Shown here: positions 1 to 64,000 of the stretch, piece by piece
How positions within the stretch are numbered: the stretch's first letter is position 1
Layout of the letters: the number at the start of each line of letters is the position of its first letter
Assembly: GCA_052145255.1 (NCBI GenBank)
Contig: JBKQOX010000026.1
Location: forward strand, 33,528 to 97,527
Direction: 5' to 3'
From: Terracidiphilus sp.
Lineage (GTDB): Bacteria; Acidobacteriota; Terriglobia; Terriglobales; Acidobacteriaceae
DNA length: 64,000 nucleotides
Notes under the pieces: generated by a model
Database searches by the model: none
What the model was told of the DNA's origin: nothing
Seen by the model: the letters and a program-made list of their open reading frames with translations, nothing else
Translations under genes and position numbers: made by a program

Positions 1-69
1 GCCAAATCAGCCGCAGGCCTGCTCGCTGAGAAGAACGAAAAAAGAGGCTTCTTCAGCTTCCTGCGCTAA
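1..69 (+). CDS. 3' end of a gene entering from the left edge (...AKSAAGLLAEKNEKRGFFSFLR*), product unknown
   Basis: Frame +1 is open from base 1 to TAA at 67-69 and converges on secA; too short to assign. Confidence 0.45.
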   Translation, partial: AKSAAGLLAEKNEKRGFFSFLR

Positions 70-107
70 GTCGCTACCCTGCTCATTTTCCGACTCGTGG
101 GCTTGCT

Positions 108-154
108 GACCCTGTTCCTCAGTCCCTTAGTCCCTACGTCCCTAGTCACTGCCT
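108..154 (-). repeat. G-rich heptamer-like tandem tract just downstream of the secA stop
   Basis: Minus strand reads TAA-AGGC-AGTGACTAGGGACGTAGGGACTAAGGGACTGAGGAACAGGG; related tract at 36288-36329. Confidence 0.7.
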
Positions 155-3100
155 TTACGCCCCGTGGCACTTCTTGTATTTCTTGCCGCTGCCACACGGG
201 CAAGGATCGTTGCGACCCACTTTTTCGCCCGTCCGCCGCTGCGCAGTTTCGCTTGAATCCCCGCCGCCTTGCCTGCTGGCCACAGCGAGTTCCCGCTCTT
301 TTTTCCGGTGGAACTCCTTCTCCAGCTCGTCGATGGTCGTCGAGGGTTTGCGCGTATGAATCTCGATCTCTCGCGGCGCGCCATCGCCGGTGATCGGCTG
401 TGCGGCGCTCGCTACCGGCGGAGCCTTGGGCACCGTGCCGCGCGGCCGCGGTGCCGCATCCACCGGCTGACCGTCCGGCCCGAGTATCTGCATCCGGAAA
501 AGGAACCGTACCGTGTCTTCCTGGAACTTCAGCATCATGGCTTCGAACAAATCGAAGGACTCGCGCTTGTATTCCACCAGCGGATCGCGCTGCGCATACC
601 CGCGCAGATTGATGCCCTCTTTCAGGTGATCCATCGAGAGCAGGTGATCCTTCCACAGCCCGTCGATGACACTCAGCATCACCATGCGCTCGTGGTGGCG
701 CATCGTGGCCACTCCCAGAATCTTCTCCTTGGCCTCATAACCCTCGGCCAGCTTGGCAAAGATCTCCTCACCCAGCTCGTGCCGGCTCAGTGTCTCCGGC
801 TTAATGCCGGATGCCGCAAGGTTGAATCCAAAATGGTCAACCAGTTTTTCGCCCAGGCCCTTGAGATCCCACTGATCCTGCCGCACGCGCTCGCCGGCAA
901 ATTCATCCAGAAGGGTGCTCAGGATTCCGCCGACATAATCCTCCAGAATCATCTCGCGCTGCTCGACGCCTTCCAGCAGTTGCCGGCGCAGGCCATACAC
1001 CGCCCCGCGCTGCTTGTTCATCACGTCGTCATATTCCAGCAGATGTTTGCGCGCTTCGAAATTCTGCGCTTCCACCGCCTTTTGCGCGCCTTCGATGCGC
1101 TTGGTGATCATGCGCGACTCGATCGCCTCGTCCTCGACCATTACCTTCTGCATCACCGTGCCCGCAAATCCGCGCGCGAAAATGCGGATCAGGTCATCCT
1201 CGAGCGAAAGATAGAAGCGCGACTCGCCGGGATCGCCCTGGCGTCCGGCGCGTCCACGCAGCTGGTTGTCGATGCGCCGCGATTCGTGCCGTTCCGTGCC
1301 CAGAATGAACAACCCTCCGGCTGCGATCACTGCTTCATGCTCCGCCTGCGCTGCGGCCGCGTGCGACGCGTTCGCCTCCACCCAATCGCCATCGGAGACT
1401 TCGAACTCCTGTCCCTGGTAGTAGAACCGCTGGAATCCCGCCGGCGCCATGGGATTGATCGCGCCCTCCGCCACGCTGATCGCCCGCGCCTTGTTCTTCT
1501 TCACCAGTTCCTGCCGGGTCATGAACTCCGCATTGCCGCCCAGCAGAATATCGGTACCGCGTCCGGCCATGTTGGTGGCGATCGTCACCATCCCCGAGCG
1601 GCCCGCCTGCGCCACAATCTCCGCTTCGCGCTCGTGGAACTTCGCATTCAGCACCACATGGCGAACGCCTTTTTTCTGCAAAATTGCCGACAGCCGCTCC
1701 GACTTTTCGATGGACACGGTGCCGACAAGCGCCGGCTGCCCCTTTGCGTGCAGCTCGGCGATGTTTTCCGCTACAGCCTTGTACTTTTCCTTCTCCGTGC
1801 GGAACACCACATCTGGGTTTTCCAATCGCAGTAGTGGCTTGTTTGTCGGAATCACCACGATCTCGAGCTTGTAGATCTTTTCAAATTCAGCGGCCTCGGT
1901 CTCTGCCGTTCCCGTCATGCCGCTCAATTTTTGATAAAGGCGAAAATAATTCTGAAATGTGATTGTGGCCAGCGTCTGGTCTTCCTTGCGGATGCTCACG
2001 CCTTCCTTGGCCTCGATCGACTGATGCAGTCCGTCGCTCCAGCGCCGGCCCGGCATCAGCCGGCCCGTGAAGGTATCCACGATAATGACTTCGCCGTCCT
2101 TCACCACGTAGTCCACGTCGCGCTTGTAAAGCGCGTGAGCCTTGATCGCCGTCTCCACGTAGTGCTTCAGGTCCCAGTTCTCCGCGTCGGCTATATTTCC
2201 AATCCCCAGCGCTTTTTCGATCGTCTCCCATCCGGAGTCCGTCACGCCGATCGTCCGCTGCTTCTCATCGACGAAATAATCGCCGCTCATGTATTTCTCG
2301 CCCTCGGCGAGCCGGATACCCAACTCCTGCTGGCGTTGCGTGTCGCTCCATTCAACCTCTTCGCCCATCTCCAGTTGCGGAATGATATGCCGCACGCGCG
2401 CGTACTTGTCCGTCGTCTGCTCCGTCGGCCCTGAAATGATGAGAGGCGTCCGCGCCTCGTCGATCAAAATCGAGTCCACTTCGTCCACGACGGCGTAGTA
2501 ATGCCCGCGCTGCACGCAATCCTTGATCTCGAACTTCATGTTGTCGCGCAGGTAGTCGAATCCAAACTCGTTGTTCGTGCCGTAGGTAATGTCCGCGCCA
2601 TAAGCTGCGCGGCGCTCGTCGTCGCTCAAGTCGTGAACAATCACGCCGACAGTGAGCCCGAGGAATTCGTAGATCTTGCCCATCCACTCGGCGTCGCGTT
2701 TGGCCAGGTAGTCGTTCACCGTAACGACATGAACACCGTGGCCGGCCAATGCATTCAAATAGCAGGCAAGCGTCGCCACAAGCGTCTTGCCCTCGCCGGT
2801 CTTCATCTCCGAAATCTTGCCCTGGTGCAGCACCATACCGCCAATCAATTGCACGTCGAAGTGCCGCATCTGCACCGCGCGCCAGCCCGCCTCGCGCACC
2901 ACCGCGAAAGCCTCGGGAAGAATCTCTTCGAGCGCCTCCTTCTCGGCTTCTTTCTTCTCGTCTGCGTCCGTAATCCCTTCGAGCCGGGTCGCAATCCGCG
3001 CCTTGAACTCGGCTGTCTTCGCTCTTAGCTCTTCATCCGAGAGCTTCTTGGTCTCCGGCTCCAGCACGCTGATCTGCCCCACAATGGGCGTCAGGCGCTT

Positions 3101-3157
3101 GAGGGCACGCTCGTTCGCCGTGCCGAAGATTTTGGCTAACAACTTATCAAGAAACAC
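155..3157 (-). CDS. secA: Preprotein translocase ATPase SecA
   Basis: 1000 aa; MKTGEGKT Walker [51 protein letters not shown]-terminal SEC-C motif [19 protein letters not shown]; GTG start. Confidence 0.99.
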
Positions 3158-3240
3158 AGGTATCTCCGCTTTCTAGTGTAAATGGCTGGGGGTAAGCACG
3201 ATGAGCGCTCGCCGAGGCTCCGAGCCGCATGCAGACCAGC

Positions 3241-3274
3241 AAAAAGCCCCCGGCAGTTTCGCCGAGGGCTTTTT
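3241..3274. terminator. Intrinsic terminator after clpC
   Basis: AAAAAGCCC-CCGGC...GCCG-AGGGCTTTTT stem flanked by A/T tracts. Confidence 0.8.
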
Positions 3275-3307
3275 CTTCTGGTCCTGTTCTTCTGGCCCTG
3301 GAAGAGA

Positions 3308-5773
3308 TTAGTTACTGAACAGCAACACGCCCGCCGCCTTCTCGTCGCCAACGGTCTCATCGGCGCTCACCGGCCGATAAAACAGTTGGTTTTGGTCGAG
3401 ATAGACCTCGAGGAACGCAGGCCGCTCCTGGATCTGCCCCGCGATCAGCGCCTCTGAGAGCGGATCTTCGATGTACCGCTGCAACGCGCGCCGCAACGGA
3501 CGTGCACCGTAGCTGCGGTCGACCAGCGTCTTGTCGAGAATCCATTTCTTTGCGTCGTCGTTCACTGAAATCGTGATCGACTTCTGCGCCAGGTTGGCGT
3601 TCAATAGCTGCACAAGCAGCTCGACAATCTGGATCAGGTCGGCATCGTTGAGCGACTGGAAGAGAATCACCTCATCGAGACGGTTAAGAAACTCGGGGTT
3701 GAAGGTCTTCTTCACCTCGTTCCTCACCAGCTCTTCAACTTTTTCGCTTACGATGTCTTCGCGCTCGCTCTGGAAGCCGAGCCCCTGTTTCTTCTGCAGG
3801 TGCCGCGCGCCGATGTTCGAGGTCATGATCACGATGGTGTTCTTGAAGTCGACGGTGTTGCCAAGGCCGTCTGTCAATTGCCCATCCTCAAACACCTGCA
3901 GCAGAATGTTGAATACATCCGGGTGAGCCTTCTCGATTTCGTCGAGCAGCACGACCGAGTACGGCGAGCGCTTCACTCGCTCCGTTAACTGCCCGCCCTC
4001 CTCGTAGCCCACGTAGCCTGGAGGCGAGCCGATCAGCTTCGACACCGAATGCTTCTCCATGAACTCCGACATATCGAAGCGGATTAAAGCCTTATCCGAC
4101 CCGAAGAGGAAGTTGGCCAGCGTACGCGCCATTTCTGTTTTTCCCACACCCGTTGGTCCAAGAAAAAGAAAAGAACCAATCGGCCGGTGCGGCGACTTCA
4201 AGCCCGCTCTCGATCGCCGGATCGCGCGTGCCAACGCAGAAATCGCCTTTTCCTGCGAGATCACGCGTTTGTGCAGCTCTTCTTCCACGCGCAGCAGCTT
4301 CTGCGTCTCTTCTTCCTTTATGCTGGTTACGGGTACGCCCGTCCAGCGGCTGACGACATCCTCGATGTCCTCGCGGCCAACAATGCCTGCCGCGGAGTCG
4401 TCGAGGTGGTACTTGTCGCGCAGTGCGCGCAGGTTCTCGCGCTCCTTGCGCTCTTCGTCGGAATAAAAACGCGCCTTCTCGAACTCGTGGTTGGCAATCG
4501 CCGAATCCATGCGATGCACGATGAACTTGATCCGCTTCTGCACCTCTGTGATCTCTTCGGGCAGCGAGGTCTGGCGCAGCTTCACGCGCGCACCGGCCTC
4601 ATCGATCAGATCGATGGCCTTGTCGGGCAAAAAGCGATCGGGAATGTAGCGACTCGAGTGCGAGACGGCGAATTCCACCGCGGCATCGGTATAGCTGACC
4701 GCGTGAAACTTTTCATAGCGGTCCTTGATGCCCATGATGATCTTGATCGCCTCAGCCTCGTTTGGCGGCGGCACTTTCACCGCCTGGAAGCGCCGCTCCA
4801 GCGAGCGATCCTTCTCGATCGACTTGCGGTATTCTGCCGGAGTCGTCGCGCCAATGCATTGAATCTCGCCGCGCGACAGAGCCGGCTTCAAGATGTTCGC
4901 TGCATCCAGCGATCCCTCCGCCGACCCCGCGCCGACCAGCGTATGCAACTCGTCGATGAACACAATCGAGTTCTGGCTCTCCATCAGCTCTTTCATGATG
5001 GTCTTCAGCCGCTCTTCGAATTGGCCACGATACTTTGTTCCCGCCACGATCAGCGACAGGTCCAGCGCCAGCACGCGCTTGTCGGCCAAAAAGCTCGGCA
5101 CTTCGCCGTCAGCTATCTTTTGCGCAAGGCCCTCGACGATCGCAGTCTTGCCCACGCCGGGCTCGCCAATCAGCACCGGATTGTTCTTGGTGCGCCGGCA
5201 CAGAATCTGTATCGAGCGCTCCAGCTCGCCCTCGCGCCCGACCAGCGGATCGAGTTGTCCGTCCATTGCCGCCTGCGTCAAGTCGCGGCTAAACTCCGCC
5301 AGCAGGCTTGACTCGCGCTGCCGCTGTTGCGGTGGCGCCTTCTCCTGCGTCACGCGCGCCAGCTCATCGCGAATTTGCGTCAGCTTTAGCCCGCGCTCCT
5401 GCAAAATCTCTGAGGCAAAGCACTTCTCTTCCCTCAGCAGTCCCAGCAGCAGATGTTCCGTACCAATATGTTTGTGTCCCAGCCGCTCGGCTTCCTCTGC
5501 GGCATATGCGAGCACTCGCTTGCACTCATTCGAAAGCGGCAGGTCGACGCTTGTCGACACCTTCTCGCGGATGGTGGTGTGCGCTTCAATTTGCTTCCGG
5601 ATCGACTCCACCGAGGCGTGCGAACGCAGGAAGCGGTTGGTTAACGCCTTGTCTTCGCGTAGCAGCCCCAGCAGTAAATGCTCGGTCTCGATATAAGGCG
5701 AGCCGAACTGGCTGGCCTCGTACCGCGCGAAGAAGATCACGCGCCGCGCCTTCTCCGTATACCGCTCGAACAT
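3308..5773 (-). CDS. clpC: ATP-dependent Clp protease ATP-binding subunit, ClpC type
   Basis: Start [11 protein letters not shown] at 5773; Clp_N repeats, two AAA modules ([16 protein letters not shown]), UVR-like middle domain ([13 protein letters not shown]), [20 protein letters not shown]. Confidence 0.95.
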
Positions 5774-6064
5774 GATGTGCTCCCTGATCCAGGTGCCCGC
5801 TTGCAGTAGCCGTCCGCTGGTTTCCCGGCCTCGGCCCAACCCGCGCTCACCCTTTCGTTGCTTCGCCGCCGGAGCCTCTTGAAAGATATCGCCGTGCTCC
5901 GAACAGCTCTTTTGGATGGTCTCGTGCTCCCATCGAACCCTGCGTCAACCGGCTCTCATTCCGCCCGCCGACTCCCACCCCGACCTCTGAGAGCCTGAAC
6001 TGGAGAAAGTGTTTCTCAGGCCCCTACTTATAAGACTCAAAACGATGCAAAAATGCTGCTTTTT

Positions 6065-6871
6065 CTAGTGAATATGTCCAGCTTGCGGTCCTTTTGGCCC
6101 CGCGTCTGTGACCTGGAGCAGCCTTCCGTTTTCCAGCTTCAGAGTCCGCCCGCAGCGCACGGCCAGGTCCATGTTATGCGTCACGACAATTGACGTCAGT
6201 CCGTGACTCCCATGCAAGCGCTCAATCAGGTCAAATACCCGTCCCGCCGTCACGCCGTCCAGGTCGCCCGTTGGCTCATCGGCCAGCAACAGCCTTGGGC
6301 TGCAAACCAACGCTCGTGCCAGTGCCACGCGCTGCTGCTCGCCCCCGGAAAGCTCACCCGGCCGATGGTCGCCGCGATCTTCCAATCCCACCTCGCCCAA
6401 CCATTTCTCCGCCGTCTTAAGCGCTTCGACTTTCCTCATGTTTCGCGCCAGAAGCGGCATCGCCACATTCTCCAGCGCCGTAAACTCTGGCAGCAAATAA
6501 TGGAACTGCCAAACGTACCCAATTTCGCGATTTCGAAAAGCTGCCGCCTCTTTCGCGCTCAGCTTCGCCACGTTGGTTGAGGCGCAGTATACAGTTCCCG
6601 TGGAAGGCGCATCAAGCGCGCCCAAAATGTGTAAAAGTGTGCTCTTTCCTGCACCCGATTGGCCGACAATCGCTATGATTTCCCCGGCCTTCACTTCGAG
6701 GTTGAGATCCTGGAACAAATGCAGCGCGCCACGCGCAGTCTGGTAGGTCTTGCTGAGGCCCTGCACTTGAATGACCGGAGATTTGCCGGCGTCGAATCCG
6801 CCCACTCGCGACTCCGGGTCCCGCGTTGCACGGGATGCCTGGGGAGCAGCCGCTGAAGGGGTTTGCATCAT
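6065..6871 (-). CDS. lolD: LolD-like ABC transporter ATP-binding protein
   Basis: GQSGAGKST, IGYVWQFHYLLPEFTALENVAMP, LSGGEQQRVALARAL, ADEPTGDLD; start at 6871 or 6868. Confidence 0.8.
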   Translation of the reverse strand: MMQTPSAAAPQASRATRDPESRVGGFDAGKSPVIQVQGLSKTYQTARGALHLFQDLNLEVKAGEIIAIVGQSGAGKSTLLHILGALDAPSTGTVYCASTNVAKLSAKEAAAFRNREIGYVWQFHYLLPEFTALENVAMPLLARNMRKVEALKTAEKWLGEVGLEDRGDHRPGELSGGEQQRVALARALVCSPRLLLADEPTGDLDGVTAGRVFDLIERLHGSHGLTSIVVTHNMDLAVRCGRTLKLENGRLLQVTDAGPKGPQAGHIH

Positions 6872-7099
6872 CCGGTTAACCTTTATTTTACAGGACTCCG
6901 GCCGCCCGTGGCACATCCCCCAAACCGGGCATCGGCGGGGCACCAGCGATGCCACCTCGGGCAGTTACCAGAGTGTTCCGCGCGCTCGATCGGCCTGCTC
7001 CAATAGGCAACCGATCGCCAAACGCTACAAAGCGGAAGCCGTTTCGTATCAGCTCCCGCTTCGGTGCTTCATCCTTCTTTCAATCCCGTTAATCGGGAG

Positions 7100-7405
7100 T
7101 CAGCCCCACTTCTTGCCCAGCGCTTCGAGATTCGACTCCCCGAGATCCTGAGGCGTCATCACGACCCTGAACTTCACCTCAACGTTGAAATTCAAGAACC
7201 ACGGCTCTGCGAGCCTGGGAACGTCGGACGGCTTCGCCACGTCGACAATAAGAATCCCACCGCGCTTGCCGTCTTGCTCGCCAAAGTACGCAGCTTCAGG
7301 CTTCGCGTCATCGAGAATCTTCTTCATGATTGAGCTCGCAGTTCCATTGCGAACCACTGTGTTGAATGGTTCAAGTGGGAATTCAACATGCATCATCATC
7401 CGCAT
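7100..7405 (-). CDS. Conserved small hypothetical protein (101 aa)
   Basis: Globular-looking composition (KPEAAYF...AEPWFLNFNVEVKFRVVMTPQDL); GGAGG Shine-Dalgarno upstream on the minus strand. Confidence 0.75.
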   Translation of the reverse strand: MRMMMHVEFPLEPFNTVVRNGTASSIMKKILDDAKPEAAYFGEQDGKRGGILIVDVAKPSDVPRLAEPWFLNFNVEVKFRVVMTPQDLGESNLEALGKKWG

Positions 7406-7647
7406 CTTTCTACCTCCAGGCGCTCGAAATTACCCCAGGGGATGTGTGCGCGCCAATGCCCGAACGCTAAACCACCAAAGCGAGCTCAGTCAAAACAATT
7501 TTCGCTTTCATTCTGGCGCCTGATTCACCTGCAAGCCAACGCACCCAAATCTACTCCGTCCATCCCGCCAACTCCCTTGCCCCTCTTGCTATCATCGAAT
7601 TAACGGCCGCCGCATCCTCGCTCGCGCCGCCATCATTCATCATCCCC

Positions 7648-8631
7648 ATGACCACTGCTTCCCAAGCCGCCTCGCCATCTGACCTTGCCGTCAATCCCGC
7701 ACCGCACACACTTCATGCACCCGCTCCGGGCGTGACCGCGACACTCATCCACGACCTGCGCGAATTCTTCAAGGTTAAAGTTGTTGGCCTCGTCCTCGTC
7801 ACCGGTTGGGGCGGCTTTTATCTGGGATCGATGCAGTCCGGCATCTCCACCCTGCAGCGTGGCCTGCTCGACACGCTCCTCGGCATCGGCCTCATCTCTG
7901 CCGGCGCGGGCGCCCTCAATCAGGCGCTCGAGCGCGCTTCTGACGCGCGCATGAAGCGCACCGAGGATCGTCCCCTCGCATCGGGCCGTTGGCCGCTCTC
8001 CGTCGGAATCCTCGGCGGCCTCGCCACGGTGGCTCTCGGCGCGGTCTGGCTGGCGCTCCGCACCAACCTGCTCACCGTCTCACTGGCCCTGCTCACCGCC
8101 TTTACTTACGTCGCCATCTATACGCCGCTCAAGCGCGTCACCAGCATGGCCACCTTTATCGGCGCGTTTCCCGGCGCCATGGGTCCACTTCTCGGCTGGA
8201 CCGCGGCCCGCGGACGCATCGAGTGGCCCGGCGTCGCTCTGTTCGCAATCCTCTTCGTCTGGCAGTTCCCGCATTTCATGTCGATTGCATGGTTGTACCG
8301 CGACGACTACGCCCGCGCCGGCATTCGCATGTTGCCCGTCGTCCAGCCCGACGGATGGTCCACCGTCGTCGAAGCCCTCTTCTACGCCGTGCTCATGATT
8401 CCCGTCTCGCTTGCCCCTTGGTGGCTCGGCATGACCGTCTCAATCTACCCCATCATCGCCACGGCGCTCGGCCTCGTCTACCTCGCTTACACCATCCGCT
8501 TCGCCCGCATCCTTCGCGCCAAGTCGGAAGACGAAAGCCGCAAGCTAGCCCGCGATCTGCTCAAGGTGAGCGTCATCTACCTGCCCCTGCTCTTCACTAC
8601 GCTCATGCTCTGCGCCCGCGCGAAAGGTTAG
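7648..8631 (+). CDS. ctaB: Protoheme IX farnesyltransferase (heme O synthase)
   Basis: ALNQALERASDARMKRTEDRPL, YTPLKR, GAFPGAMGPLLGW, WQFPHF, DDYARAGIRMLPV; multi-TM. Confidence 0.95.
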   Translation: MTTASQAASPSDLAVNPAPHTLHAPAPGVTATLIHDLREFFKVKVVGLVLVTGWGGFYLGSMQSGISTLQRGLLDTLLGIGLISAGAGALNQALERASDARMKRTEDRPLASGRWPLSVGILGGLATVALGAVWLALRTNLLTVSLALLTAFTYVAIYTPLKRVTSMATFIGAFPGAMGPLLGWTAARGRIEWPGVALFAILFVWQFPHFMSIAWLYRDDYARAGIRMLPVVQPDGWSTVVEALFYAVLMIPVSLAPWWLGMTVSIYPIIATALGLVYLAYTIRFARILRAKSEDESRKLARDLLKVSVIYLPLLFTTLMLCARAKG

Positions 8632-8636
8632 CGCGC

Positions 8637-9194
8637 ATGATCATCGCCGCACCCACCTCCGCTCCGCATTCCTCCACTGGCTCCGCCATCGCAGCCATCA
8701 TCGCCATCAGCGCCGCTGCCACCATCTTTCTTTTCTGGCTTATCTATATTCATCCGGCCGCTGCCACCAGTTCTCAATATGCCTTCCTTCCCGCAATGAA
8801 CGCGGTCTTTAACGGGCTCTCCGCGACTGCGCTTCTCATCGGTTACACTTTCGTCCGTGCGCGCAAGATCAAGCAGCACCGCGCCTCGATGATCACGGCT
8901 TTTGTCTTCTCCACACTGTTCCTTGTCGGCTATATCGCCCACCACGCGCTGCACGGAGACGTTCGCTATCCGATCCACGCCGCTTACCGCACGTTCTATC
9001 TCTCGCTGCTCGCCAGCCACATCGTTCTCGCCGTCGTCGCCTTGCCCCTCATCCTCGTCACGTTTTTCTTCTCGCTCTCCGGCCGCATCCCGCAGCACCG
9101 CCACATCGCGCGTTGGACCTTCCCGCTCTGGCTCTACGTTTCTGTCACCGGCGTCGTCACCTACGTCATGCTCCGCCTCGCACTGGGAAGCTGA
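8637..9194 (+). CDS. DUF420 family membrane protein (probable heme-copper oxidase assembly factor)
   Basis: ATG 8637; LPAMNAVFNGLS, HRASM, FLVGY, LASHIVLA, HRHIARWTFPLWLYVSVTGVVTY; follows ctaB. Confidence 0.85.
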   Translation: MIIAAPTSAPHSSTGSAIAAIIAISAAATIFLFWLIYIHPAAATSSQYAFLPAMNAVFNGLSATALLIGYTFVRARKIKQHRASMITAFVFSTLFLVGYIAHHALHGDVRYPIHAAYRTFYLSLLASHIVLAVVALPLILVTFFFSLSGRIPQHRHIARWTFPLWLYVSVTGVVTYVMLRLALGS

Positions 9195-9226
9195 CGTCCG
9201 CCGCAACGAAGCATGAATCCGGGTAG

Positions 9227-9735
9227 CTATGACGGGGTGACCGCAAGCTTGATTTGCAATTCCGGGTTACGGACCAGCTTCGATACTTCGACTTGCAATG
9301 AGGACTCGCCGATCTCCGGAACCCCGACCTCCAAAACGTACTTCCCATCTGGCAAGTCGGCTGAGAACCTGCCTCTTGCATCGGTGCGCATCGTAGCCGC
9401 TGGCTGACTCTCTTGCGATCCCCCGGCGAAAACATCGACGGTGGCATTCCGGATGGGTGAGCCGGTCCCATCCGAGACGAGCCCAGTAGTGGCCGACTGC
9501 TCCACTCCATCGCCGCGTTGAGCTCGCGCCGCGTTCGGGCTCGCCGCGCCAGATAGATTCCAACCAGCAATGCGCAAACGCCAGGCACGCCCGGGAATCC
9601 GGCCACTATCAAGCCAAAGCGCGGGCCACCAAGACCCCACCCACCGCTCGGAACGACCGCATCCAGAAAGAAGATTCCGGCGAGCAAAAGCAATCCCGCA
9701 CCGAGCACAATGAGGATTTTTCCCGCAATTGCCAT
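9227..9735 (-). pseudogene. Frameshifted gene: two N-terminal TM helices plus a carboxypeptidase-regulatory-like beta-sandwich
   Basis: TM part lies in the frame of ORF 9166..9765 (MAIAGKILIVLG...SRPL); domain TGLVSDGTGSPIRNATVDV...TDARGRFS...PDGKYVLEV lies in the frame of ORF 9227..9640; one missing base near 9487 would join them. Confidence 0.6.
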
Positions 9736-9839
9736 GGCCCAGAGTCTAGCACCGGTTTCGATCACCTTCCGTTTTCACGTCGTCATCCCACGGGACGGGC
9801 GTCAGACCATCACCGTTCCATTAGCATGGAACTAAAGCC

Positions 9840-10124
9840 ATGCCCTCAATCCCGCCGATCTCCGAGCCGAATCACCCCACACGACCCGACGACGGCACGC
9901 GGCAGCTTCTTCAATGGGGCGGCTCCATGGTTGGGACGGGCGTCCTGGCCGTCGTCCTGCTGGTCACTGTTCTCGGTGGCTACTCGCGCGCCGGCGCCAG
10001 CACCAACACCGGGTGGTTCGCGCTCATCGTCGCCCTCATGTGCATTCCCTTCGGACTGATGCTCCTCGCGCTCGGCCTCGCCAAGTGGTTCAAGAACAGG
10101 CGCAAATCCAGCACGGCGCATTAA
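9840..10124 (+). CDS. Small two-TM hypothetical membrane protein
   Basis: 94 aa with two hydrophobic helices and a basic C-terminal tail. Confidence 0.7.
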   Translation: MPSIPPISEPNHPTRPDDGTRQLLQWGGSMVGTGVLAVVLLVTVLGGYSRAGASTNTGWFALIVALMCIPFGLMLLALGLAKWFKNRRKSSTAH

Positions 10125-10238
10125 CACTATCCTCGCCAGGGCTCCCGAGTGATAATCAGGTCAGAGCAATCACGATCGCGAGCCAGCCACTCTTCGATCG
10201 GGACGAGCGAGGCCTCGTCCATTTGCCGGAAAGGCTCT

Positions 10239-11360
10239 TTGAAAATCTCACCGTCACTCAGTGCTCCCTTGATCCTCAACCACCCCCAGCTGCTCTCTGG
10301 CTCCACGGTCCTCGCACTTTCACTCGCTGCCTTCGCGCCCCACTCATTTGGGCAGTCGCACACGCCTCCACCATCGTCTCTGCCCGAATCTTCGCCCGCA
10401 CCGCTCGCAATCGATTCGGATCACGACGGCATCAGCGATGACCTCGAGCAATCTTTATTAGTGCAATTCGCTCCAAAGTTTCTCGTGGGCTCAGGTGATT
10501 GCTCCAACATTCCCGCTGAATTTCAGCCCGGCAACGCCACTCCGTTGGTGGAATCTGAAAACGGAACTATCTACGGCCAGGTATTTCCCGCAAAGGACCC
10601 CATCGACGGCGAGCCCGCTGCGGAGATTCACTACTACCATCTCTGGCGCATCGACTGCGGACCTCACGGCCATCCGCTTGATGCCGAGCACGTCTCCGTC
10701 CTCGTCCGCGCCTCCAACTCCGATCTCCGCTCTGCGACCTGGAAGGCCCTTTACTGGTACGCCGCCGCCCATGAGAACACCGTCTGCGATGTGAGTCAGA
10801 TCGCCCACGCCTCCACTCTTCATGCTGAAGACGCCGGCCCCAGCGTCTGGATCTCTCCCGGCAAGCATGCTTCCTATCTCAATCAAGCGCTCTGTCAAAA
10901 AGGTTGCGGAGCCGATCACTGCGAAAACATGGCGCCTCTCCGTCCCGCCAAGCTCGTCAACCTCGGCGAGCCCGGCTACCCCATGAACGGCTCCGTGTTC
11001 ATCGCCTCATCCGCGTGGCCACTCTCCGCCAAAATGTCCGAAACAAACTTTCCGGCCCCGGCTCTTGCGCGGCTCGGCGAACTTCCCGATTCTGAGATTG
11101 CATGGTTCAACCAGGGCAAGCATCCCAGGCAGGGAATCATCGCCATTAGCAGCACAACCGGGCAAGCGATCGCCGGCGGCGGTCGCGACACGATTTCAGG
11201 AATCTCCACCGCCGAGGACTCCAGCGGCAACGCGCTCCACAAGAGCTATCGCCACACGCGCCACGCGCTCGGCGCTTCCGCCCAACACGTCGGCAAAGCC
11301 CTCGGCATCGAGAATCACCCCGCCCCGCCCAAACCGCCGCCCGCCGCGAACACTCCTTAG
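10239..11360 (+). CDS. Secreted Cys-containing hypothetical protein
   Basis: Probable TTG start at 10239 after GAAAGG; signal-like VLALSLAAFAPHSFG; DSDHDGISD acidic loop; HYYHLW..DCGPHGHPLDAEHVSV; SPGKHASY. Confidence 0.75.
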   Translation: MKISPSLSAPLILNHPQLLSGSTVLALSLAAFAPHSFGQSHTPPPSSLPESSPAPLAIDSDHDGISDDLEQSLLVQFAPKFLVGSGDCSNIPAEFQPGNATPLVESENGTIYGQVFPAKDPIDGEPAAEIHYYHLWRIDCGPHGHPLDAEHVSVLVRASNSDLRSATWKALYWYAAAHENTVCDVSQIAHASTLHAEDAGPSVWISPGKHASYLNQALCQKGCGADHCENMAPLRPAKLVNLGEPGYPMNGSVFIASSAWPLSAKMSETNFPAPALARLGELPDSEIAWFNQGKHPRQGIIAISSTTGQAIAGGGRDTISGISTAEDSSGNALHKSYRHTRHALGASAQHVGKALGIENHPAPPKPPPAANTP

Positions 11361-11367
11361 CTCTCCG
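11326..11367 (+). repeat. 42-bp direct repeat, copy 1
   Basis: CGCCCAAACCGCCGCCCGCCGCGAACACTCCTTAGCTCTCCG; includes the last codons and stop of the upstream gene. Confidence 0.9.
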
Positions 11368-11432
11368 CCTCGCCTTCGCGTCTTGTCGGGACTTGCCAGC
11401 GACGCCCCCGCGAAAAACTTCCTTCGGGCCTC

Positions 11433-11837
11433 TCAGTCCCCCGCCTTGTTCAGCGCCGCAGCCGCGCGAATCAGAGTCTTCAGCGCCTTCTCGTTCACCT
11501 TCTCGCCTTCTTTGACGTCGATGGCGCGCCTCAATCTGCCTTCGAGGCTGGAATTGAACAGCCCGTCCGGATCATCCAGAAACGCGCCTTTGGCGAAGGT
11601 CATCTTCACCGCCTTCTTGTAGGTCTCGCCGGTGCAAATGATTCCGTCGTGCGACCACACAGGATTCCCCCACTTCCACTCTTCAACCACCTTGGGATCG
11701 GCCTGTTTGATCAACGCGCGCAGCCGCGCCAGCATCTCTCCGCGCCAATCGCCCAGCTCCTCGATTCTCAGGTCGATCAGCTTCGAAGCTGACCCGGCCT
11801 TTGCAGATCCCACCTTTGCGGAACTCTTCTTTTTCAT
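11433..11837 (-). CDS. DUF1801 (YdhG-like) family protein
   Basis: Start MKKKSSAK at 11837 after AAGGAGG; DPKVVEEWKWGNPVWSHDGIICTGETYKKAVKMTFAKGA..DP.GLFNSSLEG..RRAID. Confidence 0.9.
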   Translation of the reverse strand: MKKKSSAKVGSAKAGSASKLIDLRIEELGDWRGEMLARLRALIKQADPKVVEEWKWGNPVWSHDGIICTGETYKKAVKMTFAKGAFLDDPDGLFNSSLEGRLRRAIDVKEGEKVNEKALKTLIRAAAALNKAGD

Positions 11838-11890
11838 CGGAACGAAAGACCTCCTTTTCGCGATGCTATCGCAACAAGTTTCAGGCCGTC

Positions 11891-11932
11891 CGCCCAAGCC
11901 GCCGCCCGCCGCGAACACTCCTTAGCTCTCCG
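11891..11932 (+). repeat. 42-bp direct repeat, copy 2
   Basis: CGCCCAAGCCGCCGCCCGCCGCGAACACTCCTTAGCTCTCCG; 41/42 identical to copy 1. Confidence 0.9.
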
Positions 11933-11946
11933 TCTTCGCTTCAGCC

Positions 11947-12603
11947 TCAACTCCCAATCCGCTCCACCCGCTCGCGCAGATATTCTTTCCAACTCTCCGG
12001 GAACGCCTCAACCGCGAAAGTCTTCTCAATCGTCGCCACATCGGCGCTGCTATATCGTTTCGCGGTGTACAGGCGAACGATCTCTGAGATAGGCACGCCA
12101 TTCGGGTCGCGGCTTATCACCTTCATCGCATCGCCCGCGCACACCTCTCCTTCGCGAGTCACGGCCAGGTAGAACCCCGTGCGGCCGCTCGCAAGGAACC
12201 GCCTCACCATATCGTCGGATTCAAATCGTATCCCGAGTTTGTAGCAGGGCAGTCGCGGCTGGGTCACCACCACTTCCGCCGAACCGACGAAATACCGATC
12301 ACCGAGGTGGACCGACTCTTCTGGCGAGCTATCGAGCGTGAAGTTCTCCCCAAACACACCCATCGGTAGCTCTCGATCGGGCAATTCCTTCCTCCAGTAG
12401 TCGTAGTGTTCCAGCGGATAGCAGTAAACGGCCTTATACTCGCCGCCGTGAACCATCAGGTCAGCTTGGCCGTCTCCCTCCAGGTTCAGCTTGTGCAGAG
12501 CGATCCGTCCCGTCACCGGCTCTTTGAAGATTCCCGTGGACACGCTCGTCCCGTGCCAGGTCACCTCTCGCGGAAGCCCGACGTTCACTGAAATCACTCT
12601 CAT
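11947..12603 (-). CDS. MOSC domain protein, YiiM-like
   Basis: TGIFKEPV, GDGQAD..VHGG..KAVY, FGENFT, VTQPRLPCYKL, TGFYLAV. Confidence 0.9.
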   Translation of the reverse strand: MRVISVNVGLPREVTWHGTSVSTGIFKEPVTGRIALHKLNLEGDGQADLMVHGGEYKAVYCYPLEHYDYWRKELPDRELPMGVFGENFTLDSSPEESVHLGDRYFVGSAEVVVTQPRLPCYKLGIRFESDDMVRRFLASGRTGFYLAVTREGEVCAGDAMKVISRDPNGVPISEIVRLYTAKRYSSADVATIEKTFAVEAFPESWKEYLRERVERIGS

Positions 12604-13194
12604 CTAGCCATCGTACTTGTCTGCCGCGCCCGCGAGCCCTTCGCTTTTCTAATCCCAGGTCGTTATTCCCCGGTCTCTGTCTTCCCCCGCCCACCCATTT
12701 TCCGAGGAATAAAGTACGCGGCGAAGCCGCGATCAAATCTTCAGCCCAATTCATCGGCCGTCATCCTGCGCACCCAAATCATCGGCGCCACGACGAGCGA
12801 ATGGCTCTCGACAGAGCCGACAGTCCCTCCCGCCATCCAGCGTTTCTTGGGCCGCGAGCACCCTGGGCAAGGCTGCGGAGCTGCCGGGATCGACGGGCGC
12901 GGGGTCGCCGAAAACGGCCGAGCGGCCCGAGAAACCTTGCCACAAGCCGACTTTTCGTTACCTATTGGCGCGAACTTCAGATGAAGGACAATGGCCCCAC
13001 CAAACCCGCGTTTCGAATCTATCGCCGCGTTGAGTGATTCACAATGTGCGGATTCGGAAATAGAGATCATTTTGCCTGAGCCGGGTGGGAGAACGCTCCG
13101 CAGCTGATGAGGCGAAACGCGCCTCAACGAGTCCAGTAGCGAGGGACCGGATATACCATAATGGAAATACCAGATTAGATCGGCTGGATCAACT

Positions 13195-14418
13195 ATGCCT
13201 GAAGCGCCTGTAAAACCGGACCTGGGATCGCTGCGCATCGAAGCCCACAAGCGAGGCTCCCGAAATGCTGGCAAGCGCATCGCGATCATTCTTTTCCCGC
13301 TGCTCGCCGCGCTCATAGTCGCAGGAGGAGTCTACGCGTACATACACCAGGCGCCCTCGGTGCAGGTTGCAACCGCAGACGCCCCTGACAACGGGCCACA
13401 GGCCCTGCTCAACGCGAGCGGGTATGTCACCCCGCAGCGGCGCGCCACCGTAGCGGCCAAGATCACGGGGCGCGTTACGGGTGTTTTCTTTACCGAAGGG
13501 ATGTACGTGCACACAGGCTTTGTACTGGCCACCCTTGACGATTCCGATGCGCAACGGACGCTGGCTTCCGCGAAAGCAGATCGCAATGCCACGCAGGCAA
13601 GCATTCTCGATTTGCAAGTGCAGTTGAAGAACGCGCAGATAGAGTTGCATCGGGCCCAGGATCTGAGGGCGGCAGGAATTCAAACTCAGGAAGCGCTCGA
13701 CAATGCGACGATGGCCGTGAACAGCCTGAAAGCGAAAATCGACTACACGCAGGCGCAGGTGCTGTCTGCTGACGCGCGCATCAAAGAGGCGCAGCAGGCG
13801 GTGGATAACTGCATCATCACGGCTCCGTTCGACGGCATCATCGTTTCCAAGGACGCGCAGGTGGGAGAAATGGTGTCGCCAATTTCTGCCGGCGGTGGCT
13901 TCACGCGCACAGGCATCGCGACGATTGTCGATATGGCCTCGAATGAAATCGAAGTGGATGTCAACGAGAACTACATCGCTCGCGTCAAGAGCGGCCAGGA
14001 AGTAACCGCCGTTTTGGATGCATATCCGGACTGGAAGATTCCGTGCCGTGTGCGCACGATCATTCCCACAGCCGATCGTCAGAAGGCGACTGTCGAGGTG
14101 CGCATTGCCTTCGACAAGCTGGATCCGCGCATCCTGCCCGATATGGGCGTGAAGGTCACGTTCCTCGGGGAAGAAACAAAGGTCGGGAAAGAAGCGCCGG
14201 CGAGCGTAATGGTGCCGCAGAATGCGGTCCGCGACGATGGCGGGCAGAAGATCGTTTTCCTGGTGACAGGCGATCACGTCGAGCGTCACGCCGTGAAGGT
14301 CGGCACGACCAACGGAGCGCAAACGCAGATTCTGGCGGGGCTCGTGGCCGGGGACACAGTCGTGGTTGGTGGGCCCTCCAACTTGAAAGATGGCGAAACG
14401 GTAGCAATCAAGCGTTAA
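13195..14418 (+). CDS. Periplasmic adaptor (HlyD/MacA family)
   Basis: N-terminal TM, ASGYV, coiled hairpin, IITAPFDGIIV, EVDVNE, ILPDMGVKV. Confidence 0.9.
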   Translation: MPEAPVKPDLGSLRIEAHKRGSRNAGKRIAIILFPLLAALIVAGGVYAYIHQAPSVQVATADAPDNGPQALLNASGYVTPQRRATVAAKITGRVTGVFFTEGMYVHTGFVLATLDDSDAQRTLASAKADRNATQASILDLQVQLKNAQIELHRAQDLRAAGIQTQEALDNATMAVNSLKAKIDYTQAQVLSADARIKEAQQAVDNCIITAPFDGIIVSKDAQVGEMVSPISAGGGFTRTGIATIVDMASNEIEVDVNENYIARVKSGQEVTAVLDAYPDWKIPCRVRTIIPTADRQKATVEVRIAFDKLDPRILPDMGVKVTFLGEETKVGKEAPASVMVPQNAVRDDGGQKIVFLVTGDHVERHAVKVGTTNGAQTQILAGLVAGDTVVVGGPSNLKDGETVAIKR

Positions 14419-14551
14419 CGCGCCGTTCTTGCAACTCAGTTATCCTTCTGTGATTGGGAATTGCGGAGTGGGACACAGGATGCTGTCCCCGCGAGGAACG
14501 GCGCGATTCGGGCTATGGATCGGATATCGCGGAAATCAAGGAGTGTTGATC

Positions 14552-15292
14552 ATGGTACGCGTGGACGGCAATGGAGCAGTGGGCAGTCTGATTCGCGTTC
14601 GCGGTTTGGACAAAACTTATCGCCGCGGCAACGAGGAAATCGACGTCTTGCAGGGCTTGAATCTCGATGTCGATAAAGGCGACTTCGTGGCCTTCATGGG
14701 GCCGAGCGGCTCGGGCAAGACCACGTTGCTCAATTTGATGGGCGGCCTCGACGTTCCCACGCGCGGCACCATCAGCGTGGCCGGCGATGAAATCACGCAC
14801 ATGTCTGGCAGCAAGCTGACCAACTGGCGGGCGCGCCACGTCGGTTTCATCTTCCAGATGTACAACCTCATTCCCGTGCTTACCGCCTTCGGGAACGTCG
14901 AATTGCCCTTGCTGCTGACCAGGCTTTCCAAGGCCGAGCGCCGCAAGCACATTGAAACTGCTCTTTCCATCGTTGGTTTGGGCGATCGCATGAACCACTA
15001 TCCGCGCCAGCTTTCCGGCGGACAGGAACAGCGTGTTGCCATCGCCCGCGCCATCGTCGCCGATCCCACGTTCCTGCTTTGCGACGAGCCCACCGGCGAC
15101 CTGGACCGCAAAAGCGCCGACGAAGTGATGGAACTCATCAAGCGGTTAGTGAAGGAGCATGGAAAAACCGTGCTGATGGTAACGCACGACCCGGTGGTTG
15201 CGCGCCAGGCCGATACGACACTGCATCTCGAAAAGGGAGTGCTGGTAGAAGCAGGCACGCCGCCGGCAATTGCCGGGGGAGCGCTGTCATGA
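14552..15292 (+). CDS. ABC transporter ATP-binding protein (MacB/LolD clan)
   Basis: ATG 14552 after AAGGAG; GPSGSGKTT, LSGGQEQRVAIARA, CDEPTGDLD. Confidence 0.92.
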   Translation: MVRVDGNGAVGSLIRVRGLDKTYRRGNEEIDVLQGLNLDVDKGDFVAFMGPSGSGKTTLLNLMGGLDVPTRGTISVAGDEITHMSGSKLTNWRARHVGFIFQMYNLIPVLTAFGNVELPLLLTRLSKAERRKHIETALSIVGLGDRMNHYPRQLSGGQEQRVAIARAIVADPTFLLCDEPTGDLDRKSADEVMELIKRLVKEHGKTVLMVTHDPVVARQADTTLHLEKGVLVEAGTPPAIAGGALS

Positions 15293-16440
15293 AATTCAGC
15301 AAACTCATTCTCGCCAATCTGCTTCGCAAGAAGGCACGGCTGGTTCTCACCATCGGTTCGTTCGCTGTGGCGCTTTTCCTGTTTGCGCTGCTGGGAGTGG
15401 TGAACGACGCCTTCAGCCGCGGGGCAGACGTCGTGAGCGCGAATCGCCTCGTCACCATCAATCGCACGTCAATCATCAACACGGTACCGTTGTCCTACCG
15501 GGACGAAATCCTGCGCATTCCGGGCGTGACGTACGTGACACACGACAATTGGTTCGGCGGCGTGTATCAGGATGCTAAGAATTTCTTCCCTCAATTTGTG
15601 ATCGATCCGGAGAACCAGCGCCAGGTTTACCCAGAGCTCATCGTTCCCGACGATCAGTGGGATACATTCCTGAAAGATCGCCAGGGCGCGATTGTCGGCG
15701 CGGTTACCATGAAGCGCTTCGGCTGGAAGGTCGGCGACCGCATTCCCATCACGACAACTATCTATGGGCTGGCTGGCAAGCCCTTCGAGTTCAATATCGA
15801 TGGCGTTTACCACGGCGCGAAGCCCGAAGATGACGAGACCCAGTTTTGGTTCCAGTGGGAATACTTCAAAGAGAGCGTGCCCGATTCGATCAAAGGCCAG
15901 GTTGGTTGGTACACGGTTCGCATCGCTGACCCCGACGACGCCCCGCGTATCGCCAAGACCATCGACAACATGTACATGAATTCGCCCTACGAAACGAAGA
16001 CCGAGACAGAGTCCGCGTTTGCCGAGGGCTGGGTGAAGCAGTTCGGAAATATCAAATTCCTGATCGTTTCGATCGGGACCGTCGTTTTCTTCACGCTCTT
16101 GCTGGTTACCGGAAACACGATGGCCATCTCCGTGCGCGAGCGAACGAATGAGCTGGGCGTGCTCAAGGCTATCGGTTTTCCGGATGGCACGATCCTTGCG
16201 TTCATTCTGGGCGAGTCGATGGCGATCGCGCTTGCCGGTTGCGTGGGCTTGCTGCTTGCGCTGGTCGTCATTCCGGTGCTAAGCCGCGCAATGGCCGGTC
16301 TCTTGCCGCCGCTTCTGGTTACGGCCAAAACGTTGGTGTTCGGTGTGATCGCTGCTCTCATGGTCGGCTTCGCCAGCGGAATTCTTCCCGCCTACGGTGC
16401 GATGCGCATGCGTGTAGTGAATGCCCTTCGGAGGGTGTGA
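15289..16440 (+). CDS. MacB/FtsX-type ABC permease 1
   Basis: ATGA overlap with the ATPase gene; TM1, large periplasmic domain, ISVRERTNELGVLKAIGF, ASGILPAY. Confidence 0.9.
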   Translation: MKFSKLILANLLRKKARLVLTIGSFAVALFLFALLGVVNDAFSRGADVVSANRLVTINRTSIINTVPLSYRDEILRIPGVTYVTHDNWFGGVYQDAKNFFPQFVIDPENQRQVYPELIVPDDQWDTFLKDRQGAIVGAVTMKRFGWKVGDRIPITTTIYGLAGKPFEFNIDGVYHGAKPEDDETQFWFQWEYFKESVPDSIKGQVGWYTVRIADPDDAPRIAKTIDNMYMNSPYETKTETESAFAEGWVKQFGNIKFLIVSIGTVVFFTLLLVTGNTMAISVRERTNELGVLKAIGFPDGTILAFILGESMAIALAGCVGLLLALVVIPVLSRAMAGLLPPLLVTAKTLVFGVIAALMVGFASGILPAYGAMRMRVVNALRRV

Positions 16441-16442
16441 GC

Positions 16443-17729
16443 ATGGTGACAAAACTCTTTTTCGGCGCGGTGATCACCCTTGCGGCCATCGCTGCGCTGC
16501 TCCTGATTTTGGTCATCGTTGGCGGGATCGTGGCCGGATTGCTGGCGCCGCTGATCGGTTCCGTACCGATTTCCTACAACCTCCGCAGCATTCGGGCACG
16601 CTGGACTTCCACGATCGTGGCCATTCTGGGCATTGCCGGGACGGTCGGCGTATTCGTGGCCATGCTTTCGCTGGCGCGCGGTTTCCGGGCCACGCTGGTG
16701 GCCTCAGGCACGCCCGACGATGCGCTGGTGATGCGGGCCGGCTCGACCACGGAAATGATGGGCGGCATCACTCTCGATTCTGTGAAGCTGGTACAAGATA
16801 AGCCTGGCGTGGCACGCGATGCGTCGGGGCAGCCGCTGGTCACGCAGGAAGTCGTCGGCGTCGTTCCCATACCACTGATCAGCACAGGCACGGACGCGAA
16901 TGTGGAAGTCCGCGGCGTTTCGCCCAACGTCCTCGAAATCCGCCAATTCGTGAAGGTCGTGCAAGGGCGGATGTTTCATTCTGGGCTGGACGAGCTTGTG
17001 GTGGGCAAGAATGCCTCGAAAACCTACGAGGGCCTGACCGTTGGCAACACGGTGAACTTCGGCGGCGGGCACTGGAAGGTTGTAGGAGTGTTCGACGCGG
17101 GCGGATCGTCGTTCGATTCCGAAGTGTGGTGCGACTCGCGCATCCTGAACGAAGTGCTCAAGCGCCCCGAAAACATCTTTCAATCTGCCACTGTTCACCT
17201 CACTTCGCCCGCGGCATTCGACAAATTCAAGGATTCGATTACTTCCGACCCGCAGTTGAATTTGGAAGTCGAGCGCGAAGTGGATTACTACGCCAAGCAA
17301 TCCTCGGCCATGACGCAGCTGATCACCGTGTTGGGCGGTCTGGTGGCTGCCGTCATGGCGATCGGCGCCGTATTTGGCGCTCTCAACACCATGTACTCGG
17401 CCGTCTCCGAACGCGGACGTGAGATTGCCACCATGCGCGCGCTCGGCTTTTCCAGCTGGAACGTCATCCTCTCGTTCTTGTTCGAGGCGCTGCTGATTTC
17501 TTTCATAGCCGGCATTATCGGCTGTGTGGTCGTGCTTCCGCTGAATGGCATGACCACGCAGACCATGAATTTCTCGACCTTCTCGAACATTGCCTTCGCC
17601 TTCAAGATCACATTCAACTTGCTTGTGATGGGGGTGATATTCGCGCTGGCTATGGGCGTTCTCGGCGGCATGCTGCCCGCAGTGCGCGCCGCGCTGCGCC
17701 CTGTCGCCGTCGCCCTGCGCGAGTTGTAG
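16443..17729 (+). CDS. MacB/FtsX-type ABC permease 2
   Basis: ATG 16443; NTMYSAVSERGREIATMRALGF, GGMLPAVRAA; extra N-terminal TM. Confidence 0.9.
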   Translation: MVTKLFFGAVITLAAIAALLLILVIVGGIVAGLLAPLIGSVPISYNLRSIRARWTSTIVAILGIAGTVGVFVAMLSLARGFRATLVASGTPDDALVMRAGSTTEMMGGITLDSVKLVQDKPGVARDASGQPLVTQEVVGVVPIPLISTGTDANVEVRGVSPNVLEIRQFVKVVQGRMFHSGLDELVVGKNASKTYEGLTVGNTVNFGGGHWKVVGVFDAGGSSFDSEVWCDSRILNEVLKRPENIFQSATVHLTSPAAFDKFKDSITSDPQLNLEVEREVDYYAKQSSAMTQLITVLGGLVAAVMAIGAVFGALNTMYSAVSERGREIATMRALGFSSWNVILSFLFEALLISFIAGIIGCVVVLPLNGMTTQTMNFSTFSNIAFAFKITFNLLVMGVIFALAMGVLGGMLPAVRAALRPVAVALREL

Positions 17730-18173
17730 GGAACCTGTGACGAAGGCACAGTGATACATAGCAAACCATAATTGGAATCAATGACCATTTTCCGTAGCTA
17801 ATTACAGGCGTCGGATCTGGCGTGGTCATTGAGCAGGTCTTAGGGTGCAACGATTAGTCCTCGAAAACGCCGATATCGCCCGCAAAAGCCCTCCGACCGA
17901 CCCCTTCTCGTCGCCCGCGCAAGCCCCTCCCGGCCGGCGATCCATCCCAACCCCGCTGCGCCTGCCTTTCTGTCAAGCTCTCAATCGCCCAAACGCGCCC
18001 ATCAAACTCACCCTAACCGCTTGCCTTTTCGGTCACTTATTGACTCCCAAATCTTCCTCCCCAAGTTTGCCGATCATTATGCCCGTTTGGCGCACAATAA
18101 TCCCATGATCGCTATTCCGAGAATCGTTGGCTCCCGGCTTTTCGCAGAAACGCGATCAAGGAGGAAACTTAAT

Positions 18174-18311
18174 TTAAGAAAAAATTTGGGATGTTTCGCC
18201 TGATTTTCGCCAAATAACTCGTTTAGAATCAGCGGGCGTATTCCGAAAATGGGCTGAAAATGAGCGCACTTAAGTCGAATCTATGTGCCATAACCCGTTT
18301 AGAATCAGCAA
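18174..18311 (+). repeat. AT-rich dispersed element, copy A, with two ATAACYCGTTTAGAATCAGC cores 76 bp apart
   Basis: 18174-18233 is 57/60 identical to the reverse complement of 29879-29938; cores at 18214-18233 and 18290-18309. Confidence 0.85.
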
Positions 18312-18809
18312 GAATATCCCAAGAAATGACGGACGGTTTTAAGAACCGCAAGCAACTCTCCTGAAAGGAGTTATTGGCCAACGCGGGCTATGCTGTCTGC
18401 TGTCTCCAGCTTGCTGTCTGAAGCCCGCTCTCCGCTATTCACTTTTCACTGTCCACTGTCTTAAAAACAGTGTGCCTCACCCGTTATGTCCCCCGACTCC
18501 CGAGTGAGGCACTTAGTTGTCCCAGGTCTCTAAATCGGAGTCTCCTCCCCCCGAAGCAGACTCCGACTTTTCGAGCCGCCCGACTACTACGGCCTTTTAC
18601 CTCTGCATCACGAATTCGGCTCCTCGTACCACCTGCCCGTGAAGCATTGGGACAACGGTCCCGGCATTCTCCCGCCGATCTTGCAATTGCTGCAGGCGAT
18701 GCATTGTAGGAGACGATGGAGGTCGAAGCTTTGTTGCAAAATCGGCGCGACAAAATCAGAGACATCAACGCAGGCATTCGCTGTTAAGGCAAGAAAAAAT
18801 CCGCATCAG

Positions 18810-18842
18810 GGAGCAACGGCCGCGCGCAGCGGCCATCGCTCC
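18810..18842 (-). terminator. Hairpin after degP, possible terminator
   Basis: Minus strand GGAGCGATGGCCG...CGGCCGTTGCTCC; the T-tract lies about 10 nt downstream of the stem. Confidence 0.45.
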
Positions 18843-18870
18843 TCCAATGCCGATCGTTACTCGCCGAACC

Positions 18871-20430
18871 TCACTCGCCGTTTTGCGAATTCTGATTTGG
18901 GTGCACCACGAGGAAGCTCTCGCCACCGTTCGCCCAAACCAGAAGCAGGACGTCTTTCCCTACAGGCTCCGAGTGAAGCTGGTTCACGAAGCTGTCCGCA
19001 TCCTCGACGGGATGACGGTCGACTCCGAGAATCACATCGCCGGGTGTGAGACCCGCATCTTCAGCCGCGCTGCCCGGACGCACTGATTCGATCACCGCGC
19101 CCTTCACCTGATCGGGCACGTTGAACTGCTGGCGCAGATCGGGAGTCAGGTTGGCCACGGCCAGTCCAAGACGGCCGCGCTGCTGGCTGCCCTGTTCGCC
19201 GTTGCTCGCCTCTTCATTCGTGTTGTGGAACTCGCCCACTGTCACGTGCAGCGTTTGCGGCTTGCCGTCACGAAGAATGCCCAGTGTGATCGCGGTCCCT
19301 GGCGTCATCTCGCTCACCGTAACCTGCAGCATGCTGCCGTTCGGAATCCCCTTGCCGTCAACCTCGCGCAGCACGTCGCCGCTCTCTAAGCCAGCTTTGC
19401 TGGCCGGCGAGTCCGGTGTCACCTGGCTGACGATGGCGCCTGTCGCATCGGGCAGGTTGAAGAAGCTCGAGTTGTCGGGCGTCACATCGTTCATGCTGAT
19501 GCCCAGGTAGCCGTGGTGCACGCTGCCGTTCTTGATGATGGCCTGCGCCGTGGCCTGGGCGATTTGCGACGGAATCGCGAATCCCGCGCCGGCAAACGAT
19601 CCGCTGCCCGAGATGATGAAGGTGTTGATGCCAATGACTTCGCCGTAAGCATTCACCAGCGGCCCGCCGGAGTTACCGGGATTGATGGCCGCATCGGTCT
19701 GGATAAAGGCGCCCGGCTTGCGCGGATCGTCGCGGTAAGGATTCGGGCGATCGAGGCCGCTGATGATGCCGCGCGTCACGGTAAAGGGGAAGTTGCCGAA
19801 GGGGTTGCCGAAGGCCAGCACGGTCTCGCCCGGCTTGATTTTCGTCGAGTCGCCCCACGGCACGCTGGTCAGGTCGTGCGCGTCGATTTTGATCACCGCC
19901 AGGTCGTTGAGTTTGTCGACACCGATCAATTTCGCGGTGAAGACGCGTCGGTCATTCAATGTGACGCGAATCTGCGTCGCCCCGTCGACCACATGATCGT
20001 TGGTGACGATGTATCCATCTGACGTTAGAATCACGCCACTACCGATGCCATGTTCGAACTGGGGCTGCGGTTTCATCTGCTGGCCGCCGGGACCGAAGAA
20101 GAACTGACGAAAGCCGGGAGGCAAATCCTGCGGATTGATTCCGCCGGGTCCCTGCCCGCCGTTCTCGGAGTTCTGATCGTCCTCGGAAACGCGCGAAGTG
20201 ACGGCCACGTTGACGACTGCGGGCGTGACGCGCGCGGCAACGGCTTCCACCGCGTTATCGAGCGCGACCAGCGACGAGACGCTGCTCTCATCGAGCGGCC
20301 CGGCGACAGCGGCGTGCGCTCTGCTGTGATCGAAAAAGAACGCAAGCGAAAACAGAACGGTGGCGAGGATACCAGCGGGAACTGCGAGCTTCTTGACGAT
20401 TGCTACTAATGAATTAGTTGTCAAAGACAT
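18871..20430 (-). CDS. DegP/DegQ (HtrA, Do family) serine protease with two PDZ domains
   Basis: Start MSLTT at 20430 after GGAGA; GSGVIL, VTNDHV, DLAVIK, QTDAAINPGNSGGPL, two PDZ domains. Confidence 0.93.
   Translation of the reverse strand: MSLTTNSLVAIVKKLAVPAGILATVLFSLAFFFDHSRAHAAVAGPLDESSVSSLVALDNAVEAVAARVTPAVVNVAVTSRVSEDDQNSENGGQGPGGINPQDLPPGFRQFFFGPGGQQMKPQPQFEHGIGSGVILTSDGYIVTNDHVVDGATQIRVTLNDRRVFTAKLIGVDKLNDLAVIKIDAHDLTSVPWGDSTKIKPGETVLAFGNPFGNFPFTVTRGIISGLDRPNPYRDDPRKPGAFIQTDAAINPGNSGGPLVNAYGEVIGINTFIISGSGSFAGAGFAIPSQIAQATAQAIIKNGSVHHGYLGISMNDVTPDNSSFFNLPDATGAIVSQVTPDSPASKAGLESGDVLREVDGKGIPNGSMLQVTVSEMTPGTAITLGILRDGKPQTLHVTVGEFHNTNEEASNGEQGSQQRGRLGLAVANLTPDLRQQFNVPDQVKGAVIESVRPGSAAEDAGLTPGDVILGVDRHPVEDADSFVNQLHSEPVGKDVLLLVWANGGESFLVVHPNQNSQNGE
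20405..20418. promoter_or_regulatory. Putative BlaI-family operator inside the first codons of degP
   Basis: ACTAA-TGAA-TTAGT, matching the palindrome upstream of blaI. Confidence 0.55.
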
Positions 20431-20461
20431 TGCTTCATCTCCATGGGTGTGAATTGCATGT

Positions 20462-22165
20462 TTAGAGTTGGAAGAACAGCCAGCCGCCATCGAATGCAGA
20501 TGCGGTTGGCCGATGGGAATGTGAACCTGTTGTTCGCGCAGACTTAGTGTCCGTGGTCGCGCCCGTCGGAGATCCTGTCATGGTGTTTGCCGGATACACA
20601 AGCAGAATCAGGTGCGTGACGGAAATCTGCGCGACCGGGGACGTGTTGCGCTTGCTGGTTGCGTCGTCGCTTTGTATTTGCGCGTCAGCGCCGGTTTCAT
20701 AGTCGGCGACTTCTCTGGACGTTGTTGCAGAAGATTGCGGTGCAGACGTCTCCACTTCTTCCCAGGCTGTGAGAACAATAAATTCCTGACCTTGCGTGGA
20801 AACCGCCGCCGGCGTGGAGGCTGCTGCATTCACCATCACCTGGTGTGGCGTAGCCTTACGATCTGTCATCGCCGTCTCAGCTGTCTCGTTGCTGCGGGGT
20901 GACCGAGCAGCAACGGGCGGCCCTGCCGCGCTGCGCGTTGCAGGAACAATAGACTTCGTCTCAATTGCGCGGTAATCCCTGGAAGGATGGAATACTGCAT
21001 TGGCGCCCGTCGGGCCTGGCTCACTCATTCGATCATCGGAAATCCGCGCGAGACGCGGAGCATCGGTCTGCTGCGGCGCGAGATCGGCCATCTGCGCGTC
21101 GGGCTTCGGCGCGGCAACAAACGCGACCAACTGCGGGCTGCGCGACAGTTCAACCGCTCCAACAAGCAAGCCGCATCCAACCATACCGACCAGCGCCCCC
21201 GCCGCCAGCGGATGGAGCGCCCGCCTGCGCCGAAGGATGCTGTCGACGCGGTGAACCAGTTCCGGCCGGCGTTCGAATACGCCCAGCGAAAGCGCCTGCG
21301 CACGGCGCAAAAACTCCCGCCGCTCGAATTCGCGGCGTTGCAGTCCGCGCTCTGCAAGGGCAGTCAGGCAGGCCGCATAGGTGCGCGGAGCCTGCGTCCT
21401 CTGAACCACTCCTTCGTCGCAGGCCATCTCGCGCTCGCGGCACAGGCGCCGCTCCATCCACGCCAGCGCCGGATTCAATGGAAATAGCACGAGAGCAAGT
21501 TTCTGCAGCAGATTCGTCCAGTCATCACGCCGACGCAGATGTTCGGCTTCATGCAAAATCACTTGTTGAAGCTCGCCCGGAGTCAGCCGCGAATAGAGCC
21601 ACTCGGGAATGAGTATCCGCGGCGCAAAAAAGCCAATAACGCTCGGCCGGTCAAGGTCGGGCGTGGTGCAAATCCCGATGGGCCGCCCAGGCAATCCCGC
21701 AAGCAGCGAGTGAAGATTCCCGTCCATTTCGATAGGGGTTGCGCCGCGCCACAGTCTGCGCAGCCGCAACAAATGAAAAACCAGCTCTGCAGCACGAAGT
21801 GTTGAAGCAGCCAACCACAAAGCGGCGATGGCGAATCCCCATCGGCTGTCCAGCTGGAGCCAGGGCCTTGCTGTTACTCCACCGGCCTGCGTAGCGGCGA
21901 TCACAGTGCCGGAATGCTCGAGAAATGGCAAGAACGGCAACAGAGCCGCAACTGCAAATCCCGCTGCCCAAGCCGCAAAGCGATGCGCAGCGGAGATGCG
22001 GAGCACGAGTCGCAGGCAAAGGACCAACGCAAGCGCAACCAGCGCGTCCTGCCAAAGCGCCGCCACAGCCGCCGGTGCCGCAGCGTGCGCAAAACCAGCG
22101 AATGCCGCTCTCACCGATTCAGCGAGACCCGCCAAAACCGAATCCGCTATCTGCATCAAGGGCAT
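20462..22165 (-). CDS. BlaR1/MecR1-like M56 metallopeptidase without a penicillin-binding sensor domain
   Basis: TM helices, PSVIGFFAPRILIP, ILHEAEHLRRRDD, FPLNP, EMACDE; low-complexity Ala/Thr/Ser/Pro-rich C-terminus. Confidence 0.88.
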   Translation of the reverse strand: MPLMQIADSVLAGLAESVRAAFAGFAHAAAPAAVAALWQDALVALALVLCLRLVLRISAAHRFAAWAAGFAVAALLPFLPFLEHSGTVIAATQAGGVTARPWLQLDSRWGFAIAALWLAASTLRAAELVFHLLRLRRLWRGATPIEMDGNLHSLLAGLPGRPIGICTTPDLDRPSVIGFFAPRILIPEWLYSRLTPGELQQVILHEAEHLRRRDDWTNLLQKLALVLFPLNPALAWMERRLCREREMACDEGVVQRTQAPRTYAACLTALAERGLQRREFERREFLRRAQALSLGVFERRPELVHRVDSILRRRRALHPLAAGALVGMVGCGLLVGAVELSRSPQLVAFVAAPKPDAQMADLAPQQTDAPRLARISDDRMSEPGPTGANAVFHPSRDYRAIETKSIVPATRSAAGPPVAARSPRSNETAETAMTDRKATPHQVMVNAAASTPAAVSTQGQEFIVLTAWEEVETSAPQSSATTSREVADYETGADAQIQSDDATSKRNTSPVAQISVTHLILLVYPANTMTGSPTGATTDTKSARTTGSHSHRPTASAFDGGWLFFQL

Positions 22166-22167
22166 GA

Positions 22168-22599
22168 TTATCTCTCGCCTCGCGCCTTACCGGGCGCCGC
22201 GTTCCGGATCGCTTCTTTATCGGGCGACGCGCTGCGAATCGCGTCGCGCAGTCGGTCCAGCTCCTCGGTGGAGATTTCCTTATCGCCCAGCAGGCTTAAC
22301 AGCAGCTTCTCGCGCGAGTTGCCAAAGAAGCGATTCATCACGTTGCGCACCTCTGAGCGGCCCGCCTCGTTTTCTTTGACGCATGGCCAGTAAACAAAGG
22401 CCCGCCCTTCCTGGCGATGTTCGACGTAACCCTTTTGCTCCAGGATTCGGATGGTGGTGAGCACAGAATTGTAGGCCAGTTGTTCGCCTTCCGGCAGGGC
22501 TTCAACCAGGTCGGTAACGGCCGACTCGCCGCGCCGCCAGAGGATCTTCATCAGCCTCAGCTCGGCTTCGGTCAACGTATTGGATTTTCTTGGCGGCAT
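22168..22599 (-). CDS. BlaI/MecI/CopY family repressor
   Basis: LTEAELRLMKILW, LAYNSVLTTIRILEQKGYV, FFGNSREKLLLSLL. Confidence 0.93.
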   Translation of the reverse strand: MPPRKSNTLTEAELRLMKILWRRGESAVTDLVEALPEGEQLAYNSVLTTIRILEQKGYVEHRQEGRAFVYWPCVKENEAGRSEVRNVMNRFFGNSREKLLLSLLGDKEISTEELDRLRDAIRSASPDKEAIRNAAPGKARGER

Positions 22600-22668
22600 C
22601 GCTAAGCGACTGATCCTAATAGATGAATCTCTTCCATCCCTGTGTCTTCGTCCGTCTTATAGACGAAC

Positions 22669-22684
22669 AACTAAAGGATTAGTT
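22669..22684. promoter_or_regulatory. Putative BlaI-family operator upstream of blaI
   Basis: AACTAA-AGGA-TTAGTT perfect 6-4-6 palindrome; a minus-strand TATAAG -10-like box lies at 22657-22662. Confidence 0.7.
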
Positions 22685-22923
22685 ACCAGAAATGCCGAGA
22701 TTTTTCAAGAGCCCGCGGCGACCCGTTCATTCTCCGCGCAAACCGCCCTCTCGAAATCTCTGCCCTGTGCTACGATCCGTGCAAGCGTTCACGCAATCGC
22801 TTTCTTGCACGAAAATTCTGGACTGAGCCGTTGGTTTCTTCCGGCGCGATCACCCGCGAGGACCGTCCAAAAAACGGCGCGTTACCGGCACAATGAACGC
22901 GTCGCAGGCGCATAGAGGATGAC

Positions 22924-23907
22924 ATGAACACCCAGCTCAGGCCGATGACCCTTGGCGAGATTCTTGACCGGACCGCCGAACTCTACCGAACTCACTTCCT
23001 GCTTTTTGCCGGGATCTCTTCCATCTTCGCCGTGATCATGCTCGCCGTGCAGCTTTTGTATCTGCGCTCGCTCGTCCTGCTCGGATATCCCAACTTGATG
23101 GCGCATTGGCAATGGGGAACGGCCTCGGTCGCCATGGTTGAAGCACTCGTCGTCCTGATGCTGGCCGGGCTGTCGATCGCCGCCAACAATCGGGCAGTTG
23201 CGTGGGTGTACCTGGACAAGCCTGCGACGATTCGTGCCGCTGCCAAAAGCGTCGTGCCCCGCCTGCGAACCTATTTGTGGCTTATGACGATCACCGCATT
23301 CCGCGCGTGGGCGCCCTTCGCCGCGCTTTACGTTGCTTTCATTGGCATCGCATTTGCGGTCCTTCCTCACGGCTTGATCACGAATCCAACGGCGGTGCAG
23401 GGCGCGGCTCAGCAAATCCCTGGCGCCATCATGGCTGCGGGCATCGGCATGCTCGTTCTCATGCCGTTTTTTGCATTGGCTTTCGTGTATGGAGTGTGGA
23501 TGACGCTTCGCTATTCGCTCGCAGTGCCCGCTTGCGTCGTGGAAGATTTGCCGGCGACCCCTGCAATCAAGCGCAGCATTTCACTTAGCGAAGGCTCGCG
23601 CGGGCGGATCTTCGTCCTCGGCCTCCTGGTGTATGCGGTGCGTACGGTGCTGGGGATTCTGTTCGGTTTCCCCATGATCGCTCTTGCTTTAAAACATCCC
23701 GGCCAGCCGCTCCCTCTGCTCTGGATGGTTGTGGCTCAAATCGGCAGCTTCGTGACCAGCGCATTGATCGGCCCCATCTACTCCACCGGCCTCACGCTCT
23801 TTTATTACGACCAGCGCATTCGCAAGGAAGGCTTCGACATCGAGTGGATGATGCAGGCCGCGGGACTCTCACCGCAAACCGAGTTGCCGGCGCCGCAAAA
23901 TTCCTGA
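22924..23907 (+). CDS. Multi-TM membrane protein, paralogue 1 (MoxR-cluster associated)
   Basis: LRPMTLGEILDRTAELYR, several TMs, YYDQRIRKEGFDIEWMMQ. Confidence 0.85.
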   Translation: MNTQLRPMTLGEILDRTAELYRTHFLLFAGISSIFAVIMLAVQLLYLRSLVLLGYPNLMAHWQWGTASVAMVEALVVLMLAGLSIAANNRAVAWVYLDKPATIRAAAKSVVPRLRTYLWLMTITAFRAWAPFAALYVAFIGIAFAVLPHGLITNPTAVQGAAQQIPGAIMAAGIGMLVLMPFFALAFVYGVWMTLRYSLAVPACVVEDLPATPAIKRSISLSEGSRGRIFVLGLLVYAVRTVLGILFGFPMIALALKHPGQPLPLLWMVVAQIGSFVTSALIGPIYSTGLTLFYYDQRIRKEGFDIEWMMQAAGLSPQTELPAPQNS

Positions 23908-23923
23908 GCCAGCGAGGATTCTC

Positions 23924-24949
23924 ATGAGCGAGACATTTCGACCCTCTACACTCGGGGAGATTCTCGATCGCACGGCGCAGATTTATCGCCGCAACTTCTG
24001 GCTCTTTGCCGGCGTGGCGGCTTTGCCCATCGGCGCGATCTTCGCTCTCACGGCGATTGGAGGTGCTTTATTCGGGGCCGCAACAGTGGCATTCAGGGCC
24101 AGCAACCTGGCCAATCCTGCTGCCATCGCACTCGTCGTTCTGATCGTTTTGATCGCAGCGCCGGTCTACATTGCAGCGGCCGTTTTCTCCTCCGCAGGGC
24201 TCACAGAGGCGGCAGCGAGCACGAGTCGCGACGAAAAGATCACCATCCGCGGCGCGTTCAAGAAGGTGACGCCGCGGTTCTGGCGCTACCTGTGGCTCAT
24301 CATTCTGCAGGGGATTGTAGTGGGTCTGATCCCGGCGGCGATTGCGGGCGCCGTGATCGGAGTTCTGCTATTTGTTGGAACGCTTGCCGGAGCAGGCACC
24401 TCCACCGCCATCGCCGTGGGATTTCTCGTCTTTATCGTTGTGGTCGCGGCGGTGGTCGTCATCATCGAGCTTGTGTTGGGTTATTCGATCAGCCTCCCCG
24501 TGTGTGTCCTGGAGAAAAAGCCAGCGTGGGATTCGCTCAAGCGCGGATGGAGTTTAAGCAAGGGCACGCGCGGGCGCATCTTCGTCATGTTTCTGCTGGT
24601 CATGGCACTGGCCATGGCCGTGTCGATGATCTCGGCAATTCCATCCATGATCATCATCTTCACTTCCGCGGCCGGCGGATCTCAGCCCGCCACTGGATCG
24701 GTTGCATTTATCGTGGCTGAAATTACAAGAGCCGTCCTGGATCTCGTTCTTCAGGTCGCGCTCGCGCCCATCTCCGCGATTGCGCTTGTGCTCTTCTATT
24801 ACGACCAGCGCATCCGCAAGGAAGGTTTCGATATTGAGTGGATGATGCAGCAGGCCGGGCTTACGCCGACCGCATCCCAGGCGCCGACGGCGCCAGCCCT
24901 GGGTATTTCCGGGCCGGTTGCGCCCCCTGATACCGTGGAAGAACCATGA
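23924..24949 (+). CDS. Multi-TM membrane protein, paralogue 2
   Basis: FRPSTLGEILDRTAQIYR, YYDQRIRKEGFDIEWMMQ; same terminal motifs as the previous gene. Confidence 0.85.
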   Translation: MSETFRPSTLGEILDRTAQIYRRNFWLFAGVAALPIGAIFALTAIGGALFGAATVAFRASNLANPAAIALVVLIVLIAAPVYIAAAVFSSAGLTEAAASTSRDEKITIRGAFKKVTPRFWRYLWLIILQGIVVGLIPAAIAGAVIGVLLFVGTLAGAGTSTAIAVGFLVFIVVVAAVVVIIELVLGYSISLPVCVLEKKPAWDSLKRGWSLSKGTRGRIFVMFLLVMALAMAVSMISAIPSMIIIFTSAAGGSQPATGSVAFIVAEITRAVLDLVLQVALAPISAIALVLFYYDQRIRKEGFDIEWMMQQAGLTPTASQAPTAPALGISGPVAPPDTVEEP

Positions 24950-26064
24950 ATCTGGGGTGCCCGAGATCAGGTTGGCGCCACGCCGCAGCACGTTCGGTGG
25001 TAGCTCTCGCGCTGCTCGTCCCACTCGCTGCCGGGCTAATCTCTGCGCGCGCCCAGGAGCCTACTGCCGAACCCGGCTGGCGCAGTGCGACCGTCGCCGA
25101 ATACCAGCAGCACCTCAAGGATCTCGACGCGATTGTCGCCGCATGCCAGAAGCAGCGGTCCGGGGCGGCCGCGGCACAGTCCATTTTTCCGGCGTGCAAT
25201 CCGGCGCAAATCGGTCCCGATGATCGCGTCCAAGGTTTCGCCGCTGCGCCTTCGCAGACGCGCGAGGTGCGATACGACTGGCTGCGCTCCGTTCTCACGC
25301 GTGCCGCGAAAAAGGACGGTGCAACGCAGAAGACGATTTTCGGCGCAATTCCCCACCCCAACAACAAACCGGTCTCACTTGATTCGCTGCTGGCCGTATC
25401 GCGCCAGCGCCTTCAGGACGACGCAGCGCAAGCGGGAGCGCCACCTGCGTCGACTCCAAACTTCAGCGACGAGCGAAAATCCCTGAACACCATCCTCTCG
25501 CAACGCGCGTATCAAGGCGTCACGCAAGTGTCGACCATGGATCGCCTTCGCGAATGGTTTGACAACCTGCTCGACAGATTTTTCTCGGGGCTGGTGCGCT
25601 TTGGATCGCACGCGCCGTGGATCGTGTGGCTGCTGCGCATCCTGCTGCTCGTGGCCATTTGCACAGCGCTGGTCTGGTTTCTCCTGCGTATCGAGCGGCG
25701 CTCGCGTCTCCGCGTGGTTCCCGAAATCGAGCCCGCGCCTGGCGCGCCTTCTGCGCGCGAATGGCAACTGTGGCTCCGCGATGCTCAAGATATGGCTGCG
25801 CGTGGCCAGTGGCGCGAGGCTATTCACTTCATTTATTGGGCAGCGATCGCGCGTTTGGAGTCGAAGCGAATGTGGCCGGCTGATCGCGCACGCACTCCAC
25901 GCGAGTATCTCGCCCTGCTGGCTGGAACCGACCCGCGCAAAACCAATCTCACAGCCCTCACGCGGAGTTTCGAGCGCACCTGGTACGGCGGCCGCACGGC
26001 CCAGGCTTCCGACTTCAACGCCGCTCTGGAACAGGCCGCGGCACTGGGGGTCGCGACGGAATGA
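24946..26064 (+). CDS. DUF4129 domain protein
   Basis: Signal peptide, one TM, C-terminal WREAIHFIYWAAIARLE...RARTPREY...LTRSFERTWYG. Confidence 0.85.
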   Translation: MNLGCPRSGWRHAAARSVVALALLVPLAAGLISARAQEPTAEPGWRSATVAEYQQHLKDLDAIVAACQKQRSGAAAAQSIFPACNPAQIGPDDRVQGFAAAPSQTREVRYDWLRSVLTRAAKKDGATQKTIFGAIPHPNNKPVSLDSLLAVSRQRLQDDAAQAGAPPASTPNFSDERKSLNTILSQRAYQGVTQVSTMDRLREWFDNLLDRFFSGLVRFGSHAPWIVWLLRILLLVAICTALVWFLLRIERRSRLRVVPEIEPAPGAPSAREWQLWLRDAQDMAARGQWREAIHFIYWAAIARLESKRMWPADRARTPREYLALLAGTDPRKTNLTALTRSFERTWYGGRTAQASDFNAALEQAAALGVATE

Positions 26065-27254
26065 AGCTCTTCCCCTCACTCGACGCGAAGGACCGCAGGC
26101 TGCTCACCGGTTGCATGATCGCGGTAATCGTTCTCGCATTTGTGACCGCATTCCTGTCGCGCAACGAAAACGACGACAACAATACCGTGCCAAGCTCCTA
26201 CCTGACTGGCAAGCACGGCGCGCGCGCAGCCTACGAATTGCTGCAGGCAAGCGGATACAACGTGCAGCGATGGGAGCAACCGTTGAGCGATCTGGCCGAA
26301 CGCGCCGACGGCCAGACGGTCGTCATCTTCGCCGAGCCTGACCAGGGTGACGTCGCGGCGGAAGATCTGAAGGCGGTGCGGGACATCGTCGCCAGGGGCG
26401 GCCGCATCTTGGTCACGGGATGGTCGGGCGGAATGATTGCGCCCGACGGCAACGCCCAGCCGCCGACGCAGTTTCAAGTCGCGTGCAAGCTTACTCCGCA
26501 GGGACTCGATCCGCTTGCCGGCGCCGGCGAAGTGTGGATGGTTCCTGAAGCCAGTTGGGGATTCGACCACCCGCTCGATCGGGTGCAATACAACTGCGCG
26601 GGCACTCCGGCAGTCGTGGAGTACTCCGAAGGCAAAGGCGGGGTGATTTGGTGGGCAAGCTCCACACCCATTGAAAACAGCACCATCAGCCGCGCCGACA
26701 ACCTGAACCTCTTTCTGAACGCGCTTGGCGCCCGCGAAGAGCACAGGATCTACTGGGATGAGTCGCTGCACGGCGAAACTCGCACGGAGTGGTTCTACGC
26801 CAGCGGACCGGCAATCTGGCTTTTGCGAGGTGCGCTTGTCGCGATCGGGCTGCTGATTCTCTTCAGCTTCAGCCGGCGCCGCGGGCCGGTGCGCGACCTG
26901 CCGGCCCCGGTGCGCGCTTCTCCAGTCGAATTCCTTGAGGCGCTGGGCTCGCTCTACGCGGAGGCGCGGGCCTCAGCCACTGCGGTTGAGCTCGCTTTTG
27001 AGCGCTTCCGCCGCCGCATGGGCGATCTGTGCGGACTAAAGGGCGCAAAGATGAGTGCGGAGGAGTTGGCGAAGGCGTTGCGCCGACGCTTCCCGCAGGC
27101 CTCACCGGAGCTGGAGAAAGATCTGGCCGATTGCGAGGTGGCCGCGACGAACGATAAGCTGCCGCCCAAAAGCGCGCTGGCGCTGGTGCAGGCGCTGAAC
27201 CGGCATAGCGAGTTGCTGACCGCCGCGGCGCGTGCGGGCCCGGCGCATCGATAA
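26061..27254 (+). CDS. DUF4350 domain protein
   Basis: N-terminal TM, PSSY..GKHGARAAYELL, IYWDESLHG, second TM, RRRGPVR, VEFLEALGSLY. Confidence 0.85.
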   Translation: MKLFPSLDAKDRRLLTGCMIAVIVLAFVTAFLSRNENDDNNTVPSSYLTGKHGARAAYELLQASGYNVQRWEQPLSDLAERADGQTVVIFAEPDQGDVAAEDLKAVRDIVARGGRILVTGWSGGMIAPDGNAQPPTQFQVACKLTPQGLDPLAGAGEVWMVPEASWGFDHPLDRVQYNCAGTPAVVEYSEGKGGVIWWASSTPIENSTISRADNLNLFLNALGAREEHRIYWDESLHGETRTEWFYASGPAIWLLRGALVAIGLLILFSFSRRRGPVRDLPAPVRASPVEFLEALGSLYAEARASATAVELAFERFRRRMGDLCGLKGAKMSAEELAKALRRRFPQASPELEKDLADCEVAATNDKLPPKSALALVQALNRHSELLTAAARAGPAHR

Positions 27255-27323
27255 AGGTGAATCGGGGAAAATGGAACGTGCCCGAAAGATCAAAAGATCG
27301 AAGCAGAAAGCAAGGAGACGGGA

Positions 27324-28325
27324 ATGACCGAGGAAACGAATCTGGGACAGGGCTCGCAATTGACGAGCGCGGCGCTGCCGGCGACGCAGCAGCTTCTCGC
27401 CGCCTCGCGCTCGGAACTGGGGCGCGTGATCGCGGGACAAAGCGAAGTGATCGGCGAGGTTCTGGTCGCTGTATTGACGCAGGGTCACGCGCTGCTTGAA
27501 GGCGTGCCGGGCATTGCGAAAACGCTCATCGTCAAGTCGGTCGGCCGCCTGCTTGGCCTCGGCTTCCAGCGCGTGCAGGGCACGCCGGACCTGATGCCGG
27601 CCGACATTCTGGGCACCACAATGTTTCGGCCGGGCACCGACACCTTCACCTTCCACGCCGGCCCGGTCTTCACCGACCTGCTCCTGGTGGACGAGATCAA
27701 CCGAATGCCTCCGCGCACGCAGGCCGCGCTGCTTGAATGTATGGAAGAGCGGCAAGTGACAAGCGACGGCGTGCAGCGCCCACTTCCGCCATGGTTCACC
27801 GTCTTCGCCACTGAAAATCCCATCGACTTTGAAGGCACCTATCCACTGCCCGAGGCGCAGCTTGATCGCTTTCTGCTCAAAATCAAAGTGGGCTACCCGC
27901 CTCCGGACGACGAACGGCTGATGCTCGAGCGCCATCACGGCGCGGCCCAGGGAAACCTGCTCGAAAATGCGAAGATTCAGCCGCTTCCTGCCCAGCTTCT
28001 CGCTTCCGCGCGCGATGAGATTCGCGCCATCCGTGTGGAGAACGATCTTTACGGCTACATTCTCGATCTCGTTCGCCGCACGCGCGAGTGGCCCATGCTG
28101 GCGCTCGGAGCCAGCCCCCGTGCCGCGATCTGCCTGCTGCGCGTGGCGCAGGCATTCGCGGCCTTTGAAGACCGCGATTACATCATTCCCGACGACGTGA
28201 AGCGCGCCGTTCTGCCTGTCCTGCGCCATCGCATTATCCTCAAGCCGGAGGCGGAGCTTGAGGGCTTCGATCCAGACCGAGTCCTCAACGACGTTGTAGC
28301 CGCGGTTGCGGTGCCGCGAGGATGA
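27324..28325 (+). CDS. MoxR family AAA+ ATPase
   Basis: LLEGVPGIAKT, DLMPADILG, LLVDEINRMPPRTQAALLECMEERQVT, ATENPIDFEGTYPLPEAQLDRF, GASPRA. Confidence 0.95.
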   Translation: MTEETNLGQGSQLTSAALPATQQLLAASRSELGRVIAGQSEVIGEVLVAVLTQGHALLEGVPGIAKTLIVKSVGRLLGLGFQRVQGTPDLMPADILGTTMFRPGTDTFTFHAGPVFTDLLLVDEINRMPPRTQAALLECMEERQVTSDGVQRPLPPWFTVFATENPIDFEGTYPLPEAQLDRFLLKIKVGYPPPDDERLMLERHHGAAQGNLLENAKIQPLPAQLLASARDEIRAIRVENDLYGYILDLVRRTREWPMLALGASPRAAICLLRVAQAFAAFEDRDYIIPDDVKRAVLPVLRHRIILKPEAELEGFDPDRVLNDVVAAVAVPRG

Positions 28326-29722
28326 TTTCATCGTCCCTCCATCCCGAGCCGGTTCGCGCCGCTTGCAAGCCGCGCGGCCGCTTTGCGTTTGGCCTAACAT
28401 CGCGCACGATCTGGCTGCTTGTCGCTGGCCTTCTGCTCGCGCTGCCGGGATTCTTCCGGCCTACGTGGGGATACGGCATGCTCGTCTGGGATGCGCTGGT
28501 GCTGCTCGCGGTTCTTCTCGACGGATTGCGATTGCCGCTCGCGCACGAGATCACGATCGAGCGCTCCTGGAGCAACGTGCCTTCGCTCGACAGTGAAACC
28601 GAAATCCAACTTGCCGTCGAGCACAGCGCAGAGACAATACTCGAGTGCCACCTGGTTGATGACTTGCCCGACGCATTGGTCGCCGCGCCCGCCACGCGCT
28701 TCCTGCGCGCATTTCCCCGCGTGCGCGCCGCGCTCCGTTACAAAATCAGGCCGCGCGAGCGCGGCGATGTTCGCGCCGGCCAAGTCTACGTTCGCTATGC
28801 TTCGCCGCTCGGGCTGGTGGAGCGCTGGGCCATGGCCCCGCTCGAGCAGCCGGTGCGCGTCTATCCGGCGCTGCGCCAGGGCGAGGATCAGGAGATCTTT
28901 CTCGCTCGCGGCCGCCAGATCGATCTTCAGCTACGGCGCGCGCGCGAGCGCGGACTGGGCCGCGACTTCGAGAGCCTCCGCGAATATCTCGAAGGCGACG
29001 ATCTGCGCGATGTCTGCTGGACAGCGACCGCACGCCGCGGCCAGTTGATCACACGCCGCTACCAGACCGAGCGCAGCCAGGCAGTATGGATCGTACTCGA
29101 CGCCGGCAGATTGCTGCGCGGCAGAATCCTCAGCGACGACGAAACGGAACGCCGTGGCCATTCCAAACTCGACTACGCGTGCTCCACCGCCGTGGCGCTT
29201 GCGCAACTGGCGCTTTTCTCCGGCGATCGCGTAGGCCTCCTTGTCTATGGACAGCATGTGCAGCAGCGAGTGCTTCCCGGCCGCGGCCACGCGCATCTGC
29301 GACAAATTGTTGAAGCGCTCGCGCAGGCGCGCGCCGAATTGAGCGAAGCTGATCATCTGCGCGCAACAGCAACGCTGAATCGCTGGCAGCCGCGCCGCGC
29401 GCTCATTCTCTGGATCACGGATCTCGCAGAAACCGCCATGCGCCCTGAAGTCATCGACGGCGCCATGCAGTTGCTGCATCGCCACGTGCTGCTTTTTGTC
29501 GCCATGGCCCAGCCCGACGTCGTTGCCATCGCCAACGCGCGACCGAAGAATGTCGAAGAAATGTTCCGCGCATCAGCAGCTCAAGAATTGACCACGCGGC
29601 GCGAATTGCTGCTCGCGCGCCTGCGCGACCAGGGCGCGCTCACCCTCGATCTCGATCCCGCGCTGCTCACATCGGCCGTGCTGAATCAGTATCTGAAGGT
29701 GAAAGAGCGGGCTATGGTGTAA
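28322..29722 (+). CDS. DUF58 domain protein (VWA-related MoxR partner) with N-terminal TMs
   Basis: DFESLREYLEGDDLRDVCWTATARRG, VLDAGR, GDRVGL; ATGA overlap with moxR. Confidence 0.9.
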   Translation: MISSSLHPEPVRAACKPRGRFAFGLTSRTIWLLVAGLLLALPGFFRPTWGYGMLVWDALVLLAVLLDGLRLPLAHEITIERSWSNVPSLDSETEIQLAVEHSAETILECHLVDDLPDALVAAPATRFLRAFPRVRAALRYKIRPRERGDVRAGQVYVRYASPLGLVERWAMAPLEQPVRVYPALRQGEDQEIFLARGRQIDLQLRRARERGLGRDFESLREYLEGDDLRDVCWTATARRGQLITRRYQTERSQAVWIVLDAGRLLRGRILSDDETERRGHSKLDYACSTAVALAQLALFSGDRVGLLVYGQHVQQRVLPGRGHAHLRQIVEALAQARAELSEADHLRATATLNRWQPRRALILWITDLAETAMRPEVIDGAMQLLHRHVLLFVAMAQPDVVAIANARPKNVEEMFRASAAQELTTRRELLLARLRDQGALTLDLDPALLTSAVLNQYLKVKERAMV

Positions 29723-29800
29723 GCGCGATTTTCCGATCCAAACTGTCTGAAATGAGGAAGATCCGAGCCTTTCCGCGCGGGTGCATAATTGCGCTAATCA

Positions 29801-29938
29801 TTGCTCATTCTAAAGGGGTTATTGGCCATCAATTCGACGTAATTTGCGGTCATTTTTCGATGTTTCTACGATCTGTTTGCTGATTCTAAACGAGTTATAT
29901 GGCGAAAAACAGGCGAAACATCCAAAATTTTTTCTTAA
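29801..29938 (-). repeat. AT-rich dispersed element, copy B (inverted relative to copy A)
   Basis: Cores at 29879-29898 and 29803-29822, also 76 bp apart. Confidence 0.85.
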
Positions 29939-30249
29939 TTTATTTTTTGCACTCGAGAAAGACAGCGGAGTTAGCTGGGCGAGCGGAGCTTGCTCGCGCC
30001 CCGGCGCGACTGCCGATTCGGAATGTTTCGGATGAATCCCCATACAAGATCAAGTGTAGAGATTTGGCGGAAATAATCGGCAAACTTCGCGAATTTTTTT
30101 TGCGCGTGTTTTCAGCGGATTGCGAAGGAGATCGCGAAGAGAGGCCTTGACAGCCGGGGAACCTGATCTTTCTGGATGGCGGGGCCGGACTGCGAACGGC
30201 TGAATTACATCTACTGATGGGAATGGCAGTTCATTGACCCAAGTTGAAA

Positions 30250-30684
30250 TCAATGTTGATTGCTTGTCTGTTCAATTCCATATTGTATTGCTGCTTTAAG
30301 TACTTCGATTTTGATATCTGCGAGTGTTTTGAATTTGATGCAATACCCCGTGACGCTTGCTTTGCCGAGTTCCTTCCCAAATGTCCGGGCCAGGTACTTC
30401 TTGTCATTCACTCCCATAATGTAGACCGAAATGCCTGTTGTATTCGCACTGATACCGATTTGATAGAACTCCCTGGTTTTTCCATTGGCGGATTGAAGGT
30501 TTTGAGATCCATATCCAATGTTTGGGTTGGAAACGATTTTTCCTTTCTCGTCTTTTCCATCCAAGAACCACAATTTACATGTTGGCATCAACGCCAAAAT
30601 CATGGCTTGCAAATGCTGCATTTCGCTACGTTTTGGTTCCGGTTGAGTGGCAATATACTCCTTGATTTGTTTCTGCAAGTTCAT
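30250..30684 (-). CDS. DUF1801 family protein, AT-rich
   Basis: KLWFLDGKDEKGKIVSNPNIGYG, FYQIGISANTTGISVY, GKASVTGYCIKFK; about 40-42% GC in two 60-nt lines counted; AAGGAG SD. Confidence 0.85.
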   Translation of the reverse strand: MNLQKQIKEYIATQPEPKRSEMQHLQAMILALMPTCKLWFLDGKDEKGKIVSNPNIGYGSQNLQSANGKTREFYQIGISANTTGISVYIMGVNDKKYLARTFGKELGKASVTGYCIKFKTLADIKIEVLKAAIQYGIEQTSNQH

Positions 30685-30932
30685 GGATATCTCCTTGGCT
30701 TAGCGGTACCAATCCAGTGCTGCGGGAACCATCGGATTAGAGTCGGCTTGCCAGGCTCCGTAAATCGATCAGAATGATACCGGATTCTGTTTACTCATTG
30801 CCAGCGCTCTGAAATCACGGCTGACGACTTCAGGCGAGGCGCTCATCCAGCCTGCGGCCTTTTCTCAATGCAGGGTCGGCACCGACAAACGCCTCAGCGT
30901 CCTAGAATCGAGTTGTGCCTGGATTGTGGCAA

Positions 30933-31646
30933 ATGCGCGCGCTTCCCTTCCTCGTCGTCGCCTGGGCTATCGCTTTAGGCATGACGGCGGCGGCGCAGGC
31001 TCAGAACGAGGCTCAGCGTCCATCGTTCGAAATCCTGACGCATCGCATGGATGTCGACGTGGATGGAGCTCCGAACGCCTACGGACCGACGGACAAGGAG
31101 ACGCTCGACGTCCTTCTGGATGCGCACTACCTTAATCGAGCTGATGAGCCGATCGTCGGTTATTTGACGGACGAGCACAGACGCCCCATTCTGCAAGGGC
31201 CAAACGATCCCTTCCCGGGCTACTACATTTCTCAGACCGCCTTTGCCGACATTGAGAATCAAAATGAACGTGACCCTCGGCGCTACGTGGACGCCCGCAA
31301 CATTAATTACGTGGTTCGCGGCAACAAGGCCCGGCGGCACGGCGTGAAGGTGGGCGACTTTGTGTCGGTCTATTCGAAACGCACGCAGAAGAGCGTGTTT
31401 GCGATTGTCGGAGACACGGGCAATCCCACAGGCAACGAAGGCTCGCTTCACTTATTGCAGGATCTGGGATATCCGTTTCACGACGGCAAGAACGAGTCGG
31501 TTGAAAAACGCGAGATCGTGATCCGGTTCTACCCAAACTCCAACCCGGAGCAACGATTCTTCTTTACTCAGGCAGAACTGGACGATGCAGCGACAAAGTT
31601 TGGGTTGAGCCGGGATTTCTCAGCCTCTCGTGTAGCGAATCGATGA
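30933..31646 (+). CDS. Secreted GH75 (fungal-type chitosanase)-like protein
   Basis: Signal peptide; MDVDVDGAPNAY, YVDARNINYVV, FAIVGDTG...NEGS. Confidence 0.7.
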   Translation: MRALPFLVVAWAIALGMTAAAQAQNEAQRPSFEILTHRMDVDVDGAPNAYGPTDKETLDVLLDAHYLNRADEPIVGYLTDEHRRPILQGPNDPFPGYYISQTAFADIENQNERDPRRYVDARNINYVVRGNKARRHGVKVGDFVSVYSKRTQKSVFAIVGDTGNPTGNEGSLHLLQDLGYPFHDGKNESVEKREIVIRFYPNSNPEQRFFFTQAELDDAATKFGLSRDFSASRVANR

Positions 31647-31730
31647 AGCGCACCGACGCTACCGGTTATGGGTGGCGGCGAAGTTTTTAGAGCTGGTTGC
31701 ATAAATCCCCTAAGCCGGCTTCAAAGACTT

Positions 31731-31790
31731 CCTCAGGGGCTAAAGCCCCGCTGTTTATGCGCCTTATGCGGCACGACTGAAGTCGTGCCC
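31731..31790. repeat. Pair of REP-like palindromes
   Basis: GGGGCTAAAGCCCC (31736-31749) and GGCACGACTGAAGTCGTGCC (31770-31789). Confidence 0.75.
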
Positions 31791-31830
31791 TGATACAAAG
31801 CCATTTATGAAACTGATTGTAGAAGCAACC

Positions 31831-31878
31831 GCAGATCCTTCGTCCCCGTCGCTACGCTCGGGGCCCTCAGGATGACAG
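31831..31878. repeat. REP/MITE-like element of the GCAGATCCTTCG...CTCAGGATGACA type
   Basis: GCAGATCCTTCG, internal CCCCG...CGGGG hairpin, CTCAGGATGACA. Confidence 0.65.
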
Positions 31879-31911
31879 GGCAATAGGGAAGGCGCCAGCG
31901 CGGCAGTGGAT

Positions 31912-32898
31912 CTAGGGCGCGATGTCAGGCGTGGGCGTGGGCGCGGGCTTTAACGGCCGGAACAGCCACACCAGCAGCAACGTAAACAGCAGCCCGCCCA
32001 CCGTGAATTTGAGCGGGATGGGCGCGTTTGACGGCGAGAAAAATCCTTCGAGCGATCCGGCGATGATGAGCAGCGGAATGACGCCGGAGATGAGCCGCGT
32101 GGCTTCAACGCCGGCCAGCGCAATGGAGTCGCGCCGGCGATAGAGCCCGGGAAATAAAACTCCATGAGCGAGACGCAATCCGGCCCCGCCGGAAAGAACG
32201 ATAGATGGCAACTCAAGCGACCCGTGCGGCGCGACGAAACTCCACAGGTCAACCGACATTCCGTGTTGCGCGCAGGCCACCCCGACGACGCCGAGCAAGA
32301 GCCCGTTAAAGAACATGGACCACACCGGCCCCAGGCCGAAGACGATGCCGCCGGCAAAGGCGACAAAGCAGACGGTCAGATTGTTGGTCATGATCCGGCT
32401 GGCTTCCTTGGGCGCCACTGCAACAATCGACTTCGTCCACATCTCGTGGCGATCAATGGTCTCGACCATCGCCGGCCCCAGCATGTGGCGCATGAACTGC
32501 GGACGCGCGAGCGTGAGAACCGACCCGAGCAATGCGCCGGCCAGCGTGAGCACCAACGCCAGCAGCACATAGCGAATCTGGCGCTGCACGGTGGCCGGAT
32601 ACTCGTCGCGCAGGAAATAGAAAATCTTGAGGAAGCCTTTGCGGCGGCTGGAATAGATGATATGGTGGGCGCGAGCCAATAACTGGTTGACGTGCTCGGC
32701 ATAAGCGCGCGCCGTCGAGTCCTGGCGCAGCGTGGACAAGTCGCTCGCCGCCTGGCGATAGAGCAGCGCGGTTTCGCGCAGCTCTTCGCGGGAAAGCTGG
32801 CGCACGCCGCCTGTCGTGGCCTCGCCCAGCAGCGCGGCAAGGCGGTCCCAGTAGGGGCGGCGTTTCGCGAGCCACTGATTGGAGAGAATAGTCGCCAT
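31912..32898 (-). CDS. SpoIIM (DUF95) family membrane protein
   Basis: LYRQAASDLS, IMTNNLTVCFVAF, FNGLLLG, VAPHGSLELPSI, IIAGSLEGFFSP. Confidence 0.9.
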   Translation of the reverse strand: MATILSNQWLAKRRPYWDRLAALLGEATTGGVRQLSREELRETALLYRQAASDLSTLRQDSTARAYAEHVNQLLARAHHIIYSSRRKGFLKIFYFLRDEYPATVQRQIRYVLLALVLTLAGALLGSVLTLARPQFMRHMLGPAMVETIDRHEMWTKSIVAVAPKEASRIMTNNLTVCFVAFAGGIVFGLGPVWSMFFNGLLLGVVGVACAQHGMSVDLWSFVAPHGSLELPSIVLSGGAGLRLAHGVLFPGLYRRRDSIALAGVEATRLISGVIPLLIIAGSLEGFFSPSNAPIPLKFTVGGLLFTLLLVWLFRPLKPAPTPTPDIAP

Positions 32899-33757
32899 GG
32901 GGCCGATTGGAGATCAGCTTAACATTGACACCCCGGAGCTCGTGGCGATCGAGTTGCCGCTGGCCGGAATCGGCAGCCGCTTTATTGCGATTCTCGTCGA
33001 CTCTCTCATTTGGGGATTCATCTTTTTCATTCTTGGCCTTCTGGCCGCCATCATTCTTCCGGCGCTGCATTTTTTCGGCGGCGTTTCAGCCGACTGGGCC
33101 GTCGGCATCATCGGCCTTATCGTCTTCCTTCTGCTCTGGGGCTATTTCGCGCTCTTTGAGGCCTTCGGCAACGGCCGCACGCCGGGCAAGCGAGTGGCTC
33201 ATGTTCGCGTGATTCACCAGTCAGGACGCGGCATTAATTTTGTTGAGGCCCTGGCGCGCAACCTGGTGCGGTTCGTGGACTTTCTGCCATTCTTCTTCGC
33301 GGTGGGCGTTGTCGCCATGTTCCTCAGCAAGCGCAGTCAACGTCTCGGCGACATGGTTGCGGGGACGCTGGTGGTTCGCGACCGCGAGGTCGATTCGCCG
33401 AATTGGGGCGAGACCAGCGGGCGAACGATTACGGCGCCCACGCTGGTGACGGAGTCGGCGATCGCTGCGCCAGGTTCGGCAGCAACGAATGCCGGCCCGT
33501 GGGGTGGTCCGCCGCATCTGCGCGTTGTGCTGCCGGCGCCGGCGCTGGCGAAGTTGTCTGCATCCGATCTCGAAGTGCTTGAGGGATTTTTCTCGCGGCG
33601 CCTGGATATGGATCTGACTACGCGCGCTGCTTTGGCCAGCCGCATTGCCACGGCTCTCTGCGCCAAGTCGGGCCTGGTGATTCCGCCCGACACGAGCGTG
33701 GAAACTTTTCTCGAGGCAGTGGCTCACCAGTTCCGCGAGCAGGCGCGGATGAGCTGA
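32897..33757 (+). CDS. RDD family membrane protein
   Basis: IDTPELVAIELPLAGIGSRFIAILVD, YFALFEAFGNGRTPGKR, LARNLVRFVD, QRLGDMVAGTLVV. Confidence 0.92.
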   Translation: MGPIGDQLNIDTPELVAIELPLAGIGSRFIAILVDSLIWGFIFFILGLLAAIILPALHFFGGVSADWAVGIIGLIVFLLLWGYFALFEAFGNGRTPGKRVAHVRVIHQSGRGINFVEALARNLVRFVDFLPFFFAVGVVAMFLSKRSQRLGDMVAGTLVVRDREVDSPNWGETSGRTITAPTLVTESAIAAPGSAATNAGPWGGPPHLRVVLPAPALAKLSASDLEVLEGFFSRRLDMDLTTRAALASRIATALCAKSGLVIPPDTSVETFLEAVAHQFREQARMS

Positions 33758-33843
33758 AACGTAAAGGCCGAATCGGTTCTTCAAGAGCAACCCGGCGTTG
33801 CGGCAGACTTAGCCTTACGCCGGGCGCTCTCAGCAATCGGCCG

Positions 33844-35385
33844 CTAGGGCGTGAACTCCCAAAGGTCATTGAGCCTCACCCAATCTCCTGAGACGGAGTC
33901 GTCGGTTTCGTAGCCTCCGAAGATCCAGACATTCCCAGAGGAATCTTTCCAGGTCATGCTGCTGTTCCGTCCCCCAGGAATGTTGCCTGAGGCTCCAGTC
34001 CCCTCTGTTCCGTAGGTCGCGGCCGCCGCGCCGTTGGTCCCGCCTGCATCCGATCCGCCCATCCAGGTCCATTCGCCCGAGGTTGGGCTATACCTCCACA
34101 GGTCGTTGTAGCTTTCGTCCCCGTTATTCGCGAAGACCCCGCCGCCGAAGAGCCACAGATCTCCCGATGAGTCTGTCCAGACTGAGCTGCCCGAGCGCGC
34201 CCCAGGCACGTCGCCGGCCGCCGCGGTTCCCTCCGTCCCGTATGTTCCCAGTGCGTTTGCGATGTTCGACCCGCTGGCCCACGTCCATTGGCCGCTTGTG
34301 GGACTGTATTTCCAAAGGTCATTGAGCAGCTCCTCGTCGCACTGGCCGGTCCCAACCGAATCGCAGCCGTTCCCGCCAAAGAGCCACAGATTGCCGGATG
34401 AGTCGATCCAGCCCATCGCACCGCTTCGTCCGCCGGGCATATTGCCGGCCGCCGCCGTCCCCTCGGTTCCGTAGACTCCGTTTTGCCGCGCCACATCAGG
34501 CCCGCTCATCCATGCCCATTGGCTGGTGCCTGGGCTGAACTTCCAAAGATCGCCGAGGGGTCCACTTTTGCCTGTCGAGTCGTAACCGTACCCGCCGAAG
34601 AGCCAGAAATTGCCCGAGGCGTCGGTCCATGTGACCGACGAATCTCTTGCACCGGGAATATTTCCAGCAGCCGCCTTTCCAAGGGTCCCGTAGGTCCCCT
34701 CCTGGCCGGCGAAATTCGAGCCGACCACCCACTCCCAATATCCCGTCGTCGGAGAGAACTCCCAAAGGTCGTTGAGGTAGCCCTCGTCGCCCGCCGAGTC
34801 GTAACCCTGCCCGCCGAAGAGCCAGAAATTGCCCGAAGCGTCCTTCCAGGTGGCAGACGAGTCTCGTGATCCAGGCAGGTTACCGGGGGCTGCCGTCCCC
34901 AGGCCGTAAATCCCTGCTTTGTTGTCGGCGGTTGATGATCCACTCATCCAGATCCATTCGCCTTGGCTGGGGCTGTACATCCAAAGGTCGTTGAGGTATC
35001 CCCAGCCGGTCGTTAAGCTGGCCGACAACTCACCCGCACCGCCGAAGAGCCAGAAGCGGCCGGAGGCATCGGTCCAGCCCGCAGACGCAATCCGTGCTCC
35101 GGGCACGTTGGCGGCGGCTGGCGTCCCGAGGAATCCGTATGTGCCCAGTTGGTCGGCGGTGCTGCTGCCGTCGACCCAGGTCCATGTGCCGTAGGTGAAG
35201 GGGGTTGAGCCGCCTCCACCCGATCCACCCGAACCACCAGAACCGCCGGATCCTCCGGTTGACACGGTCCCGCTCGACCCGCCGCAACCAGCGAGAGCGC
35301 CAACAAGGCTGACGCACGCCATCAGGGCGCAGAATCGCACGCCTGAAACCATCCAATCACCGCACTTAACCACACTTTTCTTCAT
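33844..35385 (-). CDS. Kelch/galactose-oxidase-type beta-propeller lipoprotein with six repeats
   Basis: Lipobox LAGC, Gly/Ser linker, six W(L/I)FGG...NDLW-type repeats; start may be 35385 or the later MVSG. Confidence 0.85.
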   Translation of the reverse strand: MKKSVVKCGDWMVSGVRFCALMACVSLVGALAGCGGSSGTVSTGGSGGSGGSGGSGGGGSTPFTYGTWTWVDGSSTADQLGTYGFLGTPAAANVPGARIASAGWTDASGRFWLFGGAGELSASLTTGWGYLNDLWMYSPSQGEWIWMSGSSTADNKAGIYGLGTAAPGNLPGSRDSSATWKDASGNFWLFGGQGYDSAGDEGYLNDLWEFSPTTGYWEWVVGSNFAGQEGTYGTLGKAAAGNIPGARDSSVTWTDASGNFWLFGGYGYDSTGKSGPLGDLWKFSPGTSQWAWMSGPDVARQNGVYGTEGTAAAGNMPGGRSGAMGWIDSSGNLWLFGGNGCDSVGTGQCDEELLNDLWKYSPTSGQWTWASGSNIANALGTYGTEGTAAAGDVPGARSGSSVWTDSSGDLWLFGGGVFANNGDESYNDLWRYSPTSGEWTWMGGSDAGGTNGAAAATYGTEGTGASGNIPGGRNSSMTWKDSSGNVWIFGGYETDDSVSGDWVRLNDLWEFTP

Positions 35386-35618
35386 GAACAACCCCCTGCC
35401 TTGGTTTGGGCGATCCGTTCGAAGATGAGCTGATGAAGCTTGGGGAGGCTCGCCTGAATCGAAACGAATCGGTGCCTACGCTGCTCGAACAGTCGGCAGG
35501 CCGGTCGACCGAGTGATCCTGTTGATGCCCCCCAGACTCACTCGACCGGTCAGATTGCCTGCCGTTCTCTGTGAGCTTTATCGATGAGGAGCTGCAGAGG
35601 GTAGTCTCAACATGCCTC

Positions 35619-35630
35619 TGTAACGTTACA
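35619..35630. promoter_or_regulatory. Perfect palindrome TGTAACGTTACA, possible LacI-family operator
   Basis: 12-bp perfect palindrome with central CG in the divergent kelch/ssb intergenic region. Confidence 0.45.
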
Positions 35631-35813
35631 AGCGACCATTCGCCAGACTTTGCAGCTGGTCCCTACCCTGGTTCCATCAAAATCGGGGTCGATTTTTGAT
35701 CACGGCGCGAGGGTTCTTCAGTTTATGGGATAAAAACAGGACGCCCGGCGCAGCGACGCTGCGAGCGGGTCAAGCGGAAACCTTTATACTTTCGAAGACA
35801 GGAGAGCGAGAAC

Positions 35814-36287
35814 ATGGCGAAGAGCGTAAACAAAGTCATTCTTCTAGGCAACGTAGGCAAGGACCCCGAGATTCGCACTACACCCAGCGGTACTATAGTG
35901 GCCACCTTTGGACTTGCCACTAGCGACAACCAGAAGGATGCGCAGGGCAATTGGCAGGAGCACACCGAATGGCACAACCTGGTCGCTTTCAAGCGCACCG
36001 CCGAAATTGTCCGCGATTATGTGAAGAAGGGCTCCAAGCTTTACATCGAAGGCAAAATCCAGACGCGCAGCTGGGAAGACAAGGACACCAAGGCCAAGCG
36101 CTACCGTACAGAGATCATCGTGAACGATCTTTCGCTGCTCTCCGGCCGCGACGATTCATCGGGCGGTGGGTACAGCCGATCGTCGAGCTCCGCAAACGCC
36201 GCGGTGAACGAAGACCAGCGCGTGCCCGCCGCCGCGGACGATTTCGCACAGTCTGCCGAAATCTCCGACGACGACATTCCGTTCTGA
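35814..36287 (+). CDS. ssb: Single-stranded DNA-binding protein
   Basis: SVNKVILLGNVGKDPEIR, TEWHN, KGSKLYIEGKIQTRSW, C-terminal DDDIPF. Confidence 0.98.
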   Translation: MAKSVNKVILLGNVGKDPEIRTTPSGTIVATFGLATSDNQKDAQGNWQEHTEWHNLVAFKRTAEIVRDYVKKGSKLYIEGKIQTRSWEDKDTKAKRYRTEIIVNDLSLLSGRDDSSGGGYSRSSSSANAAVNEDQRVPAAADDFAQSAEISDDDIPF

Positions 36288-36329
36288 AGGCAGGGAATAG
36301 GGATTAGGGAACAGGGATTAGTGACTAGG
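36288..36329 (+). repeat. Heptamer GGGA(A/T)(T/C)A tandem tract with a G-quadruplex pattern
   Basis: AGGC-AGGGAATAGGGATTAGGGAACAGGGATTAGTGACTAGG immediately after the ssb stop. Confidence 0.75.
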
Positions 36330-36359
36330 AAAAGCCGCCGACTGAGACGGGCGGCTTTT
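36330..36359 (+). terminator. Intrinsic terminator after ssb
   Basis: AAAAGCCGCC...GGCGGCTTTT. Confidence 0.85.
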
Positions 36360-36399
36360 GCCTTCTGCGGTCTGGCATCTATCGCAAGGGAGAATAATA

Positions 36400-36948
36400 A
36401 TGAAAATGTTCTTTGTCGCTGCGCTGCTGGCCGTTTCGATGGCGCTGCCGGCGCAGGAGACGCGTCGCGAAGTCAGCCACGCTACCGGCAATCCGGCCGT
36501 CGACTCCAAGCCGAACAGCCCCGATGTGCCTGACGTCTTCGCCGTCAGCGGTCATCTGGACCGCGTGGTGGTTCTGCGCTTCAAGTTCGGCACCGATTTG
36601 CTTGCCGGCCTCGAAAAGATGATTGCTGAGCAGAAGATCAAGAACGCCGTGATTCTTGGCGCGGTGGGATCGGTGCGCGGCTACCAACTGCACATGGTTG
36701 CGAATCGCGACATGCCTTCAAAGCTCCTCTTCATCAAGAACCCGACTGCTCCGGCGGACATTATTGGCATGAGCGGCATTGTGATGAATGGCCGCGCACA
36801 TCCGCACATTACACTAGCAACTCCCGACAAGGTCATCGGCGGGCATCTGGAGCCGGAAACCACAGTCTTCACATTCGCTGTTGTGACTCTTGGCGTGCTC
36901 GACGACTCAATCGACATGAGCCGCTTCGACGATTCGAGCTACCGCTAG
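36400..36948 (+). CDS. PPC/DUF296 domain protein with an N-terminal signal peptide
   Basis: ATG 36400 after AGGGAG; MKMFFVAALLAVSMALPAQ; VVLRFKFGTDLL, GAVGSV, HPHITL, GGHL. Confidence 0.85.
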   Translation: MKMFFVAALLAVSMALPAQETRREVSHATGNPAVDSKPNSPDVPDVFAVSGHLDRVVVLRFKFGTDLLAGLEKMIAEQKIKNAVILGAVGSVRGYQLHMVANRDMPSKLLFIKNPTAPADIIGMSGIVMNGRAHPHITLATPDKVIGGHLEPETTVFTFAVVTLGVLDDSIDMSRFDDSSYR

Positions 36949-36951
36949 CGC

Positions 36952-38493
36952 CTACGCGGGCGATTCCTCTTGAGGTTCGCCCAACGGATCGTTGTCCCTG
37001 TCCGTCACTTCAGCAATCGCGGCCAGCCGCGCAGCCAACGCATCTGTCCAGCAATTCTCGGGCGCGCGCCAGCTCCAGTTCCCTGCCGGCACGGCGGGCG
37101 TATTCATGCGTGCCTCCGATCCCAGCTCCAGCAAGTCCTGCGCCGGCGCGATCGCCATCTCAGCCACGCTGGCCTCGGCAGCGCGAATCAGCGACCATGC
37201 CGGCCGATCGCCAACCGGACCCACAAGCGCTTCGACAGCCGCACGCTCCGCTTTGCTCGCGGAGTTCCACCAACCCTGCGTCGTGTCGTTATCGTGCGTG
37301 CCGGTGTAGGCCACGGTGTCCGCGGTAAACTTGTGCGGCAGATGCGTGTGCGCGGCTTTGTCGCTGAATCCGAACTGCAACACCTTCATCCCCGGCATTT
37401 TCAGTTCCTGCCGCATCGCCTCGACTTCCGGTGTGATGAGGCCAAGGTCCTCGGCCACCAGCGGCAGCGGTCCGAGCGCCGCTTCGAGCGCGCGAAACAG
37501 CTCCAGCCCCGGCGCCTTGATCCACTTGCCGTTGACCGCGGTTTTTTCTGCGGAGGGAATCGCCCAGTAGGCCTCGAATCCGCGAAAGTGGTCGAGGCGC
37601 ACAATGTCATAGAGATCCACGGCGCGGCGAATGCGATCGACCCACCAATCAAGTCCGCGGGCAGCCAGCACGTCCCAGCGATAAATAGGGTTGCCCCAGC
37701 GCTGGCCGGTCGGTGAAAAGTAGTCGGGCGGAACACCTGCGATGCGTATGGGCTTCAGGTCGTCGTCAAGCTCGAAGATTCCGGGATGAACCCACACGTC
37801 GGCCGAATCCATATTCACGAAAATGGCAACGTCGCCGAGGATTCGGATTGCGTTTTCATCCGCCGCAGCCTGCAATTTATCCCATTGTTGGGCGAAGGCG
37901 AATTGCAGCGCCCGCTCGATGGCGACCGCGCGAACGTGGTCCGCCTCAGCCTGCGCCAATGCCTGCGGATCGCGCCGCCGCAGCGGTTCCGGCCATTCGG
38001 TCCACGCGCCCGTTTTGAATTCGCGACGCAGCACGGCGTAAAGCGCATAGTCGTTGAGCCAGGCTGCCTCATCGCGGCAAAATGCCTCAAAATCGGCCCA
38101 CTGATCGGCGAGTGACGGCGAGTCGAGCCCGCGATCGAGAAAATTTCCGGCAGCTTCCTGAAGCAACGGCAGCTTCCGCGCTTCTACCTCATCGAAATTC
38201 ACAGCGCCGGAGCGGCCAGCCAGCTTTGCAATGCGCGCGCCGTCGATCCAGCCCCAGTCGGCGAGGTACTCCAGGCTGATGAGCGATGGATTTCCAGCGA
38301 ACGCCGACGACCCGGCGTAGGGCGAATTGCCATATCCCGTGGGACACAACGGCAAAACCTGCCATACGTGCTGCTTGGCGCGTGCCAGAAAGCTCACAAA
38401 CTCATGTGCCGCGGGACCCAGGTCGCCGATGCCTCCATAGGAAGGCAGCGAGCTCACGTGCAGCAAAACACCAGAGGATCGTTTGAACTCCAT
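36952..38493 (-). CDS. malQ: 4-alpha-glucanotransferase (amylomaltase, GH77)
   Basis: RSSGVLLHVSSLP, WQVLPL, SPY, ILGDVAIFV, GVPPDYFSPTGQRWGNP, RLDHFRG, AEDLG, YTGTHDNDT. Confidence 0.96.
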   Translation of the reverse strand: MEFKRSSGVLLHVSSLPSYGGIGDLGPAAHEFVSFLARAKQHVWQVLPLCPTGYGNSPYAGSSAFAGNPSLISLEYLADWGWIDGARIAKLAGRSGAVNFDEVEARKLPLLQEAAGNFLDRGLDSPSLADQWADFEAFCRDEAAWLNDYALYAVLRREFKTGAWTEWPEPLRRRDPQALAQAEADHVRAVAIERALQFAFAQQWDKLQAAADENAIRILGDVAIFVNMDSADVWVHPGIFELDDDLKPIRIAGVPPDYFSPTGQRWGNPIYRWDVLAARGLDWWVDRIRRAVDLYDIVRLDHFRGFEAYWAIPSAEKTAVNGKWIKAPGLELFRALEAALGPLPLVAEDLGLITPEVEAMRQELKMPGMKVLQFGFSDKAAHTHLPHKFTADTVAYTGTHDNDTTQGWWNSASKAERAAVEALVGPVGDRPAWSLIRAAEASVAEMAIAPAQDLLELGSEARMNTPAVPAGNWSWRAPENCWTDALAARLAAIAEVTDRDNDPLGEPQEESPA

Positions 38494-38609
38494 GGAGCAA
38501 TTATTGCAAGTGGGTCGCCGGACGCCGGAAGTGAGCCGCATTTGAGACAATGTTGGGCGTGTTCCCGCACAGATTTTTGTTGCGATCAACCGAACGAGGT
38601 GGCCCTCCT

Positions 38610-41306
38610 TTGTCGAAGAATCGTTTGCACCGCTTTTGCCTTTGCATCTCTGCCCTGGTTTCGATTTCATTCGTGCTCTCGTCTCAGGCCGTCGCGGCCG
38701 CGCCGCTTCCGCAGCCTGTAAAGCTCGGCTCAGGCTGGCAGTTGCAGGACGTCGCAAAGGTGCCGCAACCCGGCGCGCAGGTCTCATCCGCGGGCTTCGA
38801 CACGAATGGCTGGTACACGGCCACCGTTCCGGGCACGATTTTGACGACTCTGGTCAACGATCACGTTTATCCCGAACCGCTCTACGGCGAAAACGAGCGT
38901 CCCGAGATCATTCCCGAAAGTCTTGTCCACACCTCCTATTGGTACCGGGCCGTTGTTCATATTCCCAGCGCTTACAAAGATCGCCACGTGTGGCTGAACT
39001 TTGACGGCATCAACTACTCCGCCGAAGTCTGGGTGAACGGCGCGCAGGTTGGCACGATGCGCGGCGCGTTTATTCGCGGCAACTTCGACGTGACCGCGCA
39101 GGTGACGCCCGGTCAGCCTGCCGTCGTGGCTGTGCTCGTGACTCCGGAGCCGCATCCCGGCGTCGCGCATGAACACACGCTTCGCAACGGCGTCGGCCAG
39201 AACGGCGGCATCACGGCGCTCGATGGTCCTACATTTCTGTCGACCCTCGGCTGGGACTGGCTCGATGCCGTGCGCGATCGCGACACAGGCATCTGGCAAA
39301 AGGTTTTTCTCTCCGCCACTGGGCCTGTGCAGTTGAAAGATCCGTTTGTGACCACCGATCTGCCGCTTCCGAAGACCGATTCATCCGACGTCACAGTCGC
39401 GACAACGGTTGAGAACGTGAGCGATCAGCCGGTGGCGGGTAAAGTCCGCGGCACGATCGGGAGCATTGTTTTCGAGCGGCAGGTCACTCTCGCGCCGAAC
39501 AGTTCTCAGCAAATCACGTTCGACGCGAAGAATACGCCGGCGCTTTACATGGAGCATCCGCGCCTGTGGTGGCCCAACGGCTACGGCGCACAGCCGATGT
39601 ACAAGCTGCATCTTGAATTCCAAACTGGCGCCGTGATTTCCGACGAGCAGAATGTGGAGTTCGGCGTGCGGAAGATCAGCTACTCCGTTCCTGGCACCGA
39701 CACGCTCACGGTCTCCGTCAACGGTGTGCTCATCTTCATCCGCGGCGGCGACTGGGGACTCGACGAGGCGTTGAAGCGCATTCCGCGCGAGCGGCTCGAC
39801 ACCGAGATTCGCCTGCACAAGCTGGCCAACCTCAATCTGATTCGCAACTGGGTGGGGCAGAGCACCGGCGAAGATTTCTACGAGCTGTGCGACAAGTACG
39901 GGCTGCTGGTGTGGGACGAGTTCTTCCAGCCGAATCCGCTTGACGGCCCTAACCCCACCGATGTTCCCACTTACGTCGCCAACGTGCGCGATAAAGTTCT
40001 TCGCTACCGCAACCACCCTTCGATCCTTTTGTGGTGCGCGCGCAACGAGGGCGACCCCCCGCCGGAGATTGACGCCGATCTGCGCACGCTGCTCGCCGAC
40101 GTCGATCCCACACGAATCTACTGGCCGAATTCGACCGATGGCCCCGGAGTGCGTTCCCACGGGCCGTACTTCTGGCGCGCGCCACGCGAGTTCTATACAG
40201 TCACCGACGATTTTTTCAAGACCGAAACCGGCAGCGCGTCCATCCCCACGCTTGAATCCATCCGCGGCATGATGCCCGAGAAAGACTGGGAAACGATCGA
40301 CGATGACTGGGCCGCGCACGACCTGGCAAAGGGAAACCAGCACGGCGACCTGTACCCGCTCATCCTGGCCGGGCGCTACGGAAAGATCGCGAACCTCGCC
40401 GACTTTGTGCGCAAGTCGCAGATGGCCAACTATGAAGCATTCCGCGCCATGTACGAGGGCCGCAACGCGCTGCTTTTCCATCCAACCACGGCCGTCATTA
40501 CGTGGATGAGTAATCCCGCGCAACCCAGCTTTGTGTGGCAGATCTACCACTACGACCTGGAACCGATGTCTTCCTACTTCGCCGTGATGCACGCGTCGGA
40601 GCTCGAGCACATCCAGTACAACGAGGCCACGGGCAACGTGCAGGTCATTAATAACAAGCCTGAGCCGTTCGCAAATATGCGCGCGCACGTCGCCGTCTAC
40701 AATCTCGATGGGTCGCTCGCTTACGAGCACGAGACCCAACTCAGCGCTGCTCCCGATGTTGCCACGGATCTTGGCCCGATCGATTTTCCGGCGGCGGTTT
40801 CGCCCGTCCATTTCATCAGGCTCGATCTGCACGACGCCGCGGGCCAATTGCTCTCAACCAATTTCTATTGGCGCGCTCAGCCCGCCGACCCCGACAACCT
40901 TGCAGTTCTCAACAAAATGCACATGGTCACGTTGACCGCAACCGTGGAAACGCCGAAAGAAAACACGCCCGGCCAACGGAAGCTGCGCGTCATTCTGCAT
41001 AACCCCACCAGCAACATCGCTCTGATGGCGCATGTGCAACTGCGGAGAAAATCGGGCGAGCGCGTTCTGCCCGTTTTCTACAGCGACAATTACGTCTCCC
41101 TTGTGCCCGGCGAAACCAAGTCCATCGAGATGGAAGCTGCGGCAAGCGAATTCAAGGGTGAGGCTGCTCTGATCATGGTCGACGGATGGAATGTGACGGT
41201 AGCGCCGGCCGCGTTCCCGGCCGCATCGATCAAGCCGAATCTCGATGCACAACCGGATCGCTGGCCTGCGACGGGGCTGCCCTTCGCAACCACTGGCTTG
41301 CGCTAG
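38610..41306 (+). CDS. Secreted GH2 glycoside hydrolase (beta-mannosidase / exo-beta-glucosaminidase-like)
   Basis: TTG start after GAGGT; FDGINYSAEVWVNG, GWDW..VRDRDTGIWQ, RNHPSILLWCARNE, FKTETG. Confidence 0.88.
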   Translation: MSKNRLHRFCLCISALVSISFVLSSQAVAAAPLPQPVKLGSGWQLQDVAKVPQPGAQVSSAGFDTNGWYTATVPGTILTTLVNDHVYPEPLYGENERPEIIPESLVHTSYWYRAVVHIPSAYKDRHVWLNFDGINYSAEVWVNGAQVGTMRGAFIRGNFDVTAQVTPGQPAVVAVLVTPEPHPGVAHEHTLRNGVGQNGGITALDGPTFLSTLGWDWLDAVRDRDTGIWQKVFLSATGPVQLKDPFVTTDLPLPKTDSSDVTVATTVENVSDQPVAGKVRGTIGSIVFERQVTLAPNSSQQITFDAKNTPALYMEHPRLWWPNGYGAQPMYKLHLEFQTGAVISDEQNVEFGVRKISYSVPGTDTLTVSVNGVLIFIRGGDWGLDEALKRIPRERLDTEIRLHKLANLNLIRNWVGQSTGEDFYELCDKYGLLVWDEFFQPNPLDGPNPTDVPTYVANVRDKVLRYRNHPSILLWCARNEGDPPPEIDADLRTLLADVDPTRIYWPNSTDGPGVRSHGPYFWRAPREFYTVTDDFFKTETGSASIPTLESIRGMMPEKDWETIDDDWAAHDLAKGNQHGDLYPLILAGRYGKIANLADFVRKSQMANYEAFRAMYEGRNALLFHPTTAVITWMSNPAQPSFVWQIYHYDLEPMSSYFAVMHASELEHIQYNEATGNVQVINNKPEPFANMRAHVAVYNLDGSLAYEHETQLSAAPDVATDLGPIDFPAAVSPVHFIRLDLHDAAGQLLSTNFYWRAQPADPDNLAVLNKMHMVTLTATVETPKENTPGQRKLRVILHNPTSNIALMAHVQLRRKSGERVLPVFYSDNYVSLVPGETKSIEMEAAASEFKGEAALIMVDGWNVTVAPAAFPAASIKPNLDAQPDRWPATGLPFATTGLR

Positions 41307-41416
41307 GGCGGTTCCACAATTCACGTGCCCTTTCCAGCGTCTTGCTGGGTGGCTTTTTCTCGGTGAAAAAGCCACTCGGCGGTTGTGGACCCGAGTATTG
41401 AAATTGTGGAACCGCC
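41307..41416. repeat. 110-bp nested inverted-repeat (MITE-like) element
   Basis: 15-bp perfect terminal IR GGCGGTTCCACAATT / AATTGTGGAACCGCC enclosing a GGGTGGCTTTTT...AAAAAGCCACTC hairpin. Confidence 0.65.
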
Positions 41417-41439
41417 GTGACGGCCGCTCCAGGCACCAA

Positions 41440-41476
41440 CAAAAAGCCCGCAACCATTGAGGCTGCGGGCCTTTTG
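41440..41476. terminator. Bidirectional intrinsic terminator
   Basis: CAAAAAGCCCGCA...TGCGGGCCTTTTG between convergent genes. Confidence 0.8.
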
Positions 41477-41495
41477 CTTTGCACCTGATTCGTGT

Positions 41496-43469
41496 TTACG
41501 TGCCGGGCGCTTGCGGTCCCTTCGGCTTGGCGTTGATGACCACGAGCTTGCGTTTCTTGTAGTCGTTCCAGGTGTTGCTCACGAATACGCTGAACGCCTC
41601 ATTGCGGCGCTGGTCCACAAGCTCCTCGCGCGCCTGGTCGAGATTCTTCGCGATCTCGTCCGGGGTCGGCGCCTGCTTCTCGTCGATCTTCACCACCACG
41701 CCAGTGCGGCCGGCGTTGATGGGGCCACTGATCGCGCCCACACTCATGTCAAAGAGCTGCGGCGCCACCTGGCCTACCTCTCCAAAATCGGGCACCTGTC
41801 CGCTTTCGCCTACCAGGTCGCTGGTCTTCACGGTCGCGCCCACGGCCTTCGCCGCCTTGGCCAGATCCTTGGTTGCCTGCGCCTGATCGGCGAGTTGCTT
41901 TGTCTTCAGGCTCAGCAACGCCGGGAGTTGCTCCTGGCGATAGTCGTCGAGTACGTGGCTCTTCCAGTCGGCAAACGCCGGCGCGTGCGCCGGAACGATC
42001 CCCGTCACCTGGAAGACTGCATAGCCCTCGCCGGTGGTCGCCGATTGCGGCGGATCGCCCTGTTTGGCCAGGAAGGCCTTGGATAGAATCTGCGCGCTAT
42101 CGGGCAGGGCTGCAATCACACCGCCGCTCGCCACCGGATCGGTGGTCACCAGTTCGAGGTGGTGCGCAGCAGCCGTCTTTTCCAATCCGTTCTTGTTTGC
42201 CTCGCTCGTCAACTGCTGAGCATAATTATCCTCGGCCGCTGCCTGGGCCTGGCGCGTGAGCGTTGCAACAATGCTCGCCTGCACGTCGCTCAGCGGCTGA
42301 GTATGCGCGGTCTGCCGTTCTTCAACCTGCACAAGGTGATAGCCGAAGTTGGTTTTCACAATGTCAATCTCGCCAATCTTCTGCGTGAAGATCGCATTGT
42401 CGAACGCGGGCACCATCTTGCCGCGCTGCGCAAATCCCAGCTCGCCGCCGGTGTCCTTGCTGCCCGGATCGTCGGAGTACTTCTTCGCGAGATCGGTCCA
42501 GCTTCCACCCGCCTGGAGCAGCTTGAGAACCATCTGCGCCTTGGCTTTGGCCGCGGCATCGGTTGCTGCATTGGCGTTGGGCGGCACGCTGATGAGGATG
42601 TGGCGCGACTTGGCCTGTTCCGGCACGGAATACTCAGCGGCATGCTCGTTGTAATACTGCTGCACAGCCTGCTGGCTCGGCGGCTGAACGCCCCCGGGAA
42701 TCTGGCTGTCGGTGAACGCGAAGTACGTGATCTTGCGCTCCTCGGGCACCGCCTGCGCGTACCGCGCCGCATTGTTTTTGAAGAATGCTTCGAGCTCGCT
42801 GTCAGAGGGATTGATCGTCTTCCGCAGATCGTCTGAAGCAATCACCGCGTAATCGAACTTGATCTTGATGTTCTGCTTCAGGTAGGTATCGCGCACTTCC
42901 TTATCGCTGACCGTGACCCCGGCAGTAATAAACGCCTGCAACCGCTGGATCGTAATTTGGTCCTTGATCTGGTCCTCGAAATCCGTTACGGATTCGTGCA
43001 GGCGCTCGTCGATCAGCTGCTTATAGGCGTCTTCGCCAATGAACTTGCCGTCGGGGTAAAGCACTTCTGCGGTGGGCCCCGTTCGCAGCCACTTGCGCAC
43101 GTCATCGTCGGTCACGTAGAAGCCCAGCTTGTGCGCCTCTTCAAGCAGCACCTTCTGCTGCACCAGCTGCTGGCCCACCTGCTGCTCAAAGAGCTGCACG
43201 ATCATGGGATTGCTGGCGTATTGCGGATCGCGCTGCTGCAGTTGGTTCTCGGTGATCTGCTCCACGCGCGCCTGGGTGATGCTGTCGCCGGACGAAAGAA
43301 AGCGGCTATACCAGTGCGGATAAACAACAGCGTATGTGTCGGGGGACGAGGAGCCCATGCCGCCGAGGCCCGGGATAAGGTACAGCACCATGGTGACGGA
43401 CGCCGCGCCAATGATGACTACGATCAGCGCCTTGACCATGCGATTGTCTGTTTGCAGGAAACGAATCAT
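41496..43469 (-). CDS. PpiD/SurA-type peptidyl-prolyl isomerase (SurA N-domain plus parvulin domain)
   Basis: N-terminal TM, KSRHILIS, LAKKYSDDPGSKDTGGELG, MVPAFDNAIF, VKTNFGYHLVQV. Confidence 0.9.
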   Translation of the reverse strand: MIRFLQTDNRMVKALIVVIIGAASVTMVLYLIPGLGGMGSSSPDTYAVVYPHWYSRFLSSGDSITQARVEQITENQLQQRDPQYASNPMIVQLFEQQVGQQLVQQKVLLEEAHKLGFYVTDDDVRKWLRTGPTAEVLYPDGKFIGEDAYKQLIDERLHESVTDFEDQIKDQITIQRLQAFITAGVTVSDKEVRDTYLKQNIKIKFDYAVIASDDLRKTINPSDSELEAFFKNNAARYAQAVPEERKITYFAFTDSQIPGGVQPPSQQAVQQYYNEHAAEYSVPEQAKSRHILISVPPNANAATDAAAKAKAQMVLKLLQAGGSWTDLAKKYSDDPGSKDTGGELGFAQRGKMVPAFDNAIFTQKIGEIDIVKTNFGYHLVQVEERQTAHTQPLSDVQASIVATLTRQAQAAAEDNYAQQLTSEANKNGLEKTAAAHHLELVTTDPVASGGVIAALPDSAQILSKAFLAKQGDPPQSATTGEGYAVFQVTGIVPAHAPAFADWKSHVLDDYRQEQLPALLSLKTKQLADQAQATKDLAKAAKAVGATVKTSDLVGESGQVPDFGEVGQVAPQLFDMSVGAISGPINAGRTGVVVKIDEKQAPTPDEIAKNLDQAREELVDQRRNEAFSVFVSNTWNDYKKRKLVVINAKPKGPQAPGT

Positions 43470-43655
43470 GGATGGACTTCAACCCTCTGAGCGCGGCAAG
43501 CCAGGCCTGCGGGCGGCAGCATGGTTTGCTGCAATGCGCGGCGCGCCTGCGTATGCGCGATTCTCGCTGAATGCGACTCTGTCATTATAGACGACGGCAT
43601 GCAGCGGCCTGCGGGCGACGAATTACCGCAACGAAGCGCGAAACGGGCCAAACGC

Positions 43656-43692
43656 ACAACGGGCATCCCGCCTGAGCAGGATGCCCGTTTGT
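43656..43692 (-). terminator. Intrinsic terminator after the BON gene
   Basis: ACAACGGGCATCC...GGATGCCCGTTTGT. Confidence 0.75.
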
Positions 43693-43726
43693 GATCCCGA
43701 AACCCGATCCCTGTTCCCTGGCTCTG

Positions 43727-45100
43727 TTAACGCCAGTAGTACACTCCGCCGACCAGATAGTACGGCCGGTAGTAAACCGGCGGGTACGGGTAGACGTAGC
43801 CTGAATAGTAGCCGTAGTGCGGGCCGTAGCCATAGGGTCCGCGCCGGTAGAGGCTGGGGCCGCCGGGATACAGTCCTTCAGCCAGCCGCGCTGCTTCCTG
43901 CGAGCTCACCGGATTTACCGTGAGCGGCGCAGCGATGTGGAACGTGACCAGAGCCTCCGCGGGGATCCAGACGCGCGGTCCGCCCGAAGCAGCCGAAGCG
44001 GCTGTGCCTCCGGCTGCGCCGGCTCCTGCGCCGATGGCGCAGCCTGGGCCACGGCCAATCGCGCAGCCAATGATGGCGCCAATAATTGCGCCGCCCACCG
44101 CATTGTTCACCGTCTGCCCGGCCTTATTCGGCCCCTTCACTCTGAACTCGTTGGTGGTGATCGGGTAGCTTTGTCCGCCCAGATCGAGCGACGTCAGCGT
44201 GAGGGCCAGGATTGAACTGCCGGCCAGCGTTCCCGAGCCTGCATTCTTCGCTTCAGTCACCACGCCGTGCACAACTGCTCCGCGCGGAATCGCCAGGACG
44301 CCGCCAACGGCTACATCCTGAATCACCGTGAACTGCACCGGCTGGCCATCCTTGGCTCTCTTGCTATCGACCGGCTCGCTGGTGCGCACCTGCAACAACA
44401 TTCCCTGCGGAATGGTCACTGGGCCGCGCGCTGACTGGTATTGGGGGCCCTGGGGCGCCTGCGGATATGGCGGGTATTGCGAGTTCTGCGGATTCTGGTA
44501 CTGCGGCCGCGTGGGCGGAGGCGGCGGATACCCGCCTTGCTGCGGATAGCCCGGCTGCTGCGGATAAGCCGGCGGCTGCGGATTGTTGACTGCGGCCGGG
44601 TCCGGTCCCTGGTTCTGCGGATTCGTGTCCGGAGCGGGGCCCGGAGGCGGCAGGTTCGCCATTTGCTGTTGCGCCGGCGACTGGTCCGAATCCGGCGTCT
44701 CGTCGGCGCTGGAGGCCGGCTGCGGGCTTTGTCCATCAGGCCCCGGGTTCCCAATCTGCAGGTTGTTGTGCACCTTGGTCACGCCGTCAACATGCGCGGC
44801 AATCGACTCGGCCAACTGCTTTGACGCGTCGGTCGATACGGTTCCTGAAAGTGTAACCTCGCCTTGAATCGTCGCCGCGGTGATCAGATCGTTTTTCAGC
44901 GCCGCAGAGGCATCCAGAGCGTGCACCACGTCCATCTCAATTTGCCCGTCGGTTCGCGGTCCCTGTTGCGCCGCCGGCGGCTGACCTTGAGGCTGCGGCG
45001 CGCCTGGGTCCTGCGCCAACGCGACCACGGTGCACAGCACGGCCAATCCCATACTCACCACGAGCTGTGTGCCCACTTTCCTCATCAAAATACCCTTCAT
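43727..45100 (-). CDS. BON domain protein with Pro/Gln linker, TrbI/VirB10-like beta domain, glycine zipper and Tyr-rich tail
   Basis: Signal peptide; ITAATIQGEVTLSGTV...VDGVTKVHNNL; VTIPQGMLLQVRTSEPV...IPRGAVVHGVV; GGAIIGAIIG; GYYSGYVYPYPPVYYRPYY. Confidence 0.8.
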   Translation of the reverse strand: MKGILMRKVGTQLVVSMGLAVLCTVVALAQDPGAPQPQGQPPAAQQGPRTDGQIEMDVVHALDASAALKNDLITAATIQGEVTLSGTVSTDASKQLAESIAAHVDGVTKVHNNLQIGNPGPDGQSPQPASSADETPDSDQSPAQQQMANLPPPGPAPDTNPQNQGPDPAAVNNPQPPAYPQQPGYPQQGGYPPPPPTRPQYQNPQNSQYPPYPQAPQGPQYQSARGPVTIPQGMLLQVRTSEPVDSKRAKDGQPVQFTVIQDVAVGGVLAIPRGAVVHGVVTEAKNAGSGTLAGSSILALTLTSLDLGGQSYPITTNEFRVKGPNKAGQTVNNAVGGAIIGAIIGCAIGRGPGCAIGAGAGAAGGTAASAASGGPRVWIPAEALVTFHIAAPLTVNPVSSQEAARLAEGLYPGGPSLYRRGPYGYGPHYGYYSGYVYPYPPVYYRPYYLVGGVYYWR

Positions 45101-45252
45101 ATCGATTTCTCCTGGTTTCCCCCGTCACGGCCGGCGGTAAAAACTCACGCCCGGCAAACGGTTTTCTCAAATCGCGTCAACGGCTCAAACGGTTAGACGA
45201 GACTCCCCTGAGCCTGTTAACTGCTTAAACCCCGCAACCGGGAAAAAGTTTC

Positions 45253-46980
45253 TTAGCCTAATGCCGCGCTTATCGCTGCACCCAAAGCCTTTAGCCCCGC
45301 GGCCACGTCGGTCGCCAGGTGCACCCGCAGCGCCCTGCGCCCGCGCGACTCCAGCACCGCCAGATCGCCCGCCGCCTGCGCATCGATGACCACGCCAAAG
45401 CTGTACTTTTGGCCGGGAATGTCCATGTCGTCGGCGTGGTCCGCGGTGATTTGCAGAAAGACTCCTGTGTTTGGGCCGCCCTTGTAGTCCTGCCCGGTGG
45501 AGTGCAGAAAGCGCGGGCCAAAGCCAAGGCAGGTGGCCACGCGTTTTTTGTCGCGCACCTTGTGCCGGAAACTCTGGATTGCCGCCTCGTTCTCTTCGAA
45601 CATGGGCAGGAAAGCCAAAGTTGCAAAGTAGTCGCCCGCGGCAAGCTGATCGAGATGCGCACGCAGAATTCCCGCAAGCGTCTGGTTCGGCGCGGCGCCC
45701 TTCAGCTTTGCGGCATAGGCATCGGTCGCATAAAGCGCGAACGTAGTTCCAGCGTCGTCCTTTCCCGTCAGGAATGGAGTGCGCTGCGGCAGCTTGCCGC
45801 TCTTTTCGTACTCCGTGGTCAGTGCGCGCGTCTCGATCTTTGCGGCTTCCACGTCCGGCTGGTTGAAGGGATTGATGCCGATCACCGAGCCTGCAACAGC
45901 GGTCGCAATCTCCCACGTGAAGAACTGCCCGAAGATTTCATAGAGATCTGTGATTTCGAAATACACCACGGGATGGCCGGCGGCTTCCAGAGCCGCAACC
46001 TTGGCATCCTGACTCGCGTCGGCCGTGTTCTTCAGTCGAACGTACGCAAACACGCGATCCTTGCCGTACACCTCTGGCGCACCGATCGCCTCGCGGTCCA
46101 CCGGCGTAATTCCCTTCCCCTGCTTGCCTGTCGATTCGGCGATCAGTTGCTCCAGCCATGCGCCCAGGTCGGCGATCTCTGGCGAAGTAAAGATGGTGAT
46201 CTTGTCGCGGCCGGCGTTGGCCGCCGTTCCCAGCAGCAGGCCGAGCTGCGCGCCGGGATTCTCTGCCACCGGCAGCTTGGCGCTGGCGGCCGCCTTGGCC
46301 GCTTCGGCCAGCAGCTTTTCCACGTCCAAGCCGATCGCCGTGGCCGGGACCAAGCCGAAGTTCGACAGCGCCGAGTAGCGTCCGCCAATCTCTGGATCGC
46401 CATAATGGATGCCTCGGAAGTTGTCCGCCTTCGCCACCTGCTCCATCTTCGAACCGGGATCGGTGATGGCGACAAAATGAGTGCCCACCTCGTCGTCGTT
46501 GTTCACCGCACGCCGCATCTCGGAAAAGAAAAACTGCTTCAGGATGTTCGGCTCGAGCGTCGACCCAGACTTGCTGGCAACGATGACCAGCGTCTCCGCC
46601 AGGTCAACCTCGTCGCATGCGGCCTTCACTTCAGCAGGGTCGGTGGAATCGACGATGTGCAGTTCCGGAAAGCCCGGCCTCTGCCCAAAGGTCTTCGCCA
46701 GAACCTCAGGGCACAGGCTCGATCCGCCCATCCCCAACAAGAGCACGGACCGGAAGTCCGAGCTTTCAATATCTCCGCCCAGCTCCGCGAAGGTCCCCAG
46801 ATCCTTTTGCTGCCGCTCCACAATGTCAATCCAGCCCATCCATTTTTCCTCGCCGTCGCGAGTCCACAGGGACGGATCTTTTTGCCAGAAGCGCTCGACT
46901 TTGTGGTTGGCTTGCCAGTCGGCGGCTGCCGCGTCCACGGCGCCGCGAAGATCGGAGGGTACTGCGAGTCGGAAGCTCAT
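45253..46980 (-). CDS. pgi: Glucose-6-phosphate isomerase-like protein (PGI part of the Tal-Pgi fusion type)
   Basis: LLGMGGSSL, IVDSTDP, ASKSGSTLE, VAITDPGS, IGGRYSALS, WLEQLIAESTGK, NPFNQPDVEAAK, GFGPRFLHSTGQ. Confidence 0.8.
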   Translation of the reverse strand: MSFRLAVPSDLRGAVDAAAADWQANHKVERFWQKDPSLWTRDGEEKWMGWIDIVERQQKDLGTFAELGGDIESSDFRSVLLLGMGGSSLCPEVLAKTFGQRPGFPELHIVDSTDPAEVKAACDEVDLAETLVIVASKSGSTLEPNILKQFFFSEMRRAVNNDDEVGTHFVAITDPGSKMEQVAKADNFRGIHYGDPEIGGRYSALSNFGLVPATAIGLDVEKLLAEAAKAAASAKLPVAENPGAQLGLLLGTAANAGRDKITIFTSPEIADLGAWLEQLIAESTGKQGKGITPVDREAIGAPEVYGKDRVFAYVRLKNTADASQDAKVAALEAAGHPVVYFEITDLYEIFGQFFTWEIATAVAGSVIGINPFNQPDVEAAKIETRALTTEYEKSGKLPQRTPFLTGKDDAGTTFALYATDAYAAKLKGAAPNQTLAGILRAHLDQLAAGDYFATLAFLPMFEENEAAIQSFRHKVRDKKRVATCLGFGPRFLHSTGQDYKGGPNTGVFLQITADHADDMDIPGQKYSFGVVIDAQAAGDLAVLESRGRRALRVHLATDVAAGLKALGAAISAALG

Positions 46981-47238
46981 ATCACCTTATGATTCTGCCT
47001 CAACGGCCAAGTTGCAAAGCTAAGATTGTGCAAAAGTTCCGGACGGCGGTGCCCCGGGACGGATTCATGCCGGTTGGAGTGACCAGCACCGGGACGCCGG
47101 CGCAAAACGTTTTGAAGCGCCTCATTTCAGAGTGGCGGGGCAAAATCATCAACATCCGAAGGTGCAAGAGGCGCTCCAGATTGTAGAATCGCGAGGTCAA
47201 TGAAACGTCGATGAGATTCGTTCGCTAGGGGGCACCTC

Positions 47239-48804
47239 ATGCGACACCTTCTTGCCGTCGCGACCTTGGTGGGAAGCTTTGTTTTTCACTGCTTGCCGTC
47301 AGCAGCTGAAAGCGCTGATCGCGCAGCCTCATACCTGGCCGATTGCAAGGCCAAAGCCGCGGGCATGCTTTGGAAGGAGGCAATGACGGGCTGCGAGAAA
47401 GCAATTCGCGCAAAACCGGACTATGCAGAGGCATACTACGAGCTTGGCCACGCGACAACTTGGTATGGCGCCACTCTGGATAAGCCGGACAAGAGGAAAG
47501 CTGCATACGATGACGCGATTGAAGACTTCACCAAGGCCATCGCCCTGAAGCCCGACTATGCTGAGGCATACGTTGGCCGGGGCTATTTGCTGCGACAGAA
47601 CGGAAACACGGCGGGAACAATCGCCGACTTCACCCGCGCGCTCGAAATCACTGGGAGCGGCTGGTGCAACTGCCAGCAAGCAAAATGGAAAGTTCTCGCA
47701 GACAGAGCTGATTTAAGGGGAGCGGACGGCGACCTCGACGGCGCTCTTGCCGACTACGGCGCTGCGATCGAAGCGTCTCACGAGAAAGAAGCGAGCTCAC
47801 TGCACATCAAGCGCGCCGAACTGGAGAAAGCGAAAGGCAATCCCTCTGGCGCTATTGCAGACCTGACCTCGGCCATCCAACTCAGCTCCGACACCGAAGC
47901 GTACCGGGCTCGCGCCGCCATAAAGCACGAGAAGGGAGACCTCGACGGAGCGATCGCGGACTTGACCTCTGCGCTGCTGGTCGATCCATGCTCCTCGGCT
48001 GCATACGGCGATAGGGCCCCGATAAGGAAGGCCAAGGGCGATACGCCGGGTGCGCAATCGGACGAGGCCGCGGCGAAGCAGTTCAGCGCAAGCGCTGGCA
48101 CATCCTGCGAACAGTCTATGAGTTTCGTTGCTGGCGTTTCCGGGTTTGATGTCCTGATCGAGGTCAGCGACGCACACGGATCCGGACTGTACCCGAAGGA
48201 CTCGCCCACTGCGAAGGATTTCCTTGCGCAAAAAGAAACGGAGCTTGGAGCAAATGCGCAACAGGATATCAAGAGTAAGAACTGGGATGCCGCCGTGTTT
48301 GATCTCACAAAGGCAATTAAACTCGGCATGGACGATCCGCGTCTTTTCATGAATCGCGGTACGATGAGGCGTTTCCGAGGCGATGCCGATGGCGCCAATG
48401 CGGATTTCACCAGAGCCATTCAGATAAGCGAAGAGAGCGCGTCCACGTTGAACGACGTGCCGACAGCTGCGGTCGCGCATTTTGTTCGGGGCGAGGCCGA
48501 GTCCGCGGACTTCGGCGACGCAGAGAAGGCGATCGCGGATTTTGACAAAGCCTTGCAACTGGCTCCGAACGCTTCGGCCTTTCAGGCGGATGTGTACCTC
48601 GGGCGCGCCGCCGCCAAGCAACGCAAGGAAGACCTGGACGGTGCGATTGAGGACTGTACCAAGGCCATCGAGCTGACGCCGGGCAATGCCAACGCCTACT
48701 CTCTTAGGGCCCTCGATAAGCAAGCCAAGGGCGACATTCGTGGCGCAGAGGCTGATCAGGCTGACGCGGCTCGACTGAAGGCAGCTTCCGCAAGCCAAAA
48801 GTGA
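47239..48804 (+). CDS. Secreted tetratricopeptide-repeat protein
   Basis: Signal peptide; repeated DLDGA(L/I)AD, AIEDFTKAI, PDYAEAY. Confidence 0.88.
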   Translation: MRHLLAVATLVGSFVFHCLPSAAESADRAASYLADCKAKAAGMLWKEAMTGCEKAIRAKPDYAEAYYELGHATTWYGATLDKPDKRKAAYDDAIEDFTKAIALKPDYAEAYVGRGYLLRQNGNTAGTIADFTRALEITGSGWCNCQQAKWKVLADRADLRGADGDLDGALADYGAAIEASHEKEASSLHIKRAELEKAKGNPSGAIADLTSAIQLSSDTEAYRARAAIKHEKGDLDGAIADLTSALLVDPCSSAAYGDRAPIRKAKGDTPGAQSDEAAAKQFSASAGTSCEQSMSFVAGVSGFDVLIEVSDAHGSGLYPKDSPTAKDFLAQKETELGANAQQDIKSKNWDAAVFDLTKAIKLGMDDPRLFMNRGTMRRFRGDADGANADFTRAIQISEESASTLNDVPTAAVAHFVRGEAESADFGDAEKAIADFDKALQLAPNASAFQADVYLGRAAAKQRKEDLDGAIEDCTKAIELTPGNANAYSLRALDKQAKGDIRGAEADQADAARLKAASASQK

Positions 48805-48882
48805 AGCGACGTGCGTTTCGCTGCATCTGTGAATGGGAATTCTGACGCGAGATGATCGCCCCGATAGGGATCGGGGAAGTCA

Positions 48883-49854
48883 TTATGGCCGGTTTGGCGT
48901 AATGCGAATGAGATCGAGCCGATCTCCGGTCCCGCCTACTTCTTCCAACACAAACTCCGGCGAGGCTGCCGGGACCGCAACAATTCCGCGTGGCGGAAGA
49001 TCGATTGGGTCAAATTTCGCTCCCGAGGGACCCGCGGCCGACAGCCGCCCCGCTCCGGCAGCCGCAAACAGGTATGCGAGCCCGCGCTTGCCGCCCGCGC
49101 CGCGCAGGGTTTCGCTCATCAGGTCGCGGACCACGGGAATTCGCTCCACGCGAAAGTATGCAACATCGATCAGAACCGTGCGATCTGCAAGTTCGATCGG
49201 GGCCACCTTCCCGGCACGCGTCACGAGCTTCGTCGCTTCCAGCGATTTCTCAATGTGCAGCTGGCGCGGACGCCCGTAGTCATACATCCTGTAAGTCACG
49301 TCGGAATTCTGCTGCGTCTCAAGCAGAATCGACCCCGGCCAGATCGCGTGCACGGTTCCAGCATCGACATAAATCGTGTCTCCCACCGCAACCGAAACCA
49401 TGTTCAATCGGTCTTCGAGCGTTCCCGCGCGAATGCCCTCCTCAATTTCGCCGAGCGTGGTTCCGGGCTTCACACCGACTGCAACCTCCGCTCCCGGCTC
49501 GGCGGCCAGCGCATACCAGCACTCCGTCTTACCGCGCGGCTCGCCGTATTTCCGCGCCATCGCGTCGTCGGGATGCACCTGGACACTCAGCTTTTCCCGC
49601 GCAAAGATCGTCTTGATCAGCAAAGGCGAACCCACGGCCGGAGCGTCGGGACCGAGCAGTGCCGAGTTTTCCTTTTTGAAAAGCGTGCCCAGCTTTTTGC
49701 CGGCGTCCGGCCCGGTCGCGACGGAGCATTCGTCGCCGGTCAGCCAGACTTCGCCGATGGGATCGCCTTCGGCCACGCGGTCGTACCAGGGCCGCAGGTC
49801 GCGGAATCCCCACACCCGCGCCGTAAACACGGGGTCGATGCGGAACGGCGCCAT
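48883..49854 (-). CDS. manA: Type I phosphomannose isomerase (cupin)
   Basis: RVWGFRDL, IGEVW, PLLIKTIFAREKLSVQVHPDD, GKTECWY, AGTVHAI, ETQQNSDVTYRMYDYGR; start 49854 or 49887. Confidence 0.9.
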   Translation of the reverse strand: MAPFRIDPVFTARVWGFRDLRPWYDRVAEGDPIGEVWLTGDECSVATGPDAGKKLGTLFKKENSALLGPDAPAVGSPLLIKTIFAREKLSVQVHPDDAMARKYGEPRGKTECWYALAAEPGAEVAVGVKPGTTLGEIEEGIRAGTLEDRLNMVSVAVGDTIYVDAGTVHAIWPGSILLETQQNSDVTYRMYDYGRPRQLHIEKSLEATKLVTRAGKVAPIELADRTVLIDVAYFRVERIPVVRDLMSETLRGAGGKRGLAYLFAAAGAGRLSAAGPSGAKFDPIDLPPRGIVAVPAASPEFVLEEVGGTGDRLDLIRITPNRP

Positions 49855-50039
49855 TTCAGTTGCCGAAGAATGCGCTGAAGCTGCCATAGAGCTTGCTGCT
49901 AACCTCTTTGCCTCGTTGCCGTTGCCGCCGGTTCCCAGCTCCGGTCCCGAAGACACTCTCACTCTAGCAGACAGGCGAATCTGCTTTTGATCAAAAATGC
50001 GCTTGATTCCAGCCTGTCGCATGCTACCCTCGACCTGCC

Positions 50040-51308
50040 ATGCGCCATCGAGTTCAATTACTCCTTGCAGCGTTTGCTGTTTTCGGGGCTCTGCACCCAA
50101 TTTCCGCCCAGAAATTTCTTCCCAAGTCCATCCAGTTTCAGGGCGCGCCCGAGTACTCCACCGACGAACTGCTCTCTGCAACGGGACTGAAAAAGGACGT
50201 CGTCCTCAGCTACACAGACATGCAGGACTACTCGAAGCGTCTGCTGGGTTCAGGTGCCTTTGCGTCTGTGGCCTTCAAGTTCGACGGCCAGGATTTGATC
50301 TTTCTGCTCACCCCGTCCACCGATCTCTACCCAATCCAGCTTCAAAATCTTCCGCTCACTCCTGGCGCGGATCTCGACGCCAAGCTCCACGAGCAGATTC
50401 CGCTTTATCACGGCAAGGTCCCGGCCGAGGGCGGCCTTACGGACGCCGTGAGCAGTGCGCTCCAACAGATGCTCGCGGCAAAGGGGCTGAAGGCAACCGT
50501 CACCGCCACAGCAGTCGAGACGGGGGGCGCGTTCGTCAGCTTCTTGATTGAATCTCCCGCAGTCGTGGTCGGCCCGATTCGGATTGCAAGCACGTCGGCG
50601 GCGCTCGACAGCGGCGCCCAGGGAATTCTCGCAAAACTGAACGGATCGCCTTACGACTCGACAGGAACCACAAGCCAGCTCACCACTTATCTGGGCAATT
50701 ACTACCACAACAGCGGATATTTGGAGGCCGAAGTTCACGCAGAGCCGGATGGTGAGCCCAGCGAAACAGACACTGCGATTCAGGTTCCCTTTGAGATCTC
50801 GGTGACACCTGGCATTCAGTACCGCCTCGCCGGAGTGCAATTCGCGCCAGATATTCCGACGACGCAGGCCGACTTCTTCCGGCAATCGCCCATCCATCCC
50901 GGCAACATCGCCGACGGTCAGCACCTGACTGAGGACTGGCAGTATATTTCGCGCCAGTACCACAATCACGGATACATGATGGCGAGCGTCCACCCTGCGC
51001 CCACGTTCGATCACGAGAAAGGAACAGTCAGCTTCATGGTTACGGCCGACTCCGGTCCCATCTACACCATGGGTACGCTCACAATTGAGAACGTCAGCGA
51101 CGAACTACGCGCGGCGATACTCGCCGCGTGGAAGATGCCACAGGGTTCAGTCTTCAACGAGGGCGCGGCCCGCGGGTTTTTCATCACGCACGGCGTGAAC
51201 CCCGCGCTTGAACGCGTCTTCGCCGCGGTGAATGTGTCCTATACACAACAACTGAATGACACGAATCACAGCGTCGATCTGGTTTTGAAGCTGGAGAAGA
51301 AACCCTGA
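50040..51308 (+). CDS. Secreted multi-POTRA protein without a beta-barrel, paralogue 1
   Basis: Signal peptide; SIQFQGAPEYSTDELL, RLLGSGAFASV, YHNSGYLEAEV, YHNHGYMMASV, GPIYTMGTLTI; ends at 422 aa. Confidence 0.75.
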   Translation: MRHRVQLLLAAFAVFGALHPISAQKFLPKSIQFQGAPEYSTDELLSATGLKKDVVLSYTDMQDYSKRLLGSGAFASVAFKFDGQDLIFLLTPSTDLYPIQLQNLPLTPGADLDAKLHEQIPLYHGKVPAEGGLTDAVSSALQQMLAAKGLKATVTATAVETGGAFVSFLIESPAVVVGPIRIASTSAALDSGAQGILAKLNGSPYDSTGTTSQLTTYLGNYYHNSGYLEAEVHAEPDGEPSETDTAIQVPFEISVTPGIQYRLAGVQFAPDIPTTQADFFRQSPIHPGNIADGQHLTEDWQYISRQYHNHGYMMASVHPAPTFDHEKGTVSFMVTADSGPIYTMGTLTIENVSDELRAAILAAWKMPQGSVFNEGAARGFFITHGVNPALERVFAAVNVSYTQQLNDTNHSVDLVLKLEKKP

Positions 51309-51327
51309 TTCCGGGTATCCTCTCTCC

Positions 51328-51915
51328 ATGCTCCACTCTGTGATCTTCAACGACATGTTCCAAATGCAGCTTCCGTTTCTGGAGAAGCTGCTTCGTCCCG
51401 CCATCGTCTACCTGGCGCTGGTGGTGCTGCTGCGCATCTTCGGCAAGCGCGAACTGGCGCAGCTCAACCCGTTCGACCTTGTCGTTCTGCTCTCTCTCTC
51501 GAATACTGTGCAGAACGCCATCATCGGCAACGACAACTCCCTCTCCGGGGGAATCATCGGGGCCGTCGCTTTGCTGGCCGTGAACTGGCTGGTGGTCCGT
51601 GCGCTCTTCAGCTCGCCGAAGCTCACGCGCGCGTTCGAGGGCCGCGCCACTATTCTCATCCGTGACGGAAAGGTCGACCAGAAGGCGCTGCAGCGCGAGT
51701 CGCTCTCCCAGCAGGAACTCCTCGACGTGATCCACCGCCAGGGCTTCGACAGCGTCCAAAAAGTGCAGCGGTGCGAGCTGGAGCCCAACGGAACGTTTTA
51801 TGTGGAGGCCTTTCAGCCCTCCGTGGCCGACCAGCAGCACGACGAGCTGGTGGCGCGGCTGGAAGCGCTGCAGAGCCAGATTGCCGCGCTTCGACCGCAG
51901 CCTGCCGGCGATTAG
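51328..51915 (+). CDS. YetF/DUF421 family membrane protein
   Basis: LLRIFGKRELAQLNPFDLVVLL, ILIRDGKV, LEPNGTF. Confidence 0.9.
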   Translation: MLHSVIFNDMFQMQLPFLEKLLRPAIVYLALVVLLRIFGKRELAQLNPFDLVVLLSLSNTVQNAIIGNDNSLSGGIIGAVALLAVNWLVVRALFSSPKLTRAFEGRATILIRDGKVDQKALQRESLSQQELLDVIHRQGFDSVQKVQRCELEPNGTFYVEAFQPSVADQQHDELVARLEALQSQIAALRPQPAGD

Positions 51916-51973
51916 CGGGCTGTTTTGCTGCCGCTGGTGCTCGGTCTGCTAGGGGCAACCGAGTATATTCCAC

Positions 51974-52009
51974 TTGCGGATATATCCGTTTCGGATATAT
52001 AGTGCCAGC
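51974..52009 (+). promoter_or_regulatory. Probable leaderless promoter with a 9-3-9 palindromic operator
   Basis: TTGCGG (51974), 18-nt spacer, TATAGT (51998), 6 nt, ATG 52010; ATATATCCG-TTT-CGGATATAT at 51980-52000. Confidence 0.7.
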
Positions 52010-52354
52010 ATGGATACTCGATCGGATCCCGGAGCACCCCTCACTCCCGCGGTTTTTGCCATCCTTCTTTCGCTTGCCGAAGGGGAAAAGCACGGATACC
52101 TCATCATGAAAGATGCGCGCACGCCCGAAGGAGGCGGTGTACGACTTGGTCCCGGAACACTCTATGGCTCACTGGACCGCATGATGCGCGACGGGCTGGT
52201 CGCCGAATCGGGTATGTCCGACGACGAGCGCCGCCGCTATTACCGCTTGGCCGCACCGGGCCGTCGCGCTCTCACCGCAGAGCTTCGGCGCCTCGATGCC
52301 GCCGTGAAATCCGCCCGGTCGCTCGGCCTGTTTCCCAACAGGAGCCGCCCATGA
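52010..52354 (+). CDS. PadR family transcriptional regulator
   Basis: FAILLSLAEGEKHGYLIMK, LGPGTLYGSLDRM, RRRYYRL. Confidence 0.92.
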   Translation: MDTRSDPGAPLTPAVFAILLSLAEGEKHGYLIMKDARTPEGGGVRLGPGTLYGSLDRMMRDGLVAESGMSDDERRRYYRLAAPGRRALTAELRRLDAAVKSARSLGLFPNRSRP

Positions 52355-53157
52355 CACCCGATCGCGTCGAACGGATTTACACAATTGCACTCCGCCTTTA
52401 CCCCAAACGATTTCGGACTTCGTACGAGTCCGCTATGCTCCAGGCGTTCCGAGATACGCGCGCCGATCGCTCTCTCTCGCACGGAGTTGTGGCCCGCACA
52501 ATCCTCAAGGATCTTATTGTTTCGCTCGTAAAGGAGCATCTCGCCATGCTGTGCGAAGCCTTTGGTCGTCCCGCCTTGCTCTTCAACGCCTTTGTCCTGA
52601 CCGGAATCTCCACCATCCTCGCTCTGGCGCTCTATGCAATTCCGCAACAGGTGCTCCGGCAAGGGGCAAATGATCCGCAGATCGCGATGGCGACTGACCT
52701 CGCCGTCTACCTGAATCAATATGGCGTCACCGACGGCCTCAGCCAGGGCGCGTTGACCGTGCGCGGCGGCGGAATCGTCGACATGGCGAGGAGCTTGTCC
52801 CCGTTTCTGATTGTCTACGACGATGAGGGCCGCGCTTTGGGCTCAACTGGGCAGCTTGACGGGCAGATGCCCGCCCCTCCCCAGGGCGTCTTTGATTATG
52901 TGCGCGCGCACGGCGAGGAGCGAGTGAGCTGGCAGCCGATCCTCGGCACCGAGCGCGGAGTTCGCATTGCCGCCGTCGTAGAGCGCGTCAGCGGAAATCA
53001 ACCTGGATTTGTTCTCGCCGGACGTTCTTTGCGCGAGGTCGAAGTTCGCGAGGCGCATGTGGAACACATGGCCGGGCTGGCATGGATAGGAATGTTGGCG
53101 TTGGTTCTGTTTGGGACCGCTGCTTTTGGCTGGTTTACGCGCCCGAAGATCGCGTGA
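52351..53157 (+). CDS. Membrane protein with cytoplasmic N-terminal helices, TM, extracytoplasmic Cache/PAS-like domain and C-terminal TM
   Basis: ATGA overlap with padR; ALRLYPKRFRTSY, TM, SLSPFLIVYDDEG..LGSTGQLDG..PAPPQGVF..GEERVSWQP, FVLAGRSLREVE, TM. Confidence 0.8.
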   Translation: MTPDRVERIYTIALRLYPKRFRTSYESAMLQAFRDTRADRSLSHGVVARTILKDLIVSLVKEHLAMLCEAFGRPALLFNAFVLTGISTILALALYAIPQQVLRQGANDPQIAMATDLAVYLNQYGVTDGLSQGALTVRGGGIVDMARSLSPFLIVYDDEGRALGSTGQLDGQMPAPPQGVFDYVRAHGEERVSWQPILGTERGVRIAAVVERVSGNQPGFVLAGRSLREVEVREAHVEHMAGLAWIGMLALVLFGTAAFGWFTRPKIA

Positions 53158-53201
53158 TGCATTTCATTGCAGCATCCGCAGTTTGCTAATCTTGGCGCAG
53201 C

Positions 53202-54497
53202 ATGATCAAAACGGCTCGACTGCTTGTTGTTGTTCTCCTATGCTCGCTACCGTTGCTCGCGCAGAAGAAGGCTCCGCCCCGGGCCATCCGTTTTCAAGGC
53301 GCGACGCAATATTCGCAGGATGAGCTGCTCGCGGCCGCCGGCATCAAGCCCGGCGCGCGGCTCACCGTCGCCGACGTAAAAGCGCACGCCAAACAGCTCA
53401 ACGATACGGGCTTCTTTGCGGTGGTCAAGTTCGGCAACGACAGCAAGGGCCTTCTTTTCACGTTGACTCCTGCCGGCCAGCTCTACCCCATGCATCTCGA
53501 CAATCTGCCGCTCAAGCCGGGCAAAGATCTCGACGACAAAATCCATGCGCGCTTCCCGCTTTATCACGGCCTTTTGCCCCCCAGCGGCTCTACGGACGAT
53601 GGAATCTGCCAAATGCTTGAAGCAATGCTGGCGGACGAAGGTGCGAAGGCGACGGTAAAAGCGAGTCTCACGAGCGACCTCGGCCCTAGGAAAATAACGG
53701 CGATGAACTTTACGATCACATCGCCGCCGGTACACATCGGTCCAATTCAGCTTGCCGGCGTTTCGCCCGCCATGCAGGCCAAAGTGAATACTCTCGTCGA
53801 GGGCCAGACCGGAAACGAGTTCGATACGGAGAACACCGCAATCGGGCTACAGCACGCCTTTGAAGATCTGTACCAGGACCAGGGTTACGCGGCCGTCAAA
53901 ATCGACGTGGGCCAACTCGATCCTCGCGTTATCTCGGGCCAAGGCCCGGATATTGCCATCGAAATCGCTTTTTCGGTCGCGATCACGGAAGGCGGAGTCT
54001 ATAAGCTCGGAACCATCAACTATCCGGCGGATGCACTGGCTTCGCGCGCGGAGGTCGGGAAGTTTCTGGCGAAGTATCAGGCCGGTTCCGGCAGGCCGCT
54101 CGATCAGTTTCTCCTGGCCGTCAACGACGCCTATCACGCCCGCGGGTATCTCGATTGCTCCGTCGTCTCTCACGCTTCATTCAACGAGGCCACGCACATC
54201 GTGAACTACAGCGTCGAGATCGATCCCGGACCGCTCTATAAAATGGGCGCGGTTCAATTCGATGGCGCTCCCGATGCCATGGCTATAAAACTCAAAAGTG
54301 CCTGGAAACTCGCGCCCGGCGCGACCTTTGACGAAAGTTACGTTTCAGCTTTCGCGGCCCAGGCGGAAAAGAAAGACAAGGCCTTGTCGAAGTGGATGCA
54401 AACCGTTCTCGTCACATTCAATGAGAAGCCCGACCCCGACACGCATCAGGTCAACTGCATCTTCCACTTCGCAAAGGCTGGGCAGGGCGGGCGGTAG
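53202..54497 (+). CDS. Secreted multi-POTRA protein without a beta-barrel, paralogue 2
   Basis: Signal peptide; AIRFQGATQYSQDELL, QLNDTGFFAVV, YQDQGYAAVKI, YHARGYLDCSV, GPLYKMGAVQF. Confidence 0.75.
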   Translation: MIKTARLLVVVLLCSLPLLAQKKAPPRAIRFQGATQYSQDELLAAAGIKPGARLTVADVKAHAKQLNDTGFFAVVKFGNDSKGLLFTLTPAGQLYPMHLDNLPLKPGKDLDDKIHARFPLYHGLLPPSGSTDDGICQMLEAMLADEGAKATVKASLTSDLGPRKITAMNFTITSPPVHIGPIQLAGVSPAMQAKVNTLVEGQTGNEFDTENTAIGLQHAFEDLYQDQGYAAVKIDVGQLDPRVISGQGPDIAIEIAFSVAITEGGVYKLGTINYPADALASRAEVGKFLAKYQAGSGRPLDQFLLAVNDAYHARGYLDCSVVSHASFNEATHIVNYSVEIDPGPLYKMGAVQFDGAPDAMAIKLKSAWKLAPGATFDESYVSAFAAQAEKKDKALSKWMQTVLVTFNEKPDPDTHQVNCIFHFAKAGQGGR

Positions 54498-54678
54498 GAC
54501 TTGCCGTCCAGGCAACTGCGCCTGCGGCGCGATTTGTCGAAGCTCGATCCGCATTGCCCAGCTTGGTGAACAATTCGCCTGAACTAGCTTCTAGCACAAC
54601 TCAAATAGCATGCGCGATGCTGCAAGCATCGCCCTTCCACATTTGGCGGCCGAAGGCCGCGGCTGCCTTAATGGCAAA

Positions 54679-56226
54679 TCACTCCCACTCGATCGTGCCC
54701 GGCGGCTTCGACGTAATGTCGTACACCACGCGGTTGATCCCGCGGACTTCGTTCACAATCCTGTTGGAGATGCGCTTCAAGAGGTCGTACGACAGGGGTG
54801 TCCAGTCGGCAGTCATGCCGTCTTCAGAATGTACAGCGCGGATGGCGCAGGTATACGCGTAAGTGCGCTGGTCGCCCATCACACCCACGCTCATCACCGG
54901 CAGCAGCACGGCGAAGCTCTGCCAGATCTTGGTATAAAGCCCGGCGGCCTTGATCTCAGCGACGACGATCTCGTCGGCTTCTTGCAGCAGCGCCACGCGC
55001 TCCGGTGTCACTTCGCCCAGGATGCGCACCGCCAGCCCCGGACCAGGAAACGGTTGCCGGCTCAGAATTTCTTCGGGCATTCCCAGATCGCGCCCGATGC
55101 GCCGGACCTCATCCTTGAACAGGTCGCGCAGCGGCTCGATCAACTTGAGCTTCATCCGCTCCGGCAGGCCGCCCACGTTGTGGTGGCTCTTGATGGTCTG
55201 GCTCGGTCCCTTCACGCTCGACGATTCGATCACGTCGGGATAAAGCGTTCCCTGCACCAGCCACTCCACGCCGCCCGTCGCCTGCGCGATGCGATTGGCT
55301 TCGTCCTCAAACACCGCGATGAACTCCGCTCCGATGCGCTTGCGCTTCATTTCGGGTTCGGTCACCCCGGCCAGCTTCTCCAAAAAGCGCGCGCTCGCGT
55401 TCACACCAACGATCTTTAGTCCCAGTTTGCCGCGGAGGTTCGCCTGCACGCTGGTGAACTCGTTCTTACGCAGCACGCCGTTGTTCACAAAAATGCACGT
55501 CAGCTGGTCGCCGATCGCTTTGTGGACCAGCACCGCGGCCACCGAGGAATCCACGCCGCCCGAAAGCCCGCAGATTACGTGCCCTCCGCCCACCTTCTCG
55601 CGGATCGAGGCGACTGTGTTCTCGATAAAGTGTGCCGCGGTCCAGTCGCCGCGCGCTCCGCAGATGGTCAGAAAGTTTCGAATGAGCTGCGGCCCCAGCG
55701 GTGTGTGGTGCACCTCGGGATGGAATTGCACAGCCCAGATGCCGCGTCCCTCGTTGGCGATTCCGGCCAGCGCGTTTTCGGTAACGGCGATGCGGCGAAA
55801 ACCCGGGGGCAGCTCGGCCGCCTCGTCGCCATGGCTCATCCACACATGGATCGTCGCCGGCAGCCCCGCGAAGAGCGGCGTCGACAGGTCTTCCAACTTG
55901 ACCTCAGCATGGCCGTACTCGCGCTTGGGCGCGGAGAGCACCTTGCCGCCCAGGTGATGCACGATGAAATGGAGTCCGTAGCAAACGCCCAGCACGGGCA
56001 CGCCGAGTTCAAGAACACCAGGGTCGGCAGCCGGAGCATCCTCGTCGTACACCGACGAAGGGCCGCCCGAAAGAATCAATCCAATCGGCTTGAGCGCCCG
56101 AATCTCGCCGAGAGGCGCCGTGCACGGCAACACCACCGAAAATACATTCTGCTCGCGAATGCGCCGCGCGATGAGCTGCGTGTATTGCGACCCGAAATCG
56201 AGGATGACAATTGTCTGGGTGTCCAC
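54679..56226 (-). CDS. guaA: GMP synthase (glutamine-hydrolysing)
   Basis: [66 protein letters not shown]. Confidence 0.99.
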
Positions 56227-56275
56227 GCTTCAGTGTGGCAGGGGCCGGTGCGGGATGTAAAGACTCTCTTCGTCT

Positions 56276-57325
56276 CTACGGCAGCTTCGCTGCGGCTGCG
56301 ATCGGATCCCAATGGTCCGCGCCAGCCAGAAACGCTCGCGGCCTGTATTGCGCCGCTTGTCGCGCCGTCAGTTGGTGCGACCATGGCACGCGAGCCGCCG
56401 CATTCGCTCCGGCGCCAGACGAATGAAACTCCGCGTAATACGCCTCGGGCACTGCCGTCGTTTTGCCCCACGCATTCCAACCTTCGGGAATCACGTCAGC
56501 GGGCAATTCTGTGTTGATGTACACCACGCGCGAATACGGTCGCCAAGGGCGCCCCAGACTGATCGTGTCGCGCACCGGAGCGCCCATCTCCGACAACTCA
56601 TTGGCCACGATTCCGCTCGTCACCTTGCTGTCGACGATCACATAGCCCGTTGTCTGCTCCGGAGACGAGCGCGACTGCGCGGTCAGATACCCCGACCCGT
56701 TGGCATGAATCTCCGAGTGATCGAAGACTGCCGTCGCGTTGCCGAAGATGAAGTCAACCCCGCCTTCGATATAAGAATCCACGTAATACTGGCGCCCGTA
56801 GTCCGCGAACAGCGTGTCCTGGTGGCCGAGAAACCGGCAGTGCTTGAAGACTGCCTTATCCGCGCGCACCGCTGCAGCCACTGCCTGCCCCGTATTTCCG
56901 GCCGTGTTTTCAATGGTGATGTTGTCGGCCTCGAATCCTGACCCATTAATCTCCACGGTCTCGGTGAAGAACGTTCCCCCGGCTTGCTTCGCGTTCAGGC
57001 TGTCGGTGATCACCACGTCTGCCGGGCTCTTTCCCATGCCCACCAAAGTGATGTTCGTATGATTTTGCGTCACGATCACCCGCTCGTGATAGACGCCAGG
57101 CGCAATTTCGATGAACACCCGGCCCGGCTTGCCGTCGGTTCCAATACCGGCGAAGGGATGGTGGTCCATGGCCATCTGAATCGTCGGAAACTCCGTCGTG
57201 CCCTCGATCCCCGTCTTCACATCGGGCGAAACGCGAACGTGCACGTCCTGCGCGCTCGCCAGACAAAACCCCGCAAGGCTCAACCCGGTCAGGAAGCTCG
57301 CGGCAGTTGCACTTCGGCTTCGCAT
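56276..57325 (-). CDS. Pectin methylesterase (CE8)
   Basis: Start MRSRS at 57325 with signal peptide; GVYHE, GQAVA, GHQDTL, VDFIFG, LGRPW. Confidence 0.92.
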   Translation of the reverse strand: MRSRSATAASFLTGLSLAGFCLASAQDVHVRVSPDVKTGIEGTTEFPTIQMAMDHHPFAGIGTDGKPGRVFIEIAPGVYHERVIVTQNHTNITLVGMGKSPADVVITDSLNAKQAGGTFFTETVEINGSGFEADNITIENTAGNTGQAVAAAVRADKAVFKHCRFLGHQDTLFADYGRQYYVDSYIEGGVDFIFGNATAVFDHSEIHANGSGYLTAQSRSSPEQTTGYVIVDSKVTSGIVANELSEMGAPVRDTISLGRPWRPYSRVVYINTELPADVIPEGWNAWGKTTAVPEAYYAEFHSSGAGANAAARVPWSHQLTARQAAQYRPRAFLAGADHWDPIAAAAKLP

Positions 57326-57458
57326 TCCACAATTCTCTCCTGTCGCCCATTCCTCCGCGAGTGCGATACTCGATGTGCGTGCTAAAGCCAATCGCTGGGC
57401 TCGCTCCCCGTGCGGAGCTTGTTCGGTGCGCTCCACTCGATCTGAGAAAGGAAGCCTC

Positions 57459-59543
57459 ATGAAATACCTTTATCCGATTTTGATGCTGACGTTATCAGCG
57501 GGAGTTATGCTGCCACAAGCGCCCGGCGCCCCGCAGGCCGGCGACTCCAAGCCCTCCGAGCCTCCTGCCATTCGCAGTTTCGATCCCGCGGCCATGGACA
57601 CGAACGCCGATCCATGCGCGGATTTCTACCAGTACGCCTGCGGTAACTGGATGAAGAACAATCCCATCCCTGCCGACCAGACGCGCTGGGCACGCTCATT
57701 TTCTCAGCTGCGTGAGCGCGATCAGTACCTGCTATGGAAGGATCTGAACGCCGCAGCTGACGATCCAAAGACGCCGCTGCAGAAGCAGTATGGAGACTTT
57801 TTCGCAGCGTGCATCGACACAGCCACGGCGGAAAAGAAGGGACTGACGCCCATCGAGCCGTCATGGGCGGCCATTGCGAAGCTTAGCGATCCGAAGCAGC
57901 TCGCCGGCCTGCTCAGCGATCTTAAGAACCACGGCACGCCCGACGGGTTCTTCAATTTCGGCGTGGGAGTGGATGAGAAGGATTCGACAAAGCAGATTGC
58001 CGAGCTCCGTCAAGGCGGTTTGTCGATGCCCGACCGGGAGTACTACCTGAATCCCGCAGAGCATTTCGCGACCATCCGAAAGGAATATGTCGCGCATGTA
58101 ACCAAAATGTTCACGCTGGCCGGGGATGCGCCCGAAGAGGCCGCCAAGGAAGCCGCCGCGGTTATGGAGATCGAGACGGCCATGGCCAAAGCCTCGATGA
58201 GCCGCACCGACCTGCGCGATCCTGCGAACCGCTATCACATTTACACCTTGGCGGAGCTCGACGAAGCGAGCCCCAACTTCGACTGGACCGCCTACTTCTG
58301 GAGCACCGGAATCCGCCACTTCGACACCTTGAATGTGAGCACGCCGGATTTCTTCAAGGCGCTGAACTCGCTTATCGAGAGCGAGCCGCTGGCCTCGTGG
58401 AAGAGCTATCTGCGCTGGCACGTTCTACACGGCCAGGCGGAGGATCTGTCCAAGGCCTTCTTCGACGAGAACTTTGCATTCTTCCGACACACGCTGGCCG
58501 GGCAAGAAGAACCTATGCCGCGCTGGAAGATGTGCACCCAGATGACCGACCGAGCGCTCGGCGAGGCGGTGGGCCAGGACTGGGTGAAGCAGAACTTTCC
58601 GCCCGCGGCCAAGGGCAGCACGGAGAAGCTGTTAACGGCGCTGGAGAAAGCGCTGGGCGACGATATCAAGACCCTGCCCTGGATGAGCGATGAAACCAGG
58701 AAAGCCGCCGAGGACAAGCTGGCCATGATCCGCCGCAACATCGGTTATCCCGAAAAGTGGCGTGACTATTCCAGCGTGGAAGTAAGCCGCACTGACTTGA
58801 TCGGCAACCTGCATTCGAGCGATGTTTACGAGCGCAATTACAACTACGACAAGTTGGGCAAGCCGGTCGACGAGAAGGAGTGGAGCATGACTCCGCCGAC
58901 GGTCAATGCTTACTATCGGTCAGAGTTCAATGACATCAACTTTCCGGCAGGGATTCTGCAGCCTCCGTTCTTCGATTTCAAGGTGGATCCGGGGCTGAAC
59001 TACGGCGGCATCGGCGTCGTGATCGGCCACGAGATGACGCATGGCTTCGACGATCAGGGCTCGAAGTATGACGGCAATGGCAACCTGCGCAACTGGTGGA
59101 CGGCCGAGGACCATAAGGCCTTCGACGCGCGGACCAGTTGCATCGCGGACGAGTACAGCGGATTTGTGGCGGCGCCGGCGCAAGGCGAAACCCCAGCGGC
59201 CCATCTGAATGGGCGCCTGACCCTCGGCGAAAACACGGCCGACAACGGCGGCCTGCGCATCGCTTACATCGCGCTCGAGGACACACTGGCTGCCGAAGGC
59301 AAATCCATGGAAGAGAAAATCGACGGCTACACTGAGGCGCGGCGATACTTCCTGGGCTTCGCCCAGTTGTGGTGCGAGAACGAAACCGAAGCGACGGCTC
59401 GGCAGTCGGTGCTCGTCGATCCGCATTCGCCGGGGCGTTGGCGCGTCAATGGCAGCGTCCAGAACTTCGAAAAGTTCGGGAAGGCTTTTGGTTGCAGAGA
59501 GGGCCAGCCCATGTATCCAGAGAATGCCTGCCGCGTTTGGTGA
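57459..59543 (+). CDS. M13 (neprilysin/PepO) metallopeptidase, secreted
   Basis: ATG 57459; DPCADFYQYACGNW, VNAYY, GHEMTHGFD, GENTADNGG, DPHSP. Confidence 0.95.
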   Translation: MKYLYPILMLTLSAGVMLPQAPGAPQAGDSKPSEPPAIRSFDPAAMDTNADPCADFYQYACGNWMKNNPIPADQTRWARSFSQLRERDQYLLWKDLNAAADDPKTPLQKQYGDFFAACIDTATAEKKGLTPIEPSWAAIAKLSDPKQLAGLLSDLKNHGTPDGFFNFGVGVDEKDSTKQIAELRQGGLSMPDREYYLNPAEHFATIRKEYVAHVTKMFTLAGDAPEEAAKEAAAVMEIETAMAKASMSRTDLRDPANRYHIYTLAELDEASPNFDWTAYFWSTGIRHFDTLNVSTPDFFKALNSLIESEPLASWKSYLRWHVLHGQAEDLSKAFFDENFAFFRHTLAGQEEPMPRWKMCTQMTDRALGEAVGQDWVKQNFPPAAKGSTEKLLTALEKALGDDIKTLPWMSDETRKAAEDKLAMIRRNIGYPEKWRDYSSVEVSRTDLIGNLHSSDVYERNYNYDKLGKPVDEKEWSMTPPTVNAYYRSEFNDINFPAGILQPPFFDFKVDPGLNYGGIGVVIGHEMTHGFDDQGSKYDGNGNLRNWWTAEDHKAFDARTSCIADEYSGFVAAPAQGETPAAHLNGRLTLGENTADNGGLRIAYIALEDTLAAEGKSMEEKIDGYTEARRYFLGFAQLWCENETEATARQSVLVDPHSPGRWRVNGSVQNFEKFGKAFGCREGQPMYPENACRVW

Positions 59544-59843
59544 GCGCGAGCGGCGCTGACATCCTCGCCTGTTCAAGCCGCCCGCTGCGGCGAGCCGGTG
59601 GACGCCGTTCCATCGTCAAGGCGGCAACTGGCTCGGCAGAACCTGGCACTTGCAGGCTCCCGGCCTTTCTCACATACCTGCGTCATTCTTTCGATGATCT
59701 GCGCGAGTGAACCCCGCCCCGCCGTTGACTTTTCGCCTGTCTGCGCGTCCAAATGCCGATCGTTGCCCGAAAACTCAAAACCCACGCTTTGACGCCCGGA
59801 GCAGAGCCGCGCGCGATTCGGCGCAGCAACGCAGATCGAGGGG

Positions 59844-59891
59844 ATTTACCAGTCCGATGGGCAAAGTATTTACCAGTCCGATGGGTAAACT
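59844..59891. repeat. Tandem 24-bp repeat (two copies), each an inverted TTTACC-N9-GG(C/T)AAA site
   Basis: ATTTACCAGTCCGATGGGCAAAGT / ATTTACCAGTCCGATGGGTAAACT (22/24 identical). Confidence 0.85.
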
Positions 59892-60004
59892 AGGCACAAC
59901 TGGCCCTCGCCTTTTACAATTCATCAGGGACTCCATCCCAACCCAGCTTTGCTCGGGAACGATGAAACTTGGCGGGGCAACCCTGGCCAGGATGAAGGAT
60001 TAGC

Positions 60005-61390
60005 ATGAAGTTCATGAAATTCGGCAAGGCGCTTGCGATGGGCGCACTTTCGGTGGCCGTCGTTTTTGGCGTGACGTCTTGCGTTGAGAGTTATACGGTT
60101 GGCTATTTGTTTGTGACGGGAACCGTCACCGTCTCCAGTGGCAGTAACGGCATCATCTCCGGATTCAAAATCGATCACAACACGGGCCGTTTGACGCCCA
60201 TCAACACCCTGCCCGTTGCCTCCGGAGGCGCCAACCCGGTCCGCGCCGTCCTCACCCTCGGCAGCCGGTTCCTTTATGTCCTGAACCGCGGAGTCACCGC
60301 CTCGGGCAGCCCCGATTGCTATGGCACGGGCGCCAACGCCTGCATCAACTCCAACATCACCCAATTTATCGTGGGCGGCAACGGCACCCTGACGCCGCAG
60401 GAGACCTTCTACACATCGGGCATCAATCCCTTCCGATTGATTGCGGACCCGTCCGGTAACTTCCTGTTTGTCCTGGATCACGATGCGCCGGACAATGCCA
60501 GCCCGTCGAGCAGCGACAACTGCGCGCTCGCCCTGGGAACTTCGGTGACCACTTGTGGCGACATCACCGTATTCAAGATCGACCAGAACACTGGCCGCCT
60601 CTCCCTGGTAGTGAATGCCCAGGTGACGGCGGTTTCGAGCGCCCAGCCCATCACCTACTTCCCGGTGCCGGCGAATCCGGTCGATTTCCTGCTATCCAGC
60701 GGCACCGTCCTCACCCTTGCCGGCGCTCCCAGCCCGACATCTTACCCGTACGTCGGTGGCACCCTTGCTTTTCCGTACAACTATTCCGGTTCCACAGGCC
60801 AGTTGACGTTGAGCCAGAACAGCGTCCAGCCGATCGGCGACTCGGGCATCAACGCTACGGCAATGGTCAGCGCCGGGGGCGTGATTTACGTGCTCGATAA
60901 TGAACCCATCACCGTTTCGTTTAACGGCGTCCCCACCACTTCGTCCAGCATGATTCTTCCCTTCACCCTTGGAACTGGCGGCGCGCTCCAGGCGGAGCCG
61001 GGCGGCGCGATTCCCGATGATCCCACGCTGTCAAACCCGATCTACATCATGATTGAGAGCAAGGGCCAGTTTCTCTATCTGGCCAATCAGGGCAACAATA
61101 TTCAAGGGCCGAACCCTGAAAGCGGGATCGCGGGCTACCACATCACCACTGCGCCTGCCTATCAGCTCAGCTTCAACTCCGATGAGCCCTTCGGCTCCGG
61201 ATCTGGCCCGCAGTGCATCGTCGAAGATCCTTCCGATCAGTTCATCTTCGAAGCCGACGAGTACGACTCCACGGTGACAGGGCGGGTGGTTAATCCGGAG
61301 ACGGGCGATCTGACGCAGCTCCGCGTGGTCAGCGACTACAAGCTCCTGGGACCAGCGTCGTGGTGCCTGGTTGATGGGCGCACAAGTTAG
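60005..61390 (+). CDS. Lactonase-fold beta-propeller lipoprotein 1
   Basis: Lipobox VTSC; GFKIDHNTGRLT, SRFLYVLN, DPSGNFLFV, GQFLYLANQ, DPSDQFIF. Confidence 0.8.
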   Translation: MKFMKFGKALAMGALSVAVVFGVTSCVESYTVGYLFVTGTVTVSSGSNGIISGFKIDHNTGRLTPINTLPVASGGANPVRAVLTLGSRFLYVLNRGVTASGSPDCYGTGANACINSNITQFIVGGNGTLTPQETFYTSGINPFRLIADPSGNFLFVLDHDAPDNASPSSSDNCALALGTSVTTCGDITVFKIDQNTGRLSLVVNAQVTAVSSAQPITYFPVPANPVDFLLSSGTVLTLAGAPSPTSYPYVGGTLAFPYNYSGSTGQLTLSQNSVQPIGDSGINATAMVSAGGVIYVLDNEPITVSFNGVPTTSSSMILPFTLGTGGALQAEPGGAIPDDPTLSNPIYIMIESKGQFLYLANQGNNIQGPNPESGIAGYHITTAPAYQLSFNSDEPFGSGSGPQCIVEDPSDQFIFEADEYDSTVTGRVVNPETGDLTQLRVVSDYKLLGPASWCLVDGRTS

Positions 61391-61607
61391 TGCGGGGCCG
61401 CGCCCGCCAGTTGCGAACCATCACGGCCTGGCGGACCGGCCCTCATGTCAGGCTCGGAGTTTTCCGTTGCCTGAGAGAATTGAAGGTCTGTCCGCAGGCC
61501 TTGGCTGAATACCGGTTCCGCTGCTTTTGAGCCGACACCGGAATTCGAATCTTAGACCGTTTTTTTGGGTGGCCTGCCTAGGAGGCCGCATTTCAAGAAA
61601 GATGCGC

Positions 61608-62852
61608 ATGAAGTTCAATAAATCGAGCCAGCTCGCGCTGGTCGGCGCGGCCAGCCTGGTGGCGGCCTCGCTCGTTACTGCCTGCTCCCAGCTAACGCAA
61701 ACGCTGACTGTCGACTTCGTATACGTGGCTTGCACCAAAGCGGAAGGCACCAATAACTACGGCGAGATCAACGTGTACGAGATCAACTCCGAATCCGGCC
61801 GCATGCGCCAGATTCCCAGTTCGCCCTTCCCTTCCCAGGGACGCGATCCTGTGGCTGAGGCCGTCTCTCTCGACTACGGCAGTCTCTTCGTCGTCAATCA
61901 GGACGACAACGCCATCGAGCAATTCGGTATCGGCACCGACGGCAAGCTCTATCCCTTTAACACCGTCAATACTCCGGGGATCTTTCCACTGGCTATCGCC
62001 GCCACCAAGTCCAATCTGTTCATCGTCGATCTGTACCAGCCGCTGCCCATTTGTTCGGATGCCGAGCCGTGCTCCGGCTCGATCGGTGTCTTTCCGCTAA
62101 CGGCCGCCGGCGGCACCACGCCCGTCACCATCGGAACGCCGGTCACCAATTCCGCCGTCAATGGCCAGTACTGGCCTTTGGCTCTCTCCGGCGCGAACGC
62201 GTCTCACATTATTGTGCCGACCGCGGTGAACGTTCTTGCTTCAGGCGCCGACGTCTACGTCACTGCTTACGATTCGTCGGTAACGCCCAACGTCGGATAT
62301 GTCTTCGGATTCTCGGTTGGCTCGGGCGGCGCGCTGACAGCGCTTTCGGGCTCGCCTTTTGCGGCCGGCGTCAAGCCTTCCGCCATTGCCAGCGATGCCG
62401 CCAGCGCACATGTCTACGTCACCGACTTCTCAAGCGCTCATGTGTTCGGCTACACCGCAACCGCGGGCAACTTGACTCCGATCGCCGGCAGCCCCTTCCC
62501 CGCAGGCAATCAACCCTCTGCCGTCGCCGTCGATACGGCTTATCCTTACGCCTACGTGACCAACTCGCAGGACAGCAACGTGACCGCGTACTCCATCGCA
62601 TCCAGCGGCGCGCTCAGTTCCATTGGCACATATGCCACGGGCCTGCAGCCAGTGGCCATTGGAATCGACCCTTCGACGGAACATTTCCTGTATACCATCA
62701 ACTTTCTTGACAATACGGTTTCCGGTTTTGACATGAATACCACCAGCGGAACACTTCTCGATTCGCAGAATTCTCCTTTTCCGAGCAACAACCAACCAAC
62801 CGCAGCGGCGGCGATTCCGCACAACGGCACGGGCGGCGGCATTCAACCGTGA
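61608..62852 (+). CDS. Lactonase-fold beta-propeller lipoprotein 2
   Basis: ATG 61608; lipobox VTAC; GALTALSGSPFAAGVKPSAI, GSPFPAGNQPSAV, YAYVTNSQDSNV. Confidence 0.85.
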   Translation: MKFNKSSQLALVGAASLVAASLVTACSQLTQTLTVDFVYVACTKAEGTNNYGEINVYEINSESGRMRQIPSSPFPSQGRDPVAEAVSLDYGSLFVVNQDDNAIEQFGIGTDGKLYPFNTVNTPGIFPLAIAATKSNLFIVDLYQPLPICSDAEPCSGSIGVFPLTAAGGTTPVTIGTPVTNSAVNGQYWPLALSGANASHIIVPTAVNVLASGADVYVTAYDSSVTPNVGYVFGFSVGSGGALTALSGSPFAAGVKPSAIASDAASAHVYVTDFSSAHVFGYTATAGNLTPIAGSPFPAGNQPSAVAVDTAYPYAYVTNSQDSNVTAYSIASSGALSSIGTYATGLQPVAIGIDPSTEHFLYTINFLDNTVSGFDMNTTSGTLLDSQNSPFPSNNQPTAAAAIPHNGTGGGIQP

Positions 62853-62985
62853 ACGCCTACGTTGGCTCCATTCCGGCAAGGGAGCCGGTGGCAATTCTCC
62901 GTATTCGGCTTTTACAATGAACACGGGGCAACATTAACGAGTTTTTTGGGGGCTCCACCTGGCGGGCCCATGACGAAGGAAGCGC

Positions 62986-64000
62986 ATGAAGTTTAGTAAA
63001 TTGAGCCAGCTCGTTCTGGTCTCCGCAATTGGCCTGGTCCTGGCCACCTTTTTGACTGCCTGCAATCTGGTCACGATCGACTATCTTTTCGTGGCCTCCT
63101 CCGCGGGCAGCTCTTCGGGCAGCACCGGGCAAATTTACACTTACGCCATCGACGGTAAGTCGGGTGCGCTGCGTTCCGCCGCTTCGCCTGTTCCCTCCGG
63201 CGGCTCGGGCCCCGTCGCCATGGCCACCACTTCCGACTATTACAACCTCTACGTCGCCAATAAGGGCAACAACTCTGTGGTTCACTTCGCCATCAGCGAC
63301 CACGGCATCCTGATCCCGAAAGACAACATCACGCTTCCTGCGACGCCCGTGTCGCTTGCCGTGAATCCAGCCGGCACCTATTTGTACGTCGTCTCGGGCA
63401 CCAGTTCCGCCACGCTCACTGAGTACGCCCTCACTGCCGGCGCCATCGGCTCCGCCACGGCCACCATCACACTCAGCGTTCCCGGGTTTACCGGCGACAC
63501 GATCATTCCCACCGGAGTCACCGTGCTCGCCAACGGCAACGGGGTTTATGTCACGGCGTACGACAAGTCCGCATACAATCCCGGAGGCACCACCACCAGC
63601 GACGCCAATCCGGGTTGGCTGTTTGGGTTCGCCTCCAGCTCAGGCGGCGCGCTCACTCCGGTTACCGGCAGCCCATATCTCGCTGGCGTCAAGCCAACTG
63701 CTCTGACCAGCGATCCCATCAGCCGCTTTATCTTCGTCACCGATTACGCCTCCAACCAACTGATCGGATACTCGGTCCTGTCGACCGATGCATTGCAGTT
63801 CATGGTTAACGGCCCCTTCAGAACCGGTAACGAGCCAACTTCGATTGCCATCGATCCCCGCGGAATCTTTATCTACCTCACAAATTCGCTGGATGAGACG
63901 GTCGGGGCCTACTCCATTGCCCTGCCCACCGGCACGCCTACGTCGGACATTGGCGTCGCCGGTAACGCCGCGATCACCACCGACACGGACCCGGTATCGA
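62986..64000 (+). CDS. Lactonase-fold beta-propeller lipoprotein 3 (truncated by the window edge, absent from the ORF track)
   Basis: ATG 62986 after GAAGGA; MKFSKLSQLVLVSAIGLVLATFLTAC lipobox; NLYVANKG, TYLYVV, GALTPVTGSPYLAGVKPT. Confidence 0.85.
   Translation, partial: MKFSKLSQLVLVSAIGLVLATFLTACNLVTIDYLFVASSAGSSSGSTGQIYTYAIDGKSGALRSAASPVPSGGSGPVAMATTSDYYNLYVANKGNNSVVHFAISDHGILIPKDNITLPATPVSLAVNPAGTYLYVVSGTSSATLTEYALTAGAIGSATATITLSVPGFTGDTIIPTGVTVLANGNGVYVTAYDKSAYNPGGTTTSDANPGWLFGFASSSGGALTPVTGSPYLAGVKPTALTSDPISRFIFVTDYASNQLIGYSVLSTDALQFMVNGPFRTGNEPTSIAIDPRGIFIYLTNSLDETVGAYSIALPTGTPTSDIGVAGNAAITTDTDPVS

Follow-up and report, generated by a model that had tools for sequence, protein, structure and literature searches.

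How does a small gene come to lie between two long direct repeats, one of which supplies the working 3' end of the gene beside it? The question is raised by a locus in a 4.28-Mb MAG of Terracidiphilus (G000), studied here in a window of 64,000 nucleotides, by which we mean the whole stretch of DNA analysed. The original prediction took the segment between the repeats for a minimal, self-expressing cassette mobilised in trans, or else for the trimmed relic of an integrase island that had entered at a protein-coding 3' end. We arrive at a different reading, to which we assign a probability of roughly 0.6: the distal repeat is the scar of a 3'-end displacement, produced by recombination between structural alleles that was anchored by homology on one side and illegitimate on the other.

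The repeats and the genes around them

The locus is organised as follows (window coordinates):

10239..11360, plus strand: gene A, an open reading frame of 373 aa, secreted-looking, with the tail ...KPPPAANTP*
11325..11377, plus strand: copy 1, which supplies the ~11 C-terminal codons in use in gene A and the TAG at 11358-11360, followed by 17 nt of spacer
11378..11432, no strand: spacer of 55 nt from copy 1 to the stop codon of DUF1801, found otherwise only in G011 and G323
11433..11837, minus strand: DUF1801 (YdhG-like) gene, 134 aa, PF08818 at E=1.7e-22, with its ATG at the complement of 11835-11837
11838..11889, minus strand: conserved 5' region of the DUF1801 gene, with the SD AAGGAGG (complement of 11850-11856) and a palindrome
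11890..11942, plus strand: copy 2, a probably displaced, non-coding remnant of the gene A 3' end, adjoining the MOSC stop
11947..12603, minus strand: MOSC-domain (YiiM-like) gene, PF03473 at 3e-33, convergent with gene A
11361..17863, no strand: variable zone, delimited by synteny blast and Pfam, with DUF1801, MOSC and a MacAB-type HlyD/ABC/FtsX efflux set

The direct-repeat search returned a single family, namely this pair, whose copies match at 48 of 53 nt (91%), lie 565 bp apart from start to start and enclose a cargo of 512 bp. Their core is formed by the first 43 nt, 42 of them identical, with a sole A/G mismatch at base 9; the 42-mer of the original prediction (11326-11367 and 11891-11932) does agree at 41 positions. 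Its further claims about the anatomy also hold, as the final ~11 codons and the TAG of gene A fall within copy 1, and the insert lies within the 3' end of that gene, with this end duplicated. Copy 2 comprises 35 coding nt, including TAG, and 18 nt of spacer. A genome-wide look-up of the 42-mer had been proposed as a check; run as a pattern of the 43-nt core with up to 3 mismatches, it found just the two copies in the entire MAG and nothing in the reversed control. A scan of the genome for the same architecture gave 56 short-range direct repeats, nearly all of them tandem paralogues or intragenic repeats, and the candidates C30 and C45 proved unconvincing as analogues of a repeat-flanked insert.

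The boundaries themselves carry few features. The repeat search found no inverted repeats, terminal ones included, at the edges of the insert, and neither boundary has a terminator-like structure. When the two boundaries are folded as ssDNA, each strand in turn, they score z -0.7 to +1.6 relative to shuffles, with no attC-like hairpin, which speaks against a cassette.

Gene A, which matches no Pfam, NCBIfam, toxin or other family and has orthologues in 57 of 401 sampled genomes of the genus, bounds the variable zone on the left as a conserved gene; upstream of it lie UbiA/CtaB-like, DUF420 and small membrane protein genes. The zone extends over ~6.5-7.5 kb, differs in gene content among relatives, and synteny is back at ~17.9-18.9 kb. 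Between the copies the antisense DUF1801 gene is, as first described, the only convincing gene. The genome holds a single copy of it, and its protein has no PDB or NCBIfam match. Orthologues at 77-81% amino acid identity occur only in G011, G365, G323 and G157, with remoter ones in G332 and G302, and the close orthologues are confined to this locus in a few related species. A reading of DUF1801 as a mobile cassette of multiple contexts was rejected: elsewhere there are only paralogues of 45-61% identity, with no common boundaries. The expression signals originally ascribed to the gene stand in part, since the AAGGAGG and TAGCAT strings exist, the latter contained in the palindrome GCGATGCTATCGC at 11860-11872 of the 5' region, but a scan for the sigma-70 consensus calls no promoter upstream. 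The MOSC protein resembles NF008577 with a score below the cut-off.

Fixation of the two-copy arrangement

Could the second copy be a product of assembly? The original prediction named such an artefact as grounds for abandoning it, and a fusion of two strains via their common DUF1801 gene is at least conceivable given that the genome is a MAG and that each junction alone occurs in other species. However, five further contigs (L175-L179), each from an independent assembly, carry both copies and thus both junctions on one contig, at 99.3-100% identity; they align gaplessly to window positions 11201-12100 at 99.8-100% and have SNPs of their own. The arrangement is, therefore, not an assembly artefact. 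The alignment of DUF1801 likewise gave no mosaic or chimera signal within the gene, and we regard a chimeric origin as hardly credible.

Together with the MAG these contigs make up six assemblies of the population. Copy 2 is without variation in the five contigs, and no contig with an empty site was found in the population among the loci retrieved with the exact DUF1801 and MOSC protein sequences. The two-copy arrangement is fixed in the population.

Alternative layouts in related genomes

The relatives compared are all MAGs, ordered by a tree from two flanking genes only. Gene A adjoins MOSC in G293, G059, G254, G294 and G371, and MOSC is its ancestral right-hand neighbour. In the first three of these genomes gene A passes directly into MOSC with one repeat copy. 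This is the empty layout that the original prediction proposed to seek in relatives, and it comes only from distant ones (~78-80% identity) with gene A tails of the type ...AKTP*; an empty-type genome with an AANTP tail was not found. The gene A/MOSC junction of these three genomes runs colinear with copy 2 and the sequence to its right, including the joint with the MOSC stop, which is the same as in the window. The reconstructed empty site likewise aligns in colinear fashion. The single copy of G293 aligns to both copies of the window, and the two HSPs overlap by 53 nt.

A different layout is found in G011 and G323, which have copy 1, the spacer and DUF1801 in common with the window; copy 1 is identical at 53/53 positions in G011. 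Homology to the window is unbroken from upstream of gene A to 11886 in both genomes and in the metagenome contigs L173 and L174, which represent the G011 population, and it ends 1-4 bp before copy 2, as a single crossover between layouts predicts. The corresponding ends lie at 11874 in G157, 11868 in G332 and 11877 in G302. To judge from these alignments, 11886-11889, the right end of the DUF1801 5' region, is the breakpoint common to all lineages. Neither a second repeat copy nor MOSC was found anywhere in the G011 assembly (97% complete), and a larger island of G011-type genomes ending in copy 2 and MOSC was rejected since both are absent there. The 17-nt tail of copy 1 after TAG resembles the empty-type spacer as much as the tail of copy 2 does, and the spacer part of copy 1 aligns to the empty-type spacer of G293 as far as the CTTC that immediately precedes the MOSC stop. 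This match suggests that the G011-type layout itself derives from an empty-type junction.

Two other elements of this layout were traced. The 55-nt spacer does not significantly resemble the spacers between hydrolase and DUF1801 in G365 and G157, and its interpretation as a leftover of such a spacer was rejected, the local alignment score being equal to the shuffle mean. An AT-rich element, Z, which follows DUF1801 in G011 and G323, matches only C32 and C64; it does not belong to the family of the dispersed cassette at ~18.2 kb of the window, an element with ~20 copies of its own.

The age of the right-hand junction is indicated by G365, another species, which possesses the same succession of DUF1801, copy 2 and MOSC. 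Its copy 2 is orthologous but decayed: it is of the AANTP type, differs by 9 changes in 43 nt and has lost the stop, and the working tail of gene A in this genome, ETKTP*, abuts an extra hydrolase. A relic that is shared and decayed is, therefore, an old one, free of selection in G365. The core of copy 2 has 1 change in the window against 9 in G365 (43 nt; Fisher p=0.015). Neutral decay alone would not leave it in such a state, for which one has to assume gene conversion by copy 1, a more recent origin or a constraint of some kind. A further decayed copy 2, sought in G053 with its order of gene A, hydrolase and MOSC, was not significant, 195 of 1000 shuffles scoring as well.

These observations bear on an active form of the original reading, in which the 565-bp unit of repeat and DUF1801 is still excising and re-integrating through a recombinase encoded elsewhere. 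Its anatomy would allow this, and recombinases are indeed present elsewhere in the genome. However, the unit is single-copy and fixed, lacks hairpins and inverted repeats, and shares with G365 a junction that is ancient and whose second copy is already decaying there; its core is absent elsewhere in the genome, and the close orthologues of its gene are restricted to this one locus and to a few related species. We consider such activity highly improbable, and mobilisation in trans of a minimal cassette is not supported.

The tails of gene A go together with what lies downstream: AANTP* with DUF1801 directly following (G000, G011, G323), ETKTP* with the hydrolase (G365, G053, G157, G302) and ...AKTP* with MOSC (G293, G059, G254). 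When the left junction (copy 1 or hydrolase) is tabulated against the right one (copy 2-MOSC or other), all 4 of 4 combinations occur among the closest relatives, and this four-gamete pattern indicates recombination.

Absence of a recombinase at the site

What could have brought the two copies into being? An unlikely candidate is a tyrosine-recombinase element whose attP was identical to the last ~43-53 nt of gene A and which entered in Campbell fashion, leaving DUF1801 between the att copies after its integrase and most of its cargo were lost or left only in G011-type genomes. An element-proximal repeat that rebuilds the 3' end of the target, combined with a single-copy empty site, is the textbook signature of such an event. 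A further site-specific event would account for the homology between G011-type genomes and the window breaking off right at the edge of copy 2, the core of copy 2 is unusually well preserved in the window, and the 13 tyrosine recombinases encoded in the genome (PF00589) could work in trans.

Against this stands the inventory of the site. The 13 matches are on other contigs or ~65 kb off at the end of contig C26, and the window contains no PF00589 integrase, so that the absence of an integrase near the insert, part of the original description, is borne out. None of the genomes examined has a recombinase at or near this site, the variable zones of G000, G365, G157 and G011 included, and the site is free of integrases, transposases and tRNA genes in G000, G365 and G011; the sole transposase of G157 is IS5-like and sits within an R-M methylase gene, kilobases away. 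No intI/attI platform adjoins the insert, and no tRNA or known RNA forms an island border. A trimmed island would also have to accommodate the missing second copy and MOSC in G011 and the decay of copy 2 in G365. The repeat core, found just twice in the genome, is met in metagenomes only where it ends gene A itself, and there is one relic at most per genome, never an array. Insertions at the same place do without it: the alpha/beta-hydrolase at the end of gene A in G365, G157, G053 and G302 has no flanking repeat, and neither has the DUF1801 unit in its other contexts in G157, G332 and G302. A trimmed integrase island is not supported either. Recombination between structural alleles accounts for the pattern better than integration at a specific site does.

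One may also suppose, as a quite improbable variant, that the 43-nt core is a site for an unlinked, trans-acting recombinase and that the zone from gene A to 18 kb is an integrase-less array of single-gene units. If so, a protein-coding 3' end would be the place where self-expressing units of DUF1801, hydrolase and MOSC enter and change their order, and copy 2 would be so well preserved in this species since it still serves as a site.

A probable displacement scar

From the anatomy of the locus, the empty layout, the shared and decayed relic, the coincident breakpoints, the lack of recombinases and the fixation, all of which are shown, we infer an order of events and its enzymology. The starting state would be gene A and MOSC in convergent orientation, ~20 bp apart, as survives in G293, G059 and G254. 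The donor allele, of the G011/G323 layout, would have had the gene A end and 17-20 nt of the same spacer joined to the DUF1801 unit. Upon recombination of this donor with an empty-type allele, the left joint would have formed by ordinary homology within or upstream of gene A, and the right joint by one illegitimate join, in which the promoter region of DUF1801, at its upstream edge, became attached to a point 35 nt before the stop of gene A. An equivalent route may have been the entry of a small circular or linear piece, consisting of the gene A end and DUF1801, through the ~53-nt homology; an anchor of 53 bp is short for a RecA-dependent crossover. No clear microhomology can be read at the joints. 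As the outcome, the incoming copy 1 would terminate gene A, and the resident copy 2 would have been shifted 565 bp downstream, where it abuts MOSC. The host's homologous and illegitimate recombination would suffice as agents, with no dedicated integrase involved. The event presumably preceded the split from G365, and the structure would now be fixed and immobile in the chromosome. Among Terracidiphilus lineages that occur together, homologous exchange may subsequently have mixed left and right halves, giving rise to all the junction combinations.

Is a donor allele necessary at all? A local duplication de novo would have moved a DUF1801 gene already resident in the zone next to gene A with a 53-bp target duplication, either by template switching or fill-in of a staggered break, or through tandem duplication followed by deletions. 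Foreign DNA would be unnecessary, as DUF1801 is native downstream of gene A in G332, G302, G157 and G365, and copies identical at birth are consistent with the 42/43 core. However, this route requires a series of steps, or else a staggered break of unusual length, and no second copy of DUF1801 or MOSC persists as a trace of tandem duplication. The tails of the two copies differ at 4 of 10 positions, and that of copy 2 is common to G365 rather than to copy 1. Nor does a local duplication give a reason for the G011/G323 layout ending exactly at copy 2. All this makes it a rather doubtful explanation, and we retain recombination between structural alleles as the preferred origin of copy 2.

The proposed scar introduces no new mechanism and opens no long-standing question. 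It is mainly a cautionary case, in which long repeats that rebuild the 3' end of a neighbouring gene mimic an att-flanked mobile element. For comparative genomics, such repeats can be the footprint of ordinary structural-allele recombination in a plastic zone, and very small orphan ends, here of 53 nt, may serve as markers for ordering gene gain and loss.

Comparison with known systems

The locus has the outward appearance of integrase-driven islands, ICEs and prophages residing in the 3' ends of tRNA, tmRNA and protein genes: repeats bracket the insert, its proximal copy restores the 3' end, and relatives, here distant ones at ~78-80% identity, offer a single-copy empty site. Unlike these elements, it has no recombinase, no further island genes and a cargo of only 512 bp; its repeat has decayed in a sister species, the gene A end has received other insertions without any repeats, and the core is not reused. 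Integron cassettes and integrase-less cis-mobilisable elements (CIMEs) consist of a single small gene with repeats resembling recombination sites and are conceivably mobilised in trans. The DUF1801 insert likewise places one small gene between site-like repeats, yet it differs from an integron cassette in having no folded attC and no intI/attI, in possessing its own conserved upstream region, in being single-copy and in showing no sign of movement. Transposons and insertion sequences, with their transposase, terminal inverted repeats and target duplications of 2-14 bp, differ from an insert that holds DUF1801 alone, lacks terminal inverted repeats and has a duplication of 53 bp.

Closer parallels exist among loci where the ends of genes are displaced. 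At rhs loci C-terminal displacement leaves orphan tips that are start-less and degenerate, no integrase takes part, and homologous recombination of a small (circular) intermediate via a common segment has been proposed as the mechanism (Jackson et al. 2009, PMC2935791). As in rhs, an intact gene A is followed by newer DNA and then by an orphan direct-repeat piece of its 3'-proximal sequence, and the orphan fragment, copy 2, is non-functional and, in the lineage of G365, degenerate. Here, however, the repeat consists of 35 coding nt and 18 nt of spacer as against the hundreds of bp of an rhs core; there is one displaced end in place of an array, the tips are nearly alike, and the inserted gene is antisense. 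Gene A is also not recognisable as a polymorphic toxin, nor is DUF1801 a known immunity family.

In Vibrio cholerae, T6SS effector/immunity modules are displaced by homology-facilitated illegitimate recombination, for which no integrase was found (Kirchberger et al. 2017, PMC5361080). The resemblance includes a conserved upstream gene that serves as the homologous anchor while the other end is joined illegitimately, the retention of old material downstream and the mosaic combinations in relatives. The pairing of alternative gene A tips with alternative downstream genes is a trait of rhs and T6SS-type displacement alike. The V. cholerae loci concern toxin/immunity pairs under strong selection, with displaced genes that are functional, whereas the relic described here is a 53-nt non-coding one, accompanied by an ordinary small gene. 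By this analogy, the process appears to resemble rhs/T6SS displacement, yet the locus is not a member of the rhs/T6SS toxin loci. Displacement of 3' ends, familiar from such toxin loci, may also act on a non-toxin gene, in this instance in little-studied soil Acidobacteria.

Repeat structure and gene content

The repeat search of the window returned a pair of direct repeats of 53 nt and 91% identity, spaced 565 bp start to start, with a single base differing in the first 43 nt. Copy 1 comprises the final 11 codons of gene A, its TAG (11358-11360) and 17 nt of spacer, bearing out the original prediction of direct repeats in which insertion has duplicated a gene's 3' end. The genome-wide search proposed with it, run with a 43-mer pattern at ≤3 mismatches, recovered two sites only in the 4.28-Mb genome, copies 1 and 2, and the reversed 43-mer control gave 0 matches there. 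The locus is composed as follows:

10239-11360, + strand: gene A, an ORF
11325-11377: copy 1, direct repeat paired with 11890-11942
11433-11837, - strand: DUF1801 gene, CDS of 134 aa (PF08818, E=1.7e-22)
11890-11942: copy 2, direct repeat paired with 11325-11377
11947-12603, - strand: MOSC/YiiM-like gene, its stop 4 nt rightward of copy 2

Gene A has no match in Pfam or NCBIfam, and the DUF1801 gene is the sole credible gene between the copies. The AAGGAGG and TAGCAT strings ascribed to its expression are both present beside it, but a consensus scan called neither a sigma-70 promoter nor a terminator there. TAGCAT lies within a perfect palindrome, GCGATGCTATCGC (11860-11872), ~25 nt ahead of the DUF1801 start. 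Most of the close DUF1801 orthologues retain the motif GATGCTA.(C/A)GCA, as does a homologue of 59% identity in genome G054. The palindrome is a candidate operator or promoter element.

The window's genome is a Terracidiphilus (Acidobacteriaceae) MAG, and an assembly artefact had been named as a possible refutation. Looking up contigs that encode exactly the window's DUF1801 protein gave five independently assembled metagenome contigs (L175-L179), which match 11201-12100 gap-free at 99.8-100%. Because each carries both copies along with its own SNPs elsewhere (99.3-100% overall), an assembly chimera is excluded for practical purposes. Copy 2 does not vary among them; in copy 1, a single contig shows a synonymous SNP of its own. 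The returned contigs encoding exactly this MOSC protein included no empty-site variant: they show the same arrangement only, or are short Logan contigs that break off within copy 2, the behaviour expected of a k=31 assembler at a repeat >31 nt.

Layouts among relatives

Gene A is conserved in part of the genus (57/401 sampled genomes). Genes and junctions were mapped in ~18 fetched orthologous loci, which, the window included, display six layouts.

Layouts of the gene A locus (AANTP* and ETKTP*, C-terminal tail types of the gene A protein; relic, displaced copy 2 or its G365 counterpart)
Empty type (G293, G059, G254, G294, G371): geneA -> <-MOSC <-hydrolase
G157: geneA(ETKTP*)-hydrolase-DUF1801-other
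G365: geneA(ETKTP*)-hydrolase-DUF1801-relic-MOSC
G053: geneA(ETKTP*)-hydrolase-MOSC
G011, G323 and metagenome contigs L173, L174: geneA(AANTP*)-copy 1-55-nt spacer-DUF1801-unrelated DNA
Window: geneA(AANTP*)-copy 1-spacer-DUF1801-copy 2-MOSC

The anticipated empty sites exist in five relatives, with ~20 nt between the gene A and MOSC stops in G293, G059 and G254. Both window copies can be aligned with the single copy of G293, in two HSPs that have 53 nt in common, and an empty site reconstructed from the left flank, one copy and the right flank of the window is colinear with it. Neither MOSC nor a second repeat copy was found anywhere in the G011 assembly. The tail type is coupled to the downstream gene, AANTP* with DUF1801, ETKTP* with the hydrolase and ...AKTP* with MOSC. 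All four left-by-right junction combinations occur among the closest relatives and do not track the flank-gene tree, a pattern that implies homologous exchange between lineages. In G365, G053 and G302 the stops of gene A and the convergent alpha/beta-hydrolase share one CTAG, a 4-nt tail-to-tail overlap with zero intergenic sequence (L079 of G365, 3110-3120; L038 of G053, 3544-3552).

Since synteny with all relatives picks up again only at ~17.9-18.9 kb of the window, gene A marks the left edge of a variable zone of ~6.5-7.5 kb. In the window this zone carries MacAB-type efflux genes; in G365, a sigma-54 activator and a DUF308 gene; and in G011, PadR, permease and ABC genes. In G157 (L100, 10865-13839) it is occupied by an R-M module whose N6/N4 DNA methylase gene is interrupted by an IS5-like DDE transposase (DUF772 + DDE_Tnp_1); the downstream methylase fragment also bears an Mrr_cat nuclease domain.

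Beyond MOSC, within a non-coding gap of 590 bp, a ~90-nt stretch (12849-12936) finds matches of 81-88% on contigs C9 and C21 of G011 (twice on C21) and in G053; G365 homology ends just past it at 12961, and that of the population contigs L175 and L176 at 12953-12961. The stretch is probably a small repeat of dispersed type at a further breakpoint. A dispersed AT-rich element with ~20 partial copies genome-wide opens the conserved right border (18164-18374). A distinct AT-rich family of ~280 nt follows DUF1801 in G011 (L093, 9640-9950), ahead of the PadR/permease/ABC cluster, and in G323 (L094, 4480-4715), with two copies, 73-79% identical, in the window's genome (C32:8509-8789, C64:56077-56362).

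Breakpoints, age and origin of the repeat

Copy 2 with its right flank reads as the ancestral geneA|MOSC junction, copy 2 being the displaced resident 3' end. Homology between the window and G011/G323 is continuous from kilobases upstream through DUF1801 and ends at 11886-11889, 1-4 bp short of the copy 2 start. After the TAG, copy 1 has a 17-nt tail that is itself homologous to the spacer of the empty type and runs out immediately ahead of the would-be MOSC stop; the G011-type layout, too, is thus derived from an empty-type junction. The only block common to all DUF1801 carriers runs from the stop codon to ~50 nt upstream of the start (~11425-11889), and in G157, G332 and G302 it has no flanking repeat. 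Sequence comparison detected no source for the 55-nt spacer, and a search for an AANTP-tailed empty allele found none.

One illegitimate joint between two structural alleles of the locus is the simplest account that covers both coincident breakpoints. A G011-type allele would have contributed the left part, as far as the edge of the region upstream of DUF1801, and an empty-type allele the right, beginning 35 nt ahead of the gene A stop, with ordinary homology supplying the second crossover. Equivalently, a small piece carrying the gene A end and DUF1801 could have crossed in via the ~53-nt homology. In both versions gene A would now end in the incoming copy, and the resident copy would be displaced.

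The original prediction favoured a mini-cassette mobilised in trans or the relic of an integrase island, a reading that the analysis does not support. Its observation that no integrase is present holds: the window contains no tyrosine recombinase, and the genome's 13 are encoded on other contigs or far off at the end of C26. Searches for tRNAs and Rfam families gave nothing, and ssDNA folding of both boundaries was no better than that of shuffled sequence. The DUF1801|relic|MOSC junction recurs in G365, a different species from a different assembly project and ~91% identical at the locus, and thus predates the split of the two species. The G365 relic is of AANTP type, while the working gene A tail there is of ETKTP type; the relic has lost its stop and changed at 9/43 core positions, and so shows no conservation as a site. 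The copy 2 tail groups with this relic, not with copy 1. The copy 2 core has one change in 43 nt in the window vs nine in G365 (p=0.015), and constraint or site function may lie behind this preservation; on that account we retain as unlikely the reading of the copies as attL/attR remnants of an integrase island, and as very improbable the use of the core by an unlinked recombinase. Gene conversion from copy 1, possible only where the gene A tail matches (AANTP), could account for the preserved core.

Comparison with known systems

Elsewhere in the window's genome, a 75-nt direct repeat of 98.7% identity (C30:78683-78757 and 79743-79817) surrounds a single 258-aa minus-strand gene, and its second copy codes for the C-terminal ~25 residues of the gene that follows (79723-81297, -). 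Either another 3'-end duplication or a fragment of a paralogue could explain it.

[quoted passage not shown] It is likewise similar to the displacement of T6SS effector/immunity genes through homology-facilitated illegitimate recombination (PMC5361080). Both proceed without an integrase (PMC2935791, PMC5361080), and the correspondence between gene A tail type and downstream gene is consistent with this picture. Unlike those loci, gene A is no recognisable toxin and has one relic only, and the likeness is therefore one of process rather than membership. The structure is best read as an old recombination scar, now fixed, within a chromosomal zone that is plastic; as such it adds a small new instance to a class of event already known.

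Follow-up and report, generated by a model that had tools for sequence, protein, structure and literature searches.

What kind of element are the two AT-rich repeats that lie in opposite orientations in the window, the 64,000-nucleotide stretch of a Terracidiphilus metagenome-assembled genome (MAG) analysed here? The first-pass annotation had described a dispersed element of about 140 bp with two cores at fixed spacing, and had offered three readings: a protein-binding array (for nucleoid organisation or a recombinase), a non-autonomous mobile element and a small RNA (sRNA) locus.

The window repeats belong to a dispersed cassette family

The observations on cores, spacing, copy identity, upstream block, heptamers and flanking genes were reproduced. 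The core ATAACYCSTTTAGAATSAGC occurs at 18214 and 18290 (+) in the first repeat, copy A, and at 29803 and 29879 (-) in the second, copy B, with 0 expected in 100 shuffles; the start-to-start spacing of the cores is 76 bp in both. Positions 18174-18233 match the reverse complement of 29879-29938 at 57/60, and the block AAGTTTGCCGAT lies upstream in both copies (18063-18074, + strand, in copy A; 30087-30076, - strand, in copy B). Copy A also has a partial inverted core at 18364-18375, 92% complementary to 18213-18224, and two TTTCGCC heptamers 11 bp apart (18194 and 18205), a pair that is found in copy B as well (29918 and 29907). The extent of about 140 bp proved too small: that stretch is merely the tail of a cassette of ~500 bp, with conserved sequence that covers about 17971-18458 in copy A and about 30152-29730 in copy B.

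The window copies are two of about 24 'type A' copies of this cassette in the MAG, and the 76-bp core geometry is conserved in 38 of 45 copies. With so many copies and a conserved spacing, the repeats are not a two-copy coincidence, and no match to a known element emerged from the Rfam, plasmid and phage collections searched. At least 20 type A copies are present in a sister species (G011), with further copies in other Acidobacteriaceae/Terracidiphilus MAGs. The cassette opens with TGTCAAG, followed after ~85 bp by AAGTTTGCCGAT, a further ~19 bp on by a -10-like box, and 6-10 nt beyond the box by an ATG; then come a short open reading frame (ORF), an AT block, TTTGGGATG, TTTCGCC-N4-TTTCGCC, core 1, a 57-nt spacer and core 2. 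The promoter-like head, module P, lies upstream of the tail and in the same direction in about 23 of 24 copies, and is joined to tails of type A (~24), B (~7), C (5) and D (~5). All copies are intergenic and the modules are interchangeable; the cassettes form a modular family dispersed in intergenic DNA of Terriglobia (Acidobacteriota). Several copies sit at contig ends (C6:480, C58/C61, C40:38, C43:38); such repeats break MAG assemblies, and can be mistaken for sRNA genes or IS ends.

In copy A (+ strand), the cassette begins with TGTCAAG at 17971-17977, whose reverse complement, TTGACA, faces outward. Module P (18063-18107) comprises AAGTTTGCCGAT, the -10-like box CACAAT (18093-18098) and an ATG at 18105, 6 nt past the box, which is a leaderless geometry. 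The micro-ORF of 32 codons (18105-18203; MIAIPRIVGSRLFAETRSRRKLNLRKNLGCFA) crosses a variant AT block, CTTAATTTAAGAAAAAA (18168-18184; family consensus AAAATAATTAAATAAAAAA), and ends at a TGA between the TTTCGCC boxes, which with the preceding TTTGGGATG occupy 18185-18211. Core 1, ATAACTCGTTTAGAATCAGC (18214-18233), includes the 17-mer TAACYCNTTTRGAATCA; it is separated from core 2, ATAACCCGTTTAGAATCAGC (18290-18309), by a spacer (18234-18289; CGAAAATG..AATT.CGTCGAAT.TATG) that is conserved in length and partly in sequence. In the 3' part (18310-18458) lie the inverted partial core, AAAGGAGTTATT, which is the third core of this copy, and tandem repeats of short units (TGCTGTCT.. and CACTGTCCACTGT); this variant also occurs at two other loci of the genome (G000:C27:140080 and G000:C2:16544), and the cassette end was placed where homology with the sister species resumes, at 18459.

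Copy B, on the - strand, has TGTCAAG at 30146-30152 and module P at 30041-30087, with the -10-like box TACACT at 30058-30053 and the ATG at 30043-30041, and this module is conserved at the same site in G011 and two further genomes (G020 and G041). Its open frame (29819-30043; MGIHPKHSESAVAP..) passes the variant AT block and is also open in the G011 orthologue, with a pN/pS of about 1. The AT block (29948-29928), TTTTGGATG and the TTTCGCC pair together span 29901-29948, followed by core 1 (29879-29898), core 2, ATAACCCCTTTAGAATGAGC (29803-29822), and a short 3' part (29730-29802) that abuts the stop codon of the convergent DUF58 gene (29722).

Copy A lies between convergent genes for a MacB/FtsX permease (16239-17729, +) and DegP (18871-20490, -), and copy B between those for DUF58 (28322-29722, +) and DUF1801 (30250-30684, -) proteins. 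The convergent setting remarked on at first pass thus holds for both window copies but not for the family, in which all four neighbour orientations occur. The neighbours of the roughly 24 chromosomal loci are unrelated genes; the next downstream gene is co-oriented in 11 of 22 copies, and these co-oriented genes are unrelated housekeeping genes. Iterons of a plasmid or phage, or a centromere (parC/parS-like), were rejected as identities on the basis of the chromosomal loci, their unrelated neighbours and the lack of a plasmid or phage match.

A promoter-like head and a short ORF descended from orfX

This genome has 36 occurrences of the 12-mer AAGTTTGCCGAT and none of the reversed control, and the promoter-like head is strongly conserved, with about 45 occurrences per genome. 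Elsewhere the 12-mer precedes real genes (orfX, phage lysozyme and HTH proteins), which start with a Shine-Dalgarno sequence or a leaderless ATG, and P therefore appears to behave as a promoter. About 19 bp separate its putative -35 box from the -10 box; a simple sigma-70 scan found no promoter and no terminator in copy A or copy B.

From a start near the -10 box the ORF is open as far as the AT block in 23 of 26 copies, compared with 13.9 +/- 2.1 in shuffled sequences (maximum 21 in 500), in a test that pools copies of this genome (G000) and G011, which are not independent samples. Orthologous micro-ORFs have pN/pS values of 0.56-1.0. The short ORF is kept open, and its sequence is barely constrained and fast-evolving. 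A reverse-strand frame (VDSKGV..) was discarded as a small protein-coding gene, having in-frame stops in about 7 of 20 copies. The AT-block consensus carries stop codons in all three frames, a 'stop block' that could be a by-product, AT-rich sequence being stop-rich anyway.

Full-length relatives have a hypothetical gene, orfX (135 amino acids, with a range of 129-148), between P and the AT block, and the orfX stop codon falls inside that block; the short copies are hence internally deleted derivatives of the orfX cassette. Deletion intermediates were found (e.g. MAFKTIPTITAVGAP..KRKNN followed by a stop), and the order P, orfX, AT block and type A tail is also kept in another organism (L221). 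The majority of type A copies lack both orfX, which they have lost, and a gene for CxH, the zinc-finger-like protein with a CxH..C..C..H pattern that is encoded after type C and D tails. OrfX had no match in Pfam, NCBIfam or PHROG, a result as compatible with a recombinase as with another function.

The tail is conserved in blocks and carries a word found across Terriglobia

The tail is ~230 bp long and AT-rich, with more C than G (A 28, C 25, G 18 and T 30%). Orthologous copies are 85% identical in the TTTGGGATG/TTTCGCC region and 91% identical in core 1; across the AT block, the TTTGGG/TTTCGCC box region and core 1 the range is 85-91%, compared with 50% in the variable part, which argues for purifying selection on the tail. 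Repeat units within the tail are about 60-78% alike.

As a structured sRNA, the sRNA locus proposed at first pass finds no support. RNAalifold gave no consensus fold for 35 copies, with a consensus energy of 0.00 on both strands; single-sequence z-scores lay between -1.6 and +1.35 and averaged about +0.5 on the + strand, where five of six copies fold worse than their own shuffles. Rfam returned no match in the window at the gathering threshold, a permissive scan gave noise only (E = 8.5), and among 18 related loci the matches were RNase P and a tRNA only. The plasmid and phage collections gave no match to the element. Sequences of the AT block, core 1 and the spacer of several copies turn up in metatranscriptome contigs of 150-520 nt at depth 3-18, although these contigs are directionless and of low depth and some also span the P motif and DNA upstream of it, so that DNA carry-over or read-through is possible.

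The 17-mer TAACYCNTTTRGAATCA is found across orders of Terriglobia. Counted over the genome, the word takes the form TTTAGAATCA in 33 cases and TTTGGAATCA in 23. Core 1 has TAGAAT in about 17 of 20 copies, and core 2 frequently has ACTCCTTT or ACCCCTTT. Elsewhere in the Terriglobia the word stands in direct and inverted orientation, two to four per locus, with inverted pairs of the form GTAAGTGTTGATTCTAAAG...CTTTAGAATCAACACTTAC, and in one genome (G014) a single core lies within TTGCAG-N17-TGGAAT, followed by a hairpin-plus-terminator unit of ~95 nt. TTTCGCC-N4-TTTCGCC has 89 matches genome-wide (62 for the reversed control), about 24 of which are the cassettes themselves; it is not enriched outside the cassettes and was not found at other promoters.

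Cassettes are inherited at fixed sites

Cassette positions are shared between species and inherited at fixed sites. At orthologous sites the flanks of G000 and G011 cease to be homologous at TGTCAAG or within 4-30 nt of it, and at some sites shared between sister species the tail type (A, B or C) switches. Of 15 type A sites in G011, not one is empty in G000; four species carry a cassette at site B, and site A differs between species by a 6.6-kb block and not by a clean insertion. The two window cassettes share no terminal inverted repeats, junction alignments revealed no common 3' terminal motif matching TGTCAAG, the examined junctions had no target-site duplications, and no transposase or recombinase gene is adjacent to any copy. 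With no terminal inverted repeats, empty sites or adjacent recombinase found, a recombinase site or a currently mobile MITE, as envisaged at first pass, finds no support. In G020 and G041 the stretch that separates the two inverted copies in the window forms an ancestral syntenic block. A replication-polar word (Chi/KOPS-like) was rejected: orientation relative to local GC skew was 10:13, and the window copies are inverted within 12 kb.

A proposed self-contained transcription unit and its rivals

The reading that we favour, with a probability of roughly 0.45, is that the cassette forms a small, self-contained unit of transcription, with an unstructured and ribosome-free tail that offers the phylum-wide 17-nt word to a putative factor. 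P would fire a short, often leaderless transcript; the micro-ORF would be translated and the ribosomes released at the stop block, as a result of which the tail would be ribosome-free and single-stranded. The two phased words and the TTTCGCC pair could then serve as a platform on which a factor acting in trans, be it a protein or a second RNA, would dock. In that case the cassette would work as a small regulatory RNA or as a 3'-tail module, and would be neither a protein-coding gene nor the end of a mobile element. In favour of this reading we count the family's conserved geometry, the occurrence of P ahead of real genes, the maintained ORF with its stop block, the constrained but unstructured tail, the metatranscriptome contigs and the descent from orfX. 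Against it speak the limits of those contigs, the ~19-bp distance between the P boxes, the negative promoter scan and the lack of a terminator to mark an RNA 3' end; the two orientations of the word in other Terriglobia and the 11-bp phasing of the heptamers fit recognition of double-stranded DNA at least as well.

The main rival, possible though doubtful in our view, places recognition at the DNA level: the cores, the 11-bp-phased TTTCGCC boxes and the bendable AT block would be an operator or docking array for a cassette-associated protein controlling transcription from or through the cassette, the candidate binders being OrfX and CxH. A core spacing that stays fixed while the spacer sequence drifts, words in direct and inverted orientation and a tail lacking RNA structure all suit such an array, as does the presence, in cassettes of the wider family, of genes for small Cys/His-rich or uncharacterised proteins beside the word. 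However, OrfX and CxH match no DNA-binding family and are lost or absent in most type A copies, TTTCGCC-N4-TTTCGCC is not enriched outside the cassettes, and 76 bp corresponds to 7.2 helical turns, so that the two core sites would not lie on the same face of the helix.

An improbable alternative is that the tail itself holds one or more activator-dependent promoters, with core 1 as a TAGAAT -10 box, TTTCGCC-N4-TTTCGCC, 12 bp before it, as a Pho-box-like direct-repeat site bound by a winged-helix regulator, the AT block as an UP element, core 2 as a decayed duplicate and the whole cassette as a portable regulated promoter for downstream DNA. In this geometry, which we take to match that of PhoB/OmpR-type promoters, the 7-bp direct repeats have a 4-bp gap and hence an 11-bp period, as in Pho-box promoters, and the predominance of TAGAAT in core 1, the single G014 core with its hairpin-plus-terminator unit and the 11 of 22 co-oriented downstream genes can be read in the same sense. 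Pho boxes differ, however, in that here no regulon was found outside the cassettes and the -11 position is polymorphic (A/G): G takes the place of the otherwise invariant A in 23 of the genome's 56 words, and does so in most core 2 copies. Nor does a consistent -35 box precede the word by 17 bp across Terriglobia; together with the negative promoter scan, these findings led us to reject a sigma-70 promoter at the cores. The box was not found at other promoters, each window copy is turned towards the 3' end of a convergent gene, and the co-oriented genes are unrelated housekeeping genes.

Quite improbable is a MITE-like, non-autonomous element whose ends a transposase or recombinase from another locus, OrfX among the possibilities, would recognise, the cores being its subterminal binding sites. 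The many dispersed intergenic copies, their origin by internal deletion of a gene-bearing cassette (as MITEs arise from IS elements), the outward-facing TTGACA at the 5' end, the occupation of one site by whole cassettes of different type in sister species and the position of copy A at the edge of the strain-specific 6.6-kb block recall such elements; against this stand the missing terminal inverted repeats and target-site duplications, the occupied sister-species sites, the ancestral synteny between the window copies and the lack of an OrfX match to a transposase or recombinase family in Pfam, NCBIfam or PHROG. Very improbable, finally, are functionless relics, decaying P-orfX duplicates kept similar by gene conversion and not by selection. 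Internally deleted copies, a variable part down to 50% identity and tail types swapped between sites (suggesting recombination among copies) fit decay, but in the absence of selection it is hard to account for block-wise orthologue conservation of 85-91% with strict length conservation, for a maintained open frame and for a 17-mer retained in several orders of Terriglobia.

Comparison with known repeat families and small RNAs

Like pneumococcal BOX (boxA-boxB(n)-boxC), enterobacterial ERIC and Neisseria Correia elements, the cassettes occur in dozens of strictly intergenic copies built of interchangeable modules; some families of that kind contain signals for promoters or protein binding and share transcripts with adjacent genes. 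Unlike them, the cassette lacks a hairpin or terminal inverted repeat, has its own promoter-like head and a maintained micro-ORF, derives from a protein-coding (orfX) cassette, and is stable in position between species while its tail type switches. REP/BIME elements and RAYT-mobilised REPINs are likewise extragenic, of high copy number and often at gene 3' ends, and the inverted word pairs of other Terriglobia resemble REP/BIME palindromic units, but the type A cores are two direct repeats that are not palindromic and have no predicted fold.

With the CcsR ('cuckoo') sRNAs of Rhodobacter the cassette shares the order of promoter, small ORF and tandem non-coding units with a pyrimidine-rich, anti-Shine-Dalgarno-like motif, whose counterpart would be the ACTCCTTT/ACCCCTTT variants of core 2. 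CcsR units, however, are conserved hairpins with the motif in their loops, whereas the cassette has no conserved structure and its transcription is putative. Type III toxin-antitoxin systems (ToxIN) also have a promoter followed by direct repeats of fixed period, and cassettes of types C and D continue, in ToxIN-like fashion, with a hairpin and the small CxH gene; the differences are that there are just two diverged repeats with a 76-nt period, that most type A copies have no downstream gene and that CxH is unrelated to ToxN/AbiQ.

Implications for Acidobacteria

Acidobacteria are among the most abundant soil bacteria. To our knowledge, almost nothing has been established about acidobacterial promoters, small RNAs or genome repeats, and a full-text literature search returned no description of such elements. 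A wider picture, rather unlikely as a whole, is that TAACYCNTTTRGAATCA is the recognition element of a Terriglobia-wide regulatory system in which dozens of self-promoted cassettes per genome form one network: a lineage-specific factor, perhaps CxH or OrfX, would read the word on RNA or DNA, each cassette would consist of a translated, sequence-free micro-ORF and a ribosome-free tail, and spread and tail swapping would proceed by a copy mechanism that does without transposase-type ends. The family offers testable handles in its conserved promoter-like head, its possible leaderless micro-ORF design and its cross-order 17-nt word. If the tails are docking sites for a factor, they would constitute a lineage-specific regulatory layer; if the cassettes are selfish, they would illustrate a route by which a small gene cassette can shrink and persist without transposon-type ends.

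Organization of the cassette

Copy A (about 17971–18458, plus strand) and copy B (about 30152–29730, minus strand) are two members of a family of cassettes whose arrangement, here termed type A, recurs about 24 times across the genome of the parent MAG, G000 (4.28 Mb in 67 contigs; the window is C26:33528–97527). The window contains four matches to the core pattern ATAACYCSTTTAGAATSAGC, two on the plus strand (18214, 18290) and two on the minus strand (29803, 29879), against a chance expectation of none; each copy has its cores 76 bp apart, and 18174–18233 matches the reverse complement of 29879–29938 at 57 of 60 positions. These features had been described in the first-pass annotation and were all recovered, as were a partial inverted core (18364–18375 is 92% complementary to 18213–18224), a common upstream block AAGTTTGCCGAT (18063, plus strand; 30087, minus strand) and, with genes called by a home-made codon-usage caller, convergent neighbours: a MacB/FtsX permease and DegP around copy A, DUF58 and DUF1801 proteins around copy B. 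The TTTCGCC pair at 11-bp separation, claimed for copy A, is present in copy B too. The element had been taken to be dispersed and about 140 bp long; its dispersal holds, but alignment of flanks gives a cassette of about 450–550 bp. Nor is the family confined to two copies with an unconserved geometry: among 45 type A copies from G000, its sister species G011 and other assemblies, 38 have their cores 76 bp apart, five 75 or 77 bp and two 68 bp.

Flank alignment places the 5′ end of the cassette at TGTCAAG(c)CCC, followed by about 85 bp and then by a promoter-like head, P, with the sequence (c)cAAGTTTGCCGATyATTTCC.. and ending GGCGCATAMT...CCATGA or TCTCTACACTTG..ATG. A variable region of 60–400 bp separates P from the tail, which consists of an AT block (AAAATAATTAAATAAAAAA), a box region (TTTGGGATG and TTTCGCC-N4-TTTTCGCC), core 1, a 57-nt spacer (..TCGAAAATG.GC..AATT.CGTCGAATTTATG..) and core 2. 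The 3′ part is either GCTCATTTGCA.CC.GTGC..TTCAC.CCTTAACT..CTCATT and then short tandem repeats or, in copy A and the copies on contigs C27 and C2, a third, inverted core (AAAGGAGTTA). On the P strand the tail is 28% A, 25% C, 18% G and 30% T. Short tandem oligonucleotide repeats (TGCTGTCT, CACTGTCCACTGT, GTCCCTAC, TCACT) lie on both sides of most cassettes, for example at window 18390–18460 and at G000:C22:75740–75830. Several G000 contigs start or stop within type A copies (C6:1–520, C58:37049–end, C61:1–270, C40:1–110 and C43:1–110); the repeats thus fragment the assembly.

Distribution

With the 171-bp core region as query, blastn found the family only in G000 (18 matches) and in one of 40 relatives, G011 (at least 20). 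The 17-mer word common to the cores, TAACYCNTTTRGAATCA, occurs elsewhere four times in G014, twice in G002 and once in each of G009, G019, G020 and G039, all genomes of relatives; its reversed control was absent from every genome. Of the 80 matches listed when one genome per species was scanned, about 45 were from Acidobacteriota (Acidobacteriaceae, Terracidiphilus, Acidoferrum, Bryobacterales and Solibacteraceae), and at least 10 of these approximately 45 listed loci have complete type A tails. In more distant Terriglobia each locus has 2–4 copies of the word (…CTTTAGAATCAACACTTAC), both direct and inverted, often ending in a G-rich stretch (GGGGGAGGGG); Rfam matched the element at none of 18 such loci. 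Plasmid and phage collections gave no match to the element, and nothing relevant on such elements was found in the full-text literature.

In another Terracidiphilus species (L045–L048 in G014, and L076) a single core lies within TTGCAG-N17-TGGAAT. The unit of about 95 nt that follows it includes a hairpin that covaries in part (CCAAATC..GATTTGG) and ends weakly, at the terminator CCGGA-aaaa-TCCGG-TTTTCGCC. This single-core unit, one copy of which is directly 3′ of a homologue of the hypothetical gene orfX, looks like a small-RNA gene. At G000:C62:28051, L052 (G019) and L062 the core word is 5–40 nt from a tRNA 3′ end or tRNA 3′ fragment; tRNA 3′ ends are a kind of place that integrative elements occupy.

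The head and the genes behind it

The block AAGTTTGCCGAT occurs 36 times in G000, 33 times in G011, 0–7 times in other relatives and never in the control, with about 45 instances of the full P context. P is plausible as a promoter because it precedes real genes that have a Shine-Dalgarno sequence or a leaderless ATG. These encode OrfX (a hypothetical protein of 135–148 amino acids, with three paralogues), a phage-type lysozyme (PF00959) and an HTH_3 protein (G000:C30:102861 and C13:27000), and a DUF2089 protein; its position before the lysozyme and HTH_3 genes hints that P is common to prophage-like or island genes. The TTGCCG-like and −10-like boxes of P are about 19 bp apart, and a simple sigma-70 scan did not call it. 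A tRNA or stable-RNA promoter was discarded as a reading of P, there being no tRNA within 1.5 kb of any P module.

Four tail types, all containing the GAATCA word, alternate behind P, in approximate numbers of 24 (A), 7 (B), 5 (C) and 5 (D). After types C and D comes a gene for a Cys/His-rich (CxH..C..C..H) protein of about 150–227 amino acids, which has an N-terminal C.H..C..PA..C.Y.H motif and an acidic tail. Searches of Pfam, PHROGs and NCBIfam with this protein and OrfX gave no family match, a weak one of the former to DUF5763 aside. The type C and D cassettes at G000:C30:186626, C17:1547, C31:21293, C16:36252, C64:65515 and C65:20338 have very G-rich, Shine-Dalgarno-like 3′ ends (GGGGGGAGTCGGGGTGCC, or CCCCAAAA.GGGGGTGGGGGG). 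Three of type C (C30:186626, C16:36252 and C65:20338) also have a leaderless frame of 34–39 codons, MN(P/Q)NP..., whose end, ..TSLQxAAL*, coincides exactly with a TAG within the core word CTCTTTAGAATCA.

Origin of the variable region

At G000:C22 the variable region is an intact orfX, the stop codon of which falls within the AT block. The orfX family comprises 107 protein clusters, every one labelled 'hypothetical' and one of them from Terracidiphilus. The entire order of P, orfX, AT block and type A tail is kept at L221, in another organism whose orfX is 77% identical, and the more distant orthologues L222 and L223 have a single core in what is apparently the same MFS-flanked locus. On sequence grounds the short cassettes are internally deleted derivatives of the orfX cassette, as some of them retain the first 15 or so and the last six or so orfX codons in frame (MAFKTIPTITAVGAPRSSPAKRKNN, MASTTIPTIHAAGAPANAAAKRKK).

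In 23 of 26 type A copies a frame is open from a start within 28 nt of the −10 box through to the AT block, the start being an ATG 6–23 nt past the −10 box in 20; shuffled bodies gave 13.9 ± 2.1 open frames (maximum 21 in 500), although the effective sample is below 26 because copies from G000 and G011 are not independent. Every frame meets a stop codon in the AT-block consensus. Comparison of orthologues gives a pN/pS of 0.56–1.0 for this micro-ORF and 0.54 for orfX. Together with the test of openness, these values indicate that the frame is kept open while the peptide is barely constrained. Two other coding readings were rejected: a small protein on the reverse strand (..VDSKGV.GHK..) has in-frame stops in about 7 of 20 copies, and a mini-ORF, MFRLIFAK*, from the ATG of TTTGGGATG to a TAA in core 1, varies without a codon pattern and lacks its ATG in some copies. 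The latter stretch we would read as a DNA or RNA motif.

Transcription and RNA structure

None of the RNA runs contains the element itself; related sequence is present in three wetland or peat metatranscriptomes. Several different copies are represented in their contigs (150–520 nt, depth 3–18) by the AT block, core 1 and spacer, and a 393-nt contig (94% identical, depth 2.6) matches the C40 copy all the way from P to core 2. These contigs are strandless and some include DNA upstream of P; they place the sequence in RNA libraries but do not define a transcript.

An abundant RNA of about 240 nt lies just downstream of degP (window 18459–18698, read on the minus strand), with a metatranscriptome depth of 68–90 versus 3–6 over the degP coding region. 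Its 3′ end is a minus-strand hairpin and T-run (GTGCCTCAC..GTGAGGCAC ACTGTTTTT, about 18463–18510). It has no Rfam match, is conserved in G011 and is a candidate 3′UTR-derived sRNA of degP/htrA.

The element had also been proposed as an sRNA locus; in its structured form this reading fails, since RNAalifold predicted no consensus structure for either strand from 35 copies. For single sequences, z-scores range from −1.6 to +1.35 on the plus strand, where five of six are positive, and are close to zero on the minus strand. Rfam at gathering threshold and a tRNA search found no match anywhere in the window, and a permissive Rfam scan of copy A returned noise only.

Promoter and regulator readings of the tail

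The fixed geometry of the cores underlay the original suggestion of a protein-binding array, and a DNA-level operator or docking array is the leading rival account of the tail, if a rather unlikely one. By inspection, the tail has only partial matches to an IHF site. A response-regulator regulon was likewise set aside, the TTTCGCC pair not being enriched outside cassettes. No association with convergent genes or with a single downstream gene family was found: neighbouring genes fall into four orientation classes (7/5/5/4), and the co-oriented downstream ones are unrelated housekeeping genes (hypC, galM, coaD, holB, truA).

The word is ruled out as a general sigma-70 −10 box: where −11 would fall, 33 words have A and 23 have G, and no −35 box recurs consistently upstream across taxa. 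Inspection also spoke against sigma-54 or ECF promoters, with spacing off by one and a polymorphic GG. Because core 1, taken alone, is mostly TAGAAT and lies 12 bp past the TTTCGCC pair, an activator-dependent promoter in the tail stays a minority reading, though one to which we give little weight.

Conservation and mobility

Flanking DNA is about 90% identical between G000 and G011. At the 15 sites with a type A cassette in G011, G000 has about 11 of type A and three with another tail (type C at C16 and C30, type B at C37), and the check for empty sites suggested at first pass found none. At C16, C30 and C37 the entire cassette differs from TGTCAAG onward. Identity between orthologues is 50% in the variable part, 86% in the AT block, 85% in the TTTGGG/box region, 91% in core 1, 77% in the spacer and 81% in core 2.

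Site B has a same-orientation type A cassette in G000 and G011; in two other relatives, G020 and G041, P is conserved there with a different tail whose two cores are 42 bp apart, and in more distant species the neighbours differ. At site A, 20 other Terracidiphilus genomes have no element downstream of degP. Copy A forms the right edge of a 6.6-kb block (window 11887–18458) that is present in G000 and missing from G011. The block contains two MacB/FtsX-type permease genes, and no MacB orthologue was found in G011, G041 or G020. The window copies do not delimit an 11.7-kb transposon: G020 and G041, both without copy A, show synteny across the degP..DUF58 block, and the inverted pair therefore bounds no mobile unit.

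No inversion between copies A and B and no terminal inverted repeats were seen. The proposed comparison with replication direction gave a 10:13 split of type A orientation against GC skew, and thus no polarity. That the family is a MITE-like element moved by an enzyme encoded elsewhere seems improbable; functionless relics homogenized by gene conversion are the least probable explanation.

Two copies are themselves interrupted. An IS66-family element (G000:C41:115438–118300; three ORFs of 124, 115 and 556 amino acids; a GTAAGCG.. end) lies within core 2 of one type A copy (..cctttagaat|GTAAGCGTCCAGTG..) and is missing in the sister species. A second IS (G000:C2:16559–19060; inverted ends GGTAATTATCCC...) lies within the AT block/TTTGGG of another, separating P (C2:19123) from its tail (C2:16544).

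A proposed small transcription unit

A promoter-like head, an open and unconstrained frame, stops in all frames and a conserved, G-poor, unstructured tail of fixed geometry are together best fitted by the cassette being a small transcription unit, a reading that we hold tentatively, at a probability of roughly 45%. Translation would end just before the tail, which would be kept single-stranded and free of ribosomes and may in this way present the word to a partner.

Follow-up and report, generated by a model that had tools for sequence, protein, structure and literature searches.

The textbook example of a switch behind inducible beta-lactam resistance is BlaI/BlaR1. In S. aureus and B. licheniformis, this system and MecI/MecR1 combine a dimeric winged-helix repressor of the PF03965 family with an adjacent M56 zinc-protease transducer, whereby the repressor binds paired dyads, one of them on its own promoter, and the output is a beta-lactamase or PBP2a. 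To our knowledge, environmental bacteria carry thousands of M56/BlaI pairs without the sensor, the function of which is not known. A pair that likewise lacks the beta-lactam sensor is PetR/PetP of Synechocystis, which serves a non-antibiotic physiology, the copper control of petE/petJ, with a very small regulon. The locus described here, located in a window of 64 kb (the whole stretch of DNA that was analysed), resembles both: three minus-strand genes form an operon of blaI, a gene for a BlaR1-like M56 protease and degP/HtrA, accompanied by two palindromic sites, O1 and O2. Its features are listed below; the promoter geometry and the hairpin were read from the sequence.

22680..22708, minus strand: predicted operon promoter, TTGAAA-17-TGnTAACTA
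22669..22684, minus strand: O1, a perfect 16-bp palindrome AACTAA-N4-TTAGTT, ~84 nt upstream of the blaI ATG
22168..22599, minus strand: blaI, 143 aa, winged-helix repressor of the BlaI/MecI/CopY family (PF03965, E = 3.8e-31)
20462..22165, minus strand: BlaR1-like M56 membrane metalloprotease, 567 aa (PF05569, E = 2.2e-27)
20439..20443, minus strand: degP Shine-Dalgarno sequence GGAGA, within the 30-nt blaR-degP spacer
20403..20420, minus strand: O2, CAACTAA-N4-TTAGTAG, spanning degP from the third base of codon 4 through the first base of codon 10 (core 20405-20418)
18871..20431, minus strand: degP/HtrA, serine protease of the periplasm; Pfam domains Trypsin_2 and PDZ (two copies)
18791..18845, minus strand: GC-rich, terminator-like hairpin with a T-run after it, just past the degP stop

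The PF03965 (Penicillinase_R) match of BlaI spans residues 9-122, and the protein can be aligned over its full length with the crystal-structure sequences of MecI (1sd6, 1okr) and BlaI (1sd4). The scissile N101-F102 pair in the dimerisation domain of MecI aligns with S-L (LLLS/LLGD), the N-F bond itself being absent. The M56 gene lies next to blaI in the same orientation, so that repressor, sensor and output are collinear, as opposed to the divergent layout of the BlaI/MecI systems. Its PF05569 match is confined to residues 44-269 and includes the zinc motif HEAEH at residues 205-209, of which H205, E206 and H209 do not vary among 63 orthologues. In contrast to BlaR1 and MecR1, the protein has no penicillin-binding (acyl-serine transferase) sensor domain, with no Pfam match past residue 269 and no PDB sequence match. 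The C-terminal ~220 aa are of low complexity and end in a conserved tail GGWLFFQL; in the AF2 model, the core has pLDDT values of 85-94 and residues 340-567 fall below 50. The third gene, degP, starts at ATG 20431, a start kept in all 92 orthologues, with the Shine-Dalgarno sequence 8 nt before it (GGAG is conserved 8-10 nt before the ATG in relatives), and its translation shows the His, Asp and Ser motifs TNDHV, NDLAVIKI and GNSGGP. It is the sole structural (non-regulatory) gene of the operon and the sole gene downstream of blaR. The hairpin that follows was not called by a generic scan and likely marks the end of the operon. An unstranded metatranscriptome contig of one relative runs from the blaR 3' end through O2.

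The palindrome ACTAA-N4-TTAGT occurs only twice in the whole window, at 20405-20418 (ACTAATGAATTAGT) and 22670-22683 (ACTAAAGGATTAGT), exactly as in the original prediction, with ACA directly in front of each copy on the strand named there. The presumption that it did not arise by chance also held, the motif being found in 0 of 100 dinucleotide-preserving shuffles (expected number 0) against two real copies. The genome-wide scan that had been proposed returned four exact copies in the 4.28-Mb genome, the two in the window included. The other two (C3:18947 and C6:18987) belong to another, longer palindrome, TTTACTAACCAGTTAGTTAA, which lies ahead of a TetR+HlyD operon and of an outer-membrane efflux gene; these TetR-class sites share the extended palindrome ACTAAC-YR-GTTAGT, have their own target genes and are distinct from O1 and O2. 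A paralogous BlaI of the same genome has a site pair of its own, CCTAA-N4-TTAGG. Among described operators, that of mecA, GACTACATTTGTAGTA, is likewise a 14-bp dyad with the same outer bases and spacing, ACTA-N6-TAGT (PMC1935004). The canonical family core TACANNTGTA is absent at both O1 and O2, which have a core of TAAN-NN-NTTA (TAAT-CC-TTTA in O1 and TAAT-TC-ATTA in O2) instead of the TACA-NN-TGTA of BlaI/MecI.

The exact sequence AACTAA-N4-TTAGT is present as O1 upstream of blaI in 104 of 104 orthologous Terracidiphilus/Acidobacteriaceae loci and makes up the most conserved columns of this region in the 104-locus profile, in which the A-tract, TG and T(-12) of the predicted promoter are conserved as well. 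The promoter would consist of a -35 element TTGAAA (22708-22703), a 17-nt spacer with TG at 22688-22687 and a -10 element TAACTA (22685-22680), whereby the predicted -10 and transcription start both fall within O1; with its weak -10, it was not called by a generic sigma-70 promoter scan. Since O1 covers the extended -10 and the predicted start, BlaI is proposed to repress its own operon, which would be the autoregulation seen in the BlaI/MecI systems. An unstranded metatranscriptome contig of one relative reaches ~140 nt upstream of O1 and could represent DNA or the transcript of a divergent neighbour.

O2 lies 2.26 kb downstream of O1 in the transcribed region, without a promoter of its own. 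Across loci, the second operator is thus 1.8-2.7 kb away and within the coding sequence of the output gene, a placement unlike that in the BlaI/MecI systems. The minus strand reads ATG TCT TTG ACA ACT AAT TCA TTA GTA, which places the palindrome in degP codons 5-9, in agreement with the original prediction. Conservation at the synonymous positions, suggested there as a check, was followed in 92 degP orthologues, with a result opposite to the free variation that was named there as refuting: the half-sites are frozen, silent positions and rare codons included, while the flanks vary. In 92/92 loci, the site occupies the same codons, always at +12 from the ATG, with the left half AACTAA invariant. 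Codon 5 is always ACT and codon 8 always TTA (92/92 each), although these codons account for 11% of the Thr and 1.2% of the Leu codons, respectively, in the rest of degP. Codon 4 ends in A in all 92 loci, encoding seven different amino acids among them, and where codon 9 specifies Val, GTA is used in 62 of 78 cases, compared to 7.8% elsewhere. The O2 spacer and the neighbouring codons drift freely among the same loci. The right half is TTAGT in ~80% of loci. Because it is imperfect (TTAGTA) and degenerate in ~12 of the 92 species, binding at O2 may be weak or dependent on O1.

The blaI-blaR-degP synteny with both sites was found in ~28 species by the genus scan, and the synteny extends to 80 more species representatives and to other genera of the family. 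Among the genus genomes, nine are without a blaR orthologue, and none of these has a BlaI-class site; overall, the motif class is limited to genomes carrying the operon, and O1 and O2 are always paired. Taken together, the freezing of O2 in 92/92 and of O1 in 104/104 loci, the restriction of the motif to genomes with the operon, and degP being the only non-regulatory gene, followed by the hairpin, make control of DegP through an intragenic operator the best-supported reading.

These observations suggest a mechanism in which blaI, the M56 gene and degP would form one transcription unit, with O1 and O2 serving as operators for the BlaI dimer encoded by the unit itself. BlaI is very probably the protein that binds both sites, and it is equally probable that degP is the regulated output; the best reading is that DegP would be the sole output of the switch. 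The BlaI dimer at O2 would most likely stop RNA polymerases escaping from the partly repressed promoter, keeping the sensor and repressor genes at basal expression while DegP is off, and cooperative looping between O1 and O2 may contribute. An extracytoplasmic signal would activate the M56 protease and inactivate BlaI, upon which both sites would clear and DegP would be made. How O2 acts is the less certain part: the chances that it works mainly as a roadblock are about even, and we give roughly balanced credence to the explanation as a whole, i.e., that both palindromes are operators of the operon's own BlaI, O2 being mostly a roadblock and DegP the output. In its favour are also the outer bases and spacing shared with the mecA operator, the site pair of the paralogous BlaI, the roadblocks known for other repressors and the contig spanning the blaR 3' end through O2. 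Counting against it are the dimeric state of BlaI-family repressors, the weak predicted -10, the contig that reaches upstream of O1, the imperfect right half of O2, the absent family core and the S-L at the place of the N-F bond.

Intragenic auxiliary operators are established, and lac O2 in lacZ and gal OI in galE are intragenic repressor sites that act by roadblock or looping. Repressor roadblocks within transcribed DNA are established for PurR, GalR, CcpA and CodY (PMC4132739), and O2 resembles the PurR site in purB and the CcpA/CodY roadblocks in that a repressor site follows the regulated promoter within DNA that is transcribed or coding (PMC4132739). It differs from the PurR, CcpA, CodY, lac and gal sites in the repressor family and in a dual coding that is kept across a bacterial family. 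PetR acts at the promoters of unlinked targets as both repressor and activator, whereas here a single target in the same operon would be controlled through an intragenic operator.

It is rather unlikely that O2 is chiefly an auxiliary operator, at which BlaI contacts BlaI at O1 and loops the ~2.2-kb blaI-blaR region, with the roadblock playing a minor part. Such a loop would raise the occupancy of the promoter operator, as with lac O2 in lacZ and gal OI in galE, and it fits with O1 and O2 being of the same sequence class and always paired, as well as with O2 having one perfect and one weaker half-site, as a helper site would. Moreover, paired operators are the rule in the family: CopY and BlaI have two dyads each (PMC7253601, PMC1935004), and the paralogue has two sites. 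However, O1 and O2 lie far apart, at a distance that varies among loci (1813-2742 bp), and a helper site would be free to sit anywhere, yet O2 is always at the start of the output gene. We know of no tetramerisation of BlaI or MecI. Both are described as dimers (PMC1935004), which also speaks against looping.

The original prediction offered, next to an intragenic roadblock operator, an internal promoter based on the TTGACA hexamer that abuts the palindrome. We consider it very unlikely that degP has its own promoter in the blaR 3' end, in the 30-nt spacer or at TTGACA, with O2 as a promoter-proximal operator just downstream of the start. The hexamer does adjoin O2 in this genome, and the Shine-Dalgarno sequence comes after a leader that is poor in G and contains conserved TTCAAC repeats. 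However, TTGACA needs TTG as codon 3, which is the case in only 6 of the 92 orthologous loci, so the hexamer has not been conserved. Conservation is low in the columns upstream of the Shine-Dalgarno sequence, and no positionally conserved -35/-10 pair was found within 300 nt upstream of degP in the 92 loci. In the profile of loci, O2 is without promoter features, having neither the TG and T(-12) found at O1 nor any -10 or extended -10, and transcription from a promoter at O2 itself would begin past the ATG, so that the protease would lack its signal anchor. Thus, the part of the original proposal that made DegP the output of an intragenic BlaI operator, rather than of a beta-lactamase switch, is supported, and the part invoking an internal promoter is disfavoured.

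It is hardly credible that the element works as RNA (by forming a hairpin or being recognised by an RNA-binding protein close to the degP start codon) or binds a regulator other than BlaI: O2 is indeed inside the ribosome footprint of degP at a position fixed relative to the ATG in 92/92 loci, and the TetR regulon of the same genome also uses ACTAA/TTAGT half-sites, but the degP 5' region is less stably folded than shuffled controls (z = +0.86), the palindrome hairpin is absent from the minimum-energy structure, the stems are strictly invariant and never covary, as expected of base-specific protein contacts, O1 overlaps the predicted transcription start and so would not be intact in RNA, the TetR-class sites have a different extended palindrome and different targets, and the motif follows the presence of blaI.

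A further parallel is the RseA/DegS/RseP-sigmaE control of E. coli degP, in which a membrane proteolytic cascade links a signal from the envelope to the transcription of a gene for a DegP-type protease, as is likely here too. In contrast to that system, there is no sigma/anti-sigma pair, a cleavable repressor being proposed in its place, and the protein of the HtrA family would be the output, not the demonstrated sensor. An extension, which we regard as quite unlikely, would make the module a sensor of protein-folding stress in the periplasm with closed feedback. The M56 tail, taken to be disordered and periplasmic, which ends in a conserved GW(L/F)(V/I)(F/I)-Q-(L/I)-COOH resembling the YxF/YQF C-termini of outer-membrane proteins, might serve as a tethered ligand that is bound by the PDZ domains of the operon's own DegP. 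Free DegP would hold or trim the tail and keep M56 silent; unfolded substrates would titrate DegP away, upon which BlaI would be cleaved and both operators opened. O2 in degP codons 5-9 might then set the threshold for DegP apart from that of the sensor genes.

The proposal would lead to the question which signal a BlaR1 detects when it has no penicillin sensor. The output of this sensor-less pair can be assigned from sequence alone with unusual confidence to an HtrA/DegP quality-control protease, and the link is conserved across a family of abundant soil and peat Acidobacteria. Moreover, the locus is a very clean natural case of dual coding, in which a predicted protein-binding palindrome has been preserved in rare codons over an evolutionary time that must be long. 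Unlike the PurR, CcpA, CodY, lac and gal sites, O2 occupies codons 5-9 of a third operon gene and could thereby set the output gene apart from the regulatory genes, a layout that could give different expression of the two from a single transcript.

The palindrome ACTAA-N4-TTAGT occurs exactly twice in the window, at 20405-20418 and 22670-22683, as the original prediction described, and no copy appeared in any of 100 dinucleotide-preserving shuffles of the same window. A chance origin of the pair is ruled out, since the shuffles expect none and over 90 species share the pair. One copy (O1, core 22670-22683) lies upstream of the repressor gene blaI, and the other (O2, core 20405-20418) inside the beginning of the protease gene degP. 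The features concerned are as follows.

Features of the blaI-blaR-degP unit
22599-22168, minus strand: blaI, a 143-aa BlaI-family repressor (PF03965, E = 3.8e-31)
22165-20462, minus strand: blaR, an M56 BlaR1-like protease of 567 aa, matched by PF05569 only over residues 44-269
20465-21140: C-terminal region of the M56 protein, low-complexity, pLDDT <50
20465-20488: final 8 codons of blaR (the M56 gene), a conserved tail after a variable low-complexity linker
From ATG 20431, minus strand: degP, encoding a DegP/HtrA protease (one Trypsin_2 and two PDZ domains)

The degP frame is open as far back as ATG 20490, which would overlap blaR. This start is ruled out, as ATG 20431 and its Shine-Dalgarno sequence (GGAGA, 8 nt before the ATG) are kept in 92/92 loci; read from the sequence, ATG 20431 is the true start. 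Because degP begins there, O2 occupies its codons 5-9, in agreement with the original prediction. Downstream of the degP stop, a GC-rich hairpin with a T-run is followed by a convergent gene, so the unit ends with degP, its sole structural gene. The stretch that separates degP from the convergent MacB-like gene (17760-18790, approximately 1 kb) is AT-richer and has no convincing ORF.

Within the genus, a BlaR protein search recovered the blaI-blaR-degP order in about 28 species (BlaR identity 44-85%), with both palindromes present at nearly all of these loci, and 80 further loci came from searching GTDB species representatives with BlaI. O1 is exact (AACTAA-N4-TTAGT) in 104/104 pooled loci, the blaI ATG usually lying 78-86 nt downstream of it, and O2 begins exactly 12 nt past the degP ATG in 92/92. 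When profiles are anchored on the motif or on the ATG, conservation in the half-site columns equals that of the start codon, and the flanks are near random. Moreover, the signature ATG-N8-AACTAA-N4-TTAG, with BlaR upstream and the same degP, was found in several further genera belonging to the family and is rare outside it.

The question set beforehand was whether orthologues vary freely at the synonymous positions of degP under O2. Across the 92 loci the half-sites are frozen, and the operator reading survives.

Codons at the O2 half-sites set against usage over the remainder of degP at these loci
Codon 4, third base: always A (92/92), with seven amino acids encoded (T, S, P, V, K, A, E); A at 8.7% of third positions elsewhere
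Codon 5: ACT in 92/92; 11% of Thr codons elsewhere
Codon 8: TTA in 92/92; 1.2% of Leu codons elsewhere
Codon 9: GTA in 62/78 Val codons; 7.8% of Val codons elsewhere

Within the O2 spacer the encoded residues change (S/Q/H/L, N/K), and in codons 2-3 and 10-16 synonymous codons are used freely, Leu15 being CTC, CTG or TTx and Ala16 any of its four codons. Fixed half-site codons beside free neighbors show that it is the half-site DNA, rather than the peptide, that is under selection. Conservation of a T-N-x-L-V peptide as the cause is ruled out both by the fixation of rare synonymous codons and by the third base of codon 4, constant across seven amino acids.

The whole genome (4.28 Mb, 59.7% GC; its close relatives are Terracidiphilus/Acidobacteriaceae MAGs from peat and soil) holds four exact copies of ACTAA-N4-TTAGT. 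The two outside the window both read TTTACTAACCAGTTAGTTAA, a 6-2-6 palindrome with ACTAA/TTAGT arms.

Copies of TTTACTAACCAGTTAGTTAA outside the window
Contig C3:18947-18960 (L001:1501-1514 in the extracted locus)
Contig C6:18987-19000 (L002:1501-1514 in the extracted locus)

One copy directly precedes a TetR gene and, after it, a gene for HlyD-type efflux; the other precedes a gene for an outer-membrane efflux protein (OEP). This palindrome is conserved genus-wide as AACTAAC-YR-GTTAGT and probably marks a TetR efflux regulon. When AACTAA-N4-TTAGT was scanned across 61 genomes of the genus, nearly all sites belonged to one of two classes. One is the TetR class, AACTAAC-YR-GTTAGT; in the other the spacer both begins and ends in A/T, and the sites are paired on one contig at a distance of about 2 kb. 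The nine genomes of the genus without a BlaR orthologue had TetR-class sites only, or no site. Since the scan cleanly parts the TetR class from the paired class, a single regulon of all four copies is rejected, those on C3 and C6 being 6-2-6 TetR-type sites before TetR/HlyD and OEP.

The case for BlaI as the candidate binder of O1 and O2 rests on four points. First, the motif always lies on the predicted blaI promoter, and only where blaI-blaR-degP exists. Second, it is a short dyad of a size typical of the BlaI family, and the Staphylococcus aureus mecA operator GACTACATTTGTAGTA has the same ACTA-N6-TAGT frame (PMC1935004), albeit the canonical BlaI-family core TACANNTGTA is replaced in O1 and O2 (PMC1935004; PMC7253601). 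Third, a paralogous BlaI (C2:7534) has CCTAA-N4-TTAGG twice around its own TTGACA/-10 (C2:7470-7526), the only two copies in the whole genome, an equal architecture with a different outer base. Fourth, a more distant paralogous locus (L033) carries a diverged ATTAAT-type dyad. A second further BlaI paralogue has TGTTAC-N5-GTAACA just before its start (C25:79748-79764 / C1:145956), with another copy elsewhere on C1.

The two sites differ as elements. O1 forms a perfect 6-4-6 palindrome, in most cases with a G after it, and upstream of it an A-tract/TTGAAA and a TG-n-T are conserved. The arrangement TTGAAA-17 nt-TGnTAACTA is predicted to form an extended -10 promoter, which would place both the -10 hexamer and the start site derived from it inside O1; the hexamer is weak, and a generic promoter scan did not call this promoter. 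In O2 the left half (C)AACTAA is invariant and the right half TTAGTA-G weaker, degenerating to TTAAG or TTAAT in about 12 species. O2 has neither the TG nor the T at -12, blaR and degP are separated by only about 30 nt including the Shine-Dalgarno sequence, and a consensus promoter scan over 92 loci, reaching 300 nt upstream of degP, gave 14 scattered matches. These missing features make O2 an operator-like site without a promoter.

Several smaller elements accompany the sites. A conserved CGTCTAT block 5-7 nt downstream of O1 (22640-22668), in many cases the 5' side of a short hairpin (CGTCT-ATA-AGACG in this genome), is probably a mark of where the operon mRNA begins. At 22600-22625 blaI has no canonical Shine-Dalgarno sequence; in many orthologues a weakly conserved gAATCAA-N4/5-TTAG directly precedes its ATG and may represent a third BlaI site, in degenerate form, covering the ribosome-binding region. 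The blaR-degP spacer (20444-20461) and its orthologues form a G-poor leader with one to five TTCAAC/CAAC repeats, conserved across the genus and adjoining the degP Shine-Dalgarno sequence on its upstream side, which could be a ribosome standby/enhancer element or a protein site. As for a sigmaE/ECF-type promoter, the spacing of the repeats departs from the E. coli sigmaE consensus.

In the proposed mechanism, BlaI on O1 would autoregulate the operon at its promoter, and O2 would provide a second hold exactly at the start of the output gene. Leaky initiation at the autoregulated promoter would send polymerases through blaI and blaR, and they would be halted before degP. Such roadblocking, documented for PurR, GalR, CcpA, CodY and LacI (PMC4132739), is the simplest action for O2. 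The main alternative, or an adjunct, is looping between O1 and O2; their distance varies from 1813 to 2742 bp across loci, and BlaI-family proteins are described as dimers (PMC1935004). Searches of public RNA data gave low-identity metatranscriptome contigs and no RNA-seq run of an isolate. A 549-nt contig of this kind, from a relative about 91% identical, covers the 3' end of blaR together with the spacer and O2, compatible with co-transcription, and another extends about 140 nt upstream of O1; neither is decisive, because they are unstranded and could include DNA.

The original prediction had also allowed for an internal degP promoter using the TTGACA next to O2. This is disfavored: the hexamer needs TTG as codon 3, true in just 6/92 loci, and the upstream matches form no positional cluster. 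Action of the conserved element as an RNA hairpin is not supported, as the degP 5' region is less stably folded than shuffled sequences (z = +0.86), its minimum-energy structure lacks the palindrome stem, the arms are invariant and never covary, and O1 would not be intact in the transcript if the promoter prediction is right. An antisense promoter at O2 (TGcTACTAA, plus strand) was considered and lacks a -35 and the T at -7.

As regards the putative sensor, the M56 core is confidently modeled (AF2) with an invariant HEAEH. Residues 340-567 are low-complexity with AF2 pLDDT <50, and no Pfam family or PDB sequence matched them. In more than 60 orthologues and another genus, the C-terminal region keeps the strand-like VLTAWE and QITVTRLILxVYPA and, best of all, the terminal GW(L/F)(V/I)(F/I)Q(L/I)-COOH. 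By M56 topology, this tail is assigned to the periplasm, the compartment shared with DegP and its PDZ domains. In the boldest reading it could be a tethered PDZ ligand for the co-encoded DegP that provides feedback, an idea and not a finding.

The system resembles the BlaI/BlaR1 beta-lactam switch in both protein families but is without several of its defining features, namely the penicillin sensor, TACA core, N-F scissile site and resistance output. A BlaI/M56 pair outside antibiotic resistance is already known (PetR/PetP), as are intragenic repressor sites, though in other repressor families; full-text literature searches found nothing linking BlaI/M56 to HtrA or Acidobacteria. The functional steps of the operon model (binding, roadblock and DegP control) are proposals drawn from sequence. 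Three things are new: HtrA/DegP as the proposed output of a BlaI/M56 pair, an operator pair that is split so that one copy sits within the output gene at codons 5-9, and a dual coding kept across a whole family.

Follow-up and report, generated by a model that had tools for sequence, protein, structure and literature searches.

The window analysed here (the whole stretch of DNA, 64,000 nucleotides) carries a cluster of eight genes, six of which form an operon on the plus strand. The operon begins with a tandem pair of paralogues, TM1 (22924-23907, 327 aa), a membrane protein of the PF10110/DUF975 group, and TM2 (23924-24949, 341 aa; PF10110, 31.9 bits against a cut-off of 29.6). These are followed by genes for a DUF4129 protein (24946-26064, 372 aa; 42.6 bits, cut-off 24.8), a DUF4350 protein (26061-27254, 397 aa; 56.9 bits, cut-off 30.4), a MoxR ATPase (27324-28325; AAA_3, 190 bits, cut-off 27; AAA_lid_2, 86 bits), and a long DUF58 protein (28322-29722, 466 aa; 84 bits, cut-off 23.4). 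Further downstream lie a SpoIIM-family (DUF95) gene on the minus strand (31912-32898, 328 aa; 124 bits, cut-off 26.9) and an RDD-family gene on the plus strand (32897-33757; 79.5 bits, cut-off 24.1). The open reading frames and the Pfam matches above the family cut-offs agreed with the first-pass annotation, which had placed eight genes at these coordinates. The source organism is a peat-soil acidobacterium (Terracidiphilus sp.), and its copy of the cluster is intact and ordinary.

The ATGA-type overlaps reported earlier were found at three junctions, TM2/DUF4129, DUF4129/DUF4350, and MoxR/DUF58, while TM1 and TM2 are spaced by 16 nt and DUF4350 and MoxR by 69 nt. The operon genes are translationally coupled. 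The SpoIIM gene converges on the operon, and the RDD gene diverges from SpoIIM, with the two start codons overlapping in a common CATG. SpoIIM is a polytopic membrane protein with a cytoplasmic helical domain of ~105 residues at its N-terminus, and the RDD membrane protein has a soluble C-terminal domain of ~120 residues. The RDD gene probably starts at the ATG at 32897, because this methionine is kept in nearly all of the relatives shown and because of the overlap with the SpoIIM ATG; the alternative TTG start at 32879 is less likely. The segment that parts DUF58 from SpoIIM (29723-31911) lies outside the system. It has a low G+C content (0.53) and consists of dispersed repeat copies and cargo genes, including a DUF1801 gene (30250-30684, minus strand) and a gene for an exported 243-aa protein (30915-31646, plus strand). 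This 2.2 kb gap is an insertion hotspot.

The gap between DUF58 and SpoIIM in relatives ranged from an apparent 34-bp frame overlap up to 6.6 kb. SpoIIM/RDD followed 3-30 bp after DUF58 in relatives, and in more than a dozen close relatives SpoIIM lay no further than ~30 bp from DUF58. Across the Acidobacteriota, SpoIIM adjoined the long DUF58 gene in all nine phylum-level loci having MoxR and a long DUF58 (9/9), RDD was present in 7/9, and the genes were co-directional in five. SpoIIM also adjoined the long DUF58 in loci from four further phyla, and in five phyla it was co-directional or overlapping with DUF58. In other lineages, RDD is co-directional with SpoIIM and overlaps it where annotated. 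Judged by gene order, SpoIIM and RDD are part of the system.

A conservation analysis was extended to 80 Acidobacteriaceae loci, in which the order TM(n), DUF4129, DUF4350, MoxR, DUF58 was kept wherever the contig was long enough; SpoIIM was close downstream in 52 of them, with RDD beside it in nearly all. The same core was found in Acidobacteriota, Alpha- and Gammaproteobacteria, Bacteroidota, and Actinomycetota, including records of Paracoccus, Rhizobium, Catenovulum, Prevotella, and Nocardia, and neighbouring core genes overlap or abut in the three annotated records (Paracoccus, Rhizobium, and Catenovulum). By these comparisons, the conserved core comprises DUF4129, DUF4350, a classical MoxR, a long membrane-anchored DUF58 without a MIDAS, SpoIIM, and RDD. 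Three genomes from the same genus or family, each 100% complete (G032, G048, and G062), were without AAA_3 MoxR, DUF58, DUF4129, SpoIIM, and an orthologous DUF4350, and two genomes (G000 and G075) had the full set in one locus. The outcome of this profiling, with co-location in five phyla and an all-or-none pattern in complete same-family genomes, bore out the earlier view that the genes are one conserved unit. The system is dispensable, since it is missing from complete same-genus genomes. Tight linkage is not universal, because the membrane genes and MoxR-DUF58 were on separate contigs in some Acidobacteriota (G016 and G050) and SpoIIM/RDD were not found within 10 kb in some relatives (L086-L101).

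These data bear on the explanation that the locus holds two unrelated units, a six-gene operon and a SpoIIM/RDD pair that is a mere neighbour, or that the whole cluster is a mobile MoxR-vWA ternary-type system for defence or conflict. Here a distance of 2.2 kb separates the operon from SpoIIM and RDD, which have transcripts of their own, but the short distances in close relatives, the shared or overlapping orientation in five phyla, and the loss of SpoIIM together with the rest argue against mere neighbourhood. As to defence, MoxR has a weak bpMoxR match of 31 bits, against 190 bits for AAA_3; the RDD protein has one weak PADLOC match (PD-T4-6), whereas PADLOC gave no match for the other seven proteins; and the Kelch propeller gene located 3' of RDD is missing from all 80 related loci. 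The chromosomal position is also steady across Terracidiphilus-like genomes. We regard this explanation as extremely unlikely.

TM1 and TM2 are full-length paralogues (37% identical, E 2e-47), and the motifs RPxTLGEILDRTA and YYDQRIRKEGFDIEWMMQ are common to both, as had been noted previously. Their family corresponds to the PF10110/DUF975/DUF7544/DUF7847 group, with a PF10110 match in 61/72 family members. TM1 is a six-helix inner-membrane protein (AlphaFold2 model, pLDDT 88.3, pTM 0.84). Three conserved stretches, namely the N-terminal helix, the loop joining helices 4 and 5, and the C-terminal helix, are predicted to be cytoplasmic, and all of them are on the K/R-rich side of the model. TM2 evolves faster than TM1 and has a Pro/Ala-rich, disordered tail. 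Close relatives had 1 to 4 paralogues. In the tree, the TM1 and TM2 clades had supports of 99/97 and 96/95, respectively, and either copy was secondarily lost in places. Distant Acidobacteriota have a single copy, or a fused unrelated six-helix domain instead, and DUF805 proteins occupy the position of the upstream membrane protein in Rhizobium and Paracoccus. The duplication is a lineage-specific tandem expansion to 1-4 copies. The heterodimeric membrane core proposed at first was not borne out: an obligate heterodimer is unsupported because copy number varies, neither copy is always retained, and the position is filled by other proteins in other phyla.

A Foldseek search with the TM1 model gave yeast Pns1 (9f63; probability 1.00, TM-score 0.51) and human CTL1 (9qu3; probability 0.99, TM-score 0.44) as best matches, although with E-values of 0.1-0.2 and an rmsd of 8-9 A these are not significant. 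The likeness to choline-transporter-like proteins would suit a regulated transporter, in which the PF10110-like protein (its predicted fold resembling CTL/SLC44) and/or RDD would carry lipid head groups or a small molecule and be gated or assembled by MoxR/DUF58; PF10110 moreover takes its name from a membrane domain in glycerophosphodiester phosphodiesterases. However, the PF10110-like protein is outside the conserved core, and neither substrate-binding proteins nor metabolic genes are conserved close by. We judge this reading very unlikely.

The DUF4129 protein consists of a signal or anchor helix, a predicted periplasmic helical domain of ~190 residues with a conserved Cys pair, a membrane helix at ~224-254, and the DUF4129 bundle at 297-362 (AlphaFold2 model, pLDDT 78.5). 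The DUF4129 domain, a helical bundle, is predicted to be cytoplasmic because it comes after the second membrane helix, which is flanked on its C-terminal side by 4 K/R in 15 residues (RRSRLR), and because its position in TgpA is the same. The DUF4350 protein has an N-terminal anchor with the N-terminus inside and a membrane helix at 252-270 (orientation by flanking K/R counts). Between these lies a GldG-like, flavodoxin-type DUF4350 domain (49-220), predicted to be periplasmic and ending in a conserved WDEsLHG motif, and a conserved, predicted cytoplasmic tail of ~125 residues (SRRxGP...R..P.EF) completes the protein, which 212 cluster representatives matched over the full length at E<1e-30 in the representative search. 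The first-pass annotation had placed both the DUF4350 and DUF4129 domains in the periplasm; this holds for the DUF4350 domain but not for DUF4129, and the predicted periplasmic parts are just the N-terminal ~190 residues of the DUF4129 protein and the DUF4350 domain. The reported lack of a transglutaminase was confirmed: Pfam gave no Transglut_core match in any of the eight proteins, and Foldseek found no papain or transglutaminase fold with the predicted fold of the DUF4129 protein. The family search found a single DUF4129 match in the organism's own genome, so this genome is without TgpA.

The GldG-like domain invites the explanation that DUF4350 and its membrane partners form an export or anchoring complex for secretion or surface assembly, assembled under MoxR-vWA control. 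This follows the proposal of Makarova et al. for the archaeal arCOG01314 neighbourhoods, in which DUF4350 resembles GldG and is linked in operons with MoxR and vWA (PMC5898192). The Catenovulum DUF4350 protein has a faint ABC_transp_aux match. SpoIIM family members are membrane scaffolds (PMC5898192) and are also reported from circular-bacteriocin clusters. However, the bacterial cluster has no conserved candidate for a secreted cargo, nor a conserved S-layer/Ig-domain protein, ABC ATPase, or outer-membrane component, and the sole nearby exported protein (30915-31646) sits in the variable insertion. We consider secretion or surface assembly unlikely.

MoxR is a classical MRP/AAA_3-type AAA+ ATPase with intact Walker A (GVPGIAKT) and Walker B (LLLVDEINR) motifs, and it matched PDB 2r44 at E 3e-72. 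It is single-copy in the genome (phmmer and AAA_3 family search), which also has only one DUF58. The DUF58 protein is predicted to have an N-terminal two-helix membrane hairpin followed by a cytoplasmic DUF58/vWA-like domain; these predictions support the initial picture of a cytoplasmic MoxR with a vWA-type adaptor, which is here membrane-tethered. The degenerate MIDAS was also seen again, reading D259-A-G-R-L instead of DxSxS, and in an alignment of 79 cluster orthologues the D and the R were each kept in 78/79. The degeneracy is specific to cluster-type DUF58 in five phyla, whereas short classical DUF58 keeps DxSxS.

A further explanation is membrane-proximal extraction or quality control, in which MoxR would unfold membrane or membrane-bound clients recruited by DUF58, with the variable polytopic proteins as clients. 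Since the cluster is without a peptidase, an unlinked protease would have to degrade them. Variation in copy number and family, as clients might have, is seen among the upstream polytopic proteins, but neither the sequences nor the predicted fold gave a peptidase domain in any protein of the cluster, and substrate threading is not known for classical MoxR ATPases. In Terracidiphilus-like genomes, the cluster adjoins a BlaI/M56/DegP operon; this neighbourhood was missing in several closer relatives (L064, L066, L075, and others) and was not seen in other phyla, so that the association is local on the genomes compared. Zhang and Aravind (2012) proposed such a model for the sister MoxR-vWA-TGL (transglutaminase-like) operon (PMC3495828). 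For the present cluster, we hold extraction or quality control to be improbable.

As a working model, we favour, with a probability of roughly 60%, that this intact, ordinary cluster represents a widespread accessory system for MoxR/DUF58-driven remodelling of an inner-membrane complex. The cluster proteins would form one such complex, with a MoxR hexamer in the cytoplasm held at the membrane by DUF58 through its two-helix hairpin. Because the metal site is lost, the vWA-like domain of DUF58 would probably act as a protein-protein adaptor. ATP hydrolysis would assemble or remodel the complex by acting on the partners' cytoplasmic portions: the DUF4129 bundle, the DUF4350 protein's tail, and, in the polytopic proteins, the conserved helices and loop. 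A contact between DUF4129 and the MoxR/DUF58 pair would fit the analogy with TgpA, since DUF4129 is the common part and TgpA is co-transcribed with MoxR and DUF58 (PMC3507681; G014). The two periplasmic domains, GldG-like in the DUF4350 protein and helical in the DUF4129 protein, would have their state set in this way, and the upstream polytopic proteins would be variable, lineage-specific clients or specificity subunits outside the core. An envelope-related role seems to us the most probable. Clusters of this kind, one of them mycobacterial, occur in at least five bacterial phyla and combine a single ATP-driven chaperone with seven membrane proteins.

The cluster had been described as an uncharacterised inner-membrane machine. 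"Uncharacterised" was right, as no cluster phenotype or experimentally shown function was found in the searched literature, but the neighbourhood was already known (PMC5898192, PMC8191103). By its gene content, the cluster is of the widespread Rv3689-Rv3695 type and not new. The mycobacterial genes (moxR2 = Rv3692) belong to the same families, with a membrane protein, DUF4350, MoxR, DUF58, SpoIIM, and RDD, and orthologues are annotated under neighbouring locus tags in M. chelonae (PMC8191103), with orthologues in M. abscessus as well. In mycobacteria, there is one copy of the membrane protein and SpoIIM/RDD are directly adjacent, whereas Terracidiphilus has a tandem pair and the 2.2 kb insertion. 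A pull-down with the divisome-associated protein Rv0954 recovered Rv3694c and Rv3695, which is a lead only (PMC8093794). One Nocardia farcinica locus has a PF10110-like protein (own HMM, E 2e-7), DUF4129 (Pfam, 1.4e-11), MoxR, long DUF58, RDD, and SpoIIM, and its DUF58 likewise has a degenerate MIDAS motif (DSGRV).

Like the Bat (Bacteroides aerotolerance) operons, the cluster has a classical AAA_3 MoxR followed by a DUF58 gene. Bat operons (MoxR-DUF58-BatA-E) also encode vWA+TM and TPR proteins, none of which was found in the Terracidiphilus cluster by Pfam and neighbourhood analysis, and the sampled short DUF58 (~300 aa; assumed to be of this type) keep the canonical DxSxS, unlike the cluster DUF58. 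In P. aeruginosa, MoxR and DUF58 are co-transcribed with TgpA (PA2875-PA2874-PA2873), the periplasmic part of which spans aa 180-544, with DUF4129 after the last membrane helix (PMC3507681). Both systems thus combine MoxR and DUF58 with a membrane protein ending in DUF4129 after its last helix, whereas the TgpA_N polytopic domain and the periplasmic transglutaminase core are absent from the Terracidiphilus cluster, which has DUF4350, SpoIIM, and RDD. The contrast drawn earlier holds: MoxR, DUF58, and TgpA (TgpA_N, Transglut_core, and DUF4129) occur instead in another genome from this class (G014), which has no SpoIIM match above the family cut-off. Makarova et al. (2015) described a neighbourhood of DUF4350, MoxR, and vWA, noted bacterial SpoIIM homologues beside vWA and COG0714, and predicted a secretion or membrane-remodelling complex for the archaeal arCOG01314 neighbourhood (PMC5898192). 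In both, a COG0714 MoxR and a vWA protein are encoded together with a DUF4350 protein that is anchored in the membrane and exposes a flavodoxin-like domain on the outside. S-layer-like and Ig-domain proteins are further components in archaea, where the vWA protein was predicted to be secreted (PMC5898192), whereas the Terracidiphilus DUF58 is predicted to be cytoplasmic and membrane-tethered, with DUF4129, SpoIIM, RDD, and PF10110-like partners.

In this DNA of a Terracidiphilus-like bacterium from the family Acidobacteriaceae, eight intact genes were found where the first-pass annotation had placed them, and the six from DUF4129 to RDD each have a Pfam match above the cut-off of their family. 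The operon opens with two six-helix membrane proteins of the PF10110/DUF975/DUF7544/DUF7847 group, TM1 (22924-23907) and TM2 (23924-24949), and continues with a DUF4129 protein (24946-26064), a DUF4350 protein (26061-27254), a MoxR ATPase with the classical AAA_3 and lid domains (27324-28325), and a DUF58 protein (28322-29722); a SpoIIM-family gene (31912-32898, minus strand) and an RDD-family gene ending at 33757 follow. TM1 and TM2 are full-length paralogues (37% identity, E 2e-47), and both motifs quoted for the pair were present in the two translated sequences. Three operon junctions are ATGA overlaps, including the one that joins moxR to the vWA-type DUF58 gene, and at the remaining junctions 16 and 69 nt separate the genes. 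The RDD gene most likely starts at the ATG at 32897, with a CATG common to it and the SpoIIM start; this start was preferred because its methionine is conserved in nearly all relatives shown. A promoter and terminator scan gave counts no higher than those of shuffled controls. The MoxR protein scored 190 bits for AAA_3 and 86 bits for AAA_lid_2, both above the cut-off, which places it in the MRP/AAA_3 subfamily; its Walker A (GVPGIAKT) and Walker B (LLLVDEINR) motifs are intact, and it matched PDB 2r44 at E 3e-72. All six families (DUF4129, DUF4350, MoxR, long DUF58, SpoIIM, and RDD) are encoded at a single locus in the window, which is almost certainly a cluster of the Rv3689-Rv3695 type.

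The conservation of this arrangement was then analyzed in relatives. The order TM(n)-DUF4129-DUF4350-MoxR-DUF58, in which n is the number of membrane paralogues, was conserved in 80 Acidobacteriaceae loci as far as the contigs reach. SpoIIM lay close downstream in 52 of the 80, with RDD adjoining in nearly all of those. The distance from DUF58 to SpoIIM in relatives ranged from an apparent 34-bp frame overlap up to 6.6 kb, and in over a dozen close relatives SpoIIM/RDD lay no more than about 30 bp from DUF58. Direct adjacency of DUF58 and SpoIIM is ancestral and the junction is an insertion hotspot; the position of SpoIIM and RDD 2.2 kb from DUF58 in the window is due to insertion, and both are true members of the cluster despite it.

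The 2.2-kb gap is low in G+C and contains three short dispersed repeat elements (29801-29950, 30046-30122, and 31688-31813), a DUF1801 gene (30250-30684, minus strand), and the gene of an exported 243-aa protein (30915-31646, plus strand) that belongs to no Pfam family and contains the stretch DVDVDGAPNAYGP. The first repeat is AT-rich, about 145 bp long, and present in at least 20 genome copies at 72-81% identity; the second is a ~60-bp element, and the third is a G+C-rich, REP-like hairpin that occurs about ten times. In a handful of the nearest relatives (L023, L024, L027, L028, L067, and L068), the exported-protein gene is found at this insertion site as well. Kinship of the DUF1801 gene with the DUF1801 mini-cassette at 11326-11932 was rejected, similarity being absent at the BLAST level. 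On the other side of the cluster, a BlaI/M56/DegP operon (18871-22599, minus strand) diverges from it; this synteny is present in most of the closest relatives and absent in L064, L066, L075, and L077 and beyond. Between RDD and ssb lies a Kelch beta-propeller gene (33844-35391, minus strand), a locally inserted gene and no partner of the MoxR system. None of the 80 related loci had a counterpart of it; there, the first recognized gene past RDD is ssb. A MoxR-vWA-beta-propeller conflict system was excluded, since bpMoxR scored 31 bits against 190 bits for AAA_3 and the Kelch gene is missing in those loci.

In the phylum survey, 81 genomes were sampled and 20 regions around DUF4350 matches were fetched. 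A long-type DUF58 lay within 5 kb of a DUF4350 match in about a dozen of the 81 genomes. MoxR and long DUF58 were both present in 9 of the 20 regions; SpoIIM adjoined in all nine and RDD in seven, and the genes were co-directional in five. Three 100% complete genomes, G032 from the same genus and G048 and G062 from the same family, were without AAA_3 MoxR, DUF58, DUF4129, SpoIIM, and an orthologous DUF4350, and the window's own genome and G075 carry all of these together in one locus. The absence of the whole set from three complete genomes of the genus and family indicates that the system is accessory, not essential. The all-or-none pattern, together with loci in other phyla, means that the lack of co-occurrence which would have refuted the first-pass reading does not apply. 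A very unlikely rival explanation is that SpoIIM and RDD, which stand apart from the operon in the window, are unrelated neighbors, or that the whole is a defense system; 7 of the 8 proteins had no PADLOC match to a known anti-phage defense system.

Annotated records in other phyla were reached with the DUF58 protein as the query. Paracoccus aminovorans plasmid II and Rhizobium leguminosarum pRL11 each encode DUF805, DUF4129-like, DUF4350-like, MoxR, DUF58, SpoIIM, and RDD proteins in genes that overlap or abut their neighbors. Catenovulum adriaticum has RDD, SpoIIM, a hypothetical protein, DUF4350, MoxR, and DUF58, and the same core was present in records of Prevotella sp. oral taxon 299 and Nocardia farcinica. 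Searches starting from DUF4350 stayed closer to home: a 13-sequence alignment search for related loci returned Acidobacteriaceae only, the profile against a 5.8-billion-protein set returned close relatives only, and tblastn of the protein against plasmids returned no match. A published table lists Mycobacterium chelonae orthologues of Rv3689 and Rv3691-Rv3695 with neighboring locus tags and the same family names, this block being down by a log2 fold change of about 6 to 9 alongside the nearby glpF and glpK (PMC8191103); the drop is possibly regional, so it was counted as evidence of adjacency only, not of co-regulation. An archaeal neighborhood of DUF4350, MoxR, and vWA genes has been described previously, and the same work pointed out that SpoIIM homologues in bacteria neighbor vWA and COG0714 genes (Makarova et al. 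2015, PMC5898192). Given the same core in other phyla and these earlier descriptions, the locus belongs to a known, widespread kind, and it is an ordinary copy whose local features are the tandem expansion of TM genes and the insertion that cuts SpoIIM and RDD off from the operon. The searched literature yielded no function assigned to the cluster by experiment.

The DUF58 protein is of the long form (466 aa; type range ~440-480 aa), with an N-terminal membrane hairpin formed by helices within residues 23-66. Its MIDAS position reads D-A-G-R-L, in agreement with the DAGR noticed at first pass, so that it has D-x-[GS]-[RKH]-hydrophobic in place of the DxSxS that ends the first strand of a functional-MIDAS vWA domain. 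Of the 79 cluster orthologues in the alignment, 78 have the D and 78 the R; a G or S stands at the first serine of DxSxS and a hydrophobic residue at the second. The same degenerate site occurs in the cluster-type DUF58 proteins of Paracoccus, Rhizobium, Catenovulum, Prevotella, and Nocardia. In the acidobacterial phylum itself, four DUF58 proteins of the short form (~300 aa) keep DxSxS, reading DASAS, DASGS, DFSGS, and DASRS. MIDAS loss is thus a hallmark of the cluster subfamily, not a local oddity, which argues for a metal-independent adaptor role. A Bat-type MoxR operon was excluded, because the vWA and TM domains of BatA/BatB and the TPR domains are missing from the locus and DUF58 is long and MIDAS-less.

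Membrane topology was predicted from hydropathy and K/R counts. The DUF58 protein is predicted to have its N-terminus inside, followed by the two-helix hairpin and a cytoplasmic vWA-like part. The DUF4350 protein is predicted to run from an inside N-terminus through a periplasmic domain and a second helix to a K/R-rich, conserved cytoplasmic tail of ~125 residues. For the DUF4129 protein, the prediction is a signal/anchor helix, a periplasmic helical domain, in which a Cys pair is conserved within the family, one further helix, and a cytoplasmic DUF4129 bundle. This matches the arrangement in TgpA, whose periplasmic part spans aa 180-544 and whose DUF4129 domain follows the last helix (PMC3507681). 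Of the two domains earlier assigned to the periplasm, DUF4350 is thus predicted to lie there, whereas a periplasmic DUF4129 is not supported. A less likely rival explanation to remodeling of an inner-membrane complex is a secretion or surface-assembly system. The DUF4350 tail was rejected as a second DUF4129 domain: R-x-(S/T)-P-x-E-(F/Y) is found in both, yet the hhalign probability was 0.4%. A HEPN-like four-helix bundle for the DUF4129 protein (E 0.2-0.8, not significant) is a lead only.

The AlphaFold2 model of TM1 (pLDDT 88.3, pTM 0.84) has six membrane helices. Its three conserved stretches are the N- and C-terminal helices and the loop that joins helix 4 to helix 5; all three lie on the K/R-rich side of the model, taken to be cytoplasmic. 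A CTL/SLC44-like fold was not significant for TM1 (best PDB matches E 0.1-0.2) and is a lead only. In a tree of 57 family members, TM1 and TM2 formed separate clades (99/97 and 96/95), and one subgroup had two more clades of paralogues. Close relatives carry 1 to 4 copies. Lineages with only TM2 (L048, L053, L058, and L074) or only TM1 (L071 and L072) are nested among two-copy lineages, which indicates that either can be lost. The family's next genus and more distant classes have one copy, and DUF805 proteins occupy the position in Alphaproteobacteria. In a locus of a distant acidobacterial class (L015, 5467-6243 and 7675-9633), a six-helix N-terminal membrane domain is fused to the DUF4129 protein. 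This domain was rejected as a PF10110 relative (hhalign probability 0.2%, no homology), so the fusion fails as evidence of contact between TM and DUF4129 proteins; the same cluster opens with an extra RDD protein bearing a GYF domain. With one to four copies, either of which can be lost, and other proteins at the position elsewhere, the heterodimeric membrane core proposed earlier is unsupported as an obligate one, and the polytopic partner looks like a component that varies from lineage to lineage. A regulated transporter is a second, unlikely rival explanation.

Tandem arrays of three or four PF10110-like paralogues stand ahead of the DUF4129 gene in one Terracidiphilus subgroup (L086, 4573-8835; also L077, L087, L089, L093, and L100), in which SpoIIM and RDD were not present within 10 kb downstream. 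The window's own genome has a third, unlinked PF10110-like paralogue outside the window (G000:C41:88234-89247; 338 aa) with an N-terminal GQILDR motif; it adjoins the gene of a 505-aa exported protein, and MoxR is absent nearby.

The analysis shows what the genes are, that they are translationally coupled and co-located, and that they are present or absent together. Our explanation as a whole, to which we give a probability of about 60%, is that this co-occurring unit works through MoxR and DUF58 at the inner membrane. The mechanism in particular is more tentative: the cluster proteins would form a single inner-membrane complex, in which DUF58 would tether MoxR at the membrane, ATP-driven remodeling would target the cytoplasmic parts of the partners, and the state of the periplasmic DUF4350 domain and periplasmic helical domain might be altered as a result. 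A client-extraction or quality-control system is a further, less likely rival explanation. The first-pass annotation was right in its observations and partly in its interpretation: one co-occurring unit without a transglutaminase stands, and a periplasmic DUF4129 and a heterodimeric core are not supported.

A bolder joint reading, which we consider rather doubtful, is that the six-family core is a so far unrecognized class of AAA+-driven inner-membrane machine, in which the cytoplasmic DUF4129 bundle would dock MoxR/DUF58, TgpA would reuse this docking logic, and the interchangeable upstream polytopic proteins (PF10110-like in 1-4 copies, DUF805 in Rhizobium and Paracoccus, and fused six-helix domains elsewhere) would be clients or specificity subunits. 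If so, the tandem TM expansion in Terracidiphilus-like bacteria would be client diversification. Among bacterial gene sets for which the searched literature offers no function, the cluster is one of the more widespread, ranging over soil Acidobacteriota, rhizobial megaplasmids, oral Prevotella, Nocardia, and mycobacteria (Rv3689-Rv3695 type), and any functional assignment would therefore transfer to many organisms. The window copy adds no new kind of system and is no better suited to tests than the copies of bacteria that can be cultured and are amenable to genetics, but the comparison sharpens what deserves testing, as it sets the six-family core apart from the variable polytopic partner.

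The comparison also bears on the transglutaminase variant. As the first-pass annotation had noticed, no transglutaminase is encoded in the cluster: none of its proteins matched Transglut_core (PF01841) or TgpA_N (PF11992), for which the TgpA of a genome of the same class (G014), used as a positive control, scored 112 and 132 bits. The AlphaFold2 model of the DUF4129 protein showed no papain-like fold, its best PDB matches being weak (E 0.2 or worse). G014 encodes MoxR, DUF58, and a TgpA that combines TgpA_N, Transglut_core, and DUF4129, and SpoIIM matches above the family cut-off were not found in it; at this locus (L115, G014:C44:184500-195500), MoxR and DUF58 are followed by a 282-aa ORF, an inserted MutY-like gene, and then TgpA. 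The window's own genome has one DUF4129 match, one classical MoxR, and one DUF58, so there is no TgpA anywhere in it. Compared with the MoxR-DUF58-TgpA system, the DUF4129 protein of the window lacks TgpA_N and the transglutaminase core, but in both systems DUF4129 is C-terminal to the last membrane helix and its gene lies in an operon with MoxR and DUF58. The comparison thus puts the DUF4129 domain, by prediction, in the cytoplasm, as a part common to both variants, and because MoxR, DUF58, and DUF4129 are what the two share, we propose that DUF4129 may be the cytoplasmic contact of the ATPase-adaptor pair.
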